This document shows, one piece after another, positions 1 through 64,000 of a stretch of DNA of 64,000 nucleotides (its first letter is position 1; the number at the start of each line of letters is the position of its first letter). Made by a program: the position numbers and the translations under genes. The notes under the pieces are model-generated. The model worked only from the letters and a program-made list of their open reading frames with translations, was not told the DNA's origin and did no database searches. Origin of the DNA: Candidatus Multivoradales bacterium (GTDB taxonomy: Bacteria > Acidobacteriota > Thermoanaerobaculia > Multivoradales > JAHEKO01); the NCBI GenBank assembly GCA_965223155.1, contig CBDCVR010000014.1, positions 320,001 to 384,000 on the forward strand. Reading direction: 5' to 3'.

Positions 1-1239
1 TATGTGGTGAGCCTCGTAGGCCCGGACGCCCCGGCGAAGATCGTCGGAGCCAGGTGCGAACACCGGCCGGCCGGAAAGCTCGGCAGGAAGATCCTCGAGA
101 GTCAAGACCTGGCCTTCGGCCAGCAGCATAGCTCGCTCCAAGGTGTTATCGAGCTCGCGAACGTTGCCCGGCCATGGCGCCGCCATCAGCAGTCTCATGG
201 CTTCGGCATCAACACTTCGAACGTCCCGCCGCAGCCGGTTCCTGAGCCGAGCCATGAGGTGCTCGACCAGCGACGGAATGTCTTCACGCCGCTCGCGAAG
301 TGAAGGCAGCTGGATTTCGATCACCCGAATTCGGAAATAGAGATCCTGCCGGAAGGCTTGCCGTTCGACCTCGGCTTTCAGATCTCGGTTCGTCGCCGCC
401 AGAATCCTGACCGGCGTCTCGATCGTTCGAGTACCGCCGACCCGGCTGATGGCACCTTCTTCAATCGCGCGCAACAGCTTGGGCTGGAGGTCCAGCGGCA
501 TTTCCGAGATCTCGTCCAGAAAGAGCGTTCCCCCCGACGCGATTTCGAAGAGTCCGGGCTTGTCGGTCGTCGCCCCGGTGAACGCTCCCTTGACATGGCC
601 GAAGAGCTCGCTCTCAATCAGCTCTCTTGGCAGTGCAGCGCAGTTGATGGCCACAAATGGCGCTTCCTCCCCGTACCGCTCGCGGTGAATCGAGCGCGCG
701 ACCAGCTCCTTGCCCGTGCCCGTGTCCCCGAGGATAAGGACCGGACTCGGAGCCGGGGCGACCTTGCCGATCAGATCCTTCACCTCTTGCATGGCAGGAC
801 TCGAGCCAACGATCTCGGAGCCGGTATCCGCCGTGGCAACCTGGCGGCGCAGAAACCGAAGCTCGCTTTCGAGTTTCCTCGTCCGCTGAATGCGCCGAAT
901 CTTTGCGAACAGATCTTCCGGCACCACGGGCTTCAGCAGGTAATCGGCGACGCCCTTGCGGAACGCCTCGACGGCGGTATCGAGCGAGCCGAATGCGGTC
1001 ACCACGATGACTACCGACTCAGGGCTCACGGCGCCCAGCCGGTCGACGAACTCCAGGCCGCCTACGCCCGGCATCACCAGATCGGTCAGCACAATATCCG
1101 GCGGATCCACCTCGACCTTGCGCAGTCCCTCTTCACCGTCGGCTGCGGTCCGGCAGGAGTAACCCTCGGACTTCAGTAGAGTCGCCAGATCCTCCCTGAA
1201 CAGGGCTTCATCGTCGACGATCAGAACCCTCAAGCTCAT
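1..1239 (-). CDS. sigma54-dependent response regulator (NtrC family), 3' end runs off the window
   Basis: Manual translation from ATG at 1239 (ATGA overlap with the kinase stop): MSLRVLIVDDE receiver domain, GDTGTGKELVAR Walker A, ESELFGHVKGAFTGA, LFLDEISE, WPGNVREL. Confidence 0.95.
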   Translation of the reverse strand, partial: MSLRVLIVDDEALFREDLATLLKSEGYSCRTAADGEEGLRKVEVDPPDIVLTDLVMPGVGGLEFVDRLGAVSPESVVIVVTAFGSLDTAVEAFRKGVADYLLKPVVPEDLFAKIRRIQRTRKLESELRFLRRQVATADTGSEIVGSSPAMQEVKDLIGKVAPAPSPVLILGDTGTGKELVARSIHRERYGEEAPFVAINCAALPRELIESELFGHVKGAFTGATTDKPGLFEIASGGTLFLDEISEMPLDLQPKLLRAIEEGAISRVGGTRTIETPVRILAATNRDLKAEVERQAFRQDLYFRIRVIEIQLPSLRERREDIPSLVEHLMARLRNRLRRDVRSVDAEAMRLLMAAPWPGNVRELDNTLERAMLLAEGQVLTLEDLPAELSGRPVFAPGSDDLRRGVRAYEAHHI

Positions 1240-3173
1240 GTCCCTTCCGACACCGTCTCGTTGCCTGTCTCCTGGGGAAGAACGACGGCAAATGTGGACC
1301 CGGACCCCTCGGTGCTTTCGACCTCGATCCTGCCACCGTGAGCGTTGACGAGGCTATAGCAGATCGAAAGACCCAGTCCTGTGCCCTTCTGCTTGGTCGT
1401 GAAGAACGGCTCGAAAAGGCGTTCGCGAGCTTCGTCGGAAAGCCCCTCCCCGCGGTCGGTGATCGAAACCCTGACCTGTCCATCGGCGGCTTCAGTGCGC
1501 ACTCTCACATCGCTGCCGTCCGGGCTCGCCTCCGCGGCGTTCAGGAGTAGGTTCAGGAACACCTGGGTAATCTGATCGCGTACGCCTCGAACGCGCGGCG
1601 ACGGATCTGTGAGATCGGTTTGCAGCCGGACTTTCTTAGCGCGCCGATCCAACCGTATGACCTCAAGCACCTCCGTGACCACTCCGTTGACGTCCCAAAC
1701 GGACCAGTCCTGATCTTGAGGACGACTGAACAGCGAGATGCCGTGCACGATCCTGCGGATTCTCTCGATCTGGCCGCGCAGCACGCCGACGCTTTCCTCG
1801 AGGTACTCCGGCTCTGGACGCCGCTCGAGAAGCGCTAGCCGAGCCGCGAGCGACGACAGGGGGTTGCCGATCTCGTGAGCGACGCCTGCGGCCACCTGCC
1901 CGAGGCCGGTGAGCTTGCTGTGATGCATCGCCTCGGCCTCCAAGGCCTTCCGATCGGTGATGTCCTCAATCAACTCGACCACCTGTACGGTTCGGCCTTC
2001 CGCGTCCCGAACCGGGGAAGTCGTATGCCGAAAGTAGCGTAGCCCACCAACCGCCGAGCGTACAGATCTCTCGCTTTCTCCAGATGTGCCGTTCGCGAGC
2101 GTTTCTTCGGCAATGCACTTCCCGCAGCCACCCGGTACTCGATAGAGCGGGCAGTTGCCTTCGAAGTCTTTGCTCTCGACCCCCAACCAGCGCCTGGCTC
2201 GACCCGAGGCCCAGGGGACCGTGAGATCCGGCGCTACGAGCATCATGCCGACCCCGGTCGATTCGACTACCCTTTGTAGGCGTTGGTGCTCCAGCACCAG
2301 GGTCTTTCCCGCCTCTTCGAGCTGAGACTCCCTTCGCCTCAGCCTTTCGGCAATCAGGCTGGTCAGATAGACACTCATCACGAGAAGCGCCAGGAACGGA
2401 ACCACCCTTCCCAGAACGAATATCGCGCTGTGCGCCGCGTGCTCGACTTCGTCGTCCCCATGGGAATGACCGCCGGCAACTTCCTTCGCGTGTGGAAACA
2501 GCTCGTTGGTGAAGTGGGGAAGTACATGCGTGTACTCACCCATCGTCATGATCGAGAACAAACCAGCGGCGGCTAGAGTGAGCAAGAAGGCCTTACGCCG
2601 GGGCAGAAGAATTCCCGCGATGATCGCGTGGAAAATAAAAGCAAAGTAGACCGGATTCTCGATGCCTCCGGAGGCGTTGAGAAACCCCGTCAGGACAATG
2701 AGATCGACAGCTCCCTGGCCCAGAATCTGACGTTCGAAACCTGTTCCGAACTGTGCCCATCGAGAAAACACCACGTTGGCAACGGCGAGTACCGACCACC
2801 ATGCGATCAACATCGGCAAGACCGCGCTGGGCAAGAACCCGCTGATCGGCACTGACCACAGAATCAGTCCTAACGACACGACAACCGCGATCCAGCGCAT
2901 GTGCACGAACCAACGGGCGTGCTGGCGCTGTTCCTCCTCGCGATCGAGCAGTACGGCCAGAGCCGAAGGCGTGGCACCAGCCGGATAGACCCGCATGGAC
3001 TGGCGCATGAGAAGCCAGGCACCGAATCCGGTCGCCAAGAGAATGAGCCCACCTCCAGGAGCCTGCCAGACGGCCATCTCGATGCCGGCGGCAATCAGAA
3101 TCAAACCAACGGGCACTATGACCGTTAGCACGGGCACCCTCCACCGATCCGCAGACATCTGCTCTGTTTTCAC
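1236..3173 (-). CDS. multi-TM sensor histidine kinase with PAS-like domain
   Basis: Several hydrophobic helices, PAS-like segment, H-box VAHEIGNPL, N-box NLLLNA, G-boxes DRGEG and GTGLGL; translationally coupled to the response regulator. Confidence 0.95.
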   Translation of the reverse strand: MKTEQMSADRWRVPVLTVIVPVGLILIAAGIEMAVWQAPGGGLILLATGFGAWLLMRQSMRVYPAGATPSALAVLLDREEEQRQHARWFVHMRWIAVVVSLGLILWSVPISGFLPSAVLPMLIAWWSVLAVANVVFSRWAQFGTGFERQILGQGAVDLIVLTGFLNASGGIENPVYFAFIFHAIIAGILLPRRKAFLLTLAAAGLFSIMTMGEYTHVLPHFTNELFPHAKEVAGGHSHGDDEVEHAAHSAIFVLGRVVPFLALLVMSVYLTSLIAERLRRRESQLEEAGKTLVLEHQRLQRVVESTGVGMMLVAPDLTVPWASGRARRWLGVESKDFEGNCPLYRVPGGCGKCIAEETLANGTSGESERSVRSAVGGLRYFRHTTSPVRDAEGRTVQVVELIEDITDRKALEAEAMHHSKLTGLGQVAAGVAHEIGNPLSSLAARLALLERRPEPEYLEESVGVLRGQIERIRRIVHGISLFSRPQDQDWSVWDVNGVVTEVLEVIRLDRRAKKVRLQTDLTDPSPRVRGVRDQITQVFLNLLLNAAEASPDGSDVRVRTEAADGQVRVSITDRGEGLSDEARERLFEPFFTTKQKGTGLGLSICYSLVNAHGGRIEVESTEGSGSTFAVVLPQETGNETVSEGT

Positions 3174-3198
3174 CTGCGGTGAAGTCTACCTCTGACGC

Positions 3199-3650
3199 TC
3201 AAACTCCCGAGTCTTCACCGATGACAATCGAGGAACCGACGACGACGCACGACTCGCCGATACTTGTCCTGCCGCCGCACTCCCCTGCGGCTCTTGGAGC
3301 CGTGGCGTCTATCGCTCGGCCATCCCCACTGGCCAAGAAGTCCTCGAGGAAAAAGGCCGACAGCTCGGCTCGCCCGGAGAGCCCTGACTTGCGGTAGACC
3401 GCCACGGCGTTCTGGCGCACGGTCCTCTCACTCCGTTCGGTCAAAGCGGCGATCTCTTTGTGGCTCAACCCCTTGAGGAGAAAGAGCGCCGTCTGCCTCT
3501 CGGTCCGCGTCAGACTCCAGTCTGCCAACTGAGCGTCGATCTGCTCCCCGAGGCCAGCCAGGAGCTTCTGTGCCCGGTTTCGCCAGGCGTCTCACTCGCT
3601 CTGCCGGTTCTCGAGGCCAGCGAAGGTCCTTGCTGTTGCAGCCATCTCGC
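3199..3650 (-). pseudogene. LuxR-family HTH regulator remnant (5'-truncated, in-frame stop)
   Basis: WSLTRTERQTALFLLKGLSHKEIAALTERSERTVRQ is a LuxR HTH. The same frame continues upstream as LENRQSE*DAWRNRAQKLLAGLGEQID with TGA at 3594-3592. No N-terminus found. Confidence 0.75.
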
Positions 3651-3712
3651 ACTCACCTCTCTAAGCCGAAGCACCAAACCAGGCTGGCAGTCCCCTAGGG
3701 AGTTTCCCGCGT

Positions 3713-5611
3713 CTAGCCAGTGGTGAGAACTGGAAGAACGAGCCGCGATCCGTCTTCACCCCCGAGCCCGATTCCAAGCACGGCCTCCGGAAATTCGGGA
3801 AGAACCGTGTTATCCCTATCCGCTCCCATTATTGTGACGCGGATGCGGTGGCCGCGGTTGAAGAGGTACGCCGTGGGTAGAAGACCGATTTCAACCTCGT
3901 ACTCCTCACCCGGCACCACCGGCAGGACATCCTCCGCGAACTGCCGGCGCCACAACCGATTGTGCCAGGCCGCTCTAGCCGTCTTCCTCATGGACAGGCG
4001 CAGCTGCCCTTCCGTGACCAAATGCGACCACCCGTGCGGTTCGACCTCCTCCAGCAGCACATAAAAATCACCGTCGCGCGCCGAACTGCTGGTACGAAAC
4101 TCGACGGAGGGATAGCCCACTACGGTTACATCGTCTTCGAGGGGCGGGGTGGTGAAGGTCAACGATTTCATGTCGTTGGGCGTCATGTCTGGGTAGGACA
4201 GGATCCCATCGATGCAGTTGATCCAGCGCGAACCGGTCCCGGTCGTCGTCGTTACGTCGACTGCGAGCGTCTGAACGATCTTCGAGCCAACGGGCTCCCG
4301 GCTCAGAGAGCCGTCGTTGATCGATGCCACGGAGCCGGCTCTTTCGGCGGTCAAGTACCACTCTTGCGGCTCGACGCCAGGCACCGGCCACCGAGGGCTG
4401 CTCTGCCAGGTCCATCGCTCGCCGGGCACGTCGTTGACGGCGTAGTTGATCATCGCGTCGTCGGCAACTCCGTTCTCGATGCCCTTCAGCCAGTAGTCGA
4501 ACCACCGGTGGTGCTCGGCTTCGTTGATGCGCCTCCTCTCGGCGTTGACGGCCGCGGTGTATGGGCCGTGCCCCCACGGCCCGATGGTCAACCGATCGGG
4601 TCCGGGATAGTCCAGCAGCTGCTGGGGAGCCTGGTAGATGAAGGCGTCGTACCAGCCGGTGTAGTGGTAGATCGCCACGCCCGATTCGTTCAACCGGTCG
4701 AGCACGGCTATCGGGCCGTAGTCCGTCCAGTTCCAATCCGCTTGTACCGTGTCCCGGAAGGTTCCCTGGGCGAACGGCCTTTCCGGTTGCCAATTCTCCG
4801 CGCGCTCGGACAGGGCCCTGGCCAGCAACTTGCCGTCTACGTCCTCGTCCACCGGAACCGGGGGGATCTCGAAGTCCAGGGCCCTGACCGCGGCACCCCA
4901 GCGCCGCACGTAGTCGTCTTTGTAGATCCCTCCGTCGTGAAAGATGTCGTAGAGGTCATAGAGGGTGACGTCCGGCACGATGGCGCGGAGGGCCGGATGG
5001 TGCCGGCTGGCCGCCATGTACTGCGTGATGCCGAGATAGGAGCCTCCGAACATCCCGACCTCGTCGGTGCTCCACGGCTGGCCAACGATCCAATCGATCA
5101 CCTCGAAGCAGTCATCGCTTTCTCGGGCCGAAAAGATGCCGTTCTGGCGCCCGAACGAGGCACCGCTGCCTCGGACAGCAACCGACACCACGACGTACCC
5201 ATGAGTTACGAGACGCTGGAGCATCGGGCTCGTGTCCACGGAAGAGAAGACGATGTCTGGCTCAGCCCGACCCTCTCGCTCGGCTCGCATTGGCCCGGTC
5301 GGGTTACGGTGATAGCGAGAGAAGGTGACGATTGCAGGGAAGGCTTCGTCGACTGGTTTGCCGTCGACCGCGGGGCGAACGATGTCCGCCGCCAACCGGA
5401 CGCCGTCGCTCATGGAAACGTACTGGGATTGACGCACCCACTGGTCGAACCGCTTCGGGGAATGACCCGTGTACTCGCCGAAGCGCGAGATCTTCGCGGC
5501 CACCACCGACTGTTGACCAAATCGGGCCGCACTCTCGGGGGGGGCGCTCGGCGCACAGGCTGCGGCGAGCAGCAGAATCCCAAGCAGGCTCACCTTCGGT
5601 ACTTCGCGCAT
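3713..5611 (-). CDS. CocE/NonD family serine hydrolase, predicted lipoprotein
   Basis: GGSYLG nucleophile motif, DGVRLAAD, RGSGASFG, GPWGH; lipobox-like LLLAAAC after ATG 5611. Confidence 0.9.
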   Translation of the reverse strand: MREVPKVSLLGILLLAAACAPSAPPESAARFGQQSVVAAKISRFGEYTGHSPKRFDQWVRQSQYVSMSDGVRLAADIVRPAVDGKPVDEAFPAIVTFSRYHRNPTGPMRAEREGRAEPDIVFSSVDTSPMLQRLVTHGYVVVSVAVRGSGASFGRQNGIFSARESDDCFEVIDWIVGQPWSTDEVGMFGGSYLGITQYMAASRHHPALRAIVPDVTLYDLYDIFHDGGIYKDDYVRRWGAAVRALDFEIPPVPVDEDVDGKLLARALSERAENWQPERPFAQGTFRDTVQADWNWTDYGPIAVLDRLNESGVAIYHYTGWYDAFIYQAPQQLLDYPGPDRLTIGPWGHGPYTAAVNAERRRINEAEHHRWFDYWLKGIENGVADDAMINYAVNDVPGERWTWQSSPRWPVPGVEPQEWYLTAERAGSVASINDGSLSREPVGSKIVQTLAVDVTTTTGTGSRWINCIDGILSYPDMTPNDMKSLTFTTPPLEDDVTVVGYPSVEFRTSSSARDGDFYVLLEEVEPHGWSHLVTEGQLRLSMRKTARAAWHNRLWRRQFAEDVLPVVPGEEYEVEIGLLPTAYLFNRGHRIRVTIMGADRDNTVLPEFPEAVLGIGLGGEDGSRLVLPVLTTG

Positions 5612-5637
5612 TGGATCTGGTTCCCTTCCTCGATGAT

Positions 5638-6669
5638 CTAGGAGCAACCGAGTGCTTCGAGGCCAAGCTCGGCGAAAGGCTCGACGTACTTGCCAACCTC
5701 GGCAGCCCTCCGACTGGAGGCGTTGCCGTCCACGGCGCGCTTGGCCACTCCCTGAGCGATCGCCGCCAGCCGAAAGAAACTAAAGGCCACGTAGAACTCG
5801 AGGTCTCCGATGTCACCAACACCGGCCAGACGAGCGTAGGCGGCTACGAGCTCTCTTTCCGACGGGATTCCCAGGGCCGCAACGTCCTTCCCCCGCAAGC
5901 CCGACATCTTGCCGACGCCGGCGGGCATGCGTAGCAGCATGCACAGGTACCCGACATCGGCGAACGGGTGCCCGAGGGTCGAGAGCTCCCAATCGAGGAT
6001 CGCGCGGACCTTCGGCGATCGAGCGTCAAAGACCAGGTTGTCGAGACGGAAGTCACCATGGACGAGGGCGAACCGACCGTCGTCGGCCGGCAAGCGCCTT
6101 CCCAGCCGCTCGGTCAGTTCTTCCATGGCACGAAGGCTCTCGATCTCGGAGGCACGGTACTGCCGGCTCCACCGACTGTACTGGCGTTGAAAGTAGTCCC
6201 CGGGCTTACCGAAATCGCCCAAGCCGGCTGCCTCGATGTCGACCTTGTGGAGCTCCGCGAGAACCCGAACCGCCTCTTCGTAGATCGCGCGGCGCCCGCC
6301 GTGACCGACTCCGGGCAAAGCCGCGTCCCAGAAGATCCTGCCGTCGCAGAACTCCATGACGTAGAACATGGAGCCGATGACGCCTCGATCTTCACAAAGG
6401 TAGTGGACGCGCGGCACCGGCACCGCAGTGGCGCCCAGAGCGTCGATCACGCGATACTCGCGATCCACCGCGTGAGCCGAGCGGAGGAGCTCACCCGGCG
6501 GCTGTCGCCGCAGCACATAGGTGCCGGAGCGGGCGTCCAACCTGTAGGTCGGATTGGACTGGCCGTCCGCGAACTTCTCGACCGTCATCGGGCCAAGAAA
6601 GCCGGGCATCCGCGCCTCCAAGTGCCCGCTCAAGGCCTCGAGGTCGAAGGCGAGTTCGCTCTTGGACAA
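5638..6669 (-). CDS. phosphotransferase family protein (APH/ACAD10-like)
   Basis: [28 protein letters not shown] motifs. Confidence 0.93.
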
Positions 6670-6678
6670 CCGAATCTC

Positions 6679-7902
6679 CTAAGAGCCGCAGTCCGCAAGC
6701 CTCGCGGCCAGGTTGCGTCCCAACTGCATCATGTGAACCTGATCCGGCCCGTCCGCTAGTCGGATCGACCGGGCAACCGTGTACGCGCGCGCCAGGAAGG
6801 TGTCTTGGCTGACGCCGGCGGCGCCGTGAATCTGAATCGCTCGATCGATCACGTTGCATGCCATCGTCGGCGTGGCGATCTTGCTCATGGCGATCAGATC
6901 CTTGGCGGCCTTGGGGCCGGCCTCGTCGATGCGAGCCGCTGCCTTGAGCGTCAGGAGTCTCGCCTGCTCCACCTCGCAGGCCGACCGAGCGATGTCCTCG
7001 CGCACCGATTGCTGCTTGCTCAGCGGACGCCCGAAGACGACGCGCGAATCGGCCCGCCGGCACATGGCTTCGAGAGCCCGCTGCGCGAGACCGATCGAGC
7101 GCATGCAGTGGTGAATCCGCCCCGGGCCGAGGCGTCCTTGCGCGATCTCGAAGCCGCGGCCTTCACCCAGGAGCATGTTCTCCGCCGGAACCCAAACGTC
7201 GTCGAAGCGTACTTCGCCGTGCCCTTCGGGTGCGCTGTCGAATCCGTAGACTTGCATCGGCCGGACGACGACAACGCCCTCTGTGTCGATCGGCACCAGA
7301 ACCATGGACTGTTGCCGGTAACGGTCTTCGTGCTCCGGATCGGTCTTGCCCATGACGATCAGGATCCTGGTGTGCCGGTTGCACGCGCCGCTGACGTACC
7401 ACTTGCGGCCGTTGATCCGGTAACCGTCGCCATCGCGGACGATCGAGGTCTCGACGTTGGTGGCATCGGAGGAGCCGACCTCCGGTTCGGTCATGGCGAA
7501 ACCCGAGCGAATCTCCCCCTCGAGAAGCGGGATCAACCACTCCCGCTGCTGGTCCTCGTTGCCGTAGCGCGCCAGCACTTCCATGTTTCCGGTGTCCGGC
7601 GCACTGCAATTGAACGCTTCAGAGGCCCAGATCACCCGGCCCATGATCTCGGCCAGGGGTGCGTACTCGAGGGTGGTGAGCCCCGGGCTGAACCTGCCGT
7701 AGGATCTTGGTAGAAACAGGTTCCACAAGCCGGCGGTCTTCGCCTTTGCCTTGATCTCCTGGAGGAGAGCCGGGGGCTCCCAACGATCTCCTTCATCGAG
7801 CTGCTGCCAGAAGACCTCCTCGTTGGGATAGACGAACTCGTCCATGAACGCCTGCAACTCCCGGCGTAGTTCCTGGACTTTAGGACTGTGCTCGAAGTTC
7901 AT
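6679..7902 (-). CDS. acyl-CoA dehydrogenase (ACAD10/11-like)
   Basis: [42 protein letters not shown]. Confidence 0.95.
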
Positions 7903-7929
7903 CAGCTCTCCTATTCCAGCCTCGCCGCG

Positions 7930-10900
7930 CTACCAGGCATCCACGTAGGGGCGCTTCTTGCCTTCGCGCGCCGAAGGGCCTGGAGTGGCGGCCCAGCCCC
8001 GCATCACCCAATCTCGAGTCTCTGCCGGGTCGATCACGGCGTCGATCTCGAGGTAGCTCGCGGCGTTGATGGCCTCGCCCTGCTCATACATCTCCTCGAC
8101 CAACTCGTCGAAACGCCGCCGCCGCTCTTCCTCATCCGGAATCGCCTCGAGCTCGCGTCGCGCTGCTAGGCGAACCGCCCCTTCGAGACCCATGGAGCCG
8201 AACTCACCGCTAGGCCAGGCGGCCGTTAGCACGGGACGGTGAAAACCACCGGCCGCCATGGCCATCGCGCCAAGACCGTAGCTCTTGCGAAGGACGATCG
8301 TGAAGACCGGCACCGTCAGGCTTGCCGCCGTGAGGAAGATCCTCGACACGTGCCGGACCGCGGCGGCCTTCTCCGACTCCGGTCCGACCATGAATCCAGG
8401 CGTATCGCACAGGGCGACCATCGGCAGGTCGAAGGCGTCACACAGCTGCATGAAGCGAGCGATCTTGTCGCCGGCGTCGGCGTCGATGGCGCCACCCAGG
8501 TGCTGGGGATCGTTCGCGTACAGCCCGAAGGGCTGGCCCTCGATCCGAACCAAGGCGGTCACCGCGTTGGGAGCGAACCGGCGTCGCAGCTCGAGTACCG
8601 AGCCCTCGTCGGCCAGGGCCTCGATCGGCCGCCGGACGTCGTAGGCTTGGAGGCGCCGCTCCGGAATGGCGTGTCGGAGTCGGCGGGGGTCTGGAGCCTG
8701 CCACTCGACCACGTTTCCCTGAAAGTAGGACAGATAGCGCTTTGCCACCGCGACTCCCTCGGCTTCGTCTTCGACCAGGACGTCGATCACTCCGTTCGGC
8801 GCCTGGACGCTCGGCGGTCCGATCTCCCCGGCGTCGAACCTCCCGAGTCCGCCGGCTTCGATCATCGACGGGCCTGCCATGCCCAGGCTCGACGATCTAG
8901 TGGCGATGATGGCGTCGCACACGCCGGCGAGGGCCGCGTTACCTGCGAAGCAATAGCCTCCAACGACCGCGACCGTCGGCACCAGGCCGGACAGCTCGCC
9001 CATCGCTGCGAAGGTGTTGAGATCGAGGCCCGCGACCGCCGGGTAGTCAGTGTCTGACGGACGACCGCCGCCACCTTCCGCCAGGAGCACTAGCGGCAGC
9101 CTCCACTGTTTGGCGAGGCCCAAGAGGCGGTCGGTCTTCTTGTGGCTCATAAAGCCCTGCGTGCCCGCCATGACCGTGAAGTCGTAGGCCAAGACGGCGC
9201 AACGGGAGCGCTCCGCGCCGAAGAGCCGGCCGTTGACGCTCCCCGTCCCGGCAATCAGTCCGTCGGCCGGACTGACCTCGATCAACTTCTCGACCGAGTG
9301 CTTCTGCCGCTGAGCTGCCAGGGCCAGCGCACCGTATTCATTGAAGCTACCCTCGTCCAAAAGATCGGCGAGATTCTCGCGAGCCGTACGCTTGCCCTTC
9401 GCGTGACGCCGCTCCACGGCCTCGGGCCGGTGGGCATCGAGTACTCTCTCGTGGCGCTGCCTCCACTTTGCCAGGTCCGGCCGCACGCGGTCGAGGTCCA
9501 CCTCCCCGCTCGTCGGACTCTGTCCGTCCGCGAAGGCACCGGGCTCGACGATGGCAAGGAGCTGCCCCTCGTCGACGAAACCGCCCGGCTCCTCGGTCAG
9601 AATCTCGACCACGACGCCATCCTGGTCGGCCTCGATCGAATGCTCCATCTTCATCGCCTCGATCCGGGCGATTGTCTGCCCGGCTCGCACCTCGTCGCCG
9701 CGGTGCGCCAACACGACCAACGACCCGCCCACGGGCGCGAAGACGCCGTAGCACCCCGGCGGAACGGGAGCCTCCGTGCGGCGACTCTCCCTTTCCACTC
9801 CGCCTCCAAAGAACAGATCTCCATGGACCCTCTCCGCGACGAGCTCCTCGAGCACGGACTCGACGAAGGACGTCGTCACCTCGTTTCGCCGGACCTCTGA
9901 CCGGTCGAGCAGGTTGAGGAGAACGTTTCGATTGCTCAACACCCCTTCGAGGCGGAGCTCGCGGAGGGCCCGACGGCCCTTGTCGACCGCCGCTAGATAG
10001 TCGCCAGCCGCGACGATCACTTTGCTCGCCAGGCTGTCGTAGTTGGGGTTGACCCGGTAGCCGGCGTAGAGACAGTCGTCGACCCTCACTCCGGGACCGC
10101 TCGGGATCTCGTAAACGGAAACGACTCCGGACGCCGGCCGCGCCGCGCCGCCGGCCCGCAGGTCCTCGAGGTACACGCGAAGCTGCAGGCCGTATCCGCT
10201 TTTCTTCGGAGGCTCCGCCAGTCCCAGCTCGTCAAGCGTCTTGCCGGCCGCCAGCTCGAGCTGTATCTCGACCAGATCGATCCCGGTGATCTGTTCCGTG
10301 ACCGTGTGCTCCACCTGGATCCTGGGGTTGACCTCGAGAAAGTAGTACCGCTCCGGATCGTCTGCGTCGAGTAGAAACTCAAAGGTCCCGAGGCCCGCAT
10401 AGCCGATGTCCGACGCCAGCCGCACGGCGGCGTCGAGAATCGCTTGCCGGGTGGCGGCGTCGATCGTCGGGCTGGGCGCGATCTCGACCAGCTTCTGGTT
10501 GCGCCGCTGAAGCGTGCATTCGCGCTCCCACGCGTGGCAGACGTTGCCGGCAGAGTCCGCCAGGACTTGGACCTCGATATGCCGCGCCCGCGGCACGAAC
10601 TGCTCGACGTAGAGATCCCCGCGTCCGAAAGCGATCTCGGCCTCTCGGCGGCAATCGCGATACGCGGCCTCGATCTCCGAGCGCTCTCTGACGACTCGCA
10701 TGCCGCGGCCGCCGCCGCCGGCGAGCGCCTTGATCATGATCGGCGCTCCGTTTCCATGCCGGTCGAAGAAGTCCTGAACCTCCGACCGCGAACAACTTCG
10801 GTTCAAGCCGTCGACCACAGGCACGCCGCTTTGGGCCGCCAGCCGCCTGGCTTCGGCCTTGTCCCCCAACTTCGCGAGCAGATCCGCGGACGGGCCCGTG

Positions 10901-11208
10901 AACGTGAGTCCGGCCTCGGCGCAGCTGCGGGCAAAGTCGGCGTTCTCGGAAAGCAGACCGTAACCGGGGTGGATCGCATCACATTCCTCGGCCCGAGCAA
11001 CCCCGATCAGGCGGCGAGCGTCGAGGTAGGCGGCAACTCCCCGACCGGACAGGGGAACGGCGTTGCCGCACCGCTTCACATGCAACGACGCCTCGTCGTC
11101 TTCGGCAAAGACCGCCACACTCTCGATGCCCATCGCGGCCGCGGTCCGGGCGATCCGCACCGCGATCTCGCCTCGGTTGGCGATGAGGAGACGCCGAATC
11201 GCGGTCAC
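7930..11208 (-). CDS. single-chain acyl-CoA carboxylase (BC-BCCP-CT fusion)
   Basis: LLIANRGEIA, GGGGRGM, EVNPRIQVEH (biotin carboxylase), EAMKM biotinylation site, C-terminal carboxyltransferase (DTPGFMVGP); GTG 11208 overlaps the upstream stop. Confidence 0.93.
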   Translation of the reverse strand: MTAIRRLLIANRGEIAVRIARTAAAMGIESVAVFAEDDEASLHVKRCGNAVPLSGRGVAAYLDARRLIGVARAEECDAIHPGYGLLSENADFARSCAEAGLTFTGPSADLLAKLGDKAEARRLAAQSGVPVVDGLNRSCSRSEVQDFFDRHGNGAPIMIKALAGGGGRGMRVVRERSEIEAAYRDCRREAEIAFGRGDLYVEQFVPRARHIEVQVLADSAGNVCHAWERECTLQRRNQKLVEIAPSPTIDAATRQAILDAAVRLASDIGYAGLGTFEFLLDADDPERYYFLEVNPRIQVEHTVTEQITGIDLVEIQLELAAGKTLDELGLAEPPKKSGYGLQLRVYLEDLRAGGAARPASGVVSVYEIPSGPGVRVDDCLYAGYRVNPNYDSLASKVIVAAGDYLAAVDKGRRALRELRLEGVLSNRNVLLNLLDRSEVRRNEVTTSFVESVLEELVAERVHGDLFFGGGVERESRRTEAPVPPGCYGVFAPVGGSLVVLAHRGDEVRAGQTIARIEAMKMEHSIEADQDGVVVEILTEEPGGFVDEGQLLAIVEPGAFADGQSPTSGEVDLDRVRPDLAKWRQRHERVLDAHRPEAVERRHAKGKRTARENLADLLDEGSFNEYGALALAAQRQKHSVEKLIEVSPADGLIAGTGSVNGRLFGAERSRCAVLAYDFTVMAGTQGFMSHKKTDRLLGLAKQWRLPLVLLAEGGGGRPSDTDYPAVAGLDLNTFAAMGELSGLVPTVAVVGGYCFAGNAALAGVCDAIIATRSSSLGMAGPSMIEAGGLGRFDAGEIGPPSVQAPNGVIDVLVEDEAEGVAVAKRYLSYFQGNVVEWQAPDPRRLRHAIPERRLQAYDVRRPIEALADEGSVLELRRRFAPNAVTALVRIEGQPFGLYANDPQHLGGAIDADAGDKIARFMQLCDAFDLPMVALCDTPGFMVGPESEKAAAVRHVSRIFLTAASLTVPVFTIVLRKSYGLGAMAMAAGGFHRPVLTAAWPSGEFGSMGLEGAVRLAARRELEAIPDEEERRRRFDELVEEMYEQGEAINAASYLEIDAVIDPAETRDWVMRGWAATPGPSAREGKKRPYVDAW

Positions 11209-12914
11209 TCGAGCAACTTCTCCAGTTCGATCTTGCGGATCTTCCCGGTGGCGGTCATGGGGAGTGCGTCCAGGACTCGGATCTCGGGGACTTTGTAGAT
11301 CGCCATCGACTCGCGGCACCAGGCAACGAGGGACTCCTCCGTTTCCTCGGCCCCGGGCTTGAGAGTAACGAATGCCACCGGGACCTGCCCCTTCTCTTCA
11401 TCCGAGCGGCCGATGACCCCGCACGCCGCGATCGCCGGATGGCGGCCGAAGATGTACTCGATCTCGGTCGGAAAGACGCTGATGCCCTTCACTTTGAGCA
11501 TCTCCTTGCGCCGCCCCAGATACCTGATGAATCCCTCCTCGGTGATCTGGCCGAGATCGCCCGTGCGGAACCAACCATCCGCGAACAGCGTGTCGTTGAG
11601 CTCGGGGCTATTCCAGTAGCCTTTGAGCAGAGTCGGAGATCGCACACAGATCTCCCCCTCCGCACCCTGGGGCAGAAGCTCTCCGGTTTCAAAGTCGGTG
11701 ATCTTGATCTCGGTTCCGGGCACGGGCAGCCCCACGAAGGTGGGGTCGAAGGACAGGTCGTAGTCGTCCGCCTGTAGGCCTCGAGTGAAGGTGTCGCAGG
11801 TGTGAGTCTCGGTCATGCCGTATGCCGTCTCGAACATCGTACTGCCCGTCAACTCGTGCCACCGCCTCCGATAGTCCTTGTTGAGCTTCTTGATGAACGA
11901 AACACAGGGCGTCTCCTCGATCGAGCTCAAGTCATAGTCCGCCACGCGAGGATGGTTGAGAACCTCGTCCACGCTGTCGACCAGCATCACGCATCGGTTG
12001 ACCTTGTAGTGCTGAACGGCTTCGAGATAGGCGTCCGCGTCCCAGCGCGCCAAGAGAACCAGAGTCGCTCCTGAGAACACGGGGAAGAGCAAACCTGTAT
12101 TCTCGCCGGCGATCCAGAACTCGGGCAAGAAGTTCATCTCGACTCGGTCACTCGCTTTGCCATCGAATTCTCCGAAAACGACCGGCAGAAAGGCGGCTAC
12201 CGTCTCCAGGATGTTTCGATGCGTGTGGACGCAGCCCTTGGGCAGGCCGGTGCTGCCACCGGTGTAGTTGAGCGCAGCGACGTCGTCGAGCTCGGGGGCA
12301 TGAGCCTGAGGCTCCGAAGAAGCACCATCCAGCGACTCGAAGAAATCGAGAACTCCGTCGGCCGGCATCGTCTTCGGCAAATCGAAGAGGTCCGGTAGGG
12401 GGAGCGTCGGGTTCGCCGGCTTTAGCTCGCTGACGCTCGTAGACAGGATCGTTTCGATACCGAGATCCCGGCAGACCGGCTGCGCGACGGGCAGCAGAGC
12501 ATCAAAGCAAACGAGGGCTTTGGGTTTGCAGTCGCCGAGTTGATGGCCCAACTCGAACTCCTTTGCCAGCGGACTCACGGGAACATGAATCGCACCGTAC
12601 TTCATGCTCCCCCAGTAGGCGATGTTGAACTGGGGACAGTTCGGCATGAAGAGAGCGACGCCGTCGCCCCGCTCGATACCCAGCTCTCGCAGGAGGTCGG
12701 CGAACCGATTGCTCATCTGATCCAGCTCGCGATAGCTGACGTCGTAGCCGTAGAAGTGGATCGCCGGCTTGTCCGGCTGTTCCGCCGCCCAACCGCTGAG
12801 ATACTCGCTCAGCGGCCGCCGGCCCCTGGGGTACTGAGGCGAGGTCGGTGCTCCCTCGGGCCAGTGGCGGCTCCACAGTTGGCGCAAGTTGTCGAGGTAG
12901 TGCTGTTCACCCAT
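11205..12914 (-). CDS. AMP-dependent acyl-CoA synthetase
   Basis: YTGGSTGLPKG, YGMTET, WFRTGD, PMTATGKI. Confidence 0.95.
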   Translation of the reverse strand: MGEQHYLDNLRQLWSRHWPEGAPTSPQYPRGRRPLSEYLSGWAAEQPDKPAIHFYGYDVSYRELDQMSNRFADLLRELGIERGDGVALFMPNCPQFNIAYWGSMKYGAIHVPVSPLAKEFELGHQLGDCKPKALVCFDALLPVAQPVCRDLGIETILSTSVSELKPANPTLPLPDLFDLPKTMPADGVLDFFESLDGASSEPQAHAPELDDVAALNYTGGSTGLPKGCVHTHRNILETVAAFLPVVFGEFDGKASDRVEMNFLPEFWIAGENTGLLFPVFSGATLVLLARWDADAYLEAVQHYKVNRCVMLVDSVDEVLNHPRVADYDLSSIEETPCVSFIKKLNKDYRRRWHELTGSTMFETAYGMTETHTCDTFTRGLQADDYDLSFDPTFVGLPVPGTEIKITDFETGELLPQGAEGEICVRSPTLLKGYWNSPELNDTLFADGWFRTGDLGQITEEGFIRYLGRRKEMLKVKGISVFPTEIEYIFGRHPAIAACGVIGRSDEEKGQVPVAFVTLKPGAEETEESLVAWCRESMAIYKVPEIRVLDALPMTATGKIRKIELEKLLE

Positions 12915-13055
12915 CTGCTAAACTCCTATCTGCGACACTTGGACTTCAACTCCACGCCGCCTCCCCGCGATTCGCCGATCCGAGCTGAACGGGAGCAAGA
13001 AAGGCCGCGCATCGCCCCCCCCACCGGCCGGCACAGGGCGAACGGCATTCACACC

Positions 13056-13736
13056 ATGAACATGAGCCTGAGAGAGCGAAAAAAGATCGAGACCCGCCAG
13101 CAGCTTCTGGCGGCGGCCGAAGATCTCTTTGCGCGCAGAAGCTTTGGCGAGGTGACCGTCGACGAGATCGCCGACGTGGCGAATGTGAGCCAGAAGACCT
13201 TCTTCAACTACTTCGCGAGCAAGTCCCAGCTCCTCAAGGAGCTCGTCCTGGACTGGCAGAAGTCTGCGCCTCAATGGGCCGAGGAGGTGGAAACTGAGCC
13301 TACCGGCCGCTCGGCCATCACACCGGCCAACATCGAAGACATTCTCGACTGGGTCGTCCAGCATCGCCGGCTTCTGAAGATGGCGCTCAAGCATACGGAC
13401 TTCTTCGATTTCATCTACGCGTTTGACCGGAACGAAGGTGACGACGAGTACGATTTGTTCTCAAGAATCCGCAAACCACGTCTCGATCGGGTCAAGAAGG
13501 CACAAGAGCGCCGACTCATCCGCGACGACGTTCCGGCACACAGCATCTGCAATCTCTACGATTCCCTACGCATCGAAGTCGTCAAGCGCTGGCTGTACCT
13601 GCCCGACGCCGAGGCGACGCCGACGATCCTCCAAGAGCGCTACTACGAGGCCATCGAGGTGCTCTTCGCGGGGGTCTCCCTGGTCGGGGAGACGATCCCG
13701 GAGGCGCGACCCCGCGCCGCCGTAACGTCGACTTGA
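13056..13736 (+). CDS. TetR/AcrR family regulator
   Basis: SLRERKKIETRQQLLAAAEDLF...VDEIADVANVSQKTFFNYFASK HTH; divergent from the catabolic operon. Confidence 0.92.
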   Translation: MNMSLRERKKIETRQQLLAAAEDLFARRSFGEVTVDEIADVANVSQKTFFNYFASKSQLLKELVLDWQKSAPQWAEEVETEPTGRSAITPANIEDILDWVVQHRRLLKMALKHTDFFDFIYAFDRNEGDDEYDLFSRIRKPRLDRVKKAQERRLIRDDVPAHSICNLYDSLRIEVVKRWLYLPDAEATPTILQERYYEAIEVLFAGVSLVGETIPEARPRAAVTST

Positions 13737-13779
13737 CTGCGGCCCTTTCAACCTCGAATCCAGAGTAGCCGCGGAGCGT

Positions 13780-16326
13780 CTAGTAGCGATAGGTGATCGT
13801 CGCTCCGAACGTCCTCGGCTCGCTCCAGTTCGAGTAGTTCGAGAAAATGCCGTCGTCATTGGTGCTGGTTCGGTAACTCTCGTCGGTGAGATTTCGTCCC
13901 CACAGAGCCAGGCTCCAGTATCCGTCCGTGCCTCGATAGACCTCCGCGAGGACGTTTAGGAGGGCGACGCCGTCCTCTCGTGCATAGGGCTCGTTGCTGA
14001 CAGAGAGGTAGTAGTCGTCTGTCCAGGAGGCGTTCAGGGCCACGGATCCGCCCCACATCTCGGAAAGACTGAAGCTGTGCCGAGCAAAGAGATTCGTGCT
14101 GAGCTGCGGAGCATCGTTCAGCTCATTCCCTACGATGTCGACAACCTCCGCCAGGATATTGGTGACGCCAACGATCACATCCGGATCGGTGAAACCGGAG
14201 TCCGCCACGCCGGTGATCTCTGTGTCGAGGAACCCGAGTCCGACGCCCAGGTTGAAGCCATTCCGTGCGAACCAGCTCAGGTCGAGCTCTGCGCCGAAGC
14301 TCTCGGCGTCACCGAGATTCGTCAGGCCCGAGAAGACCGCGCCACCGCCGGCGGTTGCAGACTGAGCGTTCAGGTTGCCCTGGAAGTCTTCGTAGTCGTA
14401 ACGAAAGATCGATCCGTTGAGACGGACCGAGCCTCCCGCAAGGGTTGACTTGAACCCGGCCTCGACCGCGACATTGGTTTCAGGAGCATAGGCGACGATG
14501 GCGTCCGGGCTAAAGAAGAAGCCGCCGAAGAACCCACCTGACTTGAAGGTTCGACCGACACTCGCGTAAAGCAAGAGGTCGGCGGAGCGTGCGTAGTCCA
14601 AGTTTACCTTGAAGGAGGGCTCGTCCTCGGCGTACTCGGCCTGGGCCCCGACTGCGAGCGGGAAGAGGTTGGTCACCGGGTCATAACCGAGGACCGCTGC
14701 GCAACTCTCGAGATCAAATCCTAACAGCGTACACGTCCAGGCGCCGTCGTTGATCCAGACTCCACCTAAATAATCCTTCTCTTCGGCCGTATACCTGGCA
14801 TCCGCTGTCAGCTTGAGATTGTCCGAGAGCGGAATGGATACTTGACCATAGACCGACCACGCGGTCGTATCTTGGTCGTAGATCATGGTGCCACATCCGG
14901 GGAACACGGCGTAGTCGAAGTACAGATTCGATGGAAACTCGCAATACCGATCCTCCGCGAGCTCGTCCTCGGCGTATACCGCCCCCACCATCCAGTCGAA
15001 CTTGCGGCCGCTCGTCGACAGGAGACGAAATTCCTGCGACCAGGAGCTGATGTCGGAGTCATACTCCGTGATGTAGTTCGGGTCCACGGCGCCGCCGTGC
15101 TGCCGGCCGACGGCGCGGCCAAACGTCTCCCACTCGGCGGGGTTCTGAAAGTCCGCAATGCCCGCCGCCCCCGAGCCGTTTGTGTGAAAGAAATCCATTG
15201 AAGCCACTGAGGAAATCGACACCAGACTGAAGCCGTCCAACTGCCAGCTGAGGTTCAGCGAAGCGGCCGAGAACTCGTCGTCGTTCTTTCTGACCTGCGA
15301 CTCGCCACCCCGGTACCGGCCGTCGGGAGTCAGCCCGTTCGCCGTGATGCAGTTCTCGTCCGGAATGCCGGTCGTCAACACGGCGTCGCAGTACGCCGGC
15401 GTTCCATCGGGATTGAAGGGTACATTCATCGGCGGAGAGCCGAACGGGACCAGCGGCCCCTCCCAGCGTGTGTTGGGATCCAGGTAGCCCTCGAGCTCAG
15501 GGATCCCGACCTCCGAGTTGTCGGTGCCATAGGTAAACCGTAGATCCGCGGTGAACGACTCGGCCGGTGCGAACAAGAACGACAGGCGGGCCTGGTTCTT
15601 GTCCTTGCCGCCCTGGTCCCGATTCAGGAAGGTGTTGCGGAAATAGCCGTCGCTCGATACCCGATCGATCGCGAGCCGGGCAGCCGTTTTGTCGCTCGTC
15701 TGGAAGCCGACCCCGCCGCGCAGATTGAGGGTTCCATAGTTGCCGACATCGGCCGCGACGTTGGCATTGAAACCGTCCAAGACAGGCCGGCGCGAGACCA
15801 GGTTGATCGCCCCCCCAGTGCTGTTGCGTCCGTAAAGACCGCCCTGCGGTCCCCTGAGGATCTCGACGCGCTCCGTATCGAACAAAGAAAAGGCCCCATA
15901 CACCCCGTACGGCTGATAGACATCGTCGACCACCATGGCGGTCGTCGGAGTGTTGTTGGCGTTGTAGTCCTGCAATCCGACGCCCCGGATGACGAAGACC
16001 GGGATGTCGCTGTCGCCCGACACGCTGAGCTCCATATTCGGCACGAACTCGGTCAACTCCCGCGCCTCGGATACGCCAAGAGACTCCAGTTCGTCGCTGC
16101 CCAAAGCCACGATCGAGATGCCGATGTCCTGCGCGCTCTGCTCTCGTTTTTGAGCCGTGACGATGATCTCCTCGGAGATCTTCCCTTCCGATTCGGTCTC
16201 GTTCGCTCCGGTTGACTCCTCTTGCACCTCCTGATCCGACTCCGAGCCGGCTGCATCCTGCGCCGGCACTGCCGTTGCGCAGAAGCAGGCAACTATCGCC
16301 AGGACGAGTGGTCGAGTCTTAGCCAT
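13780..16326 (-). CDS. TonB-dependent receptor
   Basis: Signal peptide, EEIIVTAQKREQ, RVEILRGPQGGLYGRN plug motif, C-terminal PRTFGATITYRY. Confidence 0.95.
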   Translation of the reverse strand: MAKTRPLVLAIVACFCATAVPAQDAAGSESDQEVQEESTGANETESEGKISEEIIVTAQKREQSAQDIGISIVALGSDELESLGVSEARELTEFVPNMELSVSGDSDIPVFVIRGVGLQDYNANNTPTTAMVVDDVYQPYGVYGAFSLFDTERVEILRGPQGGLYGRNSTGGAINLVSRRPVLDGFNANVAADVGNYGTLNLRGGVGFQTSDKTAARLAIDRVSSDGYFRNTFLNRDQGGKDKNQARLSFLFAPAESFTADLRFTYGTDNSEVGIPELEGYLDPNTRWEGPLVPFGSPPMNVPFNPDGTPAYCDAVLTTGIPDENCITANGLTPDGRYRGGESQVRKNDDEFSAASLNLSWQLDGFSLVSISSVASMDFFHTNGSGAAGIADFQNPAEWETFGRAVGRQHGGAVDPNYITEYDSDISSWSQEFRLLSTSGRKFDWMVGAVYAEDELAEDRYCEFPSNLYFDYAVFPGCGTMIYDQDTTAWSVYGQVSIPLSDNLKLTADARYTAEEKDYLGGVWINDGAWTCTLLGFDLESCAAVLGYDPVTNLFPLAVGAQAEYAEDEPSFKVNLDYARSADLLLYASVGRTFKSGGFFGGFFFSPDAIVAYAPETNVAVEAGFKSTLAGGSVRLNGSIFRYDYEDFQGNLNAQSATAGGGAVFSGLTNLGDAESFGAELDLSWFARNGFNLGVGLGFLDTEITGVADSGFTDPDVIVGVTNILAEVVDIVGNELNDAPQLSTNLFARHSFSLSEMWGGSVALNASWTDDYYLSVSNEPYAREDGVALLNVLAEVYRGTDGYWSLALWGRNLTDESYRTSTNDDGIFSNYSNWSEPRTFGATITYRY

Positions 16327-16487
16327 AATGACGTCTCCTTACCTGAGGGCTGTGTTTGTTGCTGGCCAGGCATCTCTTGCTCGGTGCTCCCTGCCAAGCG
16401 CCGGCTCCACTGTCGTCTGACCGGTCGGCCTCCGCCGAGGTGCCCGCCGCTTCGGCTTGCGATTCCACCAAGAGCCGGGCGGACCGT

Positions 16488-16510
16488 AGCATAAAAATAC
16501 AGCGACTGTA
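16488..16510 (-). promoter_or_regulatory. candidate -10 (TATGCT) with adjacent TACAG-N3-CTGTA palindrome, possible TetR operator for the TonB receptor gene
   Basis: Perfect 5-bp inverted repeat at 16498-16510 in the only AT-rich patch of the intergenic region. Confidence 0.35.
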
Positions 16511-16687
16511 AAGTTCTAGTGGACGTAACGGGGCCGGCACCGAGATCAAGAACGGCAACGCGACTCTCGTCGAAGTTGCGTTGCGAAGGATTCGCACGCT
16601 CCGAGCATCTAACGATCCAAAGCATGACCCCGCCCCGCCGACTCGAAGATGTCGACCATCGGCCGGGCAATGCCTGGAGCCCTACGT

Positions 16688-17335
16688 ATGCCATATCGCA
16701 AACTCGCTCTCGTCATCGCTCTCTCGGTCGCCGGATTGGCGCATCCCGCCTTCGCCGACTTACCCGAGAATCGCTGGACCGCAACGGCTAGCGTCGTCGG
16801 CTTGTCACCCGGTGGCGACGACGCGCGCGCGAACCTGCCCGGAGGCGCCGGCCAATTAGGGATCTCTTCCGGTTCCGGTTTCGGTCTGGCACTCGACTAC
16901 CGGTTTTCGGAGCGCTGGGAGGTCGGCTTGTCGATGCGCTCGACCAGCCTCGACTCCCGGTTTCGCCTCGCAGCACCCGGCGGCGACCTGGAGGCGGTTG
17001 ACGCCATGCGTTTCGAACTGTTCGGGCTCCAGGGCAACTACCGCTTCTTCCTCCATAAGAGGTTCGACCTCTATCTCGAAGGGGCAGTCGTGATGAGCAA
17101 GGGTGCCGACCAGATCTTCACCACCGGACCCGACGACCGGGTCAAGCTCACCTTCGACGACGACTTCGGCTACGAGGTGTCCCTCGGCACCGATGTCCGA
17201 CTCACATCGAGCGACCGGTGGATTCTCCGTGGCGGACTAGGCTACCTGGTGACCATCCTGGAGACCGACAGCGGATTCGAAGACGTGAATCTCGACCCCT
17301 GGACGCTACGGATCGGCATCGGGTACCGGTTCTAG
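16688..17335 (+). CDS. OmpW-like outer-membrane beta-barrel protein
   Basis: Signal peptide, alternating beta-strand pattern, C-terminal DPWTLRIGIGYRF. Confidence 0.8.
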   Translation: MPYRKLALVIALSVAGLAHPAFADLPENRWTATASVVGLSPGGDDARANLPGGAGQLGISSGSGFGLALDYRFSERWEVGLSMRSTSLDSRFRLAAPGGDLEAVDAMRFELFGLQGNYRFFLHKRFDLYLEGAVVMSKGADQIFTTGPDDRVKLTFDDDFGYEVSLGTDVRLTSSDRWILRGGLGYLVTILETDSGFEDVNLDPWTLRIGIGYRF

Positions 17336-17341
17336 TGTCCC

Positions 17342-17733
17342 GTGCGGCACGGGACACTAATGGTGGTCTATACCGGAGTGGCGCTCGCGGCGGTCGGAGG
17401 CATCCTCGCGCTGTGGCTGTGCGGGATTCCCTTCTCCATCTCGGCGGGGGTTGAGTTTATCGCCCTGTTCGGAGTCGCGGTCTTGAACGGCGTCGTCATG
17501 GTCTCCGCCATCCGCCGCCTGCGAGCGGCGGGCGTAGCGCTCGAGGAGGCCGTGCGTCGAGGATGCGAGGAGCGCCTGCGGCCGGTCCTGATGACCGCCA
17601 TGGCGGCCTCCTTCGGCTTCGTGCCCATGGCGCTCTCTACCTCCGCCGGCGCCAAGGTCCAGCGGCCTCTGGCGACCGTTGTCATCGGGGGCCTGGTCAC
17701 CTCGACCCTGCTGACCCTGGTCGTCCTGCCGAC
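17342..17733 (+). pseudogene. CusA/CzcA heavy-metal RND pump, C-terminal fragment
   Basis: FIALFGVAVLNGVVMV, RLRPVLMTA, QRPLATVVIGGLVTSTLLTLVVLP; only about 130 aa of a roughly 1000-aa family. Confidence 0.88.
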
Positions 17734-17746
17734 GAAGGCCCGGGCG

Positions 17747-18376
17747 CTAGTCGGGACCAACCGTAGCAAGGACGAGACGGATCGGAAGCAGCCCTGGGAA
17801 CAAGACCTCTTGTTGCACGGTGAAGCCATGGCGACCCACCAGATCTCGCAGAGCGTCGCCTTTAAAGCGAGTGACGACCTGGAAGCCGGTGAGGCCGAGT
17901 AGGCGGGAGACTACGCGCGCCATCGCTGTCTCGCCGTGACAGAAGGTCGGCGCGGCCAGGAGCCCGTCCGTCGCGAGCACTCGCCGCGCCTCATCGAGCG
18001 CCCGCCCCGGATCGGGGAGTAGGTGAAGGAGGTTCGCGATGACGACCGCTTCGAACGAGCGATCCGGGAAAGCCAACTCGAGAGCGTCGGCCTCCTCGAC
18101 GCCAACGTTGGTCAGCCCACTCGCAGCGACGCGCGCCCGCAAGACAGCGAGCATCTCCGGCGAGCTGTCGGTGGCGAGGAGGGCACCTACGGCGGGTGCG
18201 ACTCGATCGGTGACCAGCCCCGTGCCGGCGGCGATCTCCAGAACCCGCCGCGAGCCGTGGATCGACTCAGCAACTCGATCGGCCATGGCACCAAAGTGCC
18301 GGTTCAGGATCAGAGTCGCCCGATCGTAGCGGCGGGAATGTCGCTTCCAATAACGCGCGGCGGTTTCGGCCATCAT
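17747..18376 (-). CDS. class I SAM-dependent methyltransferase
   Basis: VLEIAAGTG motif I, DSSPEML, DALELAFPDRSFEAV. Confidence 0.88.
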   Translation of the reverse strand: MMAETAARYWKRHSRRYDRATLILNRHFGAMADRVAESIHGSRRVLEIAAGTGLVTDRVAPAVGALLATDSSPEMLAVLRARVAASGLTNVGVEEADALELAFPDRSFEAVVIANLLHLLPDPGRALDEARRVLATDGLLAAPTFCHGETAMARVVSRLLGLTGFQVVTRFKGDALRDLVGRHGFTVQQEVLFPGLLPIRLVLATVGPD

Positions 18377-18687
18377 CCAACTCTAGCCCGCCGGCCGTAG
18401 CCCTGCCCCCGGGGAGCAGCCAATCCGCGGCCTCTGCCGGGAGTGGGATTGCGATCACGGACCTGAAGCCGCGCCGTTTGACACGTGTCTTCGCCGTGAG
18501 TTCCAAGTAATCCCGTTGGGTCACCCTAACGGGATGCAGACAACCTACTTGGGTACCCAAACGGGAGAGATCTGGAACCCCACTTGGCTCGCAACTGTCA
18601 GCCTCTAAGTAGCTGTAGGACAACACTTTAACTTACTACCGCTACCGGCCTCTCTGGATGCGAATTCAGGTCGTACAGTTGTGCGCA

Positions 18688-18796
18688 TGGTGTCCCCAAC
18701 GGGATTTGCTACGAAGCGGAGCGATGCAATCGCTTCGCTGACCTCCGAATCCCGGAGGGGGCAACCCTGCCGAAGGCAGTGGTGTCCCCAACGGGA
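18688..18796. repeat. 109-bp direct repeat copy 1 (tRNA-Glu 3'-end fragments plus hairpin unit); att scar
   Basis: Identical to 22982-23090; contains TGGTGTCCCCAACGGGA twice, 92 bp apart. Confidence 0.92.
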
Positions 18797-18956
18797 GAGA
18801 TCTGGAACACCGTTTTCGCCCAGCTGGAATCCTTTAACTCGCTGAGGGACATGAGCTTAGCCGCTTGAGGCTTTCGCTCTGACGCGTGCTGACAACTGTC
18901 CGCATCGCCTCGGGGAGGTCCTGGAGCGGACCGTTTGGAACACCCCTGCCGGAGCC

Positions 18957-19002
18957 CGGGGACAGGATAGGGAGGGCGGGCGTGAGGGACTTCCTGTCCC
19001 CG
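18957..19002. repeat. G-rich palindromic element 1
   Basis: CGGGGACAGGA...TCCTGTCCCCG perfect 11-bp inverted repeat around a G-rich loop. Confidence 0.8.
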
Positions 19003-19418
19003 TCTCTCGGCGCCGCACGAAGGCCGCAAAACTCGCTCAAGAAGCGCTCGAGATCGAAGCCGAGGAAGCCCGAGCTGCCGGCGCCCTCGGCTTCATGGCT
19101 CGGATCCTCGTCCAGGCTACTCTCCCCCACAGTCGGCCGAACACGTACGAGTTCGAGCCCGTCAACGGCCGCTTCACGCTGTACATGAGCGCGCCGCCGT
19201 CGGTGGGACTCCCCTACGGCTCCTACCCGCGGCTCGCGCTCGCCTGGCTCTCGACCGAGGCGGTGCGTACTCGAAGCCGAGAGATCGAACTCGGCCCGAC
19301 CTTCTCGACCTTCATGTACAAGCTCGGCCTAACGCCCATAACCGGCAAGCGCGGCACGACGTCACGGCTGCGCGGTCAGCTCCACCGGCTCTTCTCCACC
19401 ACGATCCGCTGCAGCTAT

Positions 19419-19480
19419 CAGGAAAGTGGGGACTGGCATGGGAGGGAGGCCGGGAGGGACTGCCTGTCCCCAGTTTCCTG
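19419..19480. repeat. G-rich palindromic element 2
   Basis: CAGGAAAGTGGGGACTGGCA...TGCCTGTCCCCAGTTTCCTG, 18/20 inverted repeat. Confidence 0.8.
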
Positions 19481-19544
19481 TACCGGCGCCGGCTACACCA
19501 TCGCCCACAAGCACCAGCTCTGGTGGTCGCCGCGGGATCCGCAA

Positions 19545-19606
19545 CAGGAATTCGGGGACTGGCTCGGGAATGGGCGAGGGCGGACGTGCCTGTACCCGAA
19601 TTCCTG
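19545..19606. repeat. G-rich palindromic element 3
   Basis: CAGGAATTCGGGGACTGGC...GCCTGTACCCGAATTCCTG, 17/19 inverted repeat; coincides with the repA frameshift. Confidence 0.8.
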
Positions 19607-19917
19607 CAGCCAAGGGCTCGCCGCTAGCCCTCGACATCTACTCCTGGCTCACCTACCGGATGAGCTACCTGCGGAAGCCTTGCCTCATCCCCTGGGAGGC
19701 ACTCCAGACTCAGTTTGGCGCCGACTACGGACGACTACGGGACTTCAAGAGGAAGTTCCTCGGCCACCTAGAGGACGTGGTGCAGGTTTACCCCGCAGTG
19801 CGCCTCTCCGAGCAGCCGCCGGGTCTCTTGCTCCATGCGTCGCCGACTCATCTTCCTCGGGCCAGAGCCAGTCAGAGCTAGAGGCGCGCGGCCACGACTC
19901 AAACCGTTCTCGCGTCT

Positions 19918-22259
19918 TCAGTGTAAGTGCTGCCCCTCGCCGAACTCAGTCTTGAAAGACTCCCAGCGCTTCTTCAAGTCAGCGAGGAGCTCCCGGAAGT
20001 CCTGCCGCTCACGCAGGACCGCGAAGTGCCGGTCCTGAAGGAACGCCGGATAGTTGGGCAGACCGTCGTTGGCGGCGCGGGTCAGCTCCTGAACGGCACG
20101 CTCACCGTCTCCGATGGTTGCGTAAGCAGCTGCGGCGTAATGGTAGGTGTGGTGGGCGTGGGAAAGGGACGGCCGATCACCCAGTGCAACCTCGAGGCTT
20201 TCAACAGCACGCTTCGACTCGCCTCGCTTCGCCCAGAGCAGAGCCTCACTGACGATCAGCATCGGGTCCTCACCCGCGACTTCCATGCCCCTCTTGATCG
20301 CAGATTCCGCCTTGTCGAGCTCGTCCACATAGAGAAAGGCCGTCGCCAGAAACATGTTGCCGTACAGGTGATTCGGATCTCGGGCCACAGTCTGCTTCAT
20401 GTAGCCGACGGCGGCCAGGGAATCTCCCTTCCAGCCAACCGCTTCCCCCATCAGGAGCAACCCCAGCAGATCGTCGGGTTGAGCTTCCAGCGCCTGGTGT
20501 AGGCAGGAGATGGCCTCATCGAGAAGCCCGACGTGGCCCAGTACGATTGCGCGCCACAGAATTGCATCCGAGGGGCAGGCCGGATGTTCGCAAGCTCTTC
20601 CCAGGTCGCGCAGAGCAGCCGCGTGCTGGAAGCCGTGATCCGGTGACCAGATCAATCGCCCGCGGGCAGTCCAGGCCTCGGGGTCATTGGGATCCAGAGC
20701 AAGGGCGCGCTTGACCGCCTGCGCGGCTTCGTCGAGCCACTTGGGGTCGGGGTCGATGAGAACGCCCATGTTGACGCACGCCGCAGCCAGTCGCGCCCAA
20801 CCACTGGAGAACTGTGGGTCCCGCTTCACACAGTCGCGGAACATCTCAATCGCGGCATTCGTATCCCACTGCGTGTAGCGCAGGAGTCGCTCGTTTGCGC
20901 GCAGGAAGAGCTCGTAGGCATCTGGATCCCGGGTCGGGGATTCGGCGCTCGAGCGGTCACTCTCGGCGACACCCAGACTCATACCGATCTTCTCGGCCAG
21001 TTGATCCTGGAGGTCGAAGAGCTCGTTCATGTGCCCGTCGGCCTTGACGGAGAGAACTGTCGAATCACTGGATGCGTCCCATGCTTGCACCTGGACCCTG
21101 ACATTGGATCCCAGCTTCTGGATGCTTCCCTCGACAACGACCGTCACGTTGAGGTCTCCGGTGACCTGAGTCGGGTCGGTGTCTTGCTCCGCATACCGCA
21201 TGACCGCGCTCGTGGGGCGAACCACGAGTTCCCGGTTCAGACTGAGTCCGTGCGATACGGCCTCGGCGAGGGCGAGAGAGAGAGAAACGCGTCCTCGCTT
21301 TCCCCGGACAGGAGTTTGAAGGGGAGTACGGCCACGGCGAGCCTGTCTGGGGAAACGGCTTGTGTCGGCACCGCTGCGCCGGACCCAGAACCGTCGCGCC
21401 GCAATCGCTTGAGATCAGCGCACAGTCCTGCAGCGCTTTGGTACCGCAGGCAGGCGTCCTTCTCCAGTGCCTTGTTGAGAATGCGCTCGAGCTCGCTCGG
21501 GACCTCGCGATTGAACTCGATCGGAGCGGTCGGTGACCGGTTGAGGATCGCATCGAACACTGCCGCGGACGTATCGCCCTCGAAAGCCCGCTTACCGGTG
21601 AGCATCTCGTACAGCACGACACCCAGCGAGAAGATGTCGGACCTGTGGTCGACCACCTTCCCCAGCGCCTGCTCGGGCGACATGTAGGAGATCGTGCCCA
21701 TCACCGATCCCGGCGTGGTCATTGCCAGCGCGGTCCGCGTCTCGTCATCGGCCCCGACTGCCGAGTCCACTGCAAGCTTGGCGAGGCCAAAATCCAGCAT
21801 CTTCGCGCGCGGTGCCGACGATTCGTCATCGACGATGAAGATATTGGCCGGCTTGAGATCGCGGTGGACGATTCCCTTGCTGTGCGCGGCGACAAGGGCC
21901 TCAGCGATCTGGATTGCGAGATCGACGACAGCTTCAACACCCATCGGCGCGCCGCGGATCTGCTCCAGCAGCGATCGACCTTCCAGCAACTCCATGACAA
22001 TGTACTGTCGACCTTTCCACTCTCCGATGTCGTAGATCGAGCAGATGGCGGGGTGATTGAGAGCCGATACCGCGCGCGCTTCGCGCAGGTGGCGATCTAC
22101 GACGTCTCTGTCTCGCGCCCTCTCTTCAGGAACGAACTTGAGCGCCACGCATCTTCGGAGTCGGGTGTCCTCCGCCTTCCACACAATCCCCATCCCGCCC
22201 TCGCCGATCTTCTCGATCAGACGGTAGTGCAACACTTGTTGTCCAGTCTCGATGGACAC
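19918..22259 (-). pseudogene. Ser/Thr protein kinase with TolB-N-like and TPR domains, frameshifted at a (GA)6 tract
   Basis: GEGGMG, VALK, HRDLKPAN, DFGLAK in 21237-22259; TPR-rich 19918-21225. Removing one GA at 21274-21285 fuses both into FLSLALAEAVSHGLSLNRELVVRPTS. Confidence 0.88.
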
Positions 22260-22406
22260 CTGCCAAGGCTCGCTCTCGAATTGAGGATCCAGTCTATCTC
22301 CCCGGATGCTGAATGGGCCTGCCCGTTCCAGGGCCCGTGGCCCGAACCTAGCGCAACGACTCGAGACGGCGACCGTTCGTCCCGCCTGTAGCCGCTAATC
22401 TCGCGC

Positions 22407-22655
22407 CTACCTTCTCAGAAAAGCGAAGATCTCCTCCCAGGCTTCCTCACCCGCGCTCGGATTCCGGCCAACGGTCATGCCCCCGCCGATCGCCAAAACC
22501 TCCGGCCCCTCGGTGAGGTCGAACCCATGCCGAGCGTCTGCGTAGCGCCGGACCTCGGGCCGTGCCTTGTGGGGCAGACGTTCCAGAATCCTGTCGCAGT
22601 CCTTCGGAGGCGTAATGTCGTCGGCCTCCCCGAGAATCACCAATACCGGGACGCT
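22407..22655 (-). pseudogene. dienelactone hydrolase family C-terminal fragment
   Basis: PVLVILGEADDITP...YADARHGFD...AWEEIFAFL; nucleophile region absent. Confidence 0.65.
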
Positions 22656-22981
22656 CGAAGGCGTCGAGCTCGCGCTTGGTGAGGTCCTGGCTCTCTCGGG
22701 GCATCCGTGGCTCCTTCCAGGGAAGACGGCCGACACGGAGGTCGGCCGCTACGTCAGGAGTCATTCCTCCTTCGGTGTGAAAAGACGGTCGAGACGGAGC
22801 TCGACCGCTACATCAGGAGGGCTCCTCCATCGGCCACCACAGATGAGTCTAGCCGAAAGTGGTAACCATAGTGGTAACCAAAAACTAGCGAGTTAAGCCG
22901 TTTTCTCCGAAACTTGTAGTAGTTACTTCGGGTCCTAACCGCGTACACCATGTCTCGACAAGTCACTCTAATACAGTGACT

Positions 22982-23090
22982 TGGTGTCCCCAACGGGATT
23001 TGCTACGAAGCGGAGCGATGCAATCGCTTCGCTGACCTCCGAATCCCGGAGGGGGCAACCCTGCCGAAGGCAGTGGTGTCCCCAACGGGA
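22982..23090. repeat. 109-bp direct repeat copy 2, overlapping the tRNA-Glu 3' end
   Basis: Identical to 18688-18796. Confidence 0.92.
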
Positions 23091-23151
23091 TTTGAACCCG
23101 TGTTGCCAGCTTGAAAGGCTGGAGTCCTAGGCCAGGCTAGACGATGGGGAC
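23074..23151 (-). tRNA. tRNA-Glu (TTC)
   Basis: GTCCCCATCGTCTAGCCTGGCCTAGGACTCCAGCCTTTCAAGCTGGCAACACGGGTTCAAATCCCGTTGGGGACACCA: 7-bp acceptor stem, CCAGC/GCTGG anticodon stem around CT-TTC-AA, GGTTCAA T-loop, encoded CCA. Confidence 0.97.
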
Positions 23152-23179
23152 AGGTAGGCGCCGCGGCGCGACGGCGGGG

Positions 23180-23188
23180 ATGATAGCA
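23180..23188 (-). promoter_or_regulatory. extended -10 promoter of tRNA-Glu
   Basis: TGCTATCAT followed by a GC-rich discriminator, about 30 nt upstream of the tRNA. Confidence 0.55.
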
Positions 23189-23285
23189 GAGTCTTGGGGC
23201 GATCTTCGCGGTCCGTCACGCTCCGCCGGACAAGGGCCGGGCCGGGGCCGGACGAGGGCCGGGCGAGAGCCCGGCAAGAGCTGGG

Positions 23286-24500
23286 TCAGGCGCGCTCGGC
23301 GCCGGCGTGGCGGTAGATCTCGGTGAGGATCCGGAGGTTTCGTCCGCCGGTGTAGAGGTCTTCGAAACGACGGCGTGCGGCGGCGCGGCGAGCCGCCAGG
23401 CCTTGGGGATCGGCGCTCAGGAGACGCACGGCAGCAGCCAGGGCGGTCGGGCTTTCGGGCTCGAAGCGCGCTCCAATCTCGTCGTCCACGAGTTCGGCGA
23501 GAGCCCCGGAATCGGAGGCCACGACCGGCGTGCCCTTGGCGAGGGCTTCGATGATGACTCGCGGGCAGTTCTCGTGGGCGATCGACGGCACGACCAGGCA
23601 GGCCGCCTCACCCATGAGGTCGAGCACCGGGGCCAGGTCGAGCGGCCCCAACACCTCGATGGCCGGATCGGCCTCCGCGGCCGAGCGCACCTCGTCCGCC
23701 AGCGGCCCGTCGCCAACGATCTTGAGGGGCATCCCGGGTGCTCCATCGCGCCAGGCCGCCAGGAGCACTTGCACGCCCTTCGCCGGCACCAACCGCCCGA
23801 CGAAGAGCGCATAGCCCCGGCCACCCGTCCTCGCGTCCGTCCCAGTCCTAGTCTCTGAATCCACACCGGGACCCGAACCGGGGCCGGGATCGGGCGCCAG
23901 GAAGTTGGGCTTGACCGCGATGCGCTCCGCCGGCCAGCCGCCTTCGACGAGCTTGTCCCTCGACGCCTCCGAGAGCGCGATGACGCGATCGACCCTGCGT
24001 CGTATCGTTCCGCGTAGATTATGAATCACCTGCATCGCCCCAACGACGGCACTCTGCACCAGGTTGCCGTGGTAGCAGCGATGCACCACGCTCTGCCAGG
24101 GCAGGGTCTTTCCCAGACAGAGCTCGCAAGGCAAGCCCTCGCGCACGAAGTTGGCATTGGCACACTGCCAGCGGAAGTTGTGGACCGACTGGACCACGGG
24201 CACGCCGCGAGCGCGGGCGACATCGTAGACCGAGGGCGAAAACAGCGGAAAGAGGTTGGTCGCGTGGAACACGTCGGGACGCTCCCGATCCAGCAACCGG
24301 CCCAGCCAGCGGGCGCTCTCCCGATTCCAGATCGAGCCCAGAGCCACGGCGGCGCGCGGTCGCTCCTCGACGTCCCGGTTGCTCATGGTGAAGCGGACGA
24401 CCTCGTGGCCGCCGGCCTCGAGCAGCGCGGCTTCGTCGCGAAAGACCCGGTCTTCCCCGCCAGGCGTGCGGTAGAAGTTGTGGCACAGAAGGATCTTCAT
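23286..24500 (-). CDS. glycosyltransferase family 4
   Basis: MKILLCHNFYRTPGGED, FVGRLVPAKG, ENCPRVIIEALAKGTPVV. Confidence 0.93.
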   Translation of the reverse strand: MKILLCHNFYRTPGGEDRVFRDEAALLEAGGHEVVRFTMSNRDVEERPRAAVALGSIWNRESARWLGRLLDRERPDVFHATNLFPLFSPSVYDVARARGVPVVQSVHNFRWQCANANFVREGLPCELCLGKTLPWQSVVHRCYHGNLVQSAVVGAMQVIHNLRGTIRRRVDRVIALSEASRDKLVEGGWPAERIAVKPNFLAPDPGPGSGPGVDSETRTGTDARTGGRGYALFVGRLVPAKGVQVLLAAWRDGAPGMPLKIVGDGPLADEVRSAAEADPAIEVLGPLDLAPVLDLMGEAACLVVPSIAHENCPRVIIEALAKGTPVVASDSGALAELVDDEIGARFEPESPTALAAAVRLLSADPQGLAARRAAARRRFEDLYTGGRNLRILTEIYRHAGAERA

Positions 24501-26353
24501 CCGGCCGGTGGCTGGACGGGCCTCTTCCGCGTCTCGCTCCCTTGTGGACCGGCCTGAGCCTCCACCAGCTGACGGTAGGGCCCATGAACCGCCATCAAAC
24601 GCTCGTGGCTCCCCTGCTCAACGACCCGCCCGGCCTCGAGGACGACCAGGTTGTCGGCGTCGCGCACTGTGGCGAGGCGGTGGGCGACGATCAGAACCGT
24701 TCGGGAGCCCCGCATCTCAGCCAGGGCTTCCTGGATCTTGCGCTCGCTTTCGGAATCCAGGTCACTCGTGGCCTCGTCCAGGATCAAGACCTCCGGATCG
24801 CGCAGGATCGCGCGGGCGATCGCAAGGCGCTGGCGCTGCCCCGCCGAGAGCAGCGAGCCGCGCTCGCCAACCACGGTGGCGAGACCTTCCGGCAGCCGGT
24901 CCAGGAACTCGAGTGCGTGGGCCCGGCGGCAGGCCTCGCGCACCTCGTCGAGGTTGGCGTCGGGGCGCCCCAGCCGGATGTTCTCGAGCGCGGTCTCATG
25001 GAACAGGAAGGTGTCCTGAGGCACCATCGCGACCCGCTCGAGCCACTGGGTCCGGTCGATTGCAGCGAGATTCACCCCATCGACCAAGATCCGCCCAGTG
25101 TCGCATGCCAACAGACCCGCCAGCAGGTTGGCGACGGTCGACTTGCCCGAGCCCGACGGACCGACGAGGCCGGTGGTTGTGCCCCGCTCCAGGGCGAACC
25201 CAACCTCGTGAAGTGCCGCCTCGTCGCGCCCACGATAGCGATACGAGACAGCCTCGAAGGTGACCTCCCGCTCCAGGCCGGCGAACGGCACCGCCTCCTC
25301 GCGAACCGGCGGCGGCTCGGCATCGCCCTCCAGGATCTCGAGCAACGAGCCGGCGCTGGGCACGAGCGTCGCCAGCCGTCCCCGCAGATCGGCCACGACC
25401 AAGGCCGGCGTCAGCAGGCGCAGCGCCACGGCCAGAAAGAGCCCCATGAACCCGAGAGAGGCTTCCAGCCGATCCGACAGAACCCAGGTGCTGCCGATCA
25501 TCAGAAGACACAACACAAAGGCGTTGACCGAGACGAAGAGCGGCCGGTTCAGATGAGCCAGGACGCCCTGTCGCCGCGCCGAACGCTCGCGCTCGGACGT
25601 CAACCCGGCGAAGCGCGAGCGAAACCGGTCCTCGAGCTGATAGAGGCGTACCAGGGGCAAGGCCGCCACGGTCTCGAGGCCGAAAGCGTTGAGCCGGGAC
25701 TCGGCCCGGTTAACCCGCCGGCCAGAGGCAACCTGACGCTGCTTGAAGGCCCCACGCACAGCTACCGACGACAATCCGAGGAGACCCACCGCGATCAAGG
25801 TCATCTTCCAGGACACCACCAGCAGCACCGTGAGGTAGACCAGAATCGTGGCCACGTCGACGACGGCCATCGCGGTCATACGGACAACAAGGCCGGCGTC
25901 GGTCGAGTACTTGTTGAGGGCGGTCAAGAGGTGTCCGGCGGGCTCGCCCGCGTGGGCGGTCAGATCGCGCGCCAGAAGGGCGCCGTAGAGCCGTTCACGC
26001 AGCCCGCGCACGACCCCTTCTTCCAGCCACACGGCCGAGATCCGGCTGGCGGCGTAGAGAACGCCGCGGACGATCAGGATCGCCATCAGGATCGCGCCGC
26101 CCATTCGTACCCGACCGGCAAGGGAGCTTCGGCCGGCAAGCTCTAGAAGCTCGGAGACGCCTGGCATCCGGGCAAGCCAGCTCGAGCCTCCCTGGGCCGA
26201 GTCGACGAGCGAGACCACCAGACCGACCCCCAGTCCTTCGGTCAGCGACGCGGCCAGCGAGGTTACGATCACCGCGACCAGCAGGGCGCTTCGTCCGGCG
26301 GTCAGGGTTCGAAGCCAGGATGCCAGACCGACGCTCTTGGTTGCCTCCTCCAT
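24497..26353 (-). CDS. ABC exporter, fused TMD-NBD (MsbA/PglK/HepA-like)
   Basis: N-terminal TM helices, GPSGSGKS, LSAGQRQR, ILDEATS. Confidence 0.93.
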   Translation of the reverse strand: MEEATKSVGLASWLRTLTAGRSALLVAVIVTSLAASLTEGLGVGLVVSLVDSAQGGSSWLARMPGVSELLELAGRSSLAGRVRMGGAILMAILIVRGVLYAASRISAVWLEEGVVRGLRERLYGALLARDLTAHAGEPAGHLLTALNKYSTDAGLVVRMTAMAVVDVATILVYLTVLLVVSWKMTLIAVGLLGLSSVAVRGAFKQRQVASGRRVNRAESRLNAFGLETVAALPLVRLYQLEDRFRSRFAGLTSERERSARRQGVLAHLNRPLFVSVNAFVLCLLMIGSTWVLSDRLEASLGFMGLFLAVALRLLTPALVVADLRGRLATLVPSAGSLLEILEGDAEPPPVREEAVPFAGLEREVTFEAVSYRYRGRDEAALHEVGFALERGTTTGLVGPSGSGKSTVANLLAGLLACDTGRILVDGVNLAAIDRTQWLERVAMVPQDTFLFHETALENIRLGRPDANLDEVREACRRAHALEFLDRLPEGLATVVGERGSLLSAGQRQRLAIARAILRDPEVLILDEATSDLDSESERKIQEALAEMRGSRTVLIVAHRLATVRDADNLVVLEAGRVVEQGSHERLMAVHGPYRQLVEAQAGPQGSETRKRPVQPPAG

Positions 26354-26393
26354 GGATCCCCGCGCACGCTACCAGAGCGCGTTCGAGCCTCGA

Positions 26394-27950
26394 TTAGCTT
26401 CCTAAACCCTTTCCCGCCGCCAGCCGATCGGCCAACCGTAGGGCCAGCGCCAGGAGGGTCAGGGTCGGATTGGCCCAGCCGTAGGTCGGGAAGACCGAGC
26501 TGCCCGCAACGAAGAGATTCTCGAGGTCGTGGACCCGGCAGTCCGCATCCACGACCCCCAGCTCTGGGTCCGAGCTCATCCGGGTCGCTCCCATGTGATG
26601 CTTGCCGGATTGCACCAGATCCCGCCAGCGGCGGCCGCCGCCATCGCCGTCACCGTTGAAGGTCCGGCGCAGCGCGCCGAGGCCGGCTCCGGCGAGTTCC
26701 TCTTCCAGCACTTCGTGAAAGCGGTGAAAGCTCGTCGCATCGGCGTCAACGGCTTGCCAGTGAACGTGCGGCAGCGGCACGCCAAACCGATCGAGCTCGC
26801 CTCCCAGGGTCACGCGATTCCCGGGATTCGGCGCCTGCTCCAGGGCGGTACGAACGATCAGGCGCTCTGGAGGCCGGTGCCGCTCCCGCCGGCGCCGCCA
26901 TAGCATCGAAGCCGTCGCGGGAAGGGCGGGCAGCGCCGGGCCCAGCCGCCGGACAGCGAGCCGCCAGTCCGGCCGCCGCAGGGCCTGGCGGAACTCCCGC
27001 GCCGCCACCACTGAGGCCGCCTCGTACCGGCCTGCCTCCATGTATCCGTACCTGGGGACCAGATAGGCCGCGCAGTTGCCGATGCCTTCGCTCAGAACGA
27101 GTGCCTCCGCCAACGTCAACACCCCATGACCGGTTGACTCGGCGTCCCAAGTGAAGGGGCGCAAGCGCTCGAAGTCGAAGTCTCGAAGCTCGGCCGAGTC
27201 GAGAAACGCGTGATCCATGAAATAGCGTCCTACTTGCTCGCCTCCCAGCCCGGAAACCAAGAGCAGCCTCGGATTCTCGATGCCGCCGGCCGCCAGGACG
27301 AAGGCCGACGCGTGGGCCTCCAGCTTCTGCCGGTCGGGTGTCGCGATCTCGACCGACCCCAGCCGACTGGTGCGGGAAGCACGGTTCAACCGCGTCGCCT
27401 GCGCCCCAAGCAATACGGTCGTGTGCCGGCTCCTCTCTAGAGGATTCCGGAACTGCCGGCCGAAAAGCACCGGCCGGATGTCCACCCAGCGGGGCGCCAG
27501 CCTTGGAACCGCCAGGTCTTCGACGGCGGATCGAGCGGCCCCACGTCCAGCCTCGGCGTCTCCGGCCGGCTCGAAGACCGCGCGGGCCCGCCGGAGGAAC
27601 GGATCGAGCTCCTCCCGTCCGAAAGGCCAGGCGGCCGCCCAATCGGGGCGGCCCCGAAAGTCGGCATCGTCGAGGGGCACCAGGCGGCCGGCCCACTCCC
27701 AACTCGAGCCACCCAGCCCGCGAAACCGGCTCCTGGTGAGTGGATACGCCGGCAGGCCCGACGTCGTGCCTCGATAAAGCTCCTGCTGTTCGGCGGTTGG
27801 ACGCTTGCCACCCCCTTCGAGCAGGAGGACCTCGGCCCCCTGCCGTTCGAGCTCCAGCGCCAGGACGATCCCGGCCATGCCGCCGCCGACGATGCAGACG
27901 TCGGCGCCAAGCCGGGCCGACGGTTCCCCTCTCGACAGATCGTGAATCAC
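26394..27950 (-). CDS. GMC family FAD oxidoreductase
   Basis: IVGGGMAG, LAAGGIENPRLLL, HHMGATRM, ANPTLT; GTG start overlapping the GT2 stop. Confidence 0.9.
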   Translation of the reverse strand: MIHDLSRGEPSARLGADVCIVGGGMAGIVLALELERQGAEVLLLEGGGKRPTAEQQELYRGTTSGLPAYPLTRSRFRGLGGSSWEWAGRLVPLDDADFRGRPDWAAAWPFGREELDPFLRRARAVFEPAGDAEAGRGAARSAVEDLAVPRLAPRWVDIRPVLFGRQFRNPLERSRHTTVLLGAQATRLNRASRTSRLGSVEIATPDRQKLEAHASAFVLAAGGIENPRLLLVSGLGGEQVGRYFMDHAFLDSAELRDFDFERLRPFTWDAESTGHGVLTLAEALVLSEGIGNCAAYLVPRYGYMEAGRYEAASVVAAREFRQALRRPDWRLAVRRLGPALPALPATASMLWRRRRERHRPPERLIVRTALEQAPNPGNRVTLGGELDRFGVPLPHVHWQAVDADATSFHRFHEVLEEELAGAGLGALRRTFNGDGDGGGRRWRDLVQSGKHHMGATRMSSDPELGVVDADCRVHDLENLFVAGSSVFPTYGWANPTLTLLALALRLADRLAAGKGLGS

Positions 27951-28801
27951 GGATTCCTCGGACCGAGAACGCTCTCCACCGCCCAACCCGCGGCCCAGCA
28001 GGTGGCACGCAAGAACCGGATCCGGCTCGCCCGCGAAACCGGCGCCCCCAGCAGGCCGCGTAGCGCGCGTCCGCTCAGCCTCGCGGCGCGCCTTGGCATC
28101 CCGGCCTCGGCTACGAACCGGCCGTGCCGCCGGTAGAGGCGTCTTCGAGCCCGACCGTAACCGAACTGTTGCCGGGCGATCCCGGACCCCGTCTGCCGGT
28201 GCCGGTAGTGAACCGCCGCACCTGGCGCGTACCGGACTCGGAATCCCTTGCGGGCCGCCCGAATCGCAAGATCGACGTCCTCGCCTGGACTCATGCCATG
28301 GTGCCACCCGCCCAACTCGTCGAAAACTGCCCGACGAACGGCGAAGTTGCCGCCGCTTACGAACTCGAACGTACCCAGGTACCGGGGCAGCGCGTCCTCC
28401 GGCCAAGGAACGTCCCAACGGCACCAGGACGGATTGAGCTCTTGATCGGAAAGGTAGCCGCCGACGAGATCGGCGGTCTCCAAGGCGCGGACCAACGCCT
28501 TGAGCCATCCCGCCGTGACCCGGTCGTCGGCATCACAGCCCGCGAGCAGAACACCACGAGCTCGAGCAACTCCCAGATTCCTTGCCGCCGCCACCGACCG
28601 GGGTGCGTTCGAGCCGTCCACAAACCGAACCGGAGGCAGCCGGGCCCGCCAGCGCTCGACCCGGGCCATCGAATCGTCGGTCGAGCCGTTGTCAACGACC
28701 ACCAGTTCCCAGCCGCCGCTGTAGGTCTGGGCGGCCAGGGCTTGGAGCTGCGTCTCAATCGTCGCCGCCGCGTCGAGCACTGGCAAGATCACCGAAACCA
28801 T
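27947..28801 (-). CDS. glycosyltransferase family 2
   Basis: VSVILPV, VVDNGSTD, CDADD, GEDVDL. Confidence 0.9.
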   Translation of the reverse strand: MVSVILPVLDAAATIETQLQALAAQTYSGGWELVVVDNGSTDDSMARVERWRARLPPVRFVDGSNAPRSVAAARNLGVARARGVLLAGCDADDRVTAGWLKALVRALETADLVGGYLSDQELNPSWCRWDVPWPEDALPRYLGTFEFVSGGNFAVRRAVFDELGGWHHGMSPGEDVDLAIRAARKGFRVRYAPGAAVHYRHRQTGSGIARQQFGYGRARRRLYRRHGRFVAEAGMPRRAARLSGRALRGLLGAPVSRASRIRFLRATCWAAGWAVESVLGPRNP

Positions 28802-28861
28802 CTGGTCCGAGGCACGGCGGTCCGCCGTCCCCGTACGGTCTCCTCCAGGTATCATCACGCC

Positions 28862-30415
28862 TTGTCGCGCCGCGTTCTCGTTTACCTTCTCGACGCCCTC
28901 GAGCCCGACCTGCTCGAGCGCTGGTCGGACGAAGGCTACCTGCCCCAGATCGCACGACTTCGGCGCTCGGCTCGCGAGTTCCGGGTCCAGAACCGGGTCG
29001 ATTTCCTTCCGGATTCTATCTTTGGAGAGCTTCTGACCGGACGCTCGGTGGTTCGTACGGGAGACCTCACCGTCCTCGAGCACCTGCACAGCGGCGAGGC
29101 CACGGCTCGGGAGCCGACCTTTGCCGAGTTGCACGCCCGGCCCTATTTCTGGCGCGCAGCCTGCCGCCAGGGGCACCGGGCGCTGCTCGTCGACTTGCCT
29201 GGCGGCACGATCGACCGGGAGATCGAGGGCTTTCAACTCCAGGAATACGGAATGCACTACGCGCGGTCGAGTCCGGCAACGGTACCGCCCGGCCGGTTGA
29301 ACGCGATTCTTGACGAGTACGGTCCCTATCCAGTCGTCAACGGCGATCTCTACCCACCCAGGCTTGGCGATCTCACCCGGCTGCGAGACGATCTGCTCCG
29401 CGGTGTCGAGATCAAGGAACGACTCTTTCGCTCGTTCCTCGAGACGGAGGACTGGGACCTCGCCATCCTCACCGCCTCCGAGGCACACGTCGCCGGACAC
29501 CGCTTCTGGCATCTCTGGGAAGACGGCCACCCGCTCCAGCCGCCGGGCGTTGGGGACCGGCACAAGAGCTACCTGCGAGAGATCTACCAGGCCATCGATC
29601 GGAGTTTGGAGACAGCCCTCGACCGCGCCGGCGACGACACCGAGGTGCTCGTCTTGGCGACTCACGGCTTTCAGCGCTTTGGCGGTGCCCAGGAGATGAT
29701 GGCCGAGTTCTGCGAGCGGCTCGGCCTCGGCAGCGGCCGGACGCTTCGGCTCAAGCTCTCGGTGCTCGCGCCCCGGAGCCTGAAGCGGGCCATACGCCAT
29801 GTCCTTCCGCAAGACACGATGGACCGGTTCGGACTCGGGCACCACGCCCGGATGCGGGGCTTCGCCGGAGCGGAGGTCCAGGCGATCGCGATCCCGAATC
29901 AGAGAATCGGAGCCTTCCGTCTGAACCTCGGCGGGCGCGAGCCGGAAGGCCGCGTCCAGCCCGGTGCCGAGGCCGAAGGCATCCTGACAAGAATCGAAGA
30001 TGAGGTCCGCCAGCTGCGAGACGTGCGCACCGGCTTGCCGGTCGTCCAGAGCGTAACCAGGGCGAGCGAGGCGTTCGGAAGCGACTATCACCCGAACCTG
30101 CCGGACCTGCTCGTGGACTTTCGGCACGACATCGGACCCATCGACTCCATCGAATCGAAAACCGTTGGCCGTCTCCATCGGCCCAAAGTGCATTTTCGAA
30201 CCGGCGACCACACGTCGAACTCGAGACTCTGGATGCTACGAACCGGGGCGAACGATCCGGCAAGCGCTTCCGCCGCGGCCGGCGCCGGCGCCAACTTGGT
30301 CGAGGACATCGACATCCTCGACATCGCTCCGACCGTCCTCAGCCGGCTGGGCGTCGAGCTGCCCGACGGTCTCGACGGCCGGCCGATCGAGCCGGCCCCA
30401 GTGCCCGGCCGCTAA
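28862..30415 (+). CDS. alkaline phosphatase superfamily (type I phosphodiesterase/nucleotide pyrophosphatase-like) protein
   Basis: RVLVYLLDA, HVAGHRFWH, THGF (family usually DHGF), PDLLV, GDH, DIAPTVL; start position approximate. Confidence 0.8.
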   Translation: MSRRVLVYLLDALEPDLLERWSDEGYLPQIARLRRSAREFRVQNRVDFLPDSIFGELLTGRSVVRTGDLTVLEHLHSGEATAREPTFAELHARPYFWRAACRQGHRALLVDLPGGTIDREIEGFQLQEYGMHYARSSPATVPPGRLNAILDEYGPYPVVNGDLYPPRLGDLTRLRDDLLRGVEIKERLFRSFLETEDWDLAILTASEAHVAGHRFWHLWEDGHPLQPPGVGDRHKSYLREIYQAIDRSLETALDRAGDDTEVLVLATHGFQRFGGAQEMMAEFCERLGLGSGRTLRLKLSVLAPRSLKRAIRHVLPQDTMDRFGLGHHARMRGFAGAEVQAIAIPNQRIGAFRLNLGGREPEGRVQPGAEAEGILTRIEDEVRQLRDVRTGLPVVQSVTRASEAFGSDYHPNLPDLLVDFRHDIGPIDSIESKTVGRLHRPKVHFRTGDHTSNSRLWMLRTGANDPASASAAAGAGANLVEDIDILDIAPTVLSRLGVELPDGLDGRPIEPAPVPGR

Positions 30416-32817
30416 CGCACCGACCGGGCATCTCGGCTCTCGTCTCCGCCGAGCGCCGAGCGCACGTGCTCGAAGAACTTCCGGACGCTCAGAACAGCCA
30501 GTCCGACGAAGCTCTCGGCGTCGAAGTAGCGGCGCAGATAGGCGGGGAACCGAATGGCGTTGACAACGCCGGATCGGTCTCGATGCCGCCTCAGATAGCG
30601 CCACAGGATCGTTAGAAGCCGTAGCCGGCTGCGCCGCTCGTGAAACTCGACTCGTTCGAACAACGACGCCCGCCGGCGGCCAGGAAGCGCCTCGGCCGGC
30701 AAGCTGACCTCGAGAGCCTCCTTCAGGAACGTCAGCGTCTCGTCCAACACCAGGCTGAGCCGCGCTTCGGACCCGAGCTTCGCCAGCCGCTGCCAATCGA
30801 TAGCGTGGCTCCGAACCAGGAGCGCGGCGTCGAGCGGCCAGCGGAAGCTCGGCGCCTCGATGTCGGCGACGCCGTGAATCAGCGTTTGGAATAGATGATC
30901 GGTAGCGCACAGCGTGCGCGTCTCGATAACCCCGAACGCCAGCGGCACCGAGCCGTCCCAAAACCAGCGATCCGATGCCGAGCCTTGGTGATCCACCAGC
31001 AGATTCCAGTGCAAGTCGAGCTCGAGCCCCTCTCGGAAGCGAAGAATGGTCGAATGCTTGACCTCCACGTCCCGGTTCAGCGTCTCGGTCGTCTGCCAGC
31101 CGCCGGCCTCGAGCGCGGCCACCGCACGGCAGCGGTCGGGCCAACGCACCAGGAGATCGACATCGGCCATCGGCCGGCAGGCGGGCTCCGGATACGCCAG
31201 CCGGGCCAGGGCGCCACCCTTGTGCACCAGCGCGTCGAGCCCCGCACCACCCAGGCAGTCGAGCGCTTCGGTCAGGTGGCGCTCGTGGATCCGAGCCTGC
31301 ATCCAGCTTCTTCGGTAGGCCGCCTTGGCCGGCTCCGCAAGCAGCCCGCCTGAGCTCGTTTCGAGCCCGACCCCGATGTCCTCGAGCTGCCGGTAGAGGA
31401 ACGGTAGGAGCTGGACTGAGCGCCCATCCAAGGCAATCCCGTCGAGCGCCCGCAGTCGCTCGGCAAGCTCCCCAGCACTCTCGGCCAGGCATGCTCGCAA
31501 GAGCCGCTGGTGGCGCTTGTCGGGCAGGTGCCGCGCCCACGCACAGGCGGCGCCGACGGGCCGGGCGGAAGGATTGGGTGCAACGGCTCCGACCGGCGCT
31601 CCAGGCGCGCCCGGAGCAATCGACCGTGGCCTCTGACCCCGTGCGGCCAACCACCGGCCCAAGCGCCGCCTCCACTGAGACCAGGCGCGACCCCACGATC
31701 CGAAGCCGGCGGGTTCTAGGCCACCCGGCGAACCGCCGGCCGCATCGATCTCGGAATCACCCCCGTACGCCTCCTCGAGAAACTGCCGGCTCGGGAAGCC
31801 GATCCACCACGCCCGCCGCGTGCCCGCAAGCCAGCCCGGAGCCGACCCGAGAAGGCCGGCGATTCCCGGCGGCTCGCTCACCCGCACCTCGCGCCACAGC
31901 TGCTCGAAGTCCCGGCGGGACGTCCGCGCGGCCGTATCCGAGGCGGCCAAAACCGCTTCGGGAACCCCCAGTTCCAACGAGCCTCCTAGGAACCGGAGCA
32001 CCGGGCTCCAGCGCATCGACACGGCGCTCGCTTCTTGAAGCTCCCGCAACCGGTTCCAGGCGAAGTCACTCCGGCGACCCAGAAACACCAGATCGGGCAC
32101 CCACAGCAACGAGTGTCGCGCGGCTCCCAGCGCCGCGGCAAGGAGGCGCTCAAAGAAGGCGTCCGCAGGTGCCGGCGTCAACGCCTCGACGCCTCCCCAG
32201 GCCCCACGAACCGCCGATACCAGCATCGCTTCGAAGGCGGCGGCATCGTTTGCAACCGAGCTCGGCATGACGCTGGGCGAGCTGGCGAGAACGACCGAAA
32301 AGCCCGAGGAATGCTCGAAGGACACCGGCCCACGGCCGCCCTGCCGGCGCCGCGGTTCGAAATCCTGAACGGCAAGGACGGCAGCGGCGGCACCGAGCTC
32401 GGCCTCCCGCACGATCAGCCGGGGCCTGGGGGAATGGCGGGCGCCCGGGTGAGGCCAGGCGGCCTCGGCCAGAAGCGGACCGTCCGACCAGATCACCTCG
32501 AGCCCGGCGGCCGCGAGCCCTCCGGCCAGGCGCCGGCAAAAACCAAGCGATGTACGGTGACGCAGCTCCTCGCGCACCAGGGCGGTCCGGACGACCGTCC
32601 GTAGCATTGGGTCGGCGGCGAAGCCCACATCTTCGAGACGCAAGGCAATCAGCGGCAGCAGGGCTCGATGCCGGTCGGTCGCCTCGACCCGAACCAGGGC
32701 CAGGGGATCCCGAACCCGCTCCCGCCAGGCGCTCCATGAATCCCTGGCCGCATCGCCCTCGAGCAGGAGCGCACGCAGCAGATGCTTCGAAGGACTTTCG
32801 GGCAGCAAGCTCCCCAC
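30412..32817 (-). CDS. tandem nucleotidyltransferase (two NTP_transf_5-like domains)
   Basis: C-terminal domain has HKGGALA...YPEPACRPMADVDLLV and ELDLHW; the N-terminal domain has the same layout with degenerate motifs. Confidence 0.8.
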   Translation of the reverse strand: MGSLLPESPSKHLLRALLLEGDAARDSWSAWRERVRDPLALVRVEATDRHRALLPLIALRLEDVGFAADPMLRTVVRTALVREELRHRTSLGFCRRLAGGLAAAGLEVIWSDGPLLAEAAWPHPGARHSPRPRLIVREAELGAAAAVLAVQDFEPRRRQGGRGPVSFEHSSGFSVVLASSPSVMPSSVANDAAAFEAMLVSAVRGAWGGVEALTPAPADAFFERLLAAALGAARHSLLWVPDLVFLGRRSDFAWNRLRELQEASAVSMRWSPVLRFLGGSLELGVPEAVLAASDTAARTSRRDFEQLWREVRVSEPPGIAGLLGSAPGWLAGTRRAWWIGFPSRQFLEEAYGGDSEIDAAGGSPGGLEPAGFGSWGRAWSQWRRRLGRWLAARGQRPRSIAPGAPGAPVGAVAPNPSARPVGAACAWARHLPDKRHQRLLRACLAESAGELAERLRALDGIALDGRSVQLLPFLYRQLEDIGVGLETSSGGLLAEPAKAAYRRSWMQARIHERHLTEALDCLGGAGLDALVHKGGALARLAYPEPACRPMADVDLLVRWPDRCRAVAALEAGGWQTTETLNRDVEVKHSTILRFREGLELDLHWNLLVDHQGSASDRWFWDGSVPLAFGVIETRTLCATDHLFQTLIHGVADIEAPSFRWPLDAALLVRSHAIDWQRLAKLGSEARLSLVLDETLTFLKEALEVSLPAEALPGRRRASLFERVEFHERRSRLRLLTILWRYLRRHRDRSGVVNAIRFPAYLRRYFDAESFVGLAVLSVRKFFEHVRSALGGDESRDARSVR

Positions 32818-32831
32818 CCTCCGCTCCCGAC

Positions 32832-33515
32832 TCAGCCGCTCCGCGAGCCGCGCTTCGCATCGAGCCGGATCTTGATCAAGTCGAAGAGGCTCCGCGCGGG
32901 CAGCTCGGTGCGGCTGTGGTTGCCAGGGTGAAAGCGCCGGCGCATCAAGACATCTTCTAGGAACTCGATCTTGACGCCCTCGGCCGCGGCCCGGGCGAAC
33001 CAGCCGGTGTCGCTGCCGGCGGCGGCGAACCCGCCCACCCGATCGAACACCTCCCGGCGCGCCAGCAGAGTGGGCACCACGTAGCCGGCCATGGGCTCGG
33101 CCAGCGGGTGACCCCGGTAGCGCGCTTCCTCGGTGGCCAGCTCGGGCTCCCAGAAGTTGACGAAGCGGGTCACGCAAAGGTCGAGCACGGGATCGGCTGC
33201 AAAGACCTCGAGCTGTCGCTCCAGTTTGCCCGGCAGCCAGAGATCGTCGGCATCGAGATATGCGATGAAGGACCCGCGAGCGGCCGCCAGGGCCGCGTCA
33301 CGAGCTCGCGTGTAGCCCTGGTGGAGCGTCCGGACCAAACGGACGCGATCGCCGTAGCGCTCGGCGACGGCGGCGGTGCCGTCGGTCGAACCGTCGTCCA
33401 CGACCACGATTTCGGCCGCCGGCGCGGTCTGCGCCAGGACACTGTCGATGGCGGCTCCTAGGTACCGCTCGACGTTGTAGGCGGGGATAAGACAACTGAT
33501 TCCGTCTGCCATCAC
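32832..33515 (-). CDS. glycosyltransferase family 2
   Basis: ISCLIPAYN, VVDDGSTD, YLDADDLW. Confidence 0.93.
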   Translation of the reverse strand: MMADGISCLIPAYNVERYLGAAIDSVLAQTAPAAEIVVVDDGSTDGTAAVAERYGDRVRLVRTLHQGYTRARDAALAAARGSFIAYLDADDLWLPGKLERQLEVFAADPVLDLCVTRFVNFWEPELATEEARYRGHPLAEPMAGYVVPTLLARREVFDRVGGFAAAGSDTGWFARAAAEGVKIEFLEDVLMRRRFHPGNHSRTELPARSLFDLIKIRLDAKRGSRSG

Positions 33516-34225
33516 GACTCCGGCCCGCCGGTCGCCTCCTTCCGGCGACGATCCAGCCGCGCCTTGAGCAGGGTCAGGTACTCATCGAGGCTCTCCCCGC
33601 GCTGGCTTTGGCTTATGTTCTCGCCGTGGAGACGCCTGTGCACCAGAACCTCCTCGATCTCTGCTCCCCGCGCACCGGCATCGCGCGCCCGCAGGAACCA
33701 GGAGGTCTTGGCGGCGTGGCGCAGCTCAGGCTCGAACAGGCCAACCCGGTCGAAGGCCCGCCGCCGCGCAAGCAACGTCTGGACCCCATAGCCTCTCTGC
33801 GGCGCGAGCAGCTTCGCATCCAGCAGACAGTCGGCGGTTGCGCGGTCGGGCGAGATGAAGTTGCGAAGTCCTGTAACACAGTAGTCGAGATCCGGGTCGG
33901 CGGCGAAGCACTCCAACTGCCGCTCCAGCTTCGGCTCGAACCAGAGATCGTCGGCGTCCAGGAATCCCAGGAAGTCGCCGCTGGAAGCCTCGATTCCGCG
34001 GTTCAACGCGGCCGGATGTCCCCGGTTCTCTTGGCGCACCACGGTTACGGGACCGGCATCGCGGTAGCCCTCCGCCACCGCCGCCGAACCGTCGGTCGAG
34101 CCGTCATCAACGACGATCACCTCGTGCGGCGACACGGTCTGCGCCAGCGCGCTCTCGATCGTTTCGCCGAGGTACACTTCGCCGTTCCACACCGGGATGA
34201 TCACGCTGACACGGAAATCGGTCAT
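33512..34225 (-). CDS. glycosyltransferase family 2
   Basis: VSVIIPVWN, VVDDGSTD, FLDADDLW; paralogue of the adjacent GT2. Confidence 0.93.
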   Translation of the reverse strand: MTDFRVSVIIPVWNGEVYLGETIESALAQTVSPHEVIVVDDGSTDGSAAVAEGYRDAGPVTVVRQENRGHPAALNRGIEASSGDFLGFLDADDLWFEPKLERQLECFAADPDLDYCVTGLRNFISPDRATADCLLDAKLLAPQRGYGVQTLLARRRAFDRVGLFEPELRHAAKTSWFLRARDAGARGAEIEEVLVHRRLHGENISQSQRGESLDEYLTLLKARLDRRRKEATGGPES

Positions 34226-34294
34226 GACGCTGCAACTCAGCCGAGCATCCTACCGAAGCCGACCGGGCAGCCCTCGGATCTTGCAGCCCCCGCC

Positions 34295-35413
34295 ATGCGA
34301 ATCCTGATCTGGACCGGCGCGTTTCCGCCCAGCCGTGGCGGTGTCGAGGCGATCACCTCGGGCCTGGCGGCGAGCCTCATCGAACTCGGCGACGAAATCG
34401 CGATCGTGACCGACGGCTCCGGCTCCCCCCCGGACTCCGGAGATCCCGGGGCGAGCCCCGCCTACCCGGTCCATCGTTTGCCATTCCACGAAGCGCTCTC
34501 GGTGCGGGATCCGGGCCGAATTCAGGATCTCACGCGCCGGGTGCGGGCGATCAAGGCGCGATTCAGGCCCGACCTCGTCCACGTCCACGCCATCCATCCA
34601 TCGCTTTTCTGGCACCAGCGGACGCGGACGGACGGACGCCCAACCCTGCTGACGATGCACGGGCTGGGACGAGTCGAGTTTCGGCCCGGGACTTTGGCCC
34701 GCCGGACGCTCCAGAGTTCGAACTGGGTGACCGGTTGCAGCCGCCGGGTGCTCGAACGGCTGCGTGAGATCGAGCCGGCAATCGCGGACCGCAGCTCGTG
34801 CGTCTACAACGGCTGCCGCCTACCCGCGGCGAAGCCCGAACCGCCATCCTTCGATCGGCCCCTCCTTCTCGCCATCGGACGTCTGGTCCCGAGCAAGGGA
34901 CACCGGCTCGCCATCGAGGCCTTCGAGCTCCTCGCCCGCCGGCATCCCGCGGCCCGTTTGGCGATCGTCGGCGGCGGCCCGCTAGAGGCCGCGCTCGAGT
35001 CCCGCGTCTCCGAATCGCCCGCGGCCGAGCGCATCCGATTCGTCGGCCCGGTGCCGCCGGACGCGGCCGCGGCCTGGCTCGCACGCGCTGCGGTCGTGCT
35101 CCTGCCGTCGCGCCGTCCGGAAGGGCTGCCGCTTCTTTCCATCGAGGCCGCCCTGGCCGCTCGCCCGGTGGTGGCCTCCGCCGTTGACGGGCTGACCGAG
35201 GCCGTCGTCGACGGAGAAACCGGTATCCTCGTCCCCGCGCGCGATGCTGGGGCCTTGGCCGCCGGAGTCGAGCGTTTGCTGGCGGATCCCGACGGAGCAC
35301 GCGGCCTAGGCGAAGCCGCAAGAAGGCGCGCCTTGAAGCTTTTCGACTGGGACCTCCAAGTCGAACGCTACCGCGACCTGTACCGAAGACTCTCCAGGAG
35401 ACCTCTTTCATGA
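34295..35413 (+). CDS. glycosyltransferase family 4
   Basis: MRILIWTGAFPPSRGGVE, IGRLVPSKG, EGLPLLSIEA. Confidence 0.92.
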   Translation: MRILIWTGAFPPSRGGVEAITSGLAASLIELGDEIAIVTDGSGSPPDSGDPGASPAYPVHRLPFHEALSVRDPGRIQDLTRRVRAIKARFRPDLVHVHAIHPSLFWHQRTRTDGRPTLLTMHGLGRVEFRPGTLARRTLQSSNWVTGCSRRVLERLREIEPAIADRSSCVYNGCRLPAAKPEPPSFDRPLLLAIGRLVPSKGHRLAIEAFELLARRHPAARLAIVGGGPLEAALESRVSESPAAERIRFVGPVPPDAAAAWLARAAVVLLPSRRPEGLPLLSIEAALAARPVVASAVDGLTEAVVDGETGILVPARDAGALAAGVERLLADPDGARGLGEAARRRALKLFDWDLQVERYRDLYRRLSRRPLS

Positions 35414-35850
35414 ACCAGACCGAACGACGCCTTTGCCCGAACGAGCCGCCCATCGCCTCCAAGGTCCTGGACGGCGAGGCCATCTTGATCAACCTCGACA
35501 CTGGGGCGTACTACAGCCTCACCGGCTCGGGCGCGGTCGTCTGGGAGGCCGTGACCGGCCACCGGACCCGAACCGAAATCCACGACCATGTCGCCGCCGC
35601 CTACGACCGGGAAGTCGAGGCCATCGCAGCCGACGTTGATGCCTTCCTGGACCGACTCGAGGGCGAAGAGCTCATCCGCCACTCGCCCGAGAACGCCCCC
35701 GTGGCTGCCGGAACGGAGCCAAGCGACGCCGGTGAGTACCGGGCGCCCGAGCTCGAGAAGTTCACCGACATGGAAGAGCTCCTCGCCCTCGATCCCCCCA
35801 CGCCGGGCGCTCTCGACAACTTGATGCGACAGCCGCTTGGCGACGACTAA
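35410..35850 (+). CDS. PqqD/RRE family protein with C-terminal leader-like extension
   Basis: LDGEAILINLDTGAYYSLTGSGAVVWE...DVDAFLDRLEGEELI (RRE pattern), then YRAPELEKFTDMEELLALDPP. Confidence 0.88.
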   Translation: MNQTERRLCPNEPPIASKVLDGEAILINLDTGAYYSLTGSGAVVWEAVTGHRTRTEIHDHVAAAYDREVEAIAADVDAFLDRLEGEELIRHSPENAPVAAGTEPSDAGEYRAPELEKFTDMEELLALDPPTPGALDNLMRQPLGDD

Positions 35851-36880
35851 TCGAACCGATCCGGTCGCGGCGAGCTTCGAGGAAGCTGCGCGCCGGTTCG
35901 CGCTTGCCACCGAGGCGGAGCCGCCGACCGCCGCCGACTACGACCTCGCCGGACAGCACGTGGCGGTGCGGACGGTGGGCCACGAGCTGGGACGGGAGCT
36001 CGCCCAACCGCTCGGCCACCTGACCGCCCACCGCACAAAGACACCCGCGCTCGAGATCGACCTCTGGCTCGGCTCGGAAACCGGAATCGGCTGGCCGGAG
36101 CTCGCCGACGAGCTCGACCCCGCCGACCGGTTCCCGCTTCGCACCTCGGCCGACGATCGTTTCGTCGTGCACCGCCAGATCGAGACGGCCGTCTGGCTGG
36201 ACCGCCAGGAAGGCCGCATGGTGGGCGCCGTTCGCGATCTTGCGGGTAGATCTCTCTATGAGCGTGGCCGGCCCCTGGAAACGCCGCTCACGGTCTGGAT
36301 GCGCGACCAGAACGTTCAGGTCGCCCACGCCGCTTGCGTCGCCCTCGAAGGCCGCGGAGCCCTCCTCCTGGGAGCGAGCGGCTCCGGCAAATCGACCCTG
36401 GCCGCCCGCTGCCTGGCGGCGGGGTTCGAGTTTCTGAGCGACGACAAGGTCGCTCTCACCGGCGATGCCGCGACCGGATTCACCGGGCACAGCCTCAACA
36501 ACTCCCTCCATCTCTCGGCCGATTCGATCGACCTGGTGCCCGAGCTGGCGGCCAGCGCCGTAGCCCCAGCCACGAAGCTGGACGACAAGTTTCGGGTCCC
36601 TCTCGCGGAGAGCCGGTGGGCACGCCGGCTCCGCGCCCACGCCGCCATCACCGTCCTGGTGCTGCCGCGGCTCGAGGCCGCGCCTGCAACTGGACGGGCA
36701 AGCCCGCGCGAGGCTCTGCTCGCCCTGTCGCTCAGTACCCTGCTCTCGCTTCCGGTTCGGCGAGCGACCAGCCTCGACCGGCTGGCCGAAGCCGTCCGAG
36801 CCCTGCCGGCGCTTCATCTCGACGCCCGGGACGACGCCGCGCCCGAGCGGCTGCGCGAGATTCTGCGCAGCGGAGTCTAG
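35837..36880 (+). CDS. HPr kinase-related P-loop kinase
   Basis: HAACV...LLLGASGSGKST...FLSDD; start overlaps the PqqD gene. Confidence 0.85.
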   Translation: MATTNRTDPVAASFEEAARRFALATEAEPPTAADYDLAGQHVAVRTVGHELGRELAQPLGHLTAHRTKTPALEIDLWLGSETGIGWPELADELDPADRFPLRTSADDRFVVHRQIETAVWLDRQEGRMVGAVRDLAGRSLYERGRPLETPLTVWMRDQNVQVAHAACVALEGRGALLLGASGSGKSTLAARCLAAGFEFLSDDKVALTGDAATGFTGHSLNNSLHLSADSIDLVPELAASAVAPATKLDDKFRVPLAESRWARRLRAHAAITVLVLPRLEAAPATGRASPREALLALSLSTLLSLPVRRATSLDRLAEAVRALPALHLDARDDAAPERLREILRSGV

Positions 36881-36908
36881 ACCCGAATCGCCCTCGATCG
36901 GACGGCGC

Positions 36909-38006
36909 TCAGGAGCCCGGCCCGCGTCCTAGGAGCCGGTTGCCGATCCGCCGGGCCGGGAAGGTCACCGCCGTCCACGGATAGCGCGCGGCGATCTTGA
37001 CCGCCGACCCCCACCACGGCCATCGCGAGAGGCCTTCGAGCCGGGCTGCGCGCAGGCCGCGGCGCACGAAAAAGTAGCGCCGATGCGGTCGGCGCCCGAG
37101 ATCCTCCACGAGTCCCGAGAACCAGGGCCTGCGAGGCGGCCGCCAGCCGGCCCATTCCGTCTCTTCCAGAAGACGAAAGAATTCCGGAGTGAAATCGTCC
37201 GGGCACTTGGGCATCCAGGGTTTCTCGACCCCGGCGAAATGGGCGACAGACGGCCTGGCAAGCGCCGCCTCGAACTCGTCGGCATCGAAGCAGGTCGAGC
37301 GGTGCGAGGGGATCTCCTGCACGTGGGTCATGCGATTCCAGACCAGAGGCAATGGCGTCCAGCGCCCGGCCAGTGCACAGTTGAGTCCCTGCTGGTCGGG
37401 CGACCAGAACTGCCGGCGGTAGCGAACCGCGAAGTCGATCGCCCGCCCGCAGACGTCCTCGGCGCGCCAGCGGTCTAGTGGAATCAACATGAGCCCCGAG
37501 TTGAAGACCGGCAGCGGCCGCGAAGCGTCGATCTCGGGAGGCACGAAGTGGTGGTGCAGATGATGCACCATCGTGTCCTGCACCGCCGCCACCAAACCGT
37601 CCGCAAAGTCCATCGACCACAGCGGCTCGAGGTCGGCCAGAACGATCATGTCCGCGTCCAGGAACAGGACCTTCGCCAGATCCCCTGGCAGCAAGCGATC
37701 CAGGACCAGGGGGACACAACTCGCCAGCGGAAACGAGTACTCGGCCAGGCCCAGGGCGGCCAGCCGCTCACGGTTCAGCCGATGCCAGACCACGGCAACG
37801 CCGTCGCCACGCCAGGAGCGCGTCAGCCGTTCCCGGGTCGCGGTCTCGAGTCCGGCGTCGATGGCATGAAACTCGAGCGGCCGCTTCGGGCCCCGATGCT
37901 CGATCACCGAAACGCCGAGCGCCGCCAGACCGATGGCGAAGCGCTCGTCGGCGCCCGCCACCACCACCATCGGCTCATTCGAGGAGCCGCTCGTCTCGCC
38001 GGTCAC
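36909..38006 (-). CDS. glycosyltransferase family 8
   Basis: KVLFLDADM, FNSGLMLI, DQQGLN, HFAGVEKPW. Confidence 0.9.
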   Translation of the reverse strand: MTGETSGSSNEPMVVVAGADERFAIGLAALGVSVIEHRGPKRPLEFHAIDAGLETATRERLTRSWRGDGVAVVWHRLNRERLAALGLAEYSFPLASCVPLVLDRLLPGDLAKVLFLDADMIVLADLEPLWSMDFADGLVAAVQDTMVHHLHHHFVPPEIDASRPLPVFNSGLMLIPLDRWRAEDVCGRAIDFAVRYRRQFWSPDQQGLNCALAGRWTPLPLVWNRMTHVQEIPSHRSTCFDADEFEAALARPSVAHFAGVEKPWMPKCPDDFTPEFFRLLEETEWAGWRPPRRPWFSGLVEDLGRRPHRRYFFVRRGLRAARLEGLSRWPWWGSAVKIAARYPWTAVTFPARRIGNRLLGRGPGS

Positions 38007-38941
38007 GTCTCGAGCCAGTGCCCGAGGTCGCGGCCGGTGATCGCCTCGACCCGGCGAACGTCGTCCGCGAACCGATCGTTGAGCCGGCGCCGGGTCTCCG
38101 GGCGCATCGTAGGCGGCTTGACCCAATTGAGCCGTCGGTTGACTGCCATCGCCGCCTCCCAGAGACGGCGCGACGACCCTCCGGGCAGCAACCTCTTGAG
38201 CGCCGAGCGCGTCGGACTGGGAGTGGTCAGCCAGTTCTCGGCCGCGGGCAGCCGGGTGATGCGGGCCCGATTGTGGCGCTCGCCCACGTCCACTTCGAAA
38301 TCGTCCCGAACCCCGAGGAATCGAAAGAGCTCGACCAGAAACGACGCCGGATCTCGCGCGAGGTCTTCGAAGAAGAGAACCTTGAGGCGTGCGGGCTCGA
38401 ACAGGCGCAGATACCGCTCGAGCTGCTTCGCGTACAGCCCCTTCTGAACGTAGTGATACTGCTGACCCCAGTTCTCGGCAATCCGCCGCGGCTCGGCCGT
38501 CAAAGCCTCTTCGAAGCTCAAGGTCTCCTTGCCGCCTCTCAAGTTCATCAGATAGGCCGAGTAGGCGCGATCCGCCGGCTGGCGCAAGATCGCCACCAGC
38601 AGAGCCTCGCTGGCGTATCGCGCGATCTTCTCGGCCGCCCATTCGTCGTACAGGTACAACGTCGTCGCTTCACCGGCGACCTTCTCGTCGGTGCGTCCGG
38701 CGAAAAGCGCTCGGTACTGCTCGAAAGTGCGGATACCGTCCGGGCGCCTCGTGGCTTCCAGCGGTCCCCCCCATCGCTCCCGTCCATCCACGAGGGCGAA
38801 AAACGCCGGCTCCTTGCGGGGCGACATATACACCTCAGGGTGCTGGCGCAGGTAATGGTACACCGAGGTCGTGCCCGCTTTCATGGCACCCAGAATCAAG
38901 AAGTCGGGCATCGCCCCGGAGCCGCTCCGCACGGTGAGCAT
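38003..38941 (-). CDS. PAPS-dependent sulfotransferase
   Basis: PDFLILGAMKAGTTS (5'-PSB), LRQPADRAYSAY (3'-PB). Confidence 0.92.
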   Translation of the reverse strand: MLTVRSGSGAMPDFLILGAMKAGTTSVYHYLRQHPEVYMSPRKEPAFFALVDGRERWGGPLEATRRPDGIRTFEQYRALFAGRTDEKVAGEATTLYLYDEWAAEKIARYASEALLVAILRQPADRAYSAYLMNLRGGKETLSFEEALTAEPRRIAENWGQQYHYVQKGLYAKQLERYLRLFEPARLKVLFFEDLARDPASFLVELFRFLGVRDDFEVDVGERHNRARITRLPAAENWLTTPSPTRSALKRLLPGGSSRRLWEAAMAVNRRLNWVKPPTMRPETRRRLNDRFADDVRRVEAITGRDLGHWLET

Positions 38942-39005
38942 AATACTCCGCAGGCTCCGGCGCCTCGGCCCTTGCTATCCTGGCCTCGGGAGGACACCGC
39001 ATTCG

Positions 39006-39725
39006 ATGCGAAATCTAGGTCTGGTCGGTCTGGCTCTTCTTCTCGCTCTGTCTTCGTTCGCCCCGGCGGCCGAGGCGGCGCGGATCCCCGATTGCCTCGA
39101 CAATCCCGGCGTACCCGATCGGCTGGGTTTCACGCACCGAGTACCGATTCGCATTGGCGGCACATTCTGGTACTTCGCGGATCCGGGACTCCAGCTCTCC
39201 TCGACGCCGGACAACGTCGGCCAGCCGCAGGACATCCCCGGTCACTGCTGGTCGGTCTCGGCCCCGCTGGGCCGGTATCCACGCTTCTTCGGGCACCACT
39301 ACAACACCGGTCCGCTGGGAGCCGGGGCGCCCGGCCGGTTCTGGTCCAGCAATGCCCCGGATCACTCCCTGCTCTTTCTGGTCGACATCATCATCTCGCG
39401 CTGGACGCCCAAGCTCGCCCTCGAGCGCTTCAATGACGGCTACGTCCACTACCACGAGCTGGTGCGCGAGGGCGACGGCTGCGTCCATCCCCGACTCGTG
39501 GCCTGGTTCAAGCACACGGCCATCGAGAGCTTCTCGTTCGACGGCGGACCACCGCCGGTACTCCCGGACGGCACGTACTTCCGGCCGCGCAACGTCCCGT
39601 TCAAAGCCCGACCCGGTGTCGCCCACGGCTTCATGGTCAACTACGACGTGCCCTACAAGCCGCAGCAGCAGCGCATCGGCCGCGAAGCGTTTCCGGTCGA
39701 AGTCTGCAAGCTGAGCCGCAAGTAG
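39006..39725 (+). CDS. secreted hypothetical protein with His motifs
   Basis: Signal peptide MRNLGLVGLALLLALSSFAPAAEA; PGHCW, GHHYNTG, YVHYHEL, WFKHTA. Confidence 0.7.
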   Translation: MRNLGLVGLALLLALSSFAPAAEAARIPDCLDNPGVPDRLGFTHRVPIRIGGTFWYFADPGLQLSSTPDNVGQPQDIPGHCWSVSAPLGRYPRFFGHHYNTGPLGAGAPGRFWSSNAPDHSLLFLVDIIISRWTPKLALERFNDGYVHYHELVREGDGCVHPRLVAWFKHTAIESFSFDGGPPPVLPDGTYFRPRNVPFKARPGVAHGFMVNYDVPYKPQQQRIGREAFPVEVCKLSRK

Positions 39726-39837
39726 GCATCGTCGAATTCGGTGACAGATGAGATGAGTCGGTCGGTCTCCAGCTGGGACACTGTGCCAGTTGGAGATAAC
39801 CAAGAATCGGCATCAGAGCCGAGAAAGGAGACCGACC

Positions 39838-40851
39838 ATGGAGTATCTTGGCATCGATGTTCACTCGAAGTACAGCGAGGTGTGTGGCGTATCAGAAGAC
39901 GGTGAGGTGACGGTTCGCCGGCGGGTTCCGACGACCGAGACGGGCCTGCGAAGGTTCTTCGCCAATCGGGAACGCTCGCAGGTGACGCTCGAGAGCGGTC
40001 CGGTCACACCCTGGGTCTATCGACTGCTGTCTGAGCTCGGCCATGAGGTGATGGTGGTCAATCCACGCCGGGTACGTCTGATCGCGGAATCGACCCTGAA
40101 GACGGACGGAATCGACGCCGAGATCCTGGCTCGTTTGAGCCGGTTGGATCTGGGTTTGCTTCGACCAGTCTACCAGCGCACAGGTGAGGCCCAAGAGCTT
40201 CGGACGCGTCTTCGGGTCCGAACGAGTCTGGTGAAGACCAGGACCTCGCTGATCAACTCCGTACGCGGAACGCTGCGGGCACAGGGCTACCGAGTGCCCT
40301 CATGTCCGGCGAAGAGCTTCGTGGCTCGGTACGCGTCGATGTCGGTCGAAGCCGGCCTGTTGGGAGCGCTCGAACCTCTGGTAACGACAATCGGCGAGCT
40401 GACCGATCGGATCCACCATCTCGAAGACGACCTCATCTCCGAGTCGAGATCAAACGAGCTGGTCCGTCGGCTGCAGACGGTTCCTGGTGTGGGGCCTCTG
40501 GTGAGCCTTGCGTTCGTCGGCTGGATGGATCGTCCGGATCGGTTCGAGAAAAGCCGCGACGTCGGAGCGTGTCTGGGCTTGAGACCGTCGCTTCGCAGCT
40601 CAGGAGGGCATGAGGTCAGGGGCCGGATCACTCGCGAGGGCGACTCGGAGATGCGCAGACTCTTGGTGCAGGCAGCTCATGCGGCGTTGAACTGTCGCAA
40701 AGAGTCGTCACTCAAGAGATGGGCTGAGGGCCTGGTCGAGAGGCTGGGTAAGGGCAAGGCCGTGGTCGCGCTAGCTAGGAAGATCGCGGTGTTGCTCCAC
40801 AGGCTGTGGGTGACAGGTGAGAGCTTCCGAGCCTTTCCCAAGGCAGCGTAG
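39838..40851 (+). CDS. IS110 family recombinase/transposase
   Basis: YLGIDVH, LESG, KTDGIDA (RuvC-like DEDD), VPGVG, GLRPSLRSSGG, AVVALARK; AAAGGAG RBS. Confidence 0.95.
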   Translation: MEYLGIDVHSKYSEVCGVSEDGEVTVRRRVPTTETGLRRFFANRERSQVTLESGPVTPWVYRLLSELGHEVMVVNPRRVRLIAESTLKTDGIDAEILARLSRLDLGLLRPVYQRTGEAQELRTRLRVRTSLVKTRTSLINSVRGTLRAQGYRVPSCPAKSFVARYASMSVEAGLLGALEPLVTTIGELTDRIHHLEDDLISESRSNELVRRLQTVPGVGPLVSLAFVGWMDRPDRFEKSRDVGACLGLRPSLRSSGGHEVRGRITREGDSEMRRLLVQAAHAALNCRKESSLKRWAEGLVERLGKGKAVVALARKIAVLLHRLWVTGESFRAFPKAA

Positions 40852-40879
40852 AAGAGATAACTAGACGACCAACAAGCAA

Positions 40880-41040
40880 GGACGGATTGAGAGGTTCGAT
40901 GACTCCGAAAGTATCCTTGGTGGCCCCGACACCGTGTGACAGATGGGAGCATCGATTCCTAAACGGACGCAAAACTCACCATGCACCGGTTCAAAGAAGA
41001 ACCCTACAGAGTGCGAATAGAAGCTCGTCCCAAGCCTCGA
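40880..41040 (+). ncRNA. putative bridge RNA / seekRNA of the IS1111 element (boundaries approximate)
   Basis: Two stem-closed internal loops whose unpaired strands match the insertion target (GTATCCT, GTGACAG) and the element end (ATAGAAG). Confidence 0.7.
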
Positions 41041-41109
41041 TCCAAACCTAAGGAAAACTACAAAAAGAAGAAACGAAACTCTTGACGCCAACCGACCGAC
41101 TCATAGAAG

Positions 41110-41226
41110 GATACATATTTCGGGACTGTCCCTCTGCGGCCGGACCCTTCCCTTGAAACGAGTATCCTGTCACCGAATCCGAATTCACCGAATCCGAATT
41201 CTGTCACCGAATCCGACACCGAATCC
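41110..41226. repeat. right part of the interrupted GGTGACAG palindromic repeat plus stuttered CACCGAATCC copies
   Basis: GAGTATCCTGTCACCGAATCC at 41160-41180; CACCGAATCC at 41171, 41186, 41205 and 41217. Confidence 0.8.
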
Positions 41227-41254
41227 GGATTTAGTGAGATGATGGCCGGGCAGC

Positions 41255-43267
41255 GTGCACATCAAGCGTCGATTCAGGGGCGCCGCCGTTACGGCGGCCA
41301 TCTGGACCGCGGTGGTGACCCCGGACCCCGCGGCGGCCCAGCCGGCGGTCGTCCGTGTCACGGTCACCCAGGTCACGGCCCTTGACTGCCTCGATCCGGC
41401 GGGTCTGTCGTGCGCCGGCGCCGACTTCTACGCCAAGCTGAGCGTCGACGGCGAGACGGTCCAGACACCGCACATCGATGATGCGACCTCGATCTCGCCG
41501 AACTGGACGCTGGAGCGGTCCGTGGCCCGCAATCCGGTGCCCGTCCAGATCGAGATCTGGGAGTCCGACAGCTGGTTTCGCGACGGCGACGACCCGGTGG
41601 ACCTCAAGTCAGCCCCGGGCCGGAGCCTCAATCTCTCGGTCGATACCCAGGCCGGCAGAATCTCGGGCAACCTCACCGGCAAGACCAACACCCTCCTGAC
41701 TTCGGCCGGAACCCAATCCGGCCGGGCCCGAATCACCTTCCGCATCGACGTCGTGACCCGTCCCAGGCTGGGAGAGCTCGCGATTACCGTGGAGCGCTTG
41801 ACCACCCTCGAGACGGTGGACGACGGCGTCACCGGACGCCAAGGCCGGGCCGACTACTACGTCCGGGTAGCCATCGACGGCATCGTCACCAGCAACCGCG
41901 ACGACCCGACCACCTCCGTCTACTACGACCACGACGAGCTGGCTCCGTACTGGACCTTCAAGCGAATCGTTAATTTGAACCGTCGCTCGATTCCGTTCGC
42001 CCTCGAGCTAATGGATGCCGACAACAACGCTGACGACCGGGTCGACATCCAGCCCGGCCTAGGCCGGGTCCTGCACATGACGGTGACGCCGAGCACCTGC
42101 CGGATCCAAGGCGACGTCACCGGCCGTTGCGCCGGTCCGTTTGACGCCAGGGGGCGGATCGTGGCCTCCGGCGAACAGGACGACCGCGCACGCATCCAGG
42201 TCCGCGTCGAGCTGCGCCGGCCGCCGCCCTTCGCATTGCGCTGCCTACACTCGCCACTCTGGCCGCGTCCCGGACAAACGGTCTCGATCCGGGCCGAGGC
42301 CCTCGACAGCCAGCTCGACCCGGTGGTCGCGGACGGCATTCAAATCGGCGTCGCGGGCACCGGCAGGATCCACTCCTGCGACAACGCTGGGGCCTGCACT
42401 CTCAACGTCATGATGCCGGCGGGCGCGACACGGTTTGACTACATCTGCCAGGCGCAGCGCTTCCGCAGGACGGTCACGACCGGCCTACGCCAGGTAGCCG
42501 TCGGGGCCAGGCCCGGCGAGCGAGCCGTCCCGATCTTGAGACATCAACCCTCAGCCAAGGCCCTCGACCTCGTGTTCCTGGCCGATCTCGACACCTTCTC
42601 GACCGCGTCCGAGACCGCCTATCTCGGCGCGGTCGAATTCTTGATCCGCTCCGGTCTCTTTCGGAATCCTCCGTTGGTCCTCAACCAACAACGTCTCAAC
42701 CTGTGGATCGCCAAGGACCTGGCCGATGCCAACGGTTTCGTGCCGGGAAGCACGGTGCGCTGCAGCCAGCCGCCGTCGAACTGGACCACCGCTTACGGCT
42801 TCGCGGACTCGGGCATCGTCGTGCACCAAGAAGCGATTCGGGACTGCGCCGACTTCGCCACGGTCGGGCCTCAGGGCCAGATCTTGCGCCCGATGGTGAG
42901 CACTCCGGCCAACTCTCCCGGCGTTCTGCTACACGAGCTGGGGCACATGCCCTTCGGCCTGGCCGACGAATACTGCTGTGACGGCGGCTACTTTCAAACC
43001 GGATTCGCCCCTAACGTCTACGCCTCGGCCGACGCGACCCAGTCGAGCACGGCCTGCCGGGCCGATCCTCTTGCTGCTCTCCTGGGCGCCTGCGGCGCCT
43101 TCACCGAGAACCGCCCACCGAGCCGGCGGCGGGTGTTTCGCCTCGATCACCCTCCAGGAAGCCGGTTCGACTTCCGTGACGTCTCGAACGACCTGATGGT
43201 GGACGACGGCACCCTCCGGCCCGCCGACGTTCGACGATTTCAACACGTGTTCCGAAGCCTTCCGTGA
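41255..43267 (+). CDS. secreted protein: two repeated beta domains plus M64-like zinc metallopeptidase
   Basis: Signal-like N-terminus; repeated ADFYAK/ADYYVR...PNWT/PYWT units; LLHELGHMPFGLADEY metallopeptidase motif. Confidence 0.75.
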   Translation: MHIKRRFRGAAVTAAIWTAVVTPDPAAAQPAVVRVTVTQVTALDCLDPAGLSCAGADFYAKLSVDGETVQTPHIDDATSISPNWTLERSVARNPVPVQIEIWESDSWFRDGDDPVDLKSAPGRSLNLSVDTQAGRISGNLTGKTNTLLTSAGTQSGRARITFRIDVVTRPRLGELAITVERLTTLETVDDGVTGRQGRADYYVRVAIDGIVTSNRDDPTTSVYYDHDELAPYWTFKRIVNLNRRSIPFALELMDADNNADDRVDIQPGLGRVLHMTVTPSTCRIQGDVTGRCAGPFDARGRIVASGEQDDRARIQVRVELRRPPPFALRCLHSPLWPRPGQTVSIRAEALDSQLDPVVADGIQIGVAGTGRIHSCDNAGACTLNVMMPAGATRFDYICQAQRFRRTVTTGLRQVAVGARPGERAVPILRHQPSAKALDLVFLADLDTFSTASETAYLGAVEFLIRSGLFRNPPLVLNQQRLNLWIAKDLADANGFVPGSTVRCSQPPSNWTTAYGFADSGIVVHQEAIRDCADFATVGPQGQILRPMVSTPANSPGVLLHELGHMPFGLADEYCCDGGYFQTGFAPNVYASADATQSSTACRADPLAALLGACGAFTENRPPSRRRVFRLDHPPGSRFDFRDVSNDLMVDDGTLRPADVRRFQHVFRSLP

Positions 43268-43917
43268 CGACTCGCATGCTCGACTACATCAGCCTTTCGA
43301 AGCTGCCCGATCCAACCGGGCTTCTCGGCACGTTCGTGCTGGCTGTCGCCGTCGCGCTGGCCGGCTGTGCCGTCGAGGAATCGGCCGAGCTGGGAACCGC
43401 CGCGACCCGGACCGAGCTCGTCCAACCGACGGTAGCGATCGAAGCGGTCGAGACCGCCCCGGCGGTGCCTCCGGCCGCAACCGTCGAAGCCGACCCTCCC
43501 GACGCCAAGGTCATCGCCGTGGACTTGACCGCCAGCGGCACCGGCGACGACTTCGACGTCGAGCTGTCAAACGTTCGCATCCTCCCTGGGGTCGCGCCCA
43601 ACACCGTCGGCAATCCCCCGCTTCTCGACATCGAGCTCCGGGATTCCGAGGGCGAGAGCCTGTCGCGCTTCTTCGCGTGGGATCCACGCTGGACCTTCGT
43701 CTGGGACGCCGACCACCGCGGGGAAGAGCTCGTGGTCCGGCAAGAAGCGACGGTGCCGGTACTCTTCCCGTTTCGGCCCGACCTCGCCGAGATGCTCGTC
43801 TTCACGGAACAGCAGGGACGCCGGCACCTCGCCTCGATCGACCTCGCACCCACGATCCTCGATTTCTGCGCGGTCAATCCGGGAGATCCGGACTGCGCCG
43901 CGGTACGCGTGCCCTAG
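43264..43917 (+). CDS. putative lipoprotein
   Basis: VAVALAGC lipobox; GTGA overlap with the peptidase stop. Confidence 0.65.
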   Translation: MTTRMLDYISLSKLPDPTGLLGTFVLAVAVALAGCAVEESAELGTAATRTELVQPTVAIEAVETAPAVPPAATVEADPPDAKVIAVDLTASGTGDDFDVELSNVRILPGVAPNTVGNPPLLDIELRDSEGESLSRFFAWDPRWTFVWDADHRGEELVVRQEATVPVLFPFRPDLAEMLVFTEQQGRRHLASIDLAPTILDFCAVNPGDPDCAAVRVP

Positions 43918-43981
43918 GAATCCGCCCCTAGCCAGGCAGTCTGGCGGTCGAAACGGGGAAGATGCCGTCCACCGAATCCCC

Positions 43982-45130
43982 CTAGAGATCGCGTACCAAT
44001 CGCGCGGCTGCGACAGCTCGCACCTTCTTGGACAGGGCAAACGTCTCTTGGCCCGCGTGGATCACGTTCAGCTCATGGAGGTCGAGCGACTCCAGCGCCG
44101 CTCTCATCGATGCCGTGACCCTAGGACTCGATGTCCGCTTGAACTCGAATCCGATCCGGCGGCGGCCAATCCGAGCGAAGAAATCGAGCTCCGCGCCGGT
44201 GTGTGTAGCCCAGAAATGGACCTGGTCATCCGCGAGGCCAAGCTCGCCGATCACCTGTTCGAGCAGAAATCCTTCCCAGGAAGCTCCCACTTTGGGGTGC
44301 GACTCCAAATCCTCGTGCGCGTCGATTCGAAGAAGCGAATGCAGCAATCCACTGTCGCGCAGATAGACCCTCGGAGACCGGACCTGGCGCTTCGAGGTAT
44401 TTGCAAACCACGGCGTTGCTTGCCTGACCACGAGTGCCGACGTCAGAAGATCCAAGTAGCGACGGACCGTGACATCCGAAACTCCGAACGAACGCCCGAA
44501 TTCGGATCCATTCCAAGTCTGGCCATGCCAGTGTGCCAGCATCGTCCAGAACCGCCGGAGCGTGGTCGCCGCAATCCGAATCCCTAGCTGCGGCAAATCT
44601 CGCTCCAAGAAGGTTCGCACGAAGCTCTCCCGCCAGGTTCGGCTATCCCGGAGCGACCGAGCCAGGAAAGACCGAGGGAAGCCTCCGCGCAGCCAGAGCT
44701 TCTGAAGGGATCCCTCCCCTACCTCGGACAGCAAGAAGCCAGGCAGGTTGTAGTAGGAAATCCGACCCGCCAGGGTTTCGGACGACTGTCGCAACAGCTC
44801 GGGCGAAGCGCTTCCGAGCACTAGAAAGCGAGCTCTTGTCGGTCTTCGGTCGGCCAGGACACGAAGTACCGGAAAGAGATCCGGCCTGCGCTGAACCTCG
44901 TCGAGCACAACGAGGCCCTGGAGGTCACTGAGCGCCAAGTGGGGATCGTCAAGACGCGCAAGATCCGGAGGGTTTTCCAAATCGAAATGATGGCACGGCT
45001 TCGTTTGAGAGCGCGCGATCTGCTGACTCAGAGTCGTCTTACCGACCTGGCGGGCTCCCAGGATGGCAACCACGGGGAACGTCCGAAGCCGATCCAAGAT
45101 TGTCTTGACATGATGAGACCGCTCGATCAC
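43982..45130 (-). CDS. AAA_14 ATPase with DUF4143 C-terminal domain
   Basis: GARQVGKTT, LDEVQ, LGSAS, LAGRI, RGGFP, DSGLLH, ELDF...FEFK. Confidence 0.9.
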   Translation of the reverse strand: MIERSHHVKTILDRLRTFPVVAILGARQVGKTTLSQQIARSQTKPCHHFDLENPPDLARLDDPHLALSDLQGLVVLDEVQRRPDLFPVLRVLADRRPTRARFLVLGSASPELLRQSSETLAGRISYYNLPGFLLSEVGEGSLQKLWLRGGFPRSFLARSLRDSRTWRESFVRTFLERDLPQLGIRIAATTLRRFWTMLAHWHGQTWNGSEFGRSFGVSDVTVRRYLDLLTSALVVRQATPWFANTSKRQVRSPRVYLRDSGLLHSLLRIDAHEDLESHPKVGASWEGFLLEQVIGELGLADDQVHFWATHTGAELDFFARIGRRRIGFEFKRTSSPRVTASMRAALESLDLHELNVIHAGQETFALSKKVRAVAAARLVRDL

Positions 45131-45146
45131 CGGAGAACCTTACCAC

Positions 45147-45175
45147 GAAATCTCGAAGGTAAGCGTCGAAATTTC
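45147..45175. promoter_or_regulatory. imperfect palindrome upstream of the AAA_14 gene, candidate operator
   Basis: GAAATCTCGA-N9-TCGAAATTTC. Confidence 0.4.
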
Positions 45176-45193
45176 AGGCAAGATTGCCGGCTG

Positions 45194-45256
45194 GCGGATG
45201 TTTATCCTCATCTCGCCAGGATCAGGCCTCGACGAAATGAATACCCTGTCACCGAG
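45194..45256. repeat. GGTGACAG-family palindromic repeat with degenerate left arm
   Basis: GAAATGAATACCCTGTCACCGA at 45234-45255; left arm resembles 46083-46110. Confidence 0.65.
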
Positions 45257-45259
45257 AAT

Positions 45260-45967
45260 TCACGGGCCGGGGATACACGGTCGGCAGCGGCAGGTGAAGA
45301 AAAAGAAGAAGCACTTGCAGCATGCGAAGTCATCCGGATTGCCGCAGCTCACCTCGCAGCCGGAGAAGACCGAGCAGGTCACGCTACACGCGTTGGCGCC
45401 CTCGCCGCCGGCATCGCAGTCGTCACCGTTCACGCACTGCCCTGATGCCGGGTCGTGGTAGTCGTACCAGAACGACTCGGGCCAGGACTGGAGTTGGTCC
45501 CAAACGTGGTCGTGAACGCCGTGATCGATCCCGAAAAGCGGGCTGTTCGTCACCATCGCGAGCTCGAGTCCATTCGTCGCTCGAAAGACGAATGCTCCCG
45601 GAGGCGCCTGGCCTGGCCCTTCCCCGTTCCCGCTCCCGGAGGCGCCCTTCGGATTCCTGACCGTCAGCAGAACGACGAACCGCGCGTCGGGACCGACGAC
45701 CTTGAGCGACCTGTCCTTGACGGTCACGACGGCGTCGTCGACGTGCTCCCACCAGGTCGGCTCCAGACGATCCTCGCCGGTGAAGAGAAAAAACTCGTCG
45801 ACCTTGTCGTCGCTGTCGGCCGCGGAGTCCAAAGCAACAAGCACCCGCCCGAGCTCATCGACTCCAACCACGACGTCTCCAAACTCCACTCGCGCCGAGT
45901 CGCTCGATCCCAGCGCCGGACCGGCAATGAGACACGAGCACAGCACGATCAGCGAAGAACACCTCAT
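45260..45967 (-). CDS. secreted protein with a 12-Cys C-terminal domain
   Basis: GGAG RBS, signal peptide, C-terminus CVNGDDCDAGGEGANACSVTCSVFSGCEVSCGNPDDFACCKCFFFFFTCRCRPC. Confidence 0.75.
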   Translation of the reverse strand: MRCSSLIVLCSCLIAGPALGSSDSARVEFGDVVVGVDELGRVLVALDSAADSDDKVDEFFLFTGEDRLEPTWWEHVDDAVVTVKDRSLKVVGPDARFVVLLTVRNPKGASGSGNGEGPGQAPPGAFVFRATNGLELAMVTNSPLFGIDHGVHDHVWDQLQSWPESFWYDYHDPASGQCVNGDDCDAGGEGANACSVTCSVFSGCEVSCGNPDDFACCKCFFFFFTCRCRPCIPGP

Positions 45968-46084
45968 AGCTCCTCCGATCAGGGGCCGTCGGAAGCGAAT
46001 GCCCCTCTACTTATCTAATTTCCGTAGCGAGGGGTTTCCTGACAAGAAATTGCTGCTTCTTGAGCGGGGGAAAGCGGAGAAAGC

Positions 46085-46104
46085 GGTGACAGGATACTCA
46101 TTCC
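46085..46104. repeat. GGTGACAG-family repeat left arm (empty IS target)
   Basis: GGTGACAGGATACTCATTCC. Confidence 0.7.
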
Positions 46105-46334
46105 GCCAGGTCGGAGCCCCGGTTTCCGTCTCGGTAGCATTGTTGTGCCCGGACTGGCACACCACGTCACTCAGCGGGGAGCGAGGCGAATGCAGGTCTT
46201 CTTCAGCCAAGACGACTACCGCATCTATGCCTCCATCTTGAGCCGACAGGCCCGTCGATAAGGCACCTGGGCCCAGGGAGGGGGAATTCTCTTCTTGCCA
46301 ATGCCCTCCTCCCAGTGCCGAGTGCAGCGAGGCT

Positions 46335-46379
46335 TGGTGGGCCGTGAGGGAATCGAACCCCCGACCATCAGATTAAAAG
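46335..46379 (-). repeat. att site: 3' half of tRNA-Lys(TTT)
   Basis: Minus strand CTTTTAATCTGATGGTCGGGGGTTCGATTCCCTCACGGCCCACCA runs from the anticodon loop to CCA; the 5' half is absent. Confidence 0.88.
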
Positions 46380-46525
46380 AAAGCCCCAGAGCAAAAGACG
46401 TCAACGCCCTCCAACTCTCGGCGGCTCCAAACCACTGTGGGTACTGAGGAAAGCCCGGATCACAGTTCTTGACCTCTGTTGAGATCTCTGTCCGGAGTTG
46501 CGGCCAACTGCACCAGGAGTGCACC

Positions 46526-48001
46526 ATGGGAAGGTCTACTGCGAGCCCGACCATGCCGACTGCAAGCGAGAGATACCTGGATCGGCTCTGCCGGCACTCC
46601 TTTCTGAGTCTCTGGAGCTGGCCTCATCTCTACAGGGACCAGACCTGGGGCTCATCAGAGGGCAAGGAACTCTCTGACCTCCTTGTGGTGTTTGACCCGC
46701 ACGTTCTCATCTTCTCGGACAAGTACTGTGAATTCCCGACTGGTCCGGATGTCGCCCTGAACTGGGTTCGCTGGTACAAGAGAGCCATTCTGAAGTCGGC
46801 AAAGCAAGTCTGGGGAGCTGAACGGTGGATCACGAAGCACCCCACGCGTATCTTCCTCGACCCTGCGTGCACCGAGCCCTTCCCGCTCCCCTTGCCTGAA
46901 GATCCGGTTTTCCACCGGATTGTGGTAGCCCACGGTTCAGCTGAGGCCTGCAGGGAGTTTTTCGGATCAACACCCAGCCTCATGCTGAATAATCGGGTCC
47001 AAGGGAGTGCCCATACAGACACGGCTACCCCGCTGTTTAGGCCCTTCACCGTGGGTGACATCGACCCTTCCAAGGGCCTCGTCCACGTTATGGACGACGT
47101 CAATCTAGACTTCCTGATGAGGCACCTAGACACGGCCACAGACCTCGTCAGATATCTAGCGAAGAAGGAAGATGTACTCCGTGGTACCCAGGCGATCTCA
47201 GCAGCAGGCGAGGAAGAGCTTCTCGCGTGGTACCTGTCTCGGATGAACACAGAGGGTCGCCATGACTTCAACATACCGAAGGACCCAACCTTTATCGCCA
47301 TCGATGTCGGCTTCTGGGCGGACTATGCAAAGAACCCTGACACCCTAGCTCGCGCTAAGGCGAATACGATCAGCTACGCCTGGGACAAGCTAATCGAGAA
47401 GTTCACCACGTCACGGCTGACTACCATCACGTCCCTTGCAGATCGAGAGGCGGCTCTTCGGTTCATGGCGCGAGAGCACCGAGTACGCCGAAGGATGCTC
47501 GCCAAGGCACTGATCGGCATACTCCGGCGAGGAGACAGTCTCTACCGCGCGGCACGTGTCGTTGCTCCCGATGAGCCGGACCAACCTCACTACATCTTTC
47601 TCTGTCTCCCGTTCGACGCTGACGAGTTTGCCGACTACAGCGAGTACGTGAAGCTTCGCGAGGAGCTACTTGGCATTTACTGCCAGGTAGTACGACTCCA
47701 GTATCCACAGGTAACAGATGTGGTTGGGATCGCAACCGAGCCCTTCAGTGCGGACAAGAGAAGTGAGACCCTCGCGTACTTCGATGGCCGGGCATGGTCA
47801 AAGGAACTTGAGGAGGAAACCCGCGACCTTCAGGCCAAATGCAACATCCTGTTGGAGACGAAAGAGCTTCGAGGGACTGAGTACGAGTATCCCAGAGCTC
47901 ATATCAAGGCGATGAAGAAAGGGAGGAACCGCAACAGACCATGCCATTGCGGCAGCGGTCTCAAGTACAAGAGGTGTTGCGGCAGAACGATCACCAGATA
48001 G
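46526..48001 (+). CDS. SEC-C motif protein with N-terminal PD-(D/E)xK/NERD-like region
   Basis: ELSDLLVVFDPHVLIFSDK; C-terminal RNRPCHCGSGLKYKRCCG; AGGAG RBS. Confidence 0.75.
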   Translation: MGRSTASPTMPTASERYLDRLCRHSFLSLWSWPHLYRDQTWGSSEGKELSDLLVVFDPHVLIFSDKYCEFPTGPDVALNWVRWYKRAILKSAKQVWGAERWITKHPTRIFLDPACTEPFPLPLPEDPVFHRIVVAHGSAEACREFFGSTPSLMLNNRVQGSAHTDTATPLFRPFTVGDIDPSKGLVHVMDDVNLDFLMRHLDTATDLVRYLAKKEDVLRGTQAISAAGEEELLAWYLSRMNTEGRHDFNIPKDPTFIAIDVGFWADYAKNPDTLARAKANTISYAWDKLIEKFTTSRLTTITSLADREAALRFMAREHRVRRRMLAKALIGILRRGDSLYRAARVVAPDEPDQPHYIFLCLPFDADEFADYSEYVKLREELLGIYCQVVRLQYPQVTDVVGIATEPFSADKRSETLAYFDGRAWSKELEEETRDLQAKCNILLETKELRGTEYEYPRAHIKAMKKGRNRNRPCHCGSGLKYKRCCGRTITR

Positions 48002-48040
48002 TCTGAAGCTCAGAGCTGCCCTTCTTCATACCTTGTCGTC

Positions 48041-48209
48041 TCTATAGTTATTTATATTTATCTATACTTAATAGAGAGCTGCAAAAAGTGCGCGGCTTGG
48101 CCGCAAGACCTGCAGCCTTGGCCCTGCAAACTTTGCAGGGGCACTGCATCCAGTAAGTCGACTTATCCCCACTTCCCTGCCACGGTGCAGGCACCCTGCA
48201 AAAACTGCA
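48041..48209. repeat. candidate replication origin: GCA-N5-TGCR iterons plus AT-rich tract
   Basis: GCAAAAAGTGCG 48081, GCAAGACCTGCA 48103, GCAAACTTTGCA 48126, GCAAAAACTGCA 48198; AT-rich 48041-48075. Confidence 0.55.
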
Positions 48210-48229
48210 GGGCTTTCGTCCTTCAGCCT

Positions 48230-48649
48230 CTAGTGGAGTCGTCGTCGGCAAAGCTCGACAGCTCTGTCCCACTTCGCGGTGGTCCGGAGCAGGTCTTGAC
48301 GAGCTTCATTGTGCTCAACAAGCTCGAGATTCTTGAGGGTCTTCAAGCTGTTAAAGACGGTTCTCTCCGAGACTCGAGTGAGTCTCGCCAAAGTCGGCTT
48401 CGACGCGTTACACCATCCTGGTACCGGTCCGTGGTTTCCGGACAGCTTCTCTATCGCGTCGGCCAGCAGGTAATCGGTATGCTTCAGGTCGAACTCTTCG
48501 AGGACTGGCCAGAACACCATCGTGTAAAGAGGGCCCCAGCTTGGCGGCTTGGTCCTCCTCTTCTTCTCGCGCATCTCGACCGCCTCAGCGAGGCGAGCCG
48601 TGGATGCGGCAAGCTGGTTCTTGAACTCTTTGTACGAATCGTCCCCCAT
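48230..48649 (-). CDS. winged-HTH replication initiator-like protein
   Basis: GWCNASKPTLARLTRVSERTVFNSLKTLKNLELV (HTH_36-like). Confidence 0.65.
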   Translation of the reverse strand: MGDDSYKEFKNQLAASTARLAEAVEMREKKRRTKPPSWGPLYTMVFWPVLEEFDLKHTDYLLADAIEKLSGNHGPVPGWCNASKPTLARLTRVSERTVFNSLKTLKNLELVEHNEARQDLLRTTAKWDRAVELCRRRLH

Positions 48650-48762
48650 ACCTTGGTTGCTTATACCTACAGAGTGCCCGGAGGACGCCCGGGCGTCAAG
48701 CGTGGAATGTGTGGACTGTGCGCTTGCAAGCAAGCCGTTTCCCCGGTCACTCGAGCTCGGCA

Positions 48763-49716
48763 CTAGTCGTCCGCCGGCTCCCGCTCGAGCATTGACCTGT
48801 ACTTGGCTCTCACCAGATCAAAGAACCTGCCGTCCTTTTCCCAGCTCTTCACAACCCATTCTACGAACGCGTCGTTGTACTGAGGAGCTGCCGTCGCAAA
48901 CGGTTGGTAGCAGAACTCCGGGTGCTTGCTCCACAGCTGAAAGACGTTCTTCAGACACTTCATATCGTGACTGTTGATCCTGTATCGCTCACCGAGTCGC
49001 TTGTTGACCAACTCAATCACATCCTTAGATCGATGTGGAAATTCCCTATCACCGTCGGTGAGTCTCACGGGTGCCGCCTTGGGGTCGGTTACCAGCCGGA
49101 CACGGGCATCACCAGGACCACCTTCAGTCAGTCCCGGCTTGAAGACCTTCACCACGCTTCCGGCAGGTGCATCCGTAACCTTCTTGATATCCCCGAGCCA
49201 GGCTTGTCTTTGACGGTTTACTTCTCGCTCAACGACTTTTCTGAGATCGCTTTCGTTACCAGGTTGGCTCTTCGCACCATGGCGAAAGTAGACAGTGCCC
49301 TCCTGAAAGGCGACCTTCTCCTTGCCTGCTTCGTTCCGATACGTGCCTGGTTTCTCAAACACCATAGGCATCGAGGCCGCTCCGACAACAAGTGTCGTCT
49401 TCTTGGTCCGTCCCCTGATGACAGACAGGAGCTCGAAGTCCGAGAACTGCCGTCCGGTGTAACGAGCGAGCTTGTCCGTGATCTTCGCTGGGTCGTACTC
49501 ACGAAGAGCCTCATCGTCAAAACGAGTCGCTCGTCCATTGTTCTTGACGCCAAAAACAATAACTCCGCCTCCGGAGTTCGCCATCGCCACGATGTCCTTC
49601 ACGACCTCGCACCACTCTCCCCTGGATTCAACATCGAAAGCCTCCTTGAAGTCCAAGTACTTGGACTCTCGTTTGGCGACCCTCGCACGATGAATCAGCT
49701 TCCCCTTGTCCATCAT
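48763..49716 (-). CDS. AlbA_2 / Schlafen-like domain protein
   Basis: ESKYLDFKE, KDIVAMANSGGGVIVFGV, YFRHGAKS. Confidence 0.82.
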   Translation of the reverse strand: MMDKGKLIHRARVAKRESKYLDFKEAFDVESRGEWCEVVKDIVAMANSGGGVIVFGVKNNGRATRFDDEALREYDPAKITDKLARYTGRQFSDFELLSVIRGRTKKTTLVVGAASMPMVFEKPGTYRNEAGKEKVAFQEGTVYFRHGAKSQPGNESDLRKVVEREVNRQRQAWLGDIKKVTDAPAGSVVKVFKPGLTEGGPGDARVRLVTDPKAAPVRLTDGDREFPHRSKDVIELVNKRLGERYRINSHDMKCLKNVFQLWSKHPEFCYQPFATAAPQYNDAFVEWVVKSWEKDGRFFDLVRAKYRSMLEREPADD

Positions 49717-49808
49717 CTCAATTGTAGACCCGGCACGATGTTGTGCAGCTTGACCGCTATCAACACCCGGGCTCTTGCCAACCTCGCAGCACCGCGTACG
49801 ATGAAGGC

Positions 49809-50477
49809 ATGGATCCCAGCAGATCGACAGAAGAAGAGACCCCGCGGAAGAGAGGCTCCGAAGAGGACGGTCCAAGACCGTCCAAAGCGGAACCAGGCGG
49901 CACAGGACGGACTGGATCCGTATTAGACGGAACAGCTCCGCTTCATGCGGAATCGAACCGCACCGTTCCGCAGGGAACGGAAGCCCAGGCTTCAGAGCTA
50001 CCCTGGGAGCGGGAAGAGCTCTACACTACGACCATCCGCGAGGCAGTCAAGCTCTTTGAGGCTGCAGGCGTGCCCCGAGCTGAACGAACGCTGGTCAAGT
50101 GGTGTTCCCGGGACGCGACAGGAATTGGCCGACTCGACTGCCAGTATGACTCCAACGACCGGAAGTACTACATCACGGAGGAGAGCATCAGCCGCGTCAT
50201 CGCTGAGGAGCAGCAGAAAGCGAACCGCAAACCAGCTGTAGAGCAGACGGTGGACAGCGAGAAAGGGGCCGCGCCAGTCGAACTACCGCACACGAAGGAA
50301 GTGAGGGAATTGGAACTCAAGCTCCGCGACCTAGAGATCTCAAACCGCGCCAAGGACCACGTCATCGACCGGTACGAAAAGGAAAGGGAGGCTATGCTGA
50401 ACCAGTTGACGGCGGCGAGTCAGAAAGTTGGATCTCTAGAGACGGAGTTGAGGAGGTTGGAGGAGCCTACAGAGTAG
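49809..50477 (+). CDS. hypothetical protein with HTH-like and coiled-coil regions
   Basis: TIREAVKLF...ERTLVKWC...YYITEESI, then heptad-rich C-terminus; start uncertain. Confidence 0.6.
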   Translation: MDPSRSTEEETPRKRGSEEDGPRPSKAEPGGTGRTGSVLDGTAPLHAESNRTVPQGTEAQASELPWEREELYTTTIREAVKLFEAAGVPRAERTLVKWCSRDATGIGRLDCQYDSNDRKYYITEESISRVIAEEQQKANRKPAVEQTVDSEKGAAPVELPHTKEVRELELKLRDLEISNRAKDHVIDRYEKEREAMLNQLTAASQKVGSLETELRRLEEPTE

Positions 50478-50548
50478 GCTAGAGGCGACGGTCCCTCGGC
50501 GATCCTCAGCTGAGGATCCCCTCGTAGGGACGAAGAAGGTTCGACGAG

Positions 50549-50785
50549 ATGAAACGGCAGGCGGTCAGCTCTTCCAGCATCGCTTCAGTTGGCTACGACG
50601 AGAGCTCAAACACTCTCGAAATCGGCTTCCAGAATGGCCGAGTCTATCTGTACCTTCAGGTGCCAGGGATTGAGTTTGAAGGCTTGATGGCGGCGCACTC
50701 GAAGGGGCGATACTTCAATTCCAGAATTGCGGGCCGCTTCGACTACCGACAGATTCGAGGACCGCATGAACGAGAGTTCAATTGA
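50549..50785 (+). CDS. KTSC domain protein
   Basis: VSSSSIASVGYD...LEIGFQNGRVYLY...SKGRYFNSRI. Confidence 0.9.
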   Translation: MKRQAVSSSSIASVGYDESSNTLEIGFQNGRVYLYLQVPGIEFEGLMAAHSKGRYFNSRIAGRFDYRQIRGPHEREFN

Positions 50786-50809
50786 CAGGCTTCTTCGAGA
50801 GGGTATTCT
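50782..50809 (+). promoter_or_regulatory. sigma70 promoter, probably giving a leaderless R-M transcript
   Basis: TTGACA-N16-TATTCT, with ATG 50817 seven nt after the -10. Confidence 0.55.
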
Positions 50810-50816
50810 GACTAGC

Positions 50817-51566
50817 ATGATTGCACCTGAGATTTTCCGTCACTGCGTTTCGGCAATTCGCGATGGCGAACTGATTCGACGTGAGAGCCGAAAGGACAAG
50901 GAGTTTCACTTCCAGAACTGGTTCAAGGAGCGCCTTCGACAAACGGAGCACAACTTCGAAGAGGGTGGTAGGAATAGCTACCCCGATTTTCGGCTTGTCC
51001 AGCACACAGAAGGCTACGAACTCAAAGGACTTGCGTATCCCGGACGAGACGCAACCTTCGACAGCAACAGCCAGGTTCCGACAGGCTTTCACAATGGTAG
51101 ATCCATCTACTACGTCTTCGGGCGATACCCGAAGAAGCCTGATGGAAACAGCTATCCCGTTCTGGACCTTGTTCTTTGTCACGGCGACTTCTTGAATGCC
51201 GATCACGAGTACGAGCACAAGAACAAGAGCGTGAAGGGCTTCGGAACGTACGGAGACCTAATGATCCGAGATCGGAAAATGTACGTAGTCCCGACACCGT
51301 TCAGACTAGCTGACGGGCTCGCGCACGAAATGACGATGATCCTTCCCGCCGAAGATGAGCCGGGAGAGCGATTCGCGGAGGTCGGCCAGCTGCTTCGCAA
51401 AGAAGCTGAGGATGTCGTAGTTGGATACTCGTTCGACCTGCGGACCAATGAACTAAAGACGGAGAGAGTCAGCAATCCCCATGCAGGTCAAGAGCACGCG
51501 TTCCGAGCTTGGCGGTTGCAGGGCACCTCAGAAACGGCTGTTGCGATGGCCGCACAGAACACATGA
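50817..51566 (+). CDS. putative type II restriction endonuclease
   Basis: SYPDF...EGYELK (PD-ExK); ATGA overlap with the methyltransferase. Confidence 0.65.
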   Translation: MIAPEIFRHCVSAIRDGELIRRESRKDKEFHFQNWFKERLRQTEHNFEEGGRNSYPDFRLVQHTEGYELKGLAYPGRDATFDSNSQVPTGFHNGRSIYYVFGRYPKKPDGNSYPVLDLVLCHGDFLNADHEYEHKNKSVKGFGTYGDLMIRDRKMYVVPTPFRLADGLAHEMTMILPAEDEPGERFAEVGQLLRKEAEDVVVGYSFDLRTNELKTERVSNPHAGQEHAFRAWRLQGTSETAVAMAAQNT

Positions 51567-53668
51567 GTGGAAGACGGCTAATCGAAACGAACGAGTTTCC
51601 TTTTGAGTTCTTGTCACTGCTCGCCAAGAGGGAGAGCTGGCGCAAGGAGATTCACAGGCCCATCTACCACGTACACAAGTGGTGGGCGAAGCGGCTTGGC
51701 TCGGTCTTCCGAGGCTTGGCTCTTGGCAGCACCTTGGACGCCGATCAGGCACTGGAAGACTCGTTCTATGCTCCGCCCAGCCTACCGAAGACGGTGGTGT
51801 TTGACCCGTTTATGGGATCAGGCACGACCATAGGTGAATCGCACAAGCTCGGTCTTACCGCGCTCGGTCGTGACATTAACCCTGTGGCAGTCGAGGCAGC
51901 CAGGGTCGCCTTTAGCGAGTTAGATGAGGACCTTCTAGAGGAATCCTTCGCCGAGATCGATCGAACAGTCGGGAACAGAATCCAGCGGCTCTACTATTCG
52001 AAGGACTCCCTGGGACGTCTTTGTCAGGTTCTGTACTACTTCTGGGTCATGGAGTTGCAGTGCCCGTTGTGCAGCGACAGCGTGGACCTGTTTCCTTCGT
52101 GGATCAGAGCGCGAAACGCGTATCCAAAGCGTAAGCCAGAGGTGCAGATTCTCTGTCCATCTTGCGGAAGCCTCTTCGAGGGGCACTACAAAGACACTCT
52201 GGTGCAGTGCACGGCCTGTAGTCACGAGTTCGATCCTCGGCAGGGGCCGGCTCGCGGGTCACGCATCACCTGCGGCAGTTGCGCCAAGCAGTTCACAGCC
52301 CTTGATGCTGTTGCTAGGGCTGGTGGCGGCCCCCCCGCGTTCCGGCTCTACGGCAAGCTGGTCTTGACGAAAAAGGGGGACAAGGAGTACCTGCCAGCTA
52401 GCGAAGAAGACATAGCTCAGTACAACGATTGCAAGAAGATTCTCGAGAGTGAGCTGAAGCGAGAAGGTTTCAAGCTGCCTAGCCTGGAGCTCAGCGAGGG
52501 CTATAACACCCGACAGGCGATGGCGTATGGCTTCACGGCTTGGCGGCAGTTCTTCAACGTGCGCCAACTTCTAGCGTTGGGTTGGCTCCACGAGGCGATT
52601 GCAGCGCTCCCCAAAGAAAAAGGAAGAGGGGCCTTTCTGACCCTCTTCTCCGGCGTACTTGAGTTCAACAACATGTTCGCTTCCTACAAAGGAGAGGGAA
52701 CCGGTGCCGTGCGGCACATGTTCTCTCATCACATCTTGAAGCCAGAAAGGACGCCAATAGAGGCTAACCTGTGGGGTACTCCGAAGAGCTCAGGCTCATT
52801 CTCTGGCCTCTTCCGCACACGACTACTTAGAGCGGCTCGCTACCAAAAGGCACCCACCGAGCTCAACGGCGTTACGAACGGAGAGCGAGCGGTGGTCTGC
52901 TCTCCGGCCTTTAGCGGACAGCTAGAGGCAGACTGGCCAACAGGTACGGCACCTCGAGAGCGGAGGATCTACCTGTCATGCGGAGATTCCGCTTCGAGTG
53001 GGCTCGGCTCCAAGACCGTTGACCTGGTACTAACGGATCCGCCCTTCTTCGACAATGTCCACTACTCGGAGCTGGCGGACTTCTTCTACGCATGGCAACA
53101 AGTGAACAGCGAGGGACCGGCTGAGTCGACTCGAGCAGATGAGGAAGTCCAGGATGTTGATGCCGACGGGTTCTCGCAGAAACTTGAGAGTGTCTTTCGA
53201 GAATGCAACCGAGTACTGCGAGACGACGGACTCCTTGTGTTCACCTACCACCACTCACGCGACGAGGGCTGGACAGCTGTAGCAAAGTCGATTCTGGGTG
53301 CAGGTTTTCAGGTGGTGAACGCACACCCGTTGAAGGCAGAGATGTCCGTGGCAACGCCGAAAGCCCAAGCGAAGGAGCCGATCCAACTCGATATTGCGGT
53401 TGTCTGTCGAAAGCACGGGGGTCAGGTAGCCGAGAGACCTACGCAAGAGGAGGCTCTGGCAGCGGCGAGAGCGAAGATCGAACGGCTGCAACAAGCTGGC
53501 TTCTCGCTGTCTCTCAACGACCGTCGAACAGTCTTGTTTGGCCAGCTGTTAACGGCTATGCGTTCTCCTTCCGATCTTCTGAAACTGGCCGATGCTACCG
53601 TTCCGCAGATTTTTCCAACAAGCATCCGTCTCGAGGATGCCTCAAATCAGCTTACCCAGGAGGTCTAG
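51563..53668 (+). CDS. amino-DNA methyltransferase with Zn ribbons (DUF1156-like)
   Basis: HKWWAKR, FDPFMGSGT (motif I), four CxxC, TDPPFFDNVHY (motif IV). Confidence 0.9.
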   Translation: MSGRRLIETNEFPFEFLSLLAKRESWRKEIHRPIYHVHKWWAKRLGSVFRGLALGSTLDADQALEDSFYAPPSLPKTVVFDPFMGSGTTIGESHKLGLTALGRDINPVAVEAARVAFSELDEDLLEESFAEIDRTVGNRIQRLYYSKDSLGRLCQVLYYFWVMELQCPLCSDSVDLFPSWIRARNAYPKRKPEVQILCPSCGSLFEGHYKDTLVQCTACSHEFDPRQGPARGSRITCGSCAKQFTALDAVARAGGGPPAFRLYGKLVLTKKGDKEYLPASEEDIAQYNDCKKILESELKREGFKLPSLELSEGYNTRQAMAYGFTAWRQFFNVRQLLALGWLHEAIAALPKEKGRGAFLTLFSGVLEFNNMFASYKGEGTGAVRHMFSHHILKPERTPIEANLWGTPKSSGSFSGLFRTRLLRAARYQKAPTELNGVTNGERAVVCSPAFSGQLEADWPTGTAPRERRIYLSCGDSASSGLGSKTVDLVLTDPPFFDNVHYSELADFFYAWQQVNSEGPAESTRADEEVQDVDADGFSQKLESVFRECNRVLRDDGLLVFTYHHSRDEGWTAVAKSILGAGFQVVNAHPLKAEMSVATPKAQAKEPIQLDIAVVCRKHGGQVAERPTQEEALAAARAKIERLQQAGFSLSLNDRRTVLFGQLLTAMRSPSDLLKLADATVPQIFPTSIRLEDASNQLTQEV

Positions 53669-53692
53669 AAGTTATCTGGAGGGAAGCCAAGA

Positions 53693-53920
53693 ATGGGAGT
53701 CTATTGGGTCAATGAACACTGCCCAAAGTGTGGTGATTTCAACAAGATGAAGGGGATGGACATCCAAGACCTATGGGATCCCCACCCCGACGCTTACGAC
53801 CTGAAGTACCACGGAAGAACATACCGAGAACTGGGAATCTCCGGTCGGGGCAAGTGGAATACTTACCATTGTGAGAAGTGTGGTCACGTGTGGGCGAAAC
53901 TGAGGAAGCGCTACGAATAG
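53693..53920 (+). CDS. small Zn-ribbon protein
   Basis: CPKC...CEKCGHVW; GGAGG upstream. Confidence 0.55.
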   Translation: MGVYWVNEHCPKCGDFNKMKGMDIQDLWDPHPDAYDLKYHGRTYRELGISGRGKWNTYHCEKCGHVWAKLRKRYE

Positions 53921-53921
53921 G

Positions 53922-53948
53922 AAAAGCGCCCCCAGGAAGCGGGGGCGC
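53922..53948 (-). terminator. intrinsic terminator between convergent genes
   Basis: GCGCCCCC/GGGGGCGC stem with a T4 tail on the minus strand. Confidence 0.6.
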
Positions 53949-53970
53949 GCAAGGATCAAGCAAGAAGCGC

Positions 53971-54930
53971 TTAGAGCTCCGTTACACAGACGTAGACCTG
54001 AGAAGCCAGTCGCACAAGGAGATCATCGCGGCTTCGGCCTGCTGGCAACGCCAGCGTCACCTGTTGCAGCTCGCCAGCGAAAGCGGTGATGAGCGCTTCC
54101 TGGCGATTGCTTGCCGTTTCGCTCATCAGAGCAACAACCCTCTCGGCGCCTGAGAATCGCCAGACGTCAAGAATGTCGGCTACCACAACCAAGTGTTTCT
54201 CGTTCGCGTTAACAGCCCGGTGGAGGTTGTAGAGCTCCAGCTCCGAATCAAACTTCGGCGGGAGCTTCCAGCCTTCACCCTCGAGGCTCCAACCTGCATA
54301 GGCGAGCAACTCGCCGGTTGCGGAATGGATAGGAACAGCGAGTCGCCCTGCCATGATTCCTCGGCTGCAGTAACCAGCCTCGAAGCGTTCGACAGTTGCC
54401 CGATCAAACCCGAGCGGCTCGAGCAGCTCATGGCCGGAGTCGAGCCTGAGGGCAAACCCGAGGGGTCGGTTACGGTCCTCGGACGCTGGAGAAACCCTGT
54501 CAGAGGGGGTACTTGGACTCACGACAGGGTCGTCAGATGTGCTCTCACCGTCACTGGGAGCGTCGTTCTTGGCCGGCTGGTGCTCTGCAGGCCGCTTGCG
54601 TGGCTTCTGAGCACCTGTGAGACCAAACACCTCGGCCAGGGTCGAGGCCACCTTGCGGATTGAAATGTCCTCCATGCGGGCGGCGAAGTCGAGGACATTG
54701 CCGCCCTCCTCGCAGCCGTGGCAGTACCAGGCGTTCTTGGACGTCGAAACGTGGAACGGCCGCGGGCTTTCCCCTTCGTGGAAGGGGCAGGGCCCGCAGT
54801 AGCCGTCGTCCTTCTCCTCGAGCTCGGCCAGGAGACCGTAGTGCTCGAGAACCTGCTTCATGGTGACCTGTCGCTTTACGGCAGCAAAGTCGATCCATCC
54901 GGAGCGTCGCTTGCGACGCGTCTTCGGCAT
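53971..54930 (-). CDS. CHC2 zinc-finger primase-like protein
   Basis: CPFH...WYCHGCEEGGNVLDF, RLAVPIH; TOPRIM acidic motifs look degenerate; GGAGG RBS. Confidence 0.82.
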   Translation of the reverse strand: MPKTRRKRRSGWIDFAAVKRQVTMKQVLEHYGLLAELEEKDDGYCGPCPFHEGESPRPFHVSTSKNAWYCHGCEEGGNVLDFAARMEDISIRKVASTLAEVFGLTGAQKPRKRPAEHQPAKNDAPSDGESTSDDPVVSPSTPSDRVSPASEDRNRPLGFALRLDSGHELLEPLGFDRATVERFEAGYCSRGIMAGRLAVPIHSATGELLAYAGWSLEGEGWKLPPKFDSELELYNLHRAVNANEKHLVVVADILDVWRFSGAERVVALMSETASNRQEALITAFAGELQQVTLALPAGRSRDDLLVRLASQVYVCVTEL

Positions 54931-54980
54931 TGGTACCTCCTTCTTGTTCTGAATTCTGGAAAGTGGTCGGGGTCCGGCTC

Positions 54981-55460
54981 TTACCACCCCCCGCGCTGGC
55001 GGAGGGAGACGTACTTCGGGGACTCCCCGATGATCAGATGGTCGACAAGTCGAACACCGACGACGTCGGCGGCACCCTCGAGGCGACGAGTGAACGCCAG
55101 GTCCTCGGCGCTCGGTGATGGATCACCGCTCGGGTGGCTGTGAAAGAGAATGATGCCGGCAGCATTCGCGAGGAGCGCTGGCACGAGAAGTCCGCGAGGC
55201 TCGACGGCCGCACGGTTCAACGTACCCATGAACACGACGAGGTGCTCTATCGCGCGATTGCGCGAGTCGAGCATCACCTCTCCCATGACCTCGTAGGCGT
55301 AAGGACCAACAACGGTCGAGAGAAACCTCGACACACTCTCTGGTCGATCGCATACACACGGCTCGTCATAGGGAGCTTCGTGCTCCTGTACGAGCTCCAG
55401 GCGATAGCGGGTCGCTATCGACACCTCTTCTGCGGAGACGCACGTCTCCTGTTCGGCCAT
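54981..55460 (-). CDS. radC: RadC/JAB domain protein
   Basis: HSHPSGDPSPSAED...LVDHLIIG. Confidence 0.9.
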   Translation of the reverse strand: MAEQETCVSAEEVSIATRYRLELVQEHEAPYDEPCVCDRPESVSRFLSTVVGPYAYEVMGEVMLDSRNRAIEHLVVFMGTLNRAAVEPRGLLVPALLANAAGIILFHSHPSGDPSPSAEDLAFTRRLEGAADVVGVRLVDHLIIGESPKYVSLRQRGGW

Positions 55461-55572
55461 ACGTGGCCTCCTTTCTGTGGTTGGTTGTGGTGGGAACTCT
55501 GGCCCTAGCGAAGGCTAGGTCTAGGGCTCACATTACGGATCAACTGCGGGCTGTCAAGGCAGCTGCACCCGC

Positions 55573-55812
55573 TTACTTCTGCGGCGCGGTCTTTCGCGAA
55601 TCAATGCCCAAGTGCGTGTCTATAACCCTGAGACGGTCTTCGAGTTGGTCGAACTTCACGAGCTGCTGTAGGAGCTTGGTGTGCTCATCAAGCTCATCCT
55701 GCATTGCGCCGAGAACAGCGCGCATCACCGCTCGATCCTCGGATGCCTCATTGAAGCCCTCCGCGATCATCTGAGCAAGGACATCGAGACTGATTTCATT
55801 TTCATCCGACAT
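55573..55812 (-). CDS. small coiled-coil hypothetical protein
   Basis: 79-aa amphipathic ORF collinear with the operon. Confidence 0.5.
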   Translation of the reverse strand: MSDENEISLDVLAQMIAEGFNEASEDRAVMRAVLGAMQDELDEHTKLLQQLVKFDQLEDRLRVIDTHLGIDSRKTAPQK

Positions 55813-55942
55813 AGCTGAAGTGGTTAGCTGATAAGCAACCTGCAGCGGGGAACCTCACCGGTAGCCGCGGCTGCAGGACTTCACTTCAGAGTACGCGGCC
55901 TCGGCCGCCTGTCAAGCAGAGGCGACAACTGCGGCGAAGGAC

Positions 55943-56890
55943 CTAGCTACCTGCAAGCAGCCTCACCGGCACACCCTTGGCGTTCTGCCATCTATGGGTG
56001 AGAAAGTCACCTGCCATAAGGTCCGTATGCGAAGCGAAGAGGGACATCCCCGGCGTTGTAGGAGCGACCTTGAGTGCGAGGTCCTGGAGGTTCCTGATCC
56101 TCCGGTGAGCCTGCTTCGTGGTGACCACCGTCAAGACTCGTGGATGTCGAAAACCGTAGGGTGGCGTCACCGCCTCATCGCGCCAGCGCATCGAGGACTG
56201 CCAGTACAGAAGGAACTTCTTATACAACGACGAGCGATGCCTGAGGTCCTTTCGCACCAGGGGCTCGGTGCCGCGATCTGCCTCGAGGAATAGGAGAGAG
56301 GGAAGCCTCTTTCCCGGTACGGCGAAAATAGCGTCCGGGTAGATTCTCAGTCGGTAGCGCTTCCGGTCTTCGTGGATGAAGTCCACCTCCCACCCAGATA
56401 CGTTCTCGACTCCCAGAAGATGCTTCTGGCGAGTCGCAGGCGGTGACTGCGCGAGGATGTCGTTGAAGTCGAGGACCTCGATCCCGTGACGACGTCTGGA
56501 CGTCTCGAGAGAGACAAGTAGATCAGAGACCAGAAGGACGTGCTCGAAGTGAGCGTGAGATGTGGTCTGGGTCGGGTGGTCGAGGCCGAATCTTTCGGAA
56601 AGGACCTGGGAGCCTTTCCGACCGAGCCCGTAGACCAAGGGTCTCGAACCCGTTTCCCCGAAGTATTTGAGCTGAGCTTTCGGCCGAGTCAGGTATCCGT
56701 GGTGAAAGAGCTTCGCCAGCCGATCAGTGATGACCTTGCGCCCCGGGGCTTCCAGGAGTGCGACGATGTGATCGGAGTTGAGAAAGCGGTGCTTCGCAAC
56801 CAAGCTGATGATCTCAACATCACGGTCGGTCAGCCGGTGCCCTGCAGTCGGCTTTCTTCTGAATCTTGGTTGGCGCTGCCTCTTTGCCAT
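55943..56890 (-). CDS. replication-relaxation (Replic_Relax) family relaxase
   Basis: LTDRDVEII...HRFL, RLAKLFHHGYL, HAHFEH, PDAIF, FLEADRGTE. Confidence 0.85.
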   Translation of the reverse strand: MAKRQRQPRFRRKPTAGHRLTDRDVEIISLVAKHRFLNSDHIVALLEAPGRKVITDRLAKLFHHGYLTRPKAQLKYFGETGSRPLVYGLGRKGSQVLSERFGLDHPTQTTSHAHFEHVLLVSDLLVSLETSRRRHGIEVLDFNDILAQSPPATRQKHLLGVENVSGWEVDFIHEDRKRYRLRIYPDAIFAVPGKRLPSLLFLEADRGTEPLVRKDLRHRSSLYKKFLLYWQSSMRWRDEAVTPPYGFRHPRVLTVVTTKQAHRRIRNLQDLALKVAPTTPGMSLFASHTDLMAGDFLTHRWQNAKGVPVRLLAGS

Positions 56891-56921
56891 TCTTCAGTAT
56901 GCAGAGAATCGAACGGCAGCG

Positions 56922-58604
56922 CTAGCCCTCCCAATCCTCGGGCTCGGGCGGATTGACCAGCTTTTTGGCAGCCGACAGAAGCTTGGCTCGTCGCTCTTCG
57001 AGACGTTCCTCAGCAACCGTCCTCGGAACTGCGAATTCGGTCTGCTCGAAGATCTCGAGTTTCTTCTTAGCCACGTACTCGTCGGTGATCACCGCCTCTT
57101 CTACGTATGGGGCGAGGATCTGCTCTGGCGGTCTTCCCGCGAGCTTGACAACCGCATAGCGGGTGGGCTGCCCCGCGAGCGTGGCCATGGCACGATGGAT
57201 CTGCTCCTCCAGGCTGAAGACCTGCGTTGGCAAAGACTCCAACACCGGCTCAAGGGTCTCGCTAGCGCTGAAGACACTGGATTCCGAGTATGCCTGTCCC
57301 AAGGTGGCAGCGGACCCGAGAGAGCTTCCTATGCTCTCCGTGTGGGGCAAGGCCCCTGGGTCGGCTGCTGTTCCTGCCATTTCCACAGTGCTCTCAGAGA
57401 GGCCCTCGCTGCCGGTCGAACTCGAGCTGTCTGAGTGGCTCTTAAGCCAAGAGCGGATGTAGCGGGTGACGGTCGGCTTGTCGAGCGTGTGCTTAGCCTC
57501 CTCGTAGTCAATGGAGCCGAGAAAGATGTCCTTCGCCATGAGCTCCACGTCGGCGATCGGGAGGCCCCCGAAAACGACCTTGTTGCCGATCTGCATCACA
57601 GAGCTAAACACGGCCTCGCCACCAGCTTGCTTGAGCTGCCCGAGGTTCTGGTGAGCAAGAGTGAGCCGGATACCGAACTTCCTTAGTCCGGTGATCATCT
57701 TCTCGACATCGTCGTTCAGGAACTGATAGCACTCGTCGATATAGACGAAGAACGGCCGGCTTGTGTCCGGCTTCCTCAGAGCTGCCTTGGTCGCGATCTC
57801 GTTCACCATCAGTGACCCCAGGAGCCGCTGATTCTCGCTCGTGAGGCCCTGTAGGTTCACCAGTACCACGGTGCCTTCGTCCATGATGCTGGAGAAGTCG
57901 ATGGTGTCCTGCGTCTGACTGACCATGGTGCGAAGGCTCGGGTTCCGCAGAAACCTGGACAACCTGTTGCGAGCGCTCTCGGTTTGCTCAACGTACTGCG
58001 CTGGGGGCACCGATCGCAGGTACTCCCACTCTTCACGGACAATCGGATTGTCGATGTTCGCCGTGATCAAGCGCTGCATGGGCATGTCCTGCGCTAGCAG
58101 GTCAGTGGCTTCCCGAAGAGTCAGCCCCTGCTCACCCAGAGCAAAGAAGATCGCTGAGAGGATGCGAGCGAGCCTTGGCGTTCTGTCCGTGTCCTCGCCT
58201 CCCCACACCTGGGCGCACGCCTTCACCATATTGTCGACCGCGTCGGAGATGGCGTCAGCACTCCTGTTGCTGAAGTCGAGCGGGTTGAACCCGAACGACC
58301 ACTCTTGCTCAGCCGGGTGAAAGAGCAGGACCTTCCGTCTCCTGAAGACATCGTTTGCCGCACACCACTTGACGATGTCGTCGTACAGGGAGCCGTGCGG
58401 GTCGACGAGGCAAAGTCCTTGCCCGGAGAGAATGTCTTGGCGGATCAGGTGCTCGAGGAACTTGCTTTTTCCCAGACCGAAGCGACCGAGTACATGGAGA
58501 TGGTATTGCCGGTCTTCGGACGGCAAGTAGAGTTTCTTCTTCGCATCCGTCGTACGGCGGCCAAGAAGAACCGAGGAGCCAGCACGGTGAGGACTAGGAA
58601 CCAT
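56922..58604 (-). CDS. VirD4/TraD-like coupling ATPase 1
   Basis: GRFGLGKS, VDPHG, YIDECYQF, RKFGIRLTLAHQ. Confidence 0.85.
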   Translation of the reverse strand: MVPSPHRAGSSVLLGRRTTDAKKKLYLPSEDRQYHLHVLGRFGLGKSKFLEHLIRQDILSGQGLCLVDPHGSLYDDIVKWCAANDVFRRRKVLLFHPAEQEWSFGFNPLDFSNRSADAISDAVDNMVKACAQVWGGEDTDRTPRLARILSAIFFALGEQGLTLREATDLLAQDMPMQRLITANIDNPIVREEWEYLRSVPPAQYVEQTESARNRLSRFLRNPSLRTMVSQTQDTIDFSSIMDEGTVVLVNLQGLTSENQRLLGSLMVNEIATKAALRKPDTSRPFFVYIDECYQFLNDDVEKMITGLRKFGIRLTLAHQNLGQLKQAGGEAVFSSVMQIGNKVVFGGLPIADVELMAKDIFLGSIDYEEAKHTLDKPTVTRYIRSWLKSHSDSSSSTGSEGLSESTVEMAGTAADPGALPHTESIGSSLGSAATLGQAYSESSVFSASETLEPVLESLPTQVFSLEEQIHRAMATLAGQPTRYAVVKLAGRPPEQILAPYVEEAVITDEYVAKKKLEIFEQTEFAVPRTVAEERLEERRAKLLSAAKKLVNPPEPEDWEG

Positions 58605-59211
58605 GCTCGCGCTGGTACTTCTCTTTCCAGGCCTTGAAGATGGCTTCCTTTCTGTCGCGATCTTCCGGAGGGGTGTTCGCGAGATCTTCTTTCCACAACC
58701 TCTCGTACTCGTCGAGAGTTACGTCCACGCCCTTCGCTTTCCGAAAGAGGCGCTCAGCGTCGCTCAAGTTGGACTCACTGGATTGGGCCTGGGCTTGCGA
58801 CCGACCCTTCTTGTCCAGTTCAAGCTGCTCCAGCTCCCGTCGCCGCCGTTCGACGGCGATCTTGTGGTCTAACTGAGACAGCTCGAAATCCTGACCCTTT
58901 TTCTGTTGGCGGATTACCCAGTCGTCGACCTTGTCCTTGTTGGCGGCGTAGGCAGCAACACCGGCGAGCGCTATGAGCGCCTCTCCACCTGAAAGGCCAT
59001 CCTTCTCCTGGACCCGGAGGTCCGCCGCCTCGCGGCCCTGTCGCCTGGCGTAGGTTGGTCGGGAGGGAGGACGCTGTCGGATGGTGGTGGCCTTGCGCTG
59101 GGGCTTGAAGAAGAAATAGAGAGGCAAAACCACGAAGACAAGAACCAAGAGGACTACCGGCGTGACAACCCAGTAGTTGAGTGAGCTCAACCATTCCAAC
59201 GTGTTTGACAA
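58594..59211 (-). CDS. hypothetical membrane protein
   Basis: N-terminal TM helix, coiled-coil C-terminus; overlaps the ATPase start. Confidence 0.6.
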   Translation of the reverse strand: MSNTLEWLSSLNYWVVTPVVLLVLVFVVLPLYFFFKPQRKATTIRQRPPSRPTYARRQGREAADLRVQEKDGLSGGEALIALAGVAAYAANKDKVDDWVIRQQKKGQDFELSQLDHKIAVERRRRELEQLELDKKGRSQAQAQSSESNLSDAERLFRKAKGVDVTLDEYERLWKEDLANTPPEDRDRKEAIFKAWKEKYQREHGS

Positions 59212-59360
59212 GCCTAACCCCCTGATTTACTGTGACTTACAGATACTCGCCATAGAGCTAGTGGCTTCCGAGCCTCTCCCTAGTGGGGATCAGCCAGCAG
59301 CGCCTGAGCCATGTGCTGGGGCCCTGCAGAACCTGATTTTCCCACGAAAGGGGGTAAAGC

Positions 59361-59702
59361 ATGAAGGAAACCACCGTATCTGCTGAGCTGAGGGGCGAGA
59401 TCGCCGCCGTTGTCGGCCGGCTATTCTCCACCCAGTCGATGCTGAGTACAGCTCTGGACTTCCTGGAGGCTCGCCGAGAGAGTCCTTCCGTCACCAAGGA
59501 GGACCGTGATCTCGATTCCAAGTTCGTCGCCTTGCTCCGCAAACACGCCCTGCCGAGCGGTGTTGAGTGGGACGACCCGTTCATGCGGGAGTTGTCGCGG
59601 GCAATGACCGCGGTCCAGACGCAGGACCGTCTAGCTCGCAGAATTCGAGGGTTCCGGGAGGAACATCGAGATGTCGCTCCCCAACTCGAAGCAATTGGCT
59701 GA
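59361..59702 (+). CDS. hypothetical protein
   Basis: 113-aa helical ORF with a purine-rich RBS. Confidence 0.5.
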   Translation: MKETTVSAELRGEIAAVVGRLFSTQSMLSTALDFLEARRESPSVTKEDRDLDSKFVALLRKHALPSGVEWDDPFMRELSRAMTAVQTQDRLARRIRGFREEHRDVAPQLEAIG

Positions 59703-59728
59703 ATCGGCCAGTACACACCGAGCCCGTC

Positions 59729-61042
59729 CTAGTGGACGGGCTTTTCTTGATTACCGAGCCAGCGTTTGATCCTGTGCTCTACAGAGCGACGAGAACTTGC
59801 ATGTCGTCGCCTCGAGAGATGAACCAGCCGTCGACGGTTCCCGACAGTTGAGTACGCGGTAGGCGGAAGGGTCTCAGCCGAGAAGGGCTGGAGGGTCTCT
59901 CCGTCAACCATCAACCGAACCCAGATACGGTACTTCCCGAGCTCGACAAGACTCCGGGCCGGAACCGGGAGCTCCTTCTCGAGAATCTCGGCATCCCGTG
60001 CTCCCACTCCGAAGACCAGCAAGGTCCCTACGTTTCCGAGCACTGCTTGCCTTAGATCCGGATCTAGCTGCTCGAGGTACTGATGTCCCAGAAACAGGGA
60101 TAGGCGGTACTTTCGAGCCTCGGAGAGGATTGAAACGAAGGCGTCCGTCCCAAAGCTCTGAAACTCGTCGACGTAGCAGTAGAAGTCGCGTCTGTCGTTC
60201 TCTGGAAGCTTGGCCCGGCGCATGGTGGCAACGTGAATCTGGGATACGAGGAGCGATCCAAGGAGGTTGGTGTTGTCTTCGCCGAGTCGGCCGATGGACA
60301 GGTTTGCTATCAGAATGCGTCCCTCGTTCATGATCTGCTCGATATCCACCGTACTCCGGACCTGGCCGAGGATGTTCCGAAGCATCGGTGTCGCCAGGTA
60401 CCGCCCGAGCTTGTTCTGAACGGGGGCGAGCACCTCAGCACGGAAGCGGTCACTGTAGGCGGCGAACTCCTCCTCCCAGAAGACACGAAGCACAGGGTCC
60501 GTAACGCGGCGGATGAGGCGGTCTCTGAAGTCCGCCTCACTGAGCAAGCGGTAGACGCCGAGCAATGAGTGGTTACCCTCAAGCACCACAGTCTGTAGAG
60601 CGTTCGAGAGCACGTACTCGAGGCGGGGGCCCCAGGAGTCTCGCCAGAGGTGTTTGAACGCAGAGAGGACCCCAGAGATGACCAAGTGGTGCTCCTCAGC
60701 ATCGGGGGAGGCCAGGACGTTCAAACCAGATGGGTGCCGCAAGTCCGCTGGGTTGAAGTAGACAACATCATCGTGTCGATCCTCCGGAATTCGATCGAGC
60801 ACCTCCTCGGCGAGATCGCCGTGCGGGTCGATCAGCGCAACACCCGCGCCTGACGCAATGTCTTGAAGAACCGCGTTTTTGATGAGGGTCGATTTCCCCA
60901 TACCGGTGCGGCCTACCGTGTAGCAGTGATGCCGTCGGTCCGCATGAGAAAGACCGAACACCGGAGAGGTGCCGCGTTGGACGGTATGGGTGCCGAGGAC
61001 GACGTGGTCTTTCATGGTTCCAGGGGAGGCTCCTGTTGCCAT
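59729..61042 (-). CDS. VirD4/TraD-like coupling ATPase 2
   Basis: GRTGMGKS, IDPHGD, WGPRLE, YVDEFQSF, LSEARKY. Confidence 0.87.
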   Translation of the reverse strand: MATGASPGTMKDHVVLGTHTVQRGTSPVFGLSHADRRHHCYTVGRTGMGKSTLIKNAVLQDIASGAGVALIDPHGDLAEEVLDRIPEDRHDDVVYFNPADLRHPSGLNVLASPDAEEHHLVISGVLSAFKHLWRDSWGPRLEYVLSNALQTVVLEGNHSLLGVYRLLSEADFRDRLIRRVTDPVLRVFWEEEFAAYSDRFRAEVLAPVQNKLGRYLATPMLRNILGQVRSTVDIEQIMNEGRILIANLSIGRLGEDNTNLLGSLLVSQIHVATMRRAKLPENDRRDFYCYVDEFQSFGTDAFVSILSEARKYRLSLFLGHQYLEQLDPDLRQAVLGNVGTLLVFGVGARDAEILEKELPVPARSLVELGKYRIWVRLMVDGETLQPFSAETLPPTAYSTVGNRRRLVHLSRRRHASSRRSVEHRIKRWLGNQEKPVH

Positions 61043-61736
61043 CCCATGCACCTCTAAAGGCGAGAGGGGACATCGCTCCACGATCTCGTCTGCTACCCCC
61101 TCGGGGCAGAAAAGAGCGCACGATTTGCCGGCACAGAACGGTTATGGCTGACCCACGGCCGGTAGGGAAACAGGAGCCTCCTTTGGAACTAGAGGTCTGA
61201 CACTCAGTATGCGGGAGCCAGTACTGAAGAGCCAGTGGATAGCCGCTCAGGAGCCCGCCAGCCACCCCGGTAGGGCGAGCCATTGCTGGCGGGCTCCAGC
61301 TGCAGACGCTGGGTCAAGAAGAAGCCCAAACAAGTGGCGGCCAGATCTGGCCGTCAAAGGTCGCCACCTTTGGTGGCGCTCAAACACGTATTCCCTCGCA
61401 ACGCGAGGAAACGTGCTGGTAGTTCCCCCCATCGTCGGAGGCGGCGATAGCCGCCGAACCGCGTAGCGGCCGACTCCGGTCTTTTCGGCTGAGGCTCCGG
61501 CGATTCCGCCGGTGCCGAATGCCCCAGCGATAGCGCAGCCGAGCAAGAGAAATTTCTCGTCGCGAGGGAAAAGGCCGGAGTCGGGCGCAAGCCCGACGAT
61601 GGGGGGAACCAGGAAGACGCTGTAATTGCTGGCGATATGCCATCTCAGCGTCAACTCGCACCCCCTCTTATCATGTAAGAGGGGGTTTAAGAGCAGTCCA
61701 AAAGGGCCTTAAGTCCTTTATAATCAACAGTTTGCC

Positions 61737-61765
61737 TTGACATTTCTTGATTCCTGTCCTACTTT
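61737..61765 (+). promoter_or_regulatory. sigma70 promoter of the excisionase-like gene
   Basis: TTGACA-N17-TACTTT. Confidence 0.6.
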
Positions 61766-61816
61766 CCGCATTCCATAGCGACTCGTGGCAATGACCGACC
61801 ACAGAAAGGAGCGCTG

Positions 61817-62053
61817 ATGCGGACGACATTGGACTTTCAAAACCTTCGGAGCGTTCGGCAGATCGTCGACGCTTCGCGCCCGGCAGGACCGGATTCCGAA
61901 CCCGCTATCACCGAGGGTAGCCTTCGCTGGCTAATCTTCAACGCCCAAGAAAACGGTCTGGATCAGGCCCTGGTTCGGGTCGGAAGACGCGTCCTTATCG
62001 ACCTCGACGCATTCAACGACTGGCTCGAAAGCCAGCGCGCCCGGCCCGTCTAG
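61817..62053 (+). CDS. excisionase-like small DNA-binding protein
   Basis: TEGSLRWLIF...VRVGRRVLIDLDAFNDWL; AAGGAG RBS; near the integrase. Confidence 0.75.
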   Translation: MRTTLDFQNLRSVRQIVDASRPAGPDSEPAITEGSLRWLIFNAQENGLDQALVRVGRRVLIDLDAFNDWLESQRARPV

Positions 62054-62329
62054 CCGGACCACCCAGTTCACAGCAGAAGAGGGGAACTTCCGCGTCGGTG
62101 GTGACCAAGCTCAGGGTCGTGGCTGTCCAACACCGACATGAAGACGTCAATATCGACATCTCACCGACATGGAAATGTCGGCCAGGGGACTAACAACGCC
62201 AGCGTCGCACAATATCTGTTTCGCGACGGTCACGGGCAAGTAACCGACTTCATCGTCGAGGCGCTCTGCGGATACTAGCTCGCGGTCTTGTAGTTCAAAC
62301 GAGCGCGGACCGCGCTCGTTTGTAGATCG

Positions 62330-63376
62330 CTAGAGCTTCATGATGTAGACGACTTTCACGTACGGCGGGAGGATCTCATACGATCGAACGTCGCGTGTTC
62401 CTCGGATGAAGAACTGATATCCGTGATGGATGTCATCGTCGCGGGCAGGGCCAGCCTCATAGCTCGCCTTGCCGCCGGCATCACCTACCTCCTCGATAGT
62501 GACTGTCCCCCTAAGAAACCGGTCTCGTAGATCTGGCGTGCCGTTGGCCCCGTCGCAGATCGCCCAACCAGCAGGTATGTCACCAGCTGTCCAGTACCAC
62601 GGAATGATGGCACCCTGGGGCAAAGAAAGTGCTAGGCGAATCTCATCGGCAGTCTGAGGGCTAAAGCGTCTTAGCGGCGGTAGATTCAGATCCAGTCCAC
62701 CCTCGTTGGTGTCAATGCCGATCTCGGCACGGTCGTATTCTGCGTCGACGCCTGGCGCGGGCGCTACGCGACGCTTTCGGGCACATCGAATGTTGACTTG
62801 ACCGACGTCTACTTTGATGTCGATTCTTGCGCCTGAACTGGCCTCCTCGCCGTCGACGGAACATCTCGCGAATCCGTCGTTGAACGTGAGTGTCTTCAGA
62901 ACAACATCTGCGTTGCCCGTTCGCCGAACTGAGAAACCCAGGAGTTCGCCATCTAGATCACCGATTGAAAGCTCTACTTTTCGGTCGCTGAGACTCTGAC
63001 ACTGGTTCCACGCCTGCAGCGCGTCGACGGACAGCAGACTCAGCCGAGCCGCGTCCATTTCCTTCCCCTGAGACTGGTCGGCCTGTCTCTGGCAGAACTC
63101 GTCCTTGTCCTTTTGACTGCCAAACCAACTGCCAGCGATGCCTAGTGGTACTGACTGCAACCCTACCTGCCCATCATGGGAGAAAGACCAAGAGTTGTCC
63201 TTCTTTCTGCAGTAGCGATGGAAGACGAGATTGTTCCATTCCTTTTGAGATACAGAAGACCATTCGTTGCGTATGCCATGAGTGAGAAGAGCGTTGCAGT
63301 GCTCTTGAGCAGTAGCCGTAGGTGGTTGAAATGAGCTGCAGAGCAGCGCCAAGAAGGCAGTCGTTCGGAATCGCAT
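62330..63376 (-). CDS. secreted protein with C-terminal phage tail-collar-like domain
   Basis: Signal peptide; LPQGAIIPW...IPAGWAICDGANGTPDLRDRFLRG...ILPPYVKVVYIMKL. Confidence 0.75.
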   Translation of the reverse strand: MRFRTTAFLALLCSSFQPPTATAQEHCNALLTHGIRNEWSSVSQKEWNNLVFHRYCRKKDNSWSFSHDGQVGLQSVPLGIAGSWFGSQKDKDEFCQRQADQSQGKEMDAARLSLLSVDALQAWNQCQSLSDRKVELSIGDLDGELLGFSVRRTGNADVVLKTLTFNDGFARCSVDGEEASSGARIDIKVDVGQVNIRCARKRRVAPAPGVDAEYDRAEIGIDTNEGGLDLNLPPLRRFSPQTADEIRLALSLPQGAIIPWYWTAGDIPAGWAICDGANGTPDLRDRFLRGTVTIEEVGDAGGKASYEAGPARDDDIHHGYQFFIRGTRDVRSYEILPPYVKVVYIMKL

Positions 63377-63506
63377 TCGAAACCCTCCCCTAGCGTGGAC
63401 GTTTGGAAACTCGGGGAATATATCGCAGACCGCATCTCTCGGCACCTTCAAGGAGAGGCCGAGTCAGGCGGACTGCGGTCCGGCCCTAGCGCAGAAGACG
63501 GCCGCC

Positions 63507-64000
63507 CTATTCGAAGATCTTGTCGTTCATGCGGGCCACGACATCGCTCGTGTGCAGCTCGCTCAGGTGTGAGTACCGCTTGACCATCGCCAGGGTCTTG
63601 TGCCCCAGAATCTCGGCGATCTCGGCCAGGGTCGCGCCATTCATGGCCAGGTAGCTCGCGGCCGAGTGGCGCAGGTCATGAAAACGGAAGTTCTTAACCT
63701 TGGCCTTAGCGACCGCCGCCACCCACGGCTTCCTCGGGAAATGTGCTTGGCCCGCGTCGCCGACGAAGACCAGGTCGGATTCCAACCTGCGGACCTTCCG
63801 AAAGTCCTGGAGAGTCGCCCTCGCATGGCCTTGCAGCGGGAGAGCTCGGCGCTCACCGTTCTTCGTGTCGTGGACCACCGCTGAGCCCCGAGCAAGGTCG
63901 ACATCCTTCCATCGCAGGCTCATTAGCTCGCCCTGCCGAGCACCGGTTGAGATCGCCAGGACGACTAGCGGGTAGAGCCGCCGGTCGCGGCTGTCTCGGC
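63507..64000 (-). CDS. int: tyrosine integrase, C-terminal part (5' end beyond the window)
   Basis: STGARQGEL, TKNG, FHDLRH, LGHKTLAMVKRY catalytic residues. Confidence 0.93.
   Translation of the reverse strand, partial: RDSRDRRLYPLVVLAISTGARQGELMSLRWKDVDLARGSAVVHDTKNGERRALPLQGHARATLQDFRKVRRLESDLVFVGDAGQAHFPRKPWVAAVAKAKVKNFRFHDLRHSAASYLAMNGATLAEIAEILGHKTLAMVKRYSHLSELHTSDVVARMNDKIFE

Follow-up and report, generated by a model that had tools for sequence, protein, structure and literature searches.

A conserved C-terminal tail with a lasso-type leader motif in an RRE protein from an acidobacterial glycosyltransferase locus

In the 64,000-nt stretch of a Candidatus Multivoradales contig analyzed here (the window), a small RRE gene stands beside a gene for an HprK-like kinase. 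An earlier sequence-only reading noted that the RRE is followed by a low-complexity linker, the motif YRAPEL and an acidic, Thr-containing tail; it proposed that the protein binds its own tail and presents Thr and Asp residues to the kinase, which would explain the missing precursor gene. The locus raises the question of what a leader motif does within the very protein that is expected to recognize leaders. The order of parts is borne out by the ORF, the Pfam match and the position of the Tyr110 codon (35737-35739). The last 37 residues, counted from Y110, are indeed acidic (nine Asp/Glu vs three Lys/Arg) and hold two Thr (T119 and T131) and no Ser. All features are collected in Table 1.

Table 1. 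Features of the RRE gene and its neighborhood, in window positions
Feature	Position	Strand	Basis
RRE-with-tail protein gene	35410..35850	+	ORF, 146 aa, ATG start
PqqD/RRE winged-helix domain, residues 23-89	35476..35676	+	Pfam match, AF2, Foldseek
Low-complexity linker, residues 90-109	35677..35736	+	Variable among relatives, lower pLDDT
Leader-like strand Y110-R-A-P-E-L-E-K-F-T119	35737..35766	+	Conservation, AF2, covariation, lasso-leader match
C-terminal motif D120-M-x-x-L-L-A-L-D128-P-P-x-P-G133	35767..35808	+	Conservation
Variable acidic C-terminal end, residues 134-146	35809..35847	+	Alignment, low pLDDT
HprK-like P-loop kinase	35837..36880	+	TIGR04352 43.3 bits (cut-off 200); Hpr_kinase_C 29.2 (cut-off 33.3)
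GT4 glycosyltransferase	34295..35413	+	Pfam Glycos_transf_1, Glyco_transf_4
921-aa ORF, two PF14907 (NTP_transf_5) stretches	30412..33177	-	148.7 bits
Two small GT2 glycosyltransferases	32832-33515, 33512-34225	-	Pfam Glycos_transf_2, 118.6 and 115.2 bits
ABC exporter (ABC_membrane + ABC_tran)	24497..26353	-	Pfam
Sulfotransferase	38003..38941	-	Pfam Sulfotransfer_3, Sulfotransfer_1

The N-terminal domain is a PqqD-type RRE. It matches PF05402 (PqqD) at 59.7 bits against a gathering cut-off of 23.4, and the AF2 monomer models residues 23-89 at pLDDT 94-98 (whole-model pLDDT 84). A Foldseek search returned leader-bound TbiB1 as the closest fold (5v1v_A, E 3.7e-5, TM 0.87 on target), and the first six PDB matches were all leader-bound lasso B1 proteins (5v1v, 5v1u, 6jx3). 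The protein missed the cut-offs of the lasso B1 models NF033536 (44.4 vs 80 bits) and NF033530 (36.2 vs 70). Alignment matches D75 and F79 to D70 and F74 of LppB (9x8z), which contact the leader, and to the Asp-x-x-x-Phe of TbiB1. The roles assigned to these residues follow the LppB report, in which D70 hydrogen-bonds the leader Tyr and the Phe sits between two pockets (PMC13381572). The linker is rich in Pro/Ala/Gly/Ser/Glu, varies in length and sequence (up to 120 of 246 relatives gapped per column) and falls to pLDDT 72-82. The C-terminal motif is modelled as a short helix (121-127, pLDDT about 60), and the acidic end has pLDDT 46-55.

The sequence-only reading took YxxPxL for the motif bound by lasso RREs, and comparison with the same genome supports a genuine lasso-type leader motif in the tail: the genome's lasso precursor reads EYSPPRLERF and the tail EYRAPELEKF. 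That precursor belongs to a lasso cluster elsewhere in the genome with B1, cyclase and kinase, in which the B1 lacks a tail (canonical B1, 109 aa). The sequence-only reading's observation that the cassette lacks a precursor gene also held. No separate leader-bearing ORF was found among 157 small ORFs between 22200 and 39800; four contain [YW]xxPx[LVIFA], of which three lie inside other genes and the remaining one is the tail itself. Likewise, no candidate precursor was found near the six related loci inspected, five of them low-GC. We rejected a canonical lasso cluster with an overlooked cyclase, since Pfam detected neither a lasso cyclase nor a B2 peptidase within the window; the genome's sole Transglut_core3 lies on contig C15, and its Asn_synthase matches lie outside the window. 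A search of the cassette ORFs for an SpI-like leader peptidase returned no peptidase family. The genome (98.7% complete) has no match to TIGR02228 (archaeal-type SpI) and two Peptidase_S26 matches, both on contig C15.

The tail is part of a large family. At E ≤ 1e-3, a search within the same length class gave 402 relatives, the family comprises 1117 clusters (50% identity) at E ≤ 1e-10, and related loci, judged by their record titles, cover at least a dozen phylum-level groups. Among longer proteins, the search recovered three two-RRE proteins only, and a representative-sequence search gave a single RRE-kinase fusion (P0196). All 79 full tail motifs across 78 loci fall within RRE ORFs. A search for stand-alone tail-like peptides (residues 100-146 against proteins of 25-83 aa) gave no candidates, at the low sensitivity set by requiring three shared 5-mers. 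The ESM Atlas gave no usable match with the tail alone and PqqD clusters only with the whole protein.

In an alignment of 246 single-domain relatives (125-185 aa), conservation of the tail is on a par with that of the RRE domain, which rules out chance as the source of the motif and also rules out a disordered acidic tail. Position 110 is Tyr in 220 relatives, Phe in 21 and Trp in 3, with P113 in 243, L115 in 212 and Tyr or Phe at position 118 in 239. The downstream D-M..L-D-P-P-x-P-G motif is more conserved than the leader-like strand: D120 occurs in 238, M121 in 237, D128 and P129 in all 246 and P130 in 214, and the alignment is gap-free between positions 113 and 129. In the TDM..LL.LDP segment that the sequence-only reading singled out for a conservation check, the aspartates are conserved, with D128 rather than only D120 as the invariant one; the T119 column has 123 Thr and 24 Ser. 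Beyond D-P, tails continue for 7-45 aa (median 17), and the column of L143 holds Trp in 131 of the 246.

Several lines of evidence favor the Y-strand occupying the leader groove of its own protein, as the earlier reading proposed from the sequence; the placement is predicted from models, covariation and homology. In the AF2 monomer, residues 111-120 reach pLDDT 94 beside the lower-confidence linker, with a strand at 116-118. When the RRE (residues 1-100) and tail (101-146) were folded as separate chains, ipSAE was 0.44, vs 0.00 for the best of three controls, with contact agreement of at least 82% between runs and partner pLDDT of at least 52. Of 157 solved complexes, 116 attain the mark used here, as do 2 of 215 mismatched pairs; at ipSAE ≤ 0.60, only 18 of the 157 attain it, plus both passing mismatches. 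This fold lends weak support to tail placement on the RRE, and, because RRE-leader complexes are among the solved structures, resemblance to them rather than binding of this copy may account for the pass.

Covariation points to the same register as in solved RRE-leader complexes. In an MI-APC analysis of 325 sequences (10,011 column pairs, uncorrected for phylogeny), pairs 33-119, 75-110 and 38-116 ranked 14th, 16th and 23rd, kinship being ignored. A direct beta-pair at 33-119 is expected if E116/K117/F118 pair with S36/Y35/Y34, as E-9/V-8/L-7 of PbaA pair with N40/Y39/Y38 of PbaB1 (PMC13381572). Arg38 occurs with Glu116 in 36 of 38 cases, again with kinship ignored. Asp75 occurs with Tyr110 in 277 of 281 sequences, and 24 of the 44 non-Asp sequences carry Phe or Trp at 110. 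Much of this Asp75/Tyr110 signal comes from one subclade, as 21 of those 24 belong to the 'DP[IV]H' tail subtype, yet the link is present inside both tail subtypes. Multi-RRE relatives provide a further indication: of 11 proteins with at least two RRE units, 10 (all but P0127) carry a [YFW]xxPx[LIVMF] strand after the first RRE, whereas the D-M..L-D-P motif, where present, is single and terminal. The two-unit protein P0121 is modelled with strands at both Y-motifs (pLDDT 80-90). Docking in trans between two molecules would also agree with these data.

The gene neighborhood connects this protein with glycosyltransferases as well as with the kinase. The RRE start codon and the end of the upstream GT4 gene share an ATGA overlap, and the kinase ORF, provided that its TTG start holds, overlaps the end of the RRE ORF by 14 nt. 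Related RRE-tail genes sit inside glycosyltransferase loci, with GT4 adjoining the RRE gene in several of those sampled. Among 78 related loci, a kinase homolog occurs in 68 (in 42 loci as the immediate neighbor on the same strand), a PF14907 nucleotidyltransferase homolog in 58 and an ABC exporter homolog in 15; L007, L021, L052 and L002 carry two separate nucleotidyltransferase genes side by side. No kinase homolog was found in seven loci with several kb beside the RRE gene. In four of these (L067, L057, L022 and L002), the RRE-tail genes lie beside GT2 and GT4 genes, with radical-SAM genes in two (Pfam). We read the Asn_synthase genes near L057 and L022 as ordinary AsnB-type because of their GATase matches (E 7e-41 and 3e-41).

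We consider it about an even bet that the protein is a self-loaded RRE that displays the invariant C-terminal motif to partner enzymes. Strand Y110..F118 of its own C-terminal extension would fill the groove, reached through the flexible linker of about 20 residues, with a binding mode like that of lasso and LPP leaders. Tyr110 would occupy the first pocket, hydrogen-bonded to Asp75; Pro113 would lie against Phe79, Leu115 in the second pocket, and residues 116-119 would extend the beta-sheet antiparallel to residues 33-36. The D-M-x-x-L-L-A-L-D-P-P-x-P-G motif would thereby be held at a set distance from the domain, and the RRE-plus-leader unit would show it to the HprK-like kinase, the PF14907 nucleotidyltransferase and the GT4/GT2 enzymes. 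In this view, its role would be that of a built-in adaptor or activator and not that of a receptor to which a separate precursor binds. An RRE-leader unit as enzyme partner has precedent, as LppB is insoluble without its leader (PMC13381572) and BsfB1 speeds up the kinase BsfK (PMC10368454). The domain identity, the conservation of the tail and the gene neighborhood are shown here, whereas we only infer the enzyme partner of the second motif and the product of the cassette. An adaptor for which no substrate is named is also an incomplete mechanism.

The alternative built on the sequence-only reading, that recognition element and substrate are one polypeptide in which the leader, docked in cis, offers the remaining tail as a core for phosphorylation by the kinase and then decoration by the nucleotidyltransferase and glycosyltransferases, strikes us as unlikely. 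It would account for the lack of a precursor gene, and the enzyme set parallels LPP and pseudomycoidin tailoring, where a kinase phosphorylates Ser and a nucleotidyltransferase adds hexose (PMC8498205, PMC13381572). Moreover, the region past D-P is variable like RiPP cores, 296 of 320 tails keep some Ser/Thr after the motif, the fixed +18 from Tyr110 to Asp128 equals the Tyr(-16)-Ser3 spacing of LppA (counted from the LppA motif), and enzyme-substrate fusions are described for borosins (PMC7878506). However, no hydroxyl is invariant: of 246 relatives, 147 have Thr or Ser at position 119, 50 have one of the two at position 131, and 21 have Phe in place of Y110. Ser/Thr is absent after the motif in 24 of 320 tails and after D-P in 58 of 325, and kinase-less loci exist. 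LppK phosphorylates Ser and did not accept Thr or Tyr (PMC13381572), whereas the window tail has no Ser. The lack of a leader peptidase in the cassette and of an archaeal-type SpI in the genome, and the internal Y-strands of multi-RRE proteins that have no 'core', also speak against it. The claim that tail Thr and Asp residues are kinase substrates is not supported.

A related reading moves the site to the invariant aspartate. The cassette could be a self-contained RiPP-like pathway with the RRE protein as its own precursor or primer, and Asp128 could either be activated by the kinase or nucleotidyltransferase as a base for the glycosyltransferases, or be a phospho-Ser mimic; we regard this as improbable. 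The cis-bound leader would hold Asp128-Pro129 where LPP-type kinases find Ser, at +18 from the leader Tyr. The Pro after Asp128 would block the succinimide side reaction. If Asp128 is a phospho-Ser mimic, RiPP-type tailoring enzymes would be permanently on and acting on a non-peptide glycan.

It is also quite doubtful that the cis strand is a placeholder that only caps and solubilizes the groove until a precursor encoded elsewhere displaces it. The insolubility of LppB alone (PMC13381572) and the genome's lasso precursors with a nearly identical motif would fit such a role. Yet it leaves unexplained the D-M..L-D-P-P-x-P-G motif, whose conservation exceeds that of the capping strand, a tail-less B1 belongs to the lasso cluster itself, and none of the six inspected loci offers a candidate precursor. 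That the tail binds another molecule's RRE, forming dimers or chains that organize the glycosyltransferase machinery, is very unlikely: the split-chain fold weakly supports tail placement on a separate-chain RRE and multi-RRE proteins exist, but in AF2 monomers the strands are confidently placed with no second chain present, and the linker is long enough for cis binding.

The self-loaded RRE that we prefer can be set beside several known systems, the closest of which is the linear polyphosphorylated peptide (LPP) clusters of Bacillota, LppA/K/B/S/D/N (Popov et al., Nat Commun 2026, PMC13381572). Like an LPP cluster, the window contains genes for a discrete RRE, a kinase resembling HprK (a sub-cut-off match), an NTP transferase as well as an exporter resembling MsbA; the recognition motif is likewise YxxPx[V/L], and the LPP leader Tyr hydrogen-bonds an Asp aligned to Asp75. 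Unlike LPP clusters, the window has no separate precursor or SpI-like leader peptidase, the leader motif lies within the RRE protein itself, the residue at +18 from Tyr is an invariant Asp (246/246) instead of the phosphorylated Ser3, and the RRE-tail family extends across many phyla instead of Bacillota. Kinase-bearing lasso clusters (paeninodin, pseudomycoidin, Bsf) similarly combine a B1-type RRE, an HprK-like Ser kinase and a nucleotidyltransferase (PMC8498205, PMC10368454). In contrast to these, the window lacks a lasso cyclase and a B2 peptidase, and canonical B1 is tail-less.

RRE-Finder left a pool of proteins to which this family may be relevant. About 8,000 proteins best match its discrete lasso RRE model and only about 4,000 co-occur with a lasso peptidase and cyclase; the remainder were put down either to possible false positives or to RiPP classes still unknown (PMC7470986). 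Self-leadered RREs, as a large family that spans phyla, would explain some of these orphans. In addition, a small soluble protein with a defined tail would provide a handle on the product of a conserved kinase/nucleotidyltransferase/glycosyltransferase cassette.

Leader-LctM and leader-LynD are engineered leader-fused RiPP enzymes. They and the borosins (PMC7878506) likewise join a recognition or activating peptide, or a substrate, to its protein partner in one chain; however, the former are laboratory constructs, and borosins fuse the core to a catalytic domain rather than a leader to an RRE. Our literature searches, at the level of main texts, found no published description of an RRE fused to its own leader. 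A self-leadered RRE would be the natural counterpart of these chemist-built enzymes.

The three-part scheme in which a PqqD-like protein is joined by an HprK-related kinase is also that of the NCBIfam HPr-rel-A system (TIGR04352 kinase A, TIGR04353 PqqD-family chaperone). Unlike in that system, the kinase scores 43.3 against a cut-off of 200, and the window protein has no TIGR04353 match at E ≤ 0.01. The TIGR04353 model has 74 positions and the tail lies outside its coverage; the genome's second copy (L079) matches it weakly.

The gene of interest encodes a PqqD domain (see table) whose best NCBIfam models are two lasso B1 chaperone models, both matched below cut-off (44.4 versus 80 and 36.2 versus 70). 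A linker rich in Pro, Ala, Gly, Ser and Glu (residues 90-109) precedes the tail, which starts at Tyr110, encoded at 35737 as the sequence-only reading had placed it. From Tyr110 onwards, the tail contains nine acidic and three basic residues as well as two Thr, and is free of Ser. A GT4 glycosyltransferase gene lies upstream in ATGA coupling, and the RRE gene overlaps an HprK-like kinase gene by 14 nt, provided that the TTG start of the latter is correct. Both belong to a wider cassette spanning about 23.3-38.9 kb of the window, within which no lasso cyclase, B2 peptidase or signal-peptidase-like gene was found.

Features of the RRE-with-tail protein, its cassette and the flanking sequence
Feature	Location	Strand	Remarks
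RepA_C-like protein	19095-19955	+	upstream of cassette
PF14907 nucleotidyltransferase	30412-33177	-	921-aa ORF, two domain stretches
RRE-with-tail gene	35410-35850	+	ORF, 146 residues
PqqD domain	residues 23-89		Pfam, 59.7 bits versus cut-off 23.4
Second GT4	wider cassette		besides GT4 upstream of RRE-with-tail gene
Two small GT2	wider cassette
GT2	wider cassette		besides the two small GT2
GT8	wider cassette
ABC exporter	wider cassette
GMC oxidoreductase	wider cassette
Phosphodiesterase-family protein	wider cassette
Sulfotransferase	wider cassette
284-aa ORF	38871-39725	+	between sulfotransferase and transposase
IS110-family transposase	39790-40851	+	directly beyond cassette

Database searches show that RRE-with-tail proteins form a real and widespread family. 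Among proteins of similar length, 402 relatives were retrieved at E<=1e-3; the 120 matches listed have lengths of 132-167 aa and query coverage of 79-100%. When 50%-identity representatives were searched exhaustively, 4485 matched at E<=1e-3, of which 1117 passed E<=1e-10. Of the 150 representative matches listed, 148 align to query residue 129 or further, and the two exceptions (P0123 and P0241) likewise carry the motif at their end. In an alignment of 246 single-domain relatives, positions 113-129 are gap-free and position 110 is Tyr in 220, Phe in 21 and Trp in 3. Pro113 is kept in 243, Leu115 in 212 and Pro130 in 214, while position 118 is Tyr or Phe in 239. The TDM..LL.LDP stretch singled out by the sequence-only reading is conserved at Asp120 (238/246), Met121 (237/246), Asp128 and Pro129 (each 246/246), but its leading residue, Thr119, is Thr in only 123 and Ser in 24. 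Roughly one in ten sequences belongs to a second tail subtype, L-D-P-[IV]-H-[DE]...G-W-P. Such conservation among relatives shows that the tail motif is not a chance occurrence. Literature searches turned up no published account of a leader fused to an RRE; as far as could be found, the family is undescribed.

The tail was originally proposed to bind its own RRE in cis. The AlphaFold2 model, split-chain folding, covariation, the pairing of Asp75 with Tyr110, multi-RRE relatives and a lasso leader from the same genome together make such docking likely. In the AlphaFold2 model (32-row alignment; mean pLDDT 84), residues 111-120 have a pLDDT of 94 and include a strand at 116-118, flanked by the linker (pLDDT 72-82) and a helix at 121-127 (pLDDT about 60). 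In the PDB, the domain most closely matches lasso B1 proteins whose crystal structures include the leader. When residues 1-100 and 101-146 were folded as separate chains, the ipSAE was 0.44, compared with 0.00 for the best of three controls; this counts as "weak support". The mark is passed by 116 out of 157 complexes of solved structure and by two of the 215 mismatches; the passes at 0.60 or under comprise 18 of the 157 solved complexes and both mismatches. The runs shared at least 82% of contacts, with a partner pLDDT of at least 52. Because RRE-leader complexes have already been solved, this pass may reflect likeness to them rather than binding.

Covariation analysis (mutual information with APC; 325 sequences, Neff 268) ranked pairs 33-119, 75-110 and 38-116 at 14, 16 and 23 of 10,011 column pairs. 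In the solved PbaB1 complex, the three leader residues that follow the motif Leu run antiparallel to, and pair with, Y38-N40 (PMC13381572), which align with Y34-S36 of the window protein. A PbaB1-like register would place Thr119 opposite Ala33, in agreement with the covarying pair 33-119. Glu116 accompanies Arg38 in 36 of 38 cases. Asp75 aligns with Asp70 of LppB, which hydrogen-bonds the leader Tyr (PMC13381572). Tyr110 accompanies Asp75 in 277 of 281 cases and Phe or Trp occupies position 110 in 24 of 44 sequences lacking Asp75, an association seen within both tail subtypes (type A, 271/4/12/3; Fisher p 0.003) by tests that ignore phylogeny. Of 11 relatives with at least two units, 10 (all except P0127) have a [YFW]xxPx[LIVMF] strand after the first RRE, and the D-M..L-D-P motif, where present in multi-RRE relatives, is single and at the end. 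The AlphaFold2 model of one two-unit relative, P0121, has strands at both Y-motifs (pLDDT 80-90).

The same genome encodes a canonical lasso cluster (locus L081, contig C13, 4438-7881, minus strand) comprising a tail-less B1 of 109 aa, a precursor, a cyclase and an HprK-like kinase. The precursor carries Y(-17), P(-14), L(-12) and T(-2), and its leader, EYSPPRLERF, closely resembles the tail sequence EYRAPELEKF, in keeping with the tail being a leader mimic. A B2 peptidase is not adjacent in this cluster; the sole Transglut_core3 gene of the genome lies on contig C15. A second, minimal copy of the RRE-with-tail system is also found on contig C13 (locus L079, 7613-10282, minus strand). Its 148-aa RRE has an L-D-P-V-H-D..G-W-P tail, with Phe for Tyr110 and Arg for Asp75, and is accompanied by an HprK-like kinase, a PF14907 nucleotidyltransferase and a divergent GT2.

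The evidence weighs against the further proposal that Thr and Asp residues of the tail are substrates of the overlapping kinase. No hydroxyl residue of the tail is invariant among the 246 relatives, the window tail lacks Ser, and Ser and Thr are both missing after the motif in 24 of 320 tails and after D-P in 58 of 325. LppK, the kinase of linear polyphosphorylated peptide (LPP) clusters, phosphorylates Ser3 but not the S3T and S3Y variants (PMC13381572). Loci without a kinase also argue against this proposal. The invariant Asp128-Pro129 lies at a constant +18 from Tyr110, the same spacing as from Tyr(-16) to Ser3 of the precursor LppA, as counted from the published consensus (PMC13381572); Asp128 may be there by coincidence, as a phospho-Ser mimic or as a true site.

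Scanning a single genome for each species yielded 204 relatives, from which 78 loci were retained; their record titles point to no fewer than a dozen groups at phylum level. Each of the 79 full tail motifs in these loci lies within an ORF that also contains an RRE. Homologs of the window kinase occur in 68 loci (same strand and adjacent in 42), of the nucleotidyltransferase in 58 and of the ABC exporter in 15; where they are missing, the locus is in many cases a short contig. A Pfam survey of 14 loci (137 ORFs), together with the clean operon at L052, revealed a recurring set of GT4, RRE-with-tail, kinase, two to three small GT2 and one to two PF14907 genes, with sugar-modifying enzymes as frequent companions and no peptidase, lasso cyclase or B2. 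No conserved small ORF was seen within the operon in six related loci (five low-GC and the high-GC L032). Several relatives have two separate neighbouring genes in place of the single 921-aa PF14907 ORF of the window.

The kinase is a frequent but not obligatory neighbour, since no homolog of it is seen in seven loci that include several kb next to the RRE gene. In four kinase-less loci annotated with Pfam, RRE-tail genes lie beside GT2 and GT4 genes, with radical-SAM genes in two. One of these four, on a 'delta proteobacterium' contig (L067, 1848-10417), has three RRE-with-tail paralogues within 9 kb, then a radical SAM gene and two GT2 genes; its 18.5 kb of sequence contains neither a kinase nor a PF14907 gene. 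Separately, in the 789-aa relative P0196, three RRE units are naturally fused to a C-terminal HprK-like kinase domain, and the first of these units bears the full tail motif.

The LPP family is the closest known system to the window cassette, followed by kinase-bearing lasso clusters. According to Popov et al. (2026; PMC13381572), LPP clusters are located inside polysaccharide loci and encode the RRE LppB, an HprK-like kinase, an NTP transferase, an MsbA-like exporter, an SpI-like peptidase and a separate precursor with a YxxPxV leader. Compared with that description, the RRE, HprK-like kinase, NTP transferase and exporter gene types are also present in the window, whereas the SpI-like peptidase and separate precursor are not. 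The NCBIfam "HPr-rel-A system" models gave matches only far under their cut-offs.

The 284-aa ORF beyond the sulfotransferase gene has a signal-peptide-like N-terminus and no Pfam family match. The flanking IS110-family transposase and RepA_C-like protein hint that the cassette lies in a mobile or variable region. A 25-kb contig of the same genome (C7; locus L080, 1-12000) starts by repeating the final 63 codons of the tail gene without change and continues with ORFs size-matched to the IS110 transposase and a 670-aa ORF of the window, which suggests a strain variant or an assembly duplicate of the region.

What the first reader, a model, noticed from the sequence alone, without database searches (positions are those of the whole stretch)
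39734..41120. IS1111-type element with readable bridge-RNA guides programmed against a host palindromic repeat
Seen: removing 39748-41109 restores GGTGAC-AG-GATAC, identical to empty copies at 46085 and (reverse) 41162-41174. On the other strand the target is GTATC-CT-GTCAC. In the 3' non-coding region a stem (TCGATG-A-CTCC 40896-40906 / GGAGCATCGA 40946-40955) encloses an internal loop with GTATCCT (40911-17; left target plus core) and GTGACAG (40936-42; reverse complement of core plus right target), separated by a GGTG/CACC hairpin. A second stem (GGACG 40965 / CGTCC 41026) encloses CTCACC and ATAGAAG (41017-23). ATAGAAG matches the element right end exactly; CTCACC matches the left end only partly. 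Established: IS110/IS1111 recombinases use such bispecific RNAs, and IS621 uses a CT core. The system class is known, but this orthologue has a fully inferable target, donor and guides.
Basis: partly seen in the sequence, partly recalled or inferred. Interest (0 to 1): 0.8.

Follow-up and report, generated by a model that had tools for sequence, protein, structure and literature searches.

The report
IS1111-type insertion sequence with guide RNA
This is an intact, recently active jumping gene of a known RNA-guided kind, whose own small RNA spells out both the short hairpin repeat it inserts into and its own ends; it is a clean new example, not a new mechanism.

Summary
Window 39748-41109 (+) is a 1362-bp IS1111-group element of the IS110 family. 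It has a 337-aa DEDD/Ser recombinase, 14-bp subterminal inverted repeats and a 258-nt 3' non-coding region.

The genome holds 14 identical full copies plus one split copy. All 15 sit in GGTGAC-AG|GAT(A/G)C. There are 17 empty exact sites, and two of them are the empty alleles of occupied sites.

Loop 1 carries GTATCCT and GTGACAG, which match the two target strands and overlap at the core. Loop 2 carries ATAGAAG, which is the right end plus core, and CTCA, which pairs with left-end nt 2-5.

The guide reading is supported by natural covariation:
- An 81%-identical sister IS in the same genome, and five close relatives from a MAG and metagenome contigs, have different flanks and matching changes in loop 1. 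Loop 2 and the ends stay constant.
- Fifteen relatives with 36-44% identical recombinases share the architecture, and their loops track their own flanks and ends.

No RNA or circle-junction data could be obtained. The class has been known since 2024, so this is a new member of a known kind. Interest is moderate to low.

The parts
39740..39747 (+). Left half of the target (GGTGAC) plus the left copy of the AG core (39746-47)
   Evidence: the same 8 nt flank 15 of 15 copies.
39748..41109 (+). The insertion sequence, 1362 bp
   Evidence: 14 full copies listed at 100% identity (rounded; two score slightly lower, one of them 1363 bp) plus one split copy; occupied and empty allele pairs define the ends.
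39748..39752 (+). Left terminal extension ATGAG. Its nt 2-5 are the part paired by the 5' arm of loop 2.
39753..39766 (+). Left subterminal inverted repeat ATGAGTCGGTCGGT
   Evidence: 14-nt inverted repeat with 41091-41104.
39753..39840 (+). Structured 5' leader. The left repeat pairs with GACCGAC just 5' of the AUG and encloses the AAGGAG ribosome-binding site.
   Evidence: -45.5 kcal/mol, z = -5.15, 0 of 200 shuffles fold as well.
39838..40851 (+). tnp, encoding a 337-aa DEDD/Ser recombinase (stop codon included)
   Evidence: GIDV, LES, KTDGID and GLRPSLRSSG align with the conserved blocks of IS621 and ISCro4.
40896..40955 (+). Target-binding stem-loop (basal stem, internal loop, GGTG/CACC hairpin)
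   Evidence: 6 of 9 basal-stem pairs and 3 of 4 upper-stem pairs show compensatory changes among 18 elements.
40911..40917 (+). 5' target guide GTATCCT, the reverse complement of core plus right flank. It pairs with the + strand.
40936..40945 (+). 3' target guide GTGACAG (left flank plus core; pairs with the - strand), followed by ATG, which equals the first 3 nt of the element (handshake-like)
   Evidence: a 10-nt match to the left junction. describes the IS621 handshake guides.
40965..41030 (+). Donor-binding stem-loop (GGACG/CGTCC basal stem; TGCAC 40982-86 / GTGCG 41011-15 upper stem)
   Evidence: The upper stem is invariant in 18 of 18 elements, so it gives no covariation.
40975..40978 (+). 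5' donor arm CTCA, complementary to left-end nt 2-5 (TGAG)
   Evidence: the cognate 4-mer is present in 13 of 18 elements, against 34 of 224 non-cognate pairs.
41017..41023 (+). 3' donor arm ATAGAAG, equal to the last 5 nt of the right end plus the core
   Evidence: exact in 16 of 18 elements, against 0 of 194 non-cognate pairs.
41082..41087 (+). TTGACG, a likely -35 box of a junction promoter. The -10 box GAAG|AT would form only when the ends are joined.
   Evidence: TTGAC is invariant in 18 of 18 elements, 21-22 nt before the end. The promoter role is inferred.
41091..41104 (+). Right subterminal inverted repeat ACCGACCGACTCAT
41105..41109 (+). Right terminal extension AGA plus the right copy of the AG core
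41110..41114 (+). Right half of the target, GATAC
   Evidence: 14 of 15 copies have GATAC and one has GATGC.
41162..41174 (-). Empty target copy in inverted orientation, the partner of the occupied repeat
46085..46097 (+). Empty target copy. The same locus is occupied on contig C7 of the assembly.

Best explanation
Window 39748-41109 is an intact, recently active IS1111-group insertion sequence of the IS110 family. It encodes a DEDD/Ser recombinase and, in its 3' non-coding region, a two-loop guide RNA (bridge RNA / long seekRNA).

**Loop 1 reads the target GGTGAC-AG-GATAC.** Its 5' arm GUAUCCU pairs with the strand carrying AGGATAC. Its 3' arm GUGACAG pairs with the opposite strand. The two arms overlap at the AG/CT core, where strands are exchanged. 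The AUG after the 3' arm matches the first bases of the element. It could pair with the incoming donor strand after exchange, as the IS621 handshake guides do.

**Loop 2 reads the joined ends of the excised circle.** Its 3' arm AUAGAAG matches the right end plus core. Its 5' arm CUCA pairs with left-end nt 2-5.

**Cycle.** The element excises as a circle. The join probably creates a promoter from TTGACG in the right end and GAAG|AT across the joint. That promoter would drive tnp and the RNA. The element then integrates into the tip of a REP-like hairpin repeat.

**Shown:** element anatomy, copy number, site specificity, occupied and empty alleles, and covariation of guides with flanks and ends.

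**Inferred:** that the RNA is made and bound, the circle, the promoter and the handshake.
For: **Protein.** Pfam PF01548 (E = 8.5e-25) and PF02371 (E = 4.5e-21). NCBIfam NF033542 at 241 bits against a cut-off of 140. phmmer hits to the solved IS621 and ISCro4 recombinases at E about 1e-10, with GIDV, E, KTDxxD and the GL-P----SG serine block aligned.

**Copies and site.** There are 14 full copies listed at 100% identity and one split copy. All 15 of 15 have GGTGACAG on the left. GATAC is on the right in 14 and GATGC in 1. The genome has 17 exact empty sites. The C7 and C11 copies are occupied alleles of loci that are empty at window 46085 and at C14:574418. The 40 nt shown on each side are identical, and one side is identical for 400 of 400 nt.

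**Retargeting in close relatives.**
- The sister IS (81% nt identity) has flanks GGTGCC-AG...CCTTT. Its loop 1 reads AAAGGGT...GTGCCAG, while loop 2 and the ends are unchanged.
- L054 and L057: flank AG-AGG(C/T)TTC with guide GAAGCCTCT.
- L055: flanks GTTCC and AC-CCACTT with guides GTTCCAG and AAGTGGGT.
- L053: flank AC-CCGTTT with guide AAATGGGT, one U.G wobble.

**Distant relatives.** Among 18 elements, cognate loop-flank matches beat every one of 10,000 permuted assignments for each arm, with the core excluded.

**Donor loop.** The 3' arm is exact in 16 of 18, with 0 of 194 non-cognate hits. The 5' arm matches in 13 of 18 against 34 of 224 non-cognate pairs. In L035 the core is AA in the flanks and in three of the four arms.

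**Stems.** 9 of 17 consensus pairs show compensatory changes.

**Literature.** The arm order and overlap match the published IS1111 seekRNAs.
Against: There is no direct evidence that the RNA exists or that a circle forms.

The folding energy of the non-coding region is ordinary (z = -0.74).

Rfam gave only four chance-level matches (E 0.65-6.8).

The 5' donor arm is short. It fails in 5 of 18 elements, and its three core-proximal positions are mostly unpaired (mean 1.15 of 3).

For ISEc11, an 82-nt RNA with the target loop alone sufficed for transposition. The second loop may therefore not be needed.

Some single-copy relatives match their flanks poorly on one or both arms (L023, L026, L027, L032, L039, L043).

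L020's 5' guide has an A.C mismatch with its only known flank.

The recombinase tree is largely unresolved, so the number of independent covarying changes cannot be counted.
Confidence: 0.88

Rival explanations
1. Only the first stem-loop is the working guide, a short seekRNA as in ISEc11. On this view the second loop does not bind donor DNA. Its matches to the ends would serve something else, such as RNA processing, recombinase binding or regulation. The ends themselves would be recognised through the subterminal inverted repeats.
For: Siddiquee 2024, sections 10 and 14: the 82-nt ISEc11 RNA moved a mini-IS more efficiently than the 154-nt form, and the role of the long form is called unsettled. 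In this clade the 5' donor arm is only 4 nt, and its core-proximal positions are mostly unpaired. The upper stem of loop 2 is invariant and so gives no covariation.
Against: The 3' arm matches right end plus core exactly in 16 of 18 elements and follows the A/G difference in 18 of 18. It also follows the AA core of L035, with 0 of 194 non-cognate hits. The 5' arm follows rare left ends: ATGGT with ACCA, ATAAGG with CCTTA, ATGGA with TCCA. Durrant 2024 predicts donor loops in IS1111 elements (passages only, figures not seen).
Confidence: 0.2
2. Target choice is made by the protein reading the REP-like hairpin. On this view the matches in the non-coding region are coincidental or are copies of target sequence carried along by the element.
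For: The target lies in an imperfect hairpin. A target stem-loop adds specificity for the IS110 element ISPpu10 (preprint 10.64898/2026.03.19.712850, abstract and sections 6-7).
Against: Six different flank pairs in close relatives each come with matching changes in both arms, while the recombinases stay 78-87% identical. Permutation tests give 0 of 10,000. Chance co-occurrence of both 7-mers is 13 in 200,000 shuffles. A hairpin contribution may add to RNA guidance without replacing it.
Confidence: 0.03
3. The element is an inactive relic whose copies spread by duplication of host DNA rather than by transposition.
For: Some small contigs (C2, C7, C11) share one flank with chromosomal copies.
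Against: There are 15 different left flanks. The copies are listed at 100% identity with an open reading frame. Occupied and empty alleles of the same locus coexist. Insertion is precise, at one position of a dispersed repeat.
Confidence: 0.03

Closest known systems
IS1111-group elements with a seekRNA (ISEc11, ISPa11, ISKpn4, ISPst6; Siddiquee et al. 2024, PMC11187229; sections 6, 8, 9, 10, 13 and 14 read)
   Same: Recombinase of about 340 aa with the GL-P----S(t)G motif. Subterminal inverted repeats. Long non-coding region downstream of tnp. Two short matches to the top and bottom target strands, top-strand match first, overlapping at the insertion point. ISPa11 also targets a REP. Natural redirection between relatives is known (ISEc11 and ISXne4).
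   Different: None of these named elements was compared here by sequence. The nearest database proteins carry only generic names ('IS110 family transposase', 'transposase'). The host is an acidobacterium. Here the second loop also tracks the element ends across a clade, which that paper does not report in the sections read. No experiment exists for this element.
IS621 / ISCro4 bridge recombinases and bridge RNA (Durrant 2024, PMC11208160, passages; Hiraizumi 2024, PMC11208158, passages; Hiraizumi 2026, PMC13626964, abstract)
   Same: Two internal loops, each with two arms that pair with opposite strands and overlap at a CT/AG core. Bases next to one arm match the other substrate (handshake). 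DEDD plus Ser catalytic residues align.
   Different: In IS621 the RNA lies upstream of the gene. Here it lies downstream, and relative to the element's orientation the arm order is reversed. Read on the CT strand, the arm order is the same as in IS621. The subterminal repeats are long (14 bp). The 5' donor arm does not reach the core. Protein similarity is remote (E about 1e-10).
REP-targeting IS110-family elements (ISPpu9, ISPpu10; PMC12288879, passages; preprint 10.64898/2026.03.19.712850, abstract and sections 6-7)
   Same: Insertion at one position of a dispersed intergenic palindromic repeat, often in convergent pairs, around an AG/CT dinucleotide. A target stem-loop is present.
   Different: In ISPpu10 the RNA is placed between the junction promoter and the start of the coding sequence. 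Here it lies downstream of tnp. Whether the hairpin contributes to recognition here was not tested.

Membership tests
IS110 family, IS1111 group | N-terminal DEDD (RuvC-like) domain and C-terminal PF02371 domain with the GL-P----S(t)G motif | tested here: met
   (PF01548 at 87.8 bits, PF02371 at 75.5 bits). (GLRPSLRSSG). (blocks aligned to IS621 and ISCro4). (NF033542 at 241 bits against a cut-off of 140).
IS110 family, IS1111 group | Subterminal inverted repeats of 7-17 bp with short terminal extensions | tested here: met
   a 14-bp repeat, ATGAGTCGGTCGGT / ACCGACCGACTCAT, lies 5 nt from each end.
IS110 family, IS1111 group | Longer non-coding region downstream of tnp; recombinase of 330-350 aa | tested here: met
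   90 nt upstream, 258 nt downstream, 337 aa.
IS110 family, IS1111 group | Orientation-specific insertion at one sequence, with only the core dinucleotide repeated | tested here: met
   (15 of 15 copies). (empty alleles).
IS110 family, IS1111 group | Circular intermediate with a junction promoter | tested here: inconclusive
   TTGAC is invariant 21-22 nt before the end in 18 of 18 elements, and GAAG|AT would form at the joint. No junction was seen in the contigs laid.
Bridge RNA / seekRNA | Stem-enclosed internal loop with two arms complementary to opposite target strands, overlapping at the core | tested here: met
   Stems covary.
Bridge RNA / seekRNA | Arms change with the target among relatives | tested here: met
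Bridge RNA / seekRNA | Second loop complementary to the joined element ends | tested here: met
   the 3' arm is exact in 16 of 18 elements. The 5' arm matches in 13 of 18 but is short and stops before the core.
Bridge RNA / seekRNA | The RNA is transcribed, processed and bound by the recombinase, and is needed for movement | not testable with these tools
   It needs RNA-seq, pull-down and transposition assays.

The most novel reading that the evidence does not exclude
This IS1111 clade may exchange strands differently from IS621.

First, the 5' donor arm avoids the three core-proximal bases across the clade.

Second, in sister lineages whose 5' target arm reads GT (target core AC) while the donor core is AG, the left junction is AG in all 5 junctions seen. 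The right junction is AC in 3 of 4.

These are the sequences the first (CT-strand) exchange alone would give. They would fit a crossover needing only one shared base. They would also fit a Holliday junction resolved without a second strand exchange, for example by replication.
Probability: 0.2. Interest if true: 0.5.

Novelty: new member of a known kind. Interest (0 to 1): 0.3.

Why it matters
RNA-guided IS110/IS1111 recombinases are being developed as genome-writing tools. This element adds a compact 337-aa orthologue from an acidobacterium with target, donor and all four guide arms readable from sequence.

It also comes with a natural series of retargeted close relatives: six flank specificities among recombinases 78-87% identical. 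A clade-wide comparison shows that the second loop follows the element ends. That bears on an open point, namely whether IS1111-type elements use a donor-binding loop at all. It changes nothing about the known principle.

Tried and rejected
**Rfam.** A scan of 39500-41400 at E up to 10 gave four chance-level microRNA and snoRNA matches and nothing related. I do not know whether Rfam 15 holds a bridge-RNA family.

**Expression.** No RNA holder was listed among the public runs.

**Laid contigs.** Contigs of four runs were laid on 39700-41160. No joints were reported, either circle junctions or empty sites. Only loose ends with several different flanks at the element's ends appeared, as expected for a multicopy element. 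Contigs drop rare forms.

**Folding energy.** On its own it does not single out the region.

**Genome-contig scan.** The protein query gave only one close relative (L020) and one distant hit.

**Tree.** A recombinase tree meant to count independent covarying changes was mostly unresolved: 8 of 14 inner branches were open, and one row (the sister IS) was dropped by the tool.

**Rows dropped from the 26 non-own loci (L023-L048).** I analysed 15.
- L028 comes from an unpublished genome (G152) and was not read or used.
- L029, L037, L044, L045 and L047 are short or truncated contigs and were not analysed.
- L031, L040, L042, L046 and L048 showed no ATGAG-type subterminal repeat, so their ends could not be set.

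**Uncertain or odd relatives.** The left boundary of L034 is uncertain by 3 nt. L043 carries a 20-nt copy of its right flank inside its non-coding region, and its 5' target arm does not match.

It concerns a 9-bp repeat family on another piece of the same genome and has no bearing here.

**Literature.** Searches for 'IS1111' with 'bridge RNA', 'seekRNA', 'ISCro4', and 'IS1111' with 'donor-binding loop' turned up no experimental test of a donor loop in an IS1111-type element among the papers I opened. I did not read all listed papers. Supplementary files were not consulted; those of Durrant 2024 and Siddiquee 2024 may hold predicted donor loops for IS1111 elements.
Full report
**Observation.**
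- GGTGACAG ends at 39747 and GATAC starts at 41110. Removing 39748-41109 leaves GGTGACAGGATAC.
- Exact copies of that 13-mer lie at 46085-97 (+) and 41162-74 (-).
- The stem TCGATG-A-CTCC (40896-906) / GGAGCATCGA (40946-55) encloses GTATCCT (40911-17), a GGTG/CACC hairpin and GTGACAG (40936-42).
- GGACG (40965) / CGTCC (41026) encloses CTCACC (40975) and ATAGAAG (41017-23).

The minimum-free-energy fold of 40852-41109 contains both stems, but its energy is ordinary: z = -0.74, and 47 of 200 shuffles fold as well. In 200,000 shuffles of the non-coding region both target 7-mers co-occur 13 times and all three 7-mers never.

**The element.**
- The open reading frame 39838-40851 gives a 337-aa protein. 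It matches Pfam DEDD_Tnp_IS110 and Transposase_20.
- It matches NCBIfam NF033542, 'IS110 family RNA-guided transposase', at 241 bits against a cut-off of 140.
- It has remote but full-length similarity to the solved IS621 and ISCro4 recombinases. The GIDV, E, KTDxxD and GL-P----SG blocks align.
- The ends carry a 14-bp subterminal inverted repeat 5 nt from each tip.
- There are 90 nt before the gene and 258 nt after it.

These are the features that Siddiquee et al. 2024 use to set the IS1111 group apart from IS110 proper.

**Copies and target.** The window lies in a 4.0-Mb, 15-contig genome. The only related record with an organism title is an Acidobacteria MAG.
- The genome has 14 full copies listed at 100% identity. 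One further copy, on contig C7, is split by a 1369-bp Mutator-family element.
- All 15 have GGTGACAG on the left. Fourteen have GATAC on the right and one has GATGC. All 15 left flanks beyond the repeat differ.
- There are 17 exact empty sites.
- Two occupied copies on small contigs are alleles of loci that are empty on the large contigs. The split C7 copy corresponds to the window's own empty site at 46085, and the C11 copy to C14:574418. The 40 nt shown on each side are identical, and one side is identical for 400 of 400 nt.
- Insertion is therefore precise. AG is the only sequence present at both junctions, so AG/CT is the core.

The 13-mer sits at the tip of an imperfect hairpin whose stem varies between copies. 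Flank pairing averages 5.35 of 9 positions against 3.4 in random genomic controls. Five of 31 sites reach 7 or more, against 2% of controls. Copies often occur as inverted pairs, as at 39734/41174 in the window. 'Host palindromic repeat' is a fair but somewhat generous description.

**Guide reading in close relatives.** The same genome carries two copies of a sister element, 81% identical in DNA. Their flanks are GGTGCC-AG ... AG-CCTTTCC and GGTTCC-AG ... AC-CCTTTTC. In the alignment the element ends and loop 2 are identical to those of the window's element. Loop 1 instead reads AAAGGGT ... GTGCCAG where the window's element reads GTATCCT ... GTGACAG. That is the change the flanks call for.

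| Element | Recombinase identity | Flanks | Loop 1 arms |
|---|---|---|---|
| L020 (MAG) | 85% | GGTGAC-AG / GCTAC | GTAACCT (one A.C mismatch) / GTGACAG |
| L054, L057 | 82-83% | GTGCC-AG / AGG(C/T)TTC | GAAGCCTCT / GTGCCAG |
| L055 | 78% | GTTCC / AC-CCACTT | AAGTGGGT / GTTCCAG |
| L053 | 85% | GTGCC / AC-CCGTTT | AAATGGGT (one U.G wobble) / GTGCCAG |

Counting the window's element and the sister IS, that makes six flank specificities with matching arms. This is the same kind of natural redirection reported for ISEc11 and ISXne4.

**Guide reading in distant relatives.** A search of 401 genomes of the phylum found matches at E <= 1e-40 in 27, the own genome included. The best outside the own genome was 44% identical.

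Fifteen of the fetched loci, with recombinases 36-44% identical, have the same kind of subterminal repeat (ATGAGRAGGCC...) and could be analysed. The dropped rows are listed under Tried and rejected. Their 3' regions share the two-loop layout. In the consensus fold, 9 of 17 pairs show compensatory changes, including 6 of 9 in the basal stem of loop 1.

With the core left out, the longest match between each loop-1 arm and its own flank compares as follows:

| Arm | Mean match, own flank | Mean match, other elements' flanks | Permutations reaching the observed sum |
|---|---|---|---|
| 5' arm | 5.17 nt | 2.86 nt | 0 of 10,000 |
| 3' arm | 4.39 nt | 3.02 nt | 0 of 10,000 |

Related elements are not independent, and several single copies match poorly on one or both arms (L023, L026, L027, L032, L039, L043).

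**Donor loop.** The 3' arm equals the last five bases of the right end plus the core in 16 of 18 elements. It follows the A/G difference (CATAGAAG against CATGGAAG) in 18 of 18, and the AA core of L035. There are 0 of 194 non-cognate hits.

The 5' arm contains the complement of left-end nt 2-5 in 13 of 18 elements, against 34 of 224 non-cognate pairs. It follows rare ends: ATGGT with ACCA, ATAAGG with CCTTA, ATGGA with TCCA. The three positions that would pair with left-end nt 1 and the core are mostly not complementary (mean 1.15 of 3).

The recombinase tree is largely unresolved, so I cannot count independent changes.

**Comparison with the known mechanism.** In IS621 the left target guide pairs with the bottom strand and the right target guide with the top (CT) strand, and both include the core. 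Two bases next to the right guides pair with the other substrate after the first strand exchange, the 'handshake'.

Read on the CT strand, this element's loop 1 has the same order. GTATC-CT is the left-guide analogue and GTGAC-AG the right-guide analogue. The ATG that follows the latter is complementary to the CAT that precedes the core on the donor's CT strand, and it is not complementary to the target. This explains the 10-nt match of GTGACAGATG to the left junction. AT is constant across the clade, so covariation cannot test it.

Relative to the element's own orientation the order is top-strand match first, as reported for IS1111 seekRNAs.

Siddiquee et al. found that an 82-nt RNA with the target loop alone suffices for ISEc11. 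Whether loop 2 is required here remains open, and this is the main rival reading.

**Other inferred features.**
- TTGAC is invariant 21-22 nt before the right end in 18 of 18 elements. A 17-18-nt spacer would place a -10 box GAAG|AT across the joined ends. That fits the junction promoters described for this family.
- The 5' leader folds strongly (z = -5.15). It pairs the left repeat with the bases just before the start codon.

**Verdict.** The element is a new, well-resolved member of a class described in 2024. Durrant et al. already predict such RNAs in 93.0% of catalogued IS1111 elements. No expression or circle data could be had.

The most novel residue concerns the clade-wide gap at the core in the 5' donor arm and the AC/AG asymmetry of junctions in the sister lineages. 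These hint at a variant strand-exchange rule. I give that about one chance in five.

Noticed in passing
G000 C13:297859-299225 and C15:372322-373687 (loci L016, L017); L053, L055: In the sister IS and two metagenome relatives the 5' target arm reads ...GT (target core AC), while the 3' target arm and the donor arm read AG. Likely empty sites in the genome read GT(G/T)CC-AC-CCTTT (C4:9446, C14:185512). The left junction is AG in all 5 junctions seen. The right junction is AC in 3 of 4 and AG in 1. So target and donor cores differ at their second base, and the junctions carry what the first strand exchange alone would give.
   Followed up: partly
G000 C7:11414-12782 (locus L015 2498-3805, minus strand): One copy of the element is split at its position 959-969 by a 1369-bp insertion. 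The insertion encodes a 435-aa Mutator-family transposase (PF00872, E = 1.8e-65).
   Followed up: partly
window 39753-39840: The 5' leader of tnp forms a strong hairpin (-45.5 kcal/mol, z = -5.15). In it the left subterminal repeat pairs with the bases just 5' of the AUG, around the AAGGAG ribosome-binding site. This is probably translational control of the recombinase.
   Followed up: partly
window 41115-41215; also C13:301093-301240, C13:303668-303815, C15:971268: The target 13-mer is part of a larger composite repeat. Two inverted copies flank a shared spacer of about 35-45 bp (...CGAGTGTCCCTCTGCGGCCGGATTCTTCCCTTGAAAT...). In the window, short GAATTC/GAATCC-rich tandem units follow it. It looks like a REP/BIME-type or miniature-element family.
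   Followed up: no
G000 C13:299287-299326 (locus L019): A 40-bp fragment of a left end lies in inverted orientation 61 bp downstream of the sister IS copy, with its own GGTTCC-AG flank. Contigs of runs X1 and X2 show a similar solo left-end piece of about 34 nt in another context.
   Followed up: no
G000 contigs C2, C7, C11 against C13-C15: Several small contigs repeat chromosomal loci with a different insertion state or a different left flank. This suggests strain heterogeneity in the sequenced material, or recombination between element copies.
   Followed up: partly
locus L043 (G266), non-coding region positions 23-42: A 20-nt exact copy of the sequence just outside the right end of this relative lies directly after its tnp stop codon. 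Its 5' target arm does not match the flank. It may be a rearranged or nested copy.
   Followed up: no
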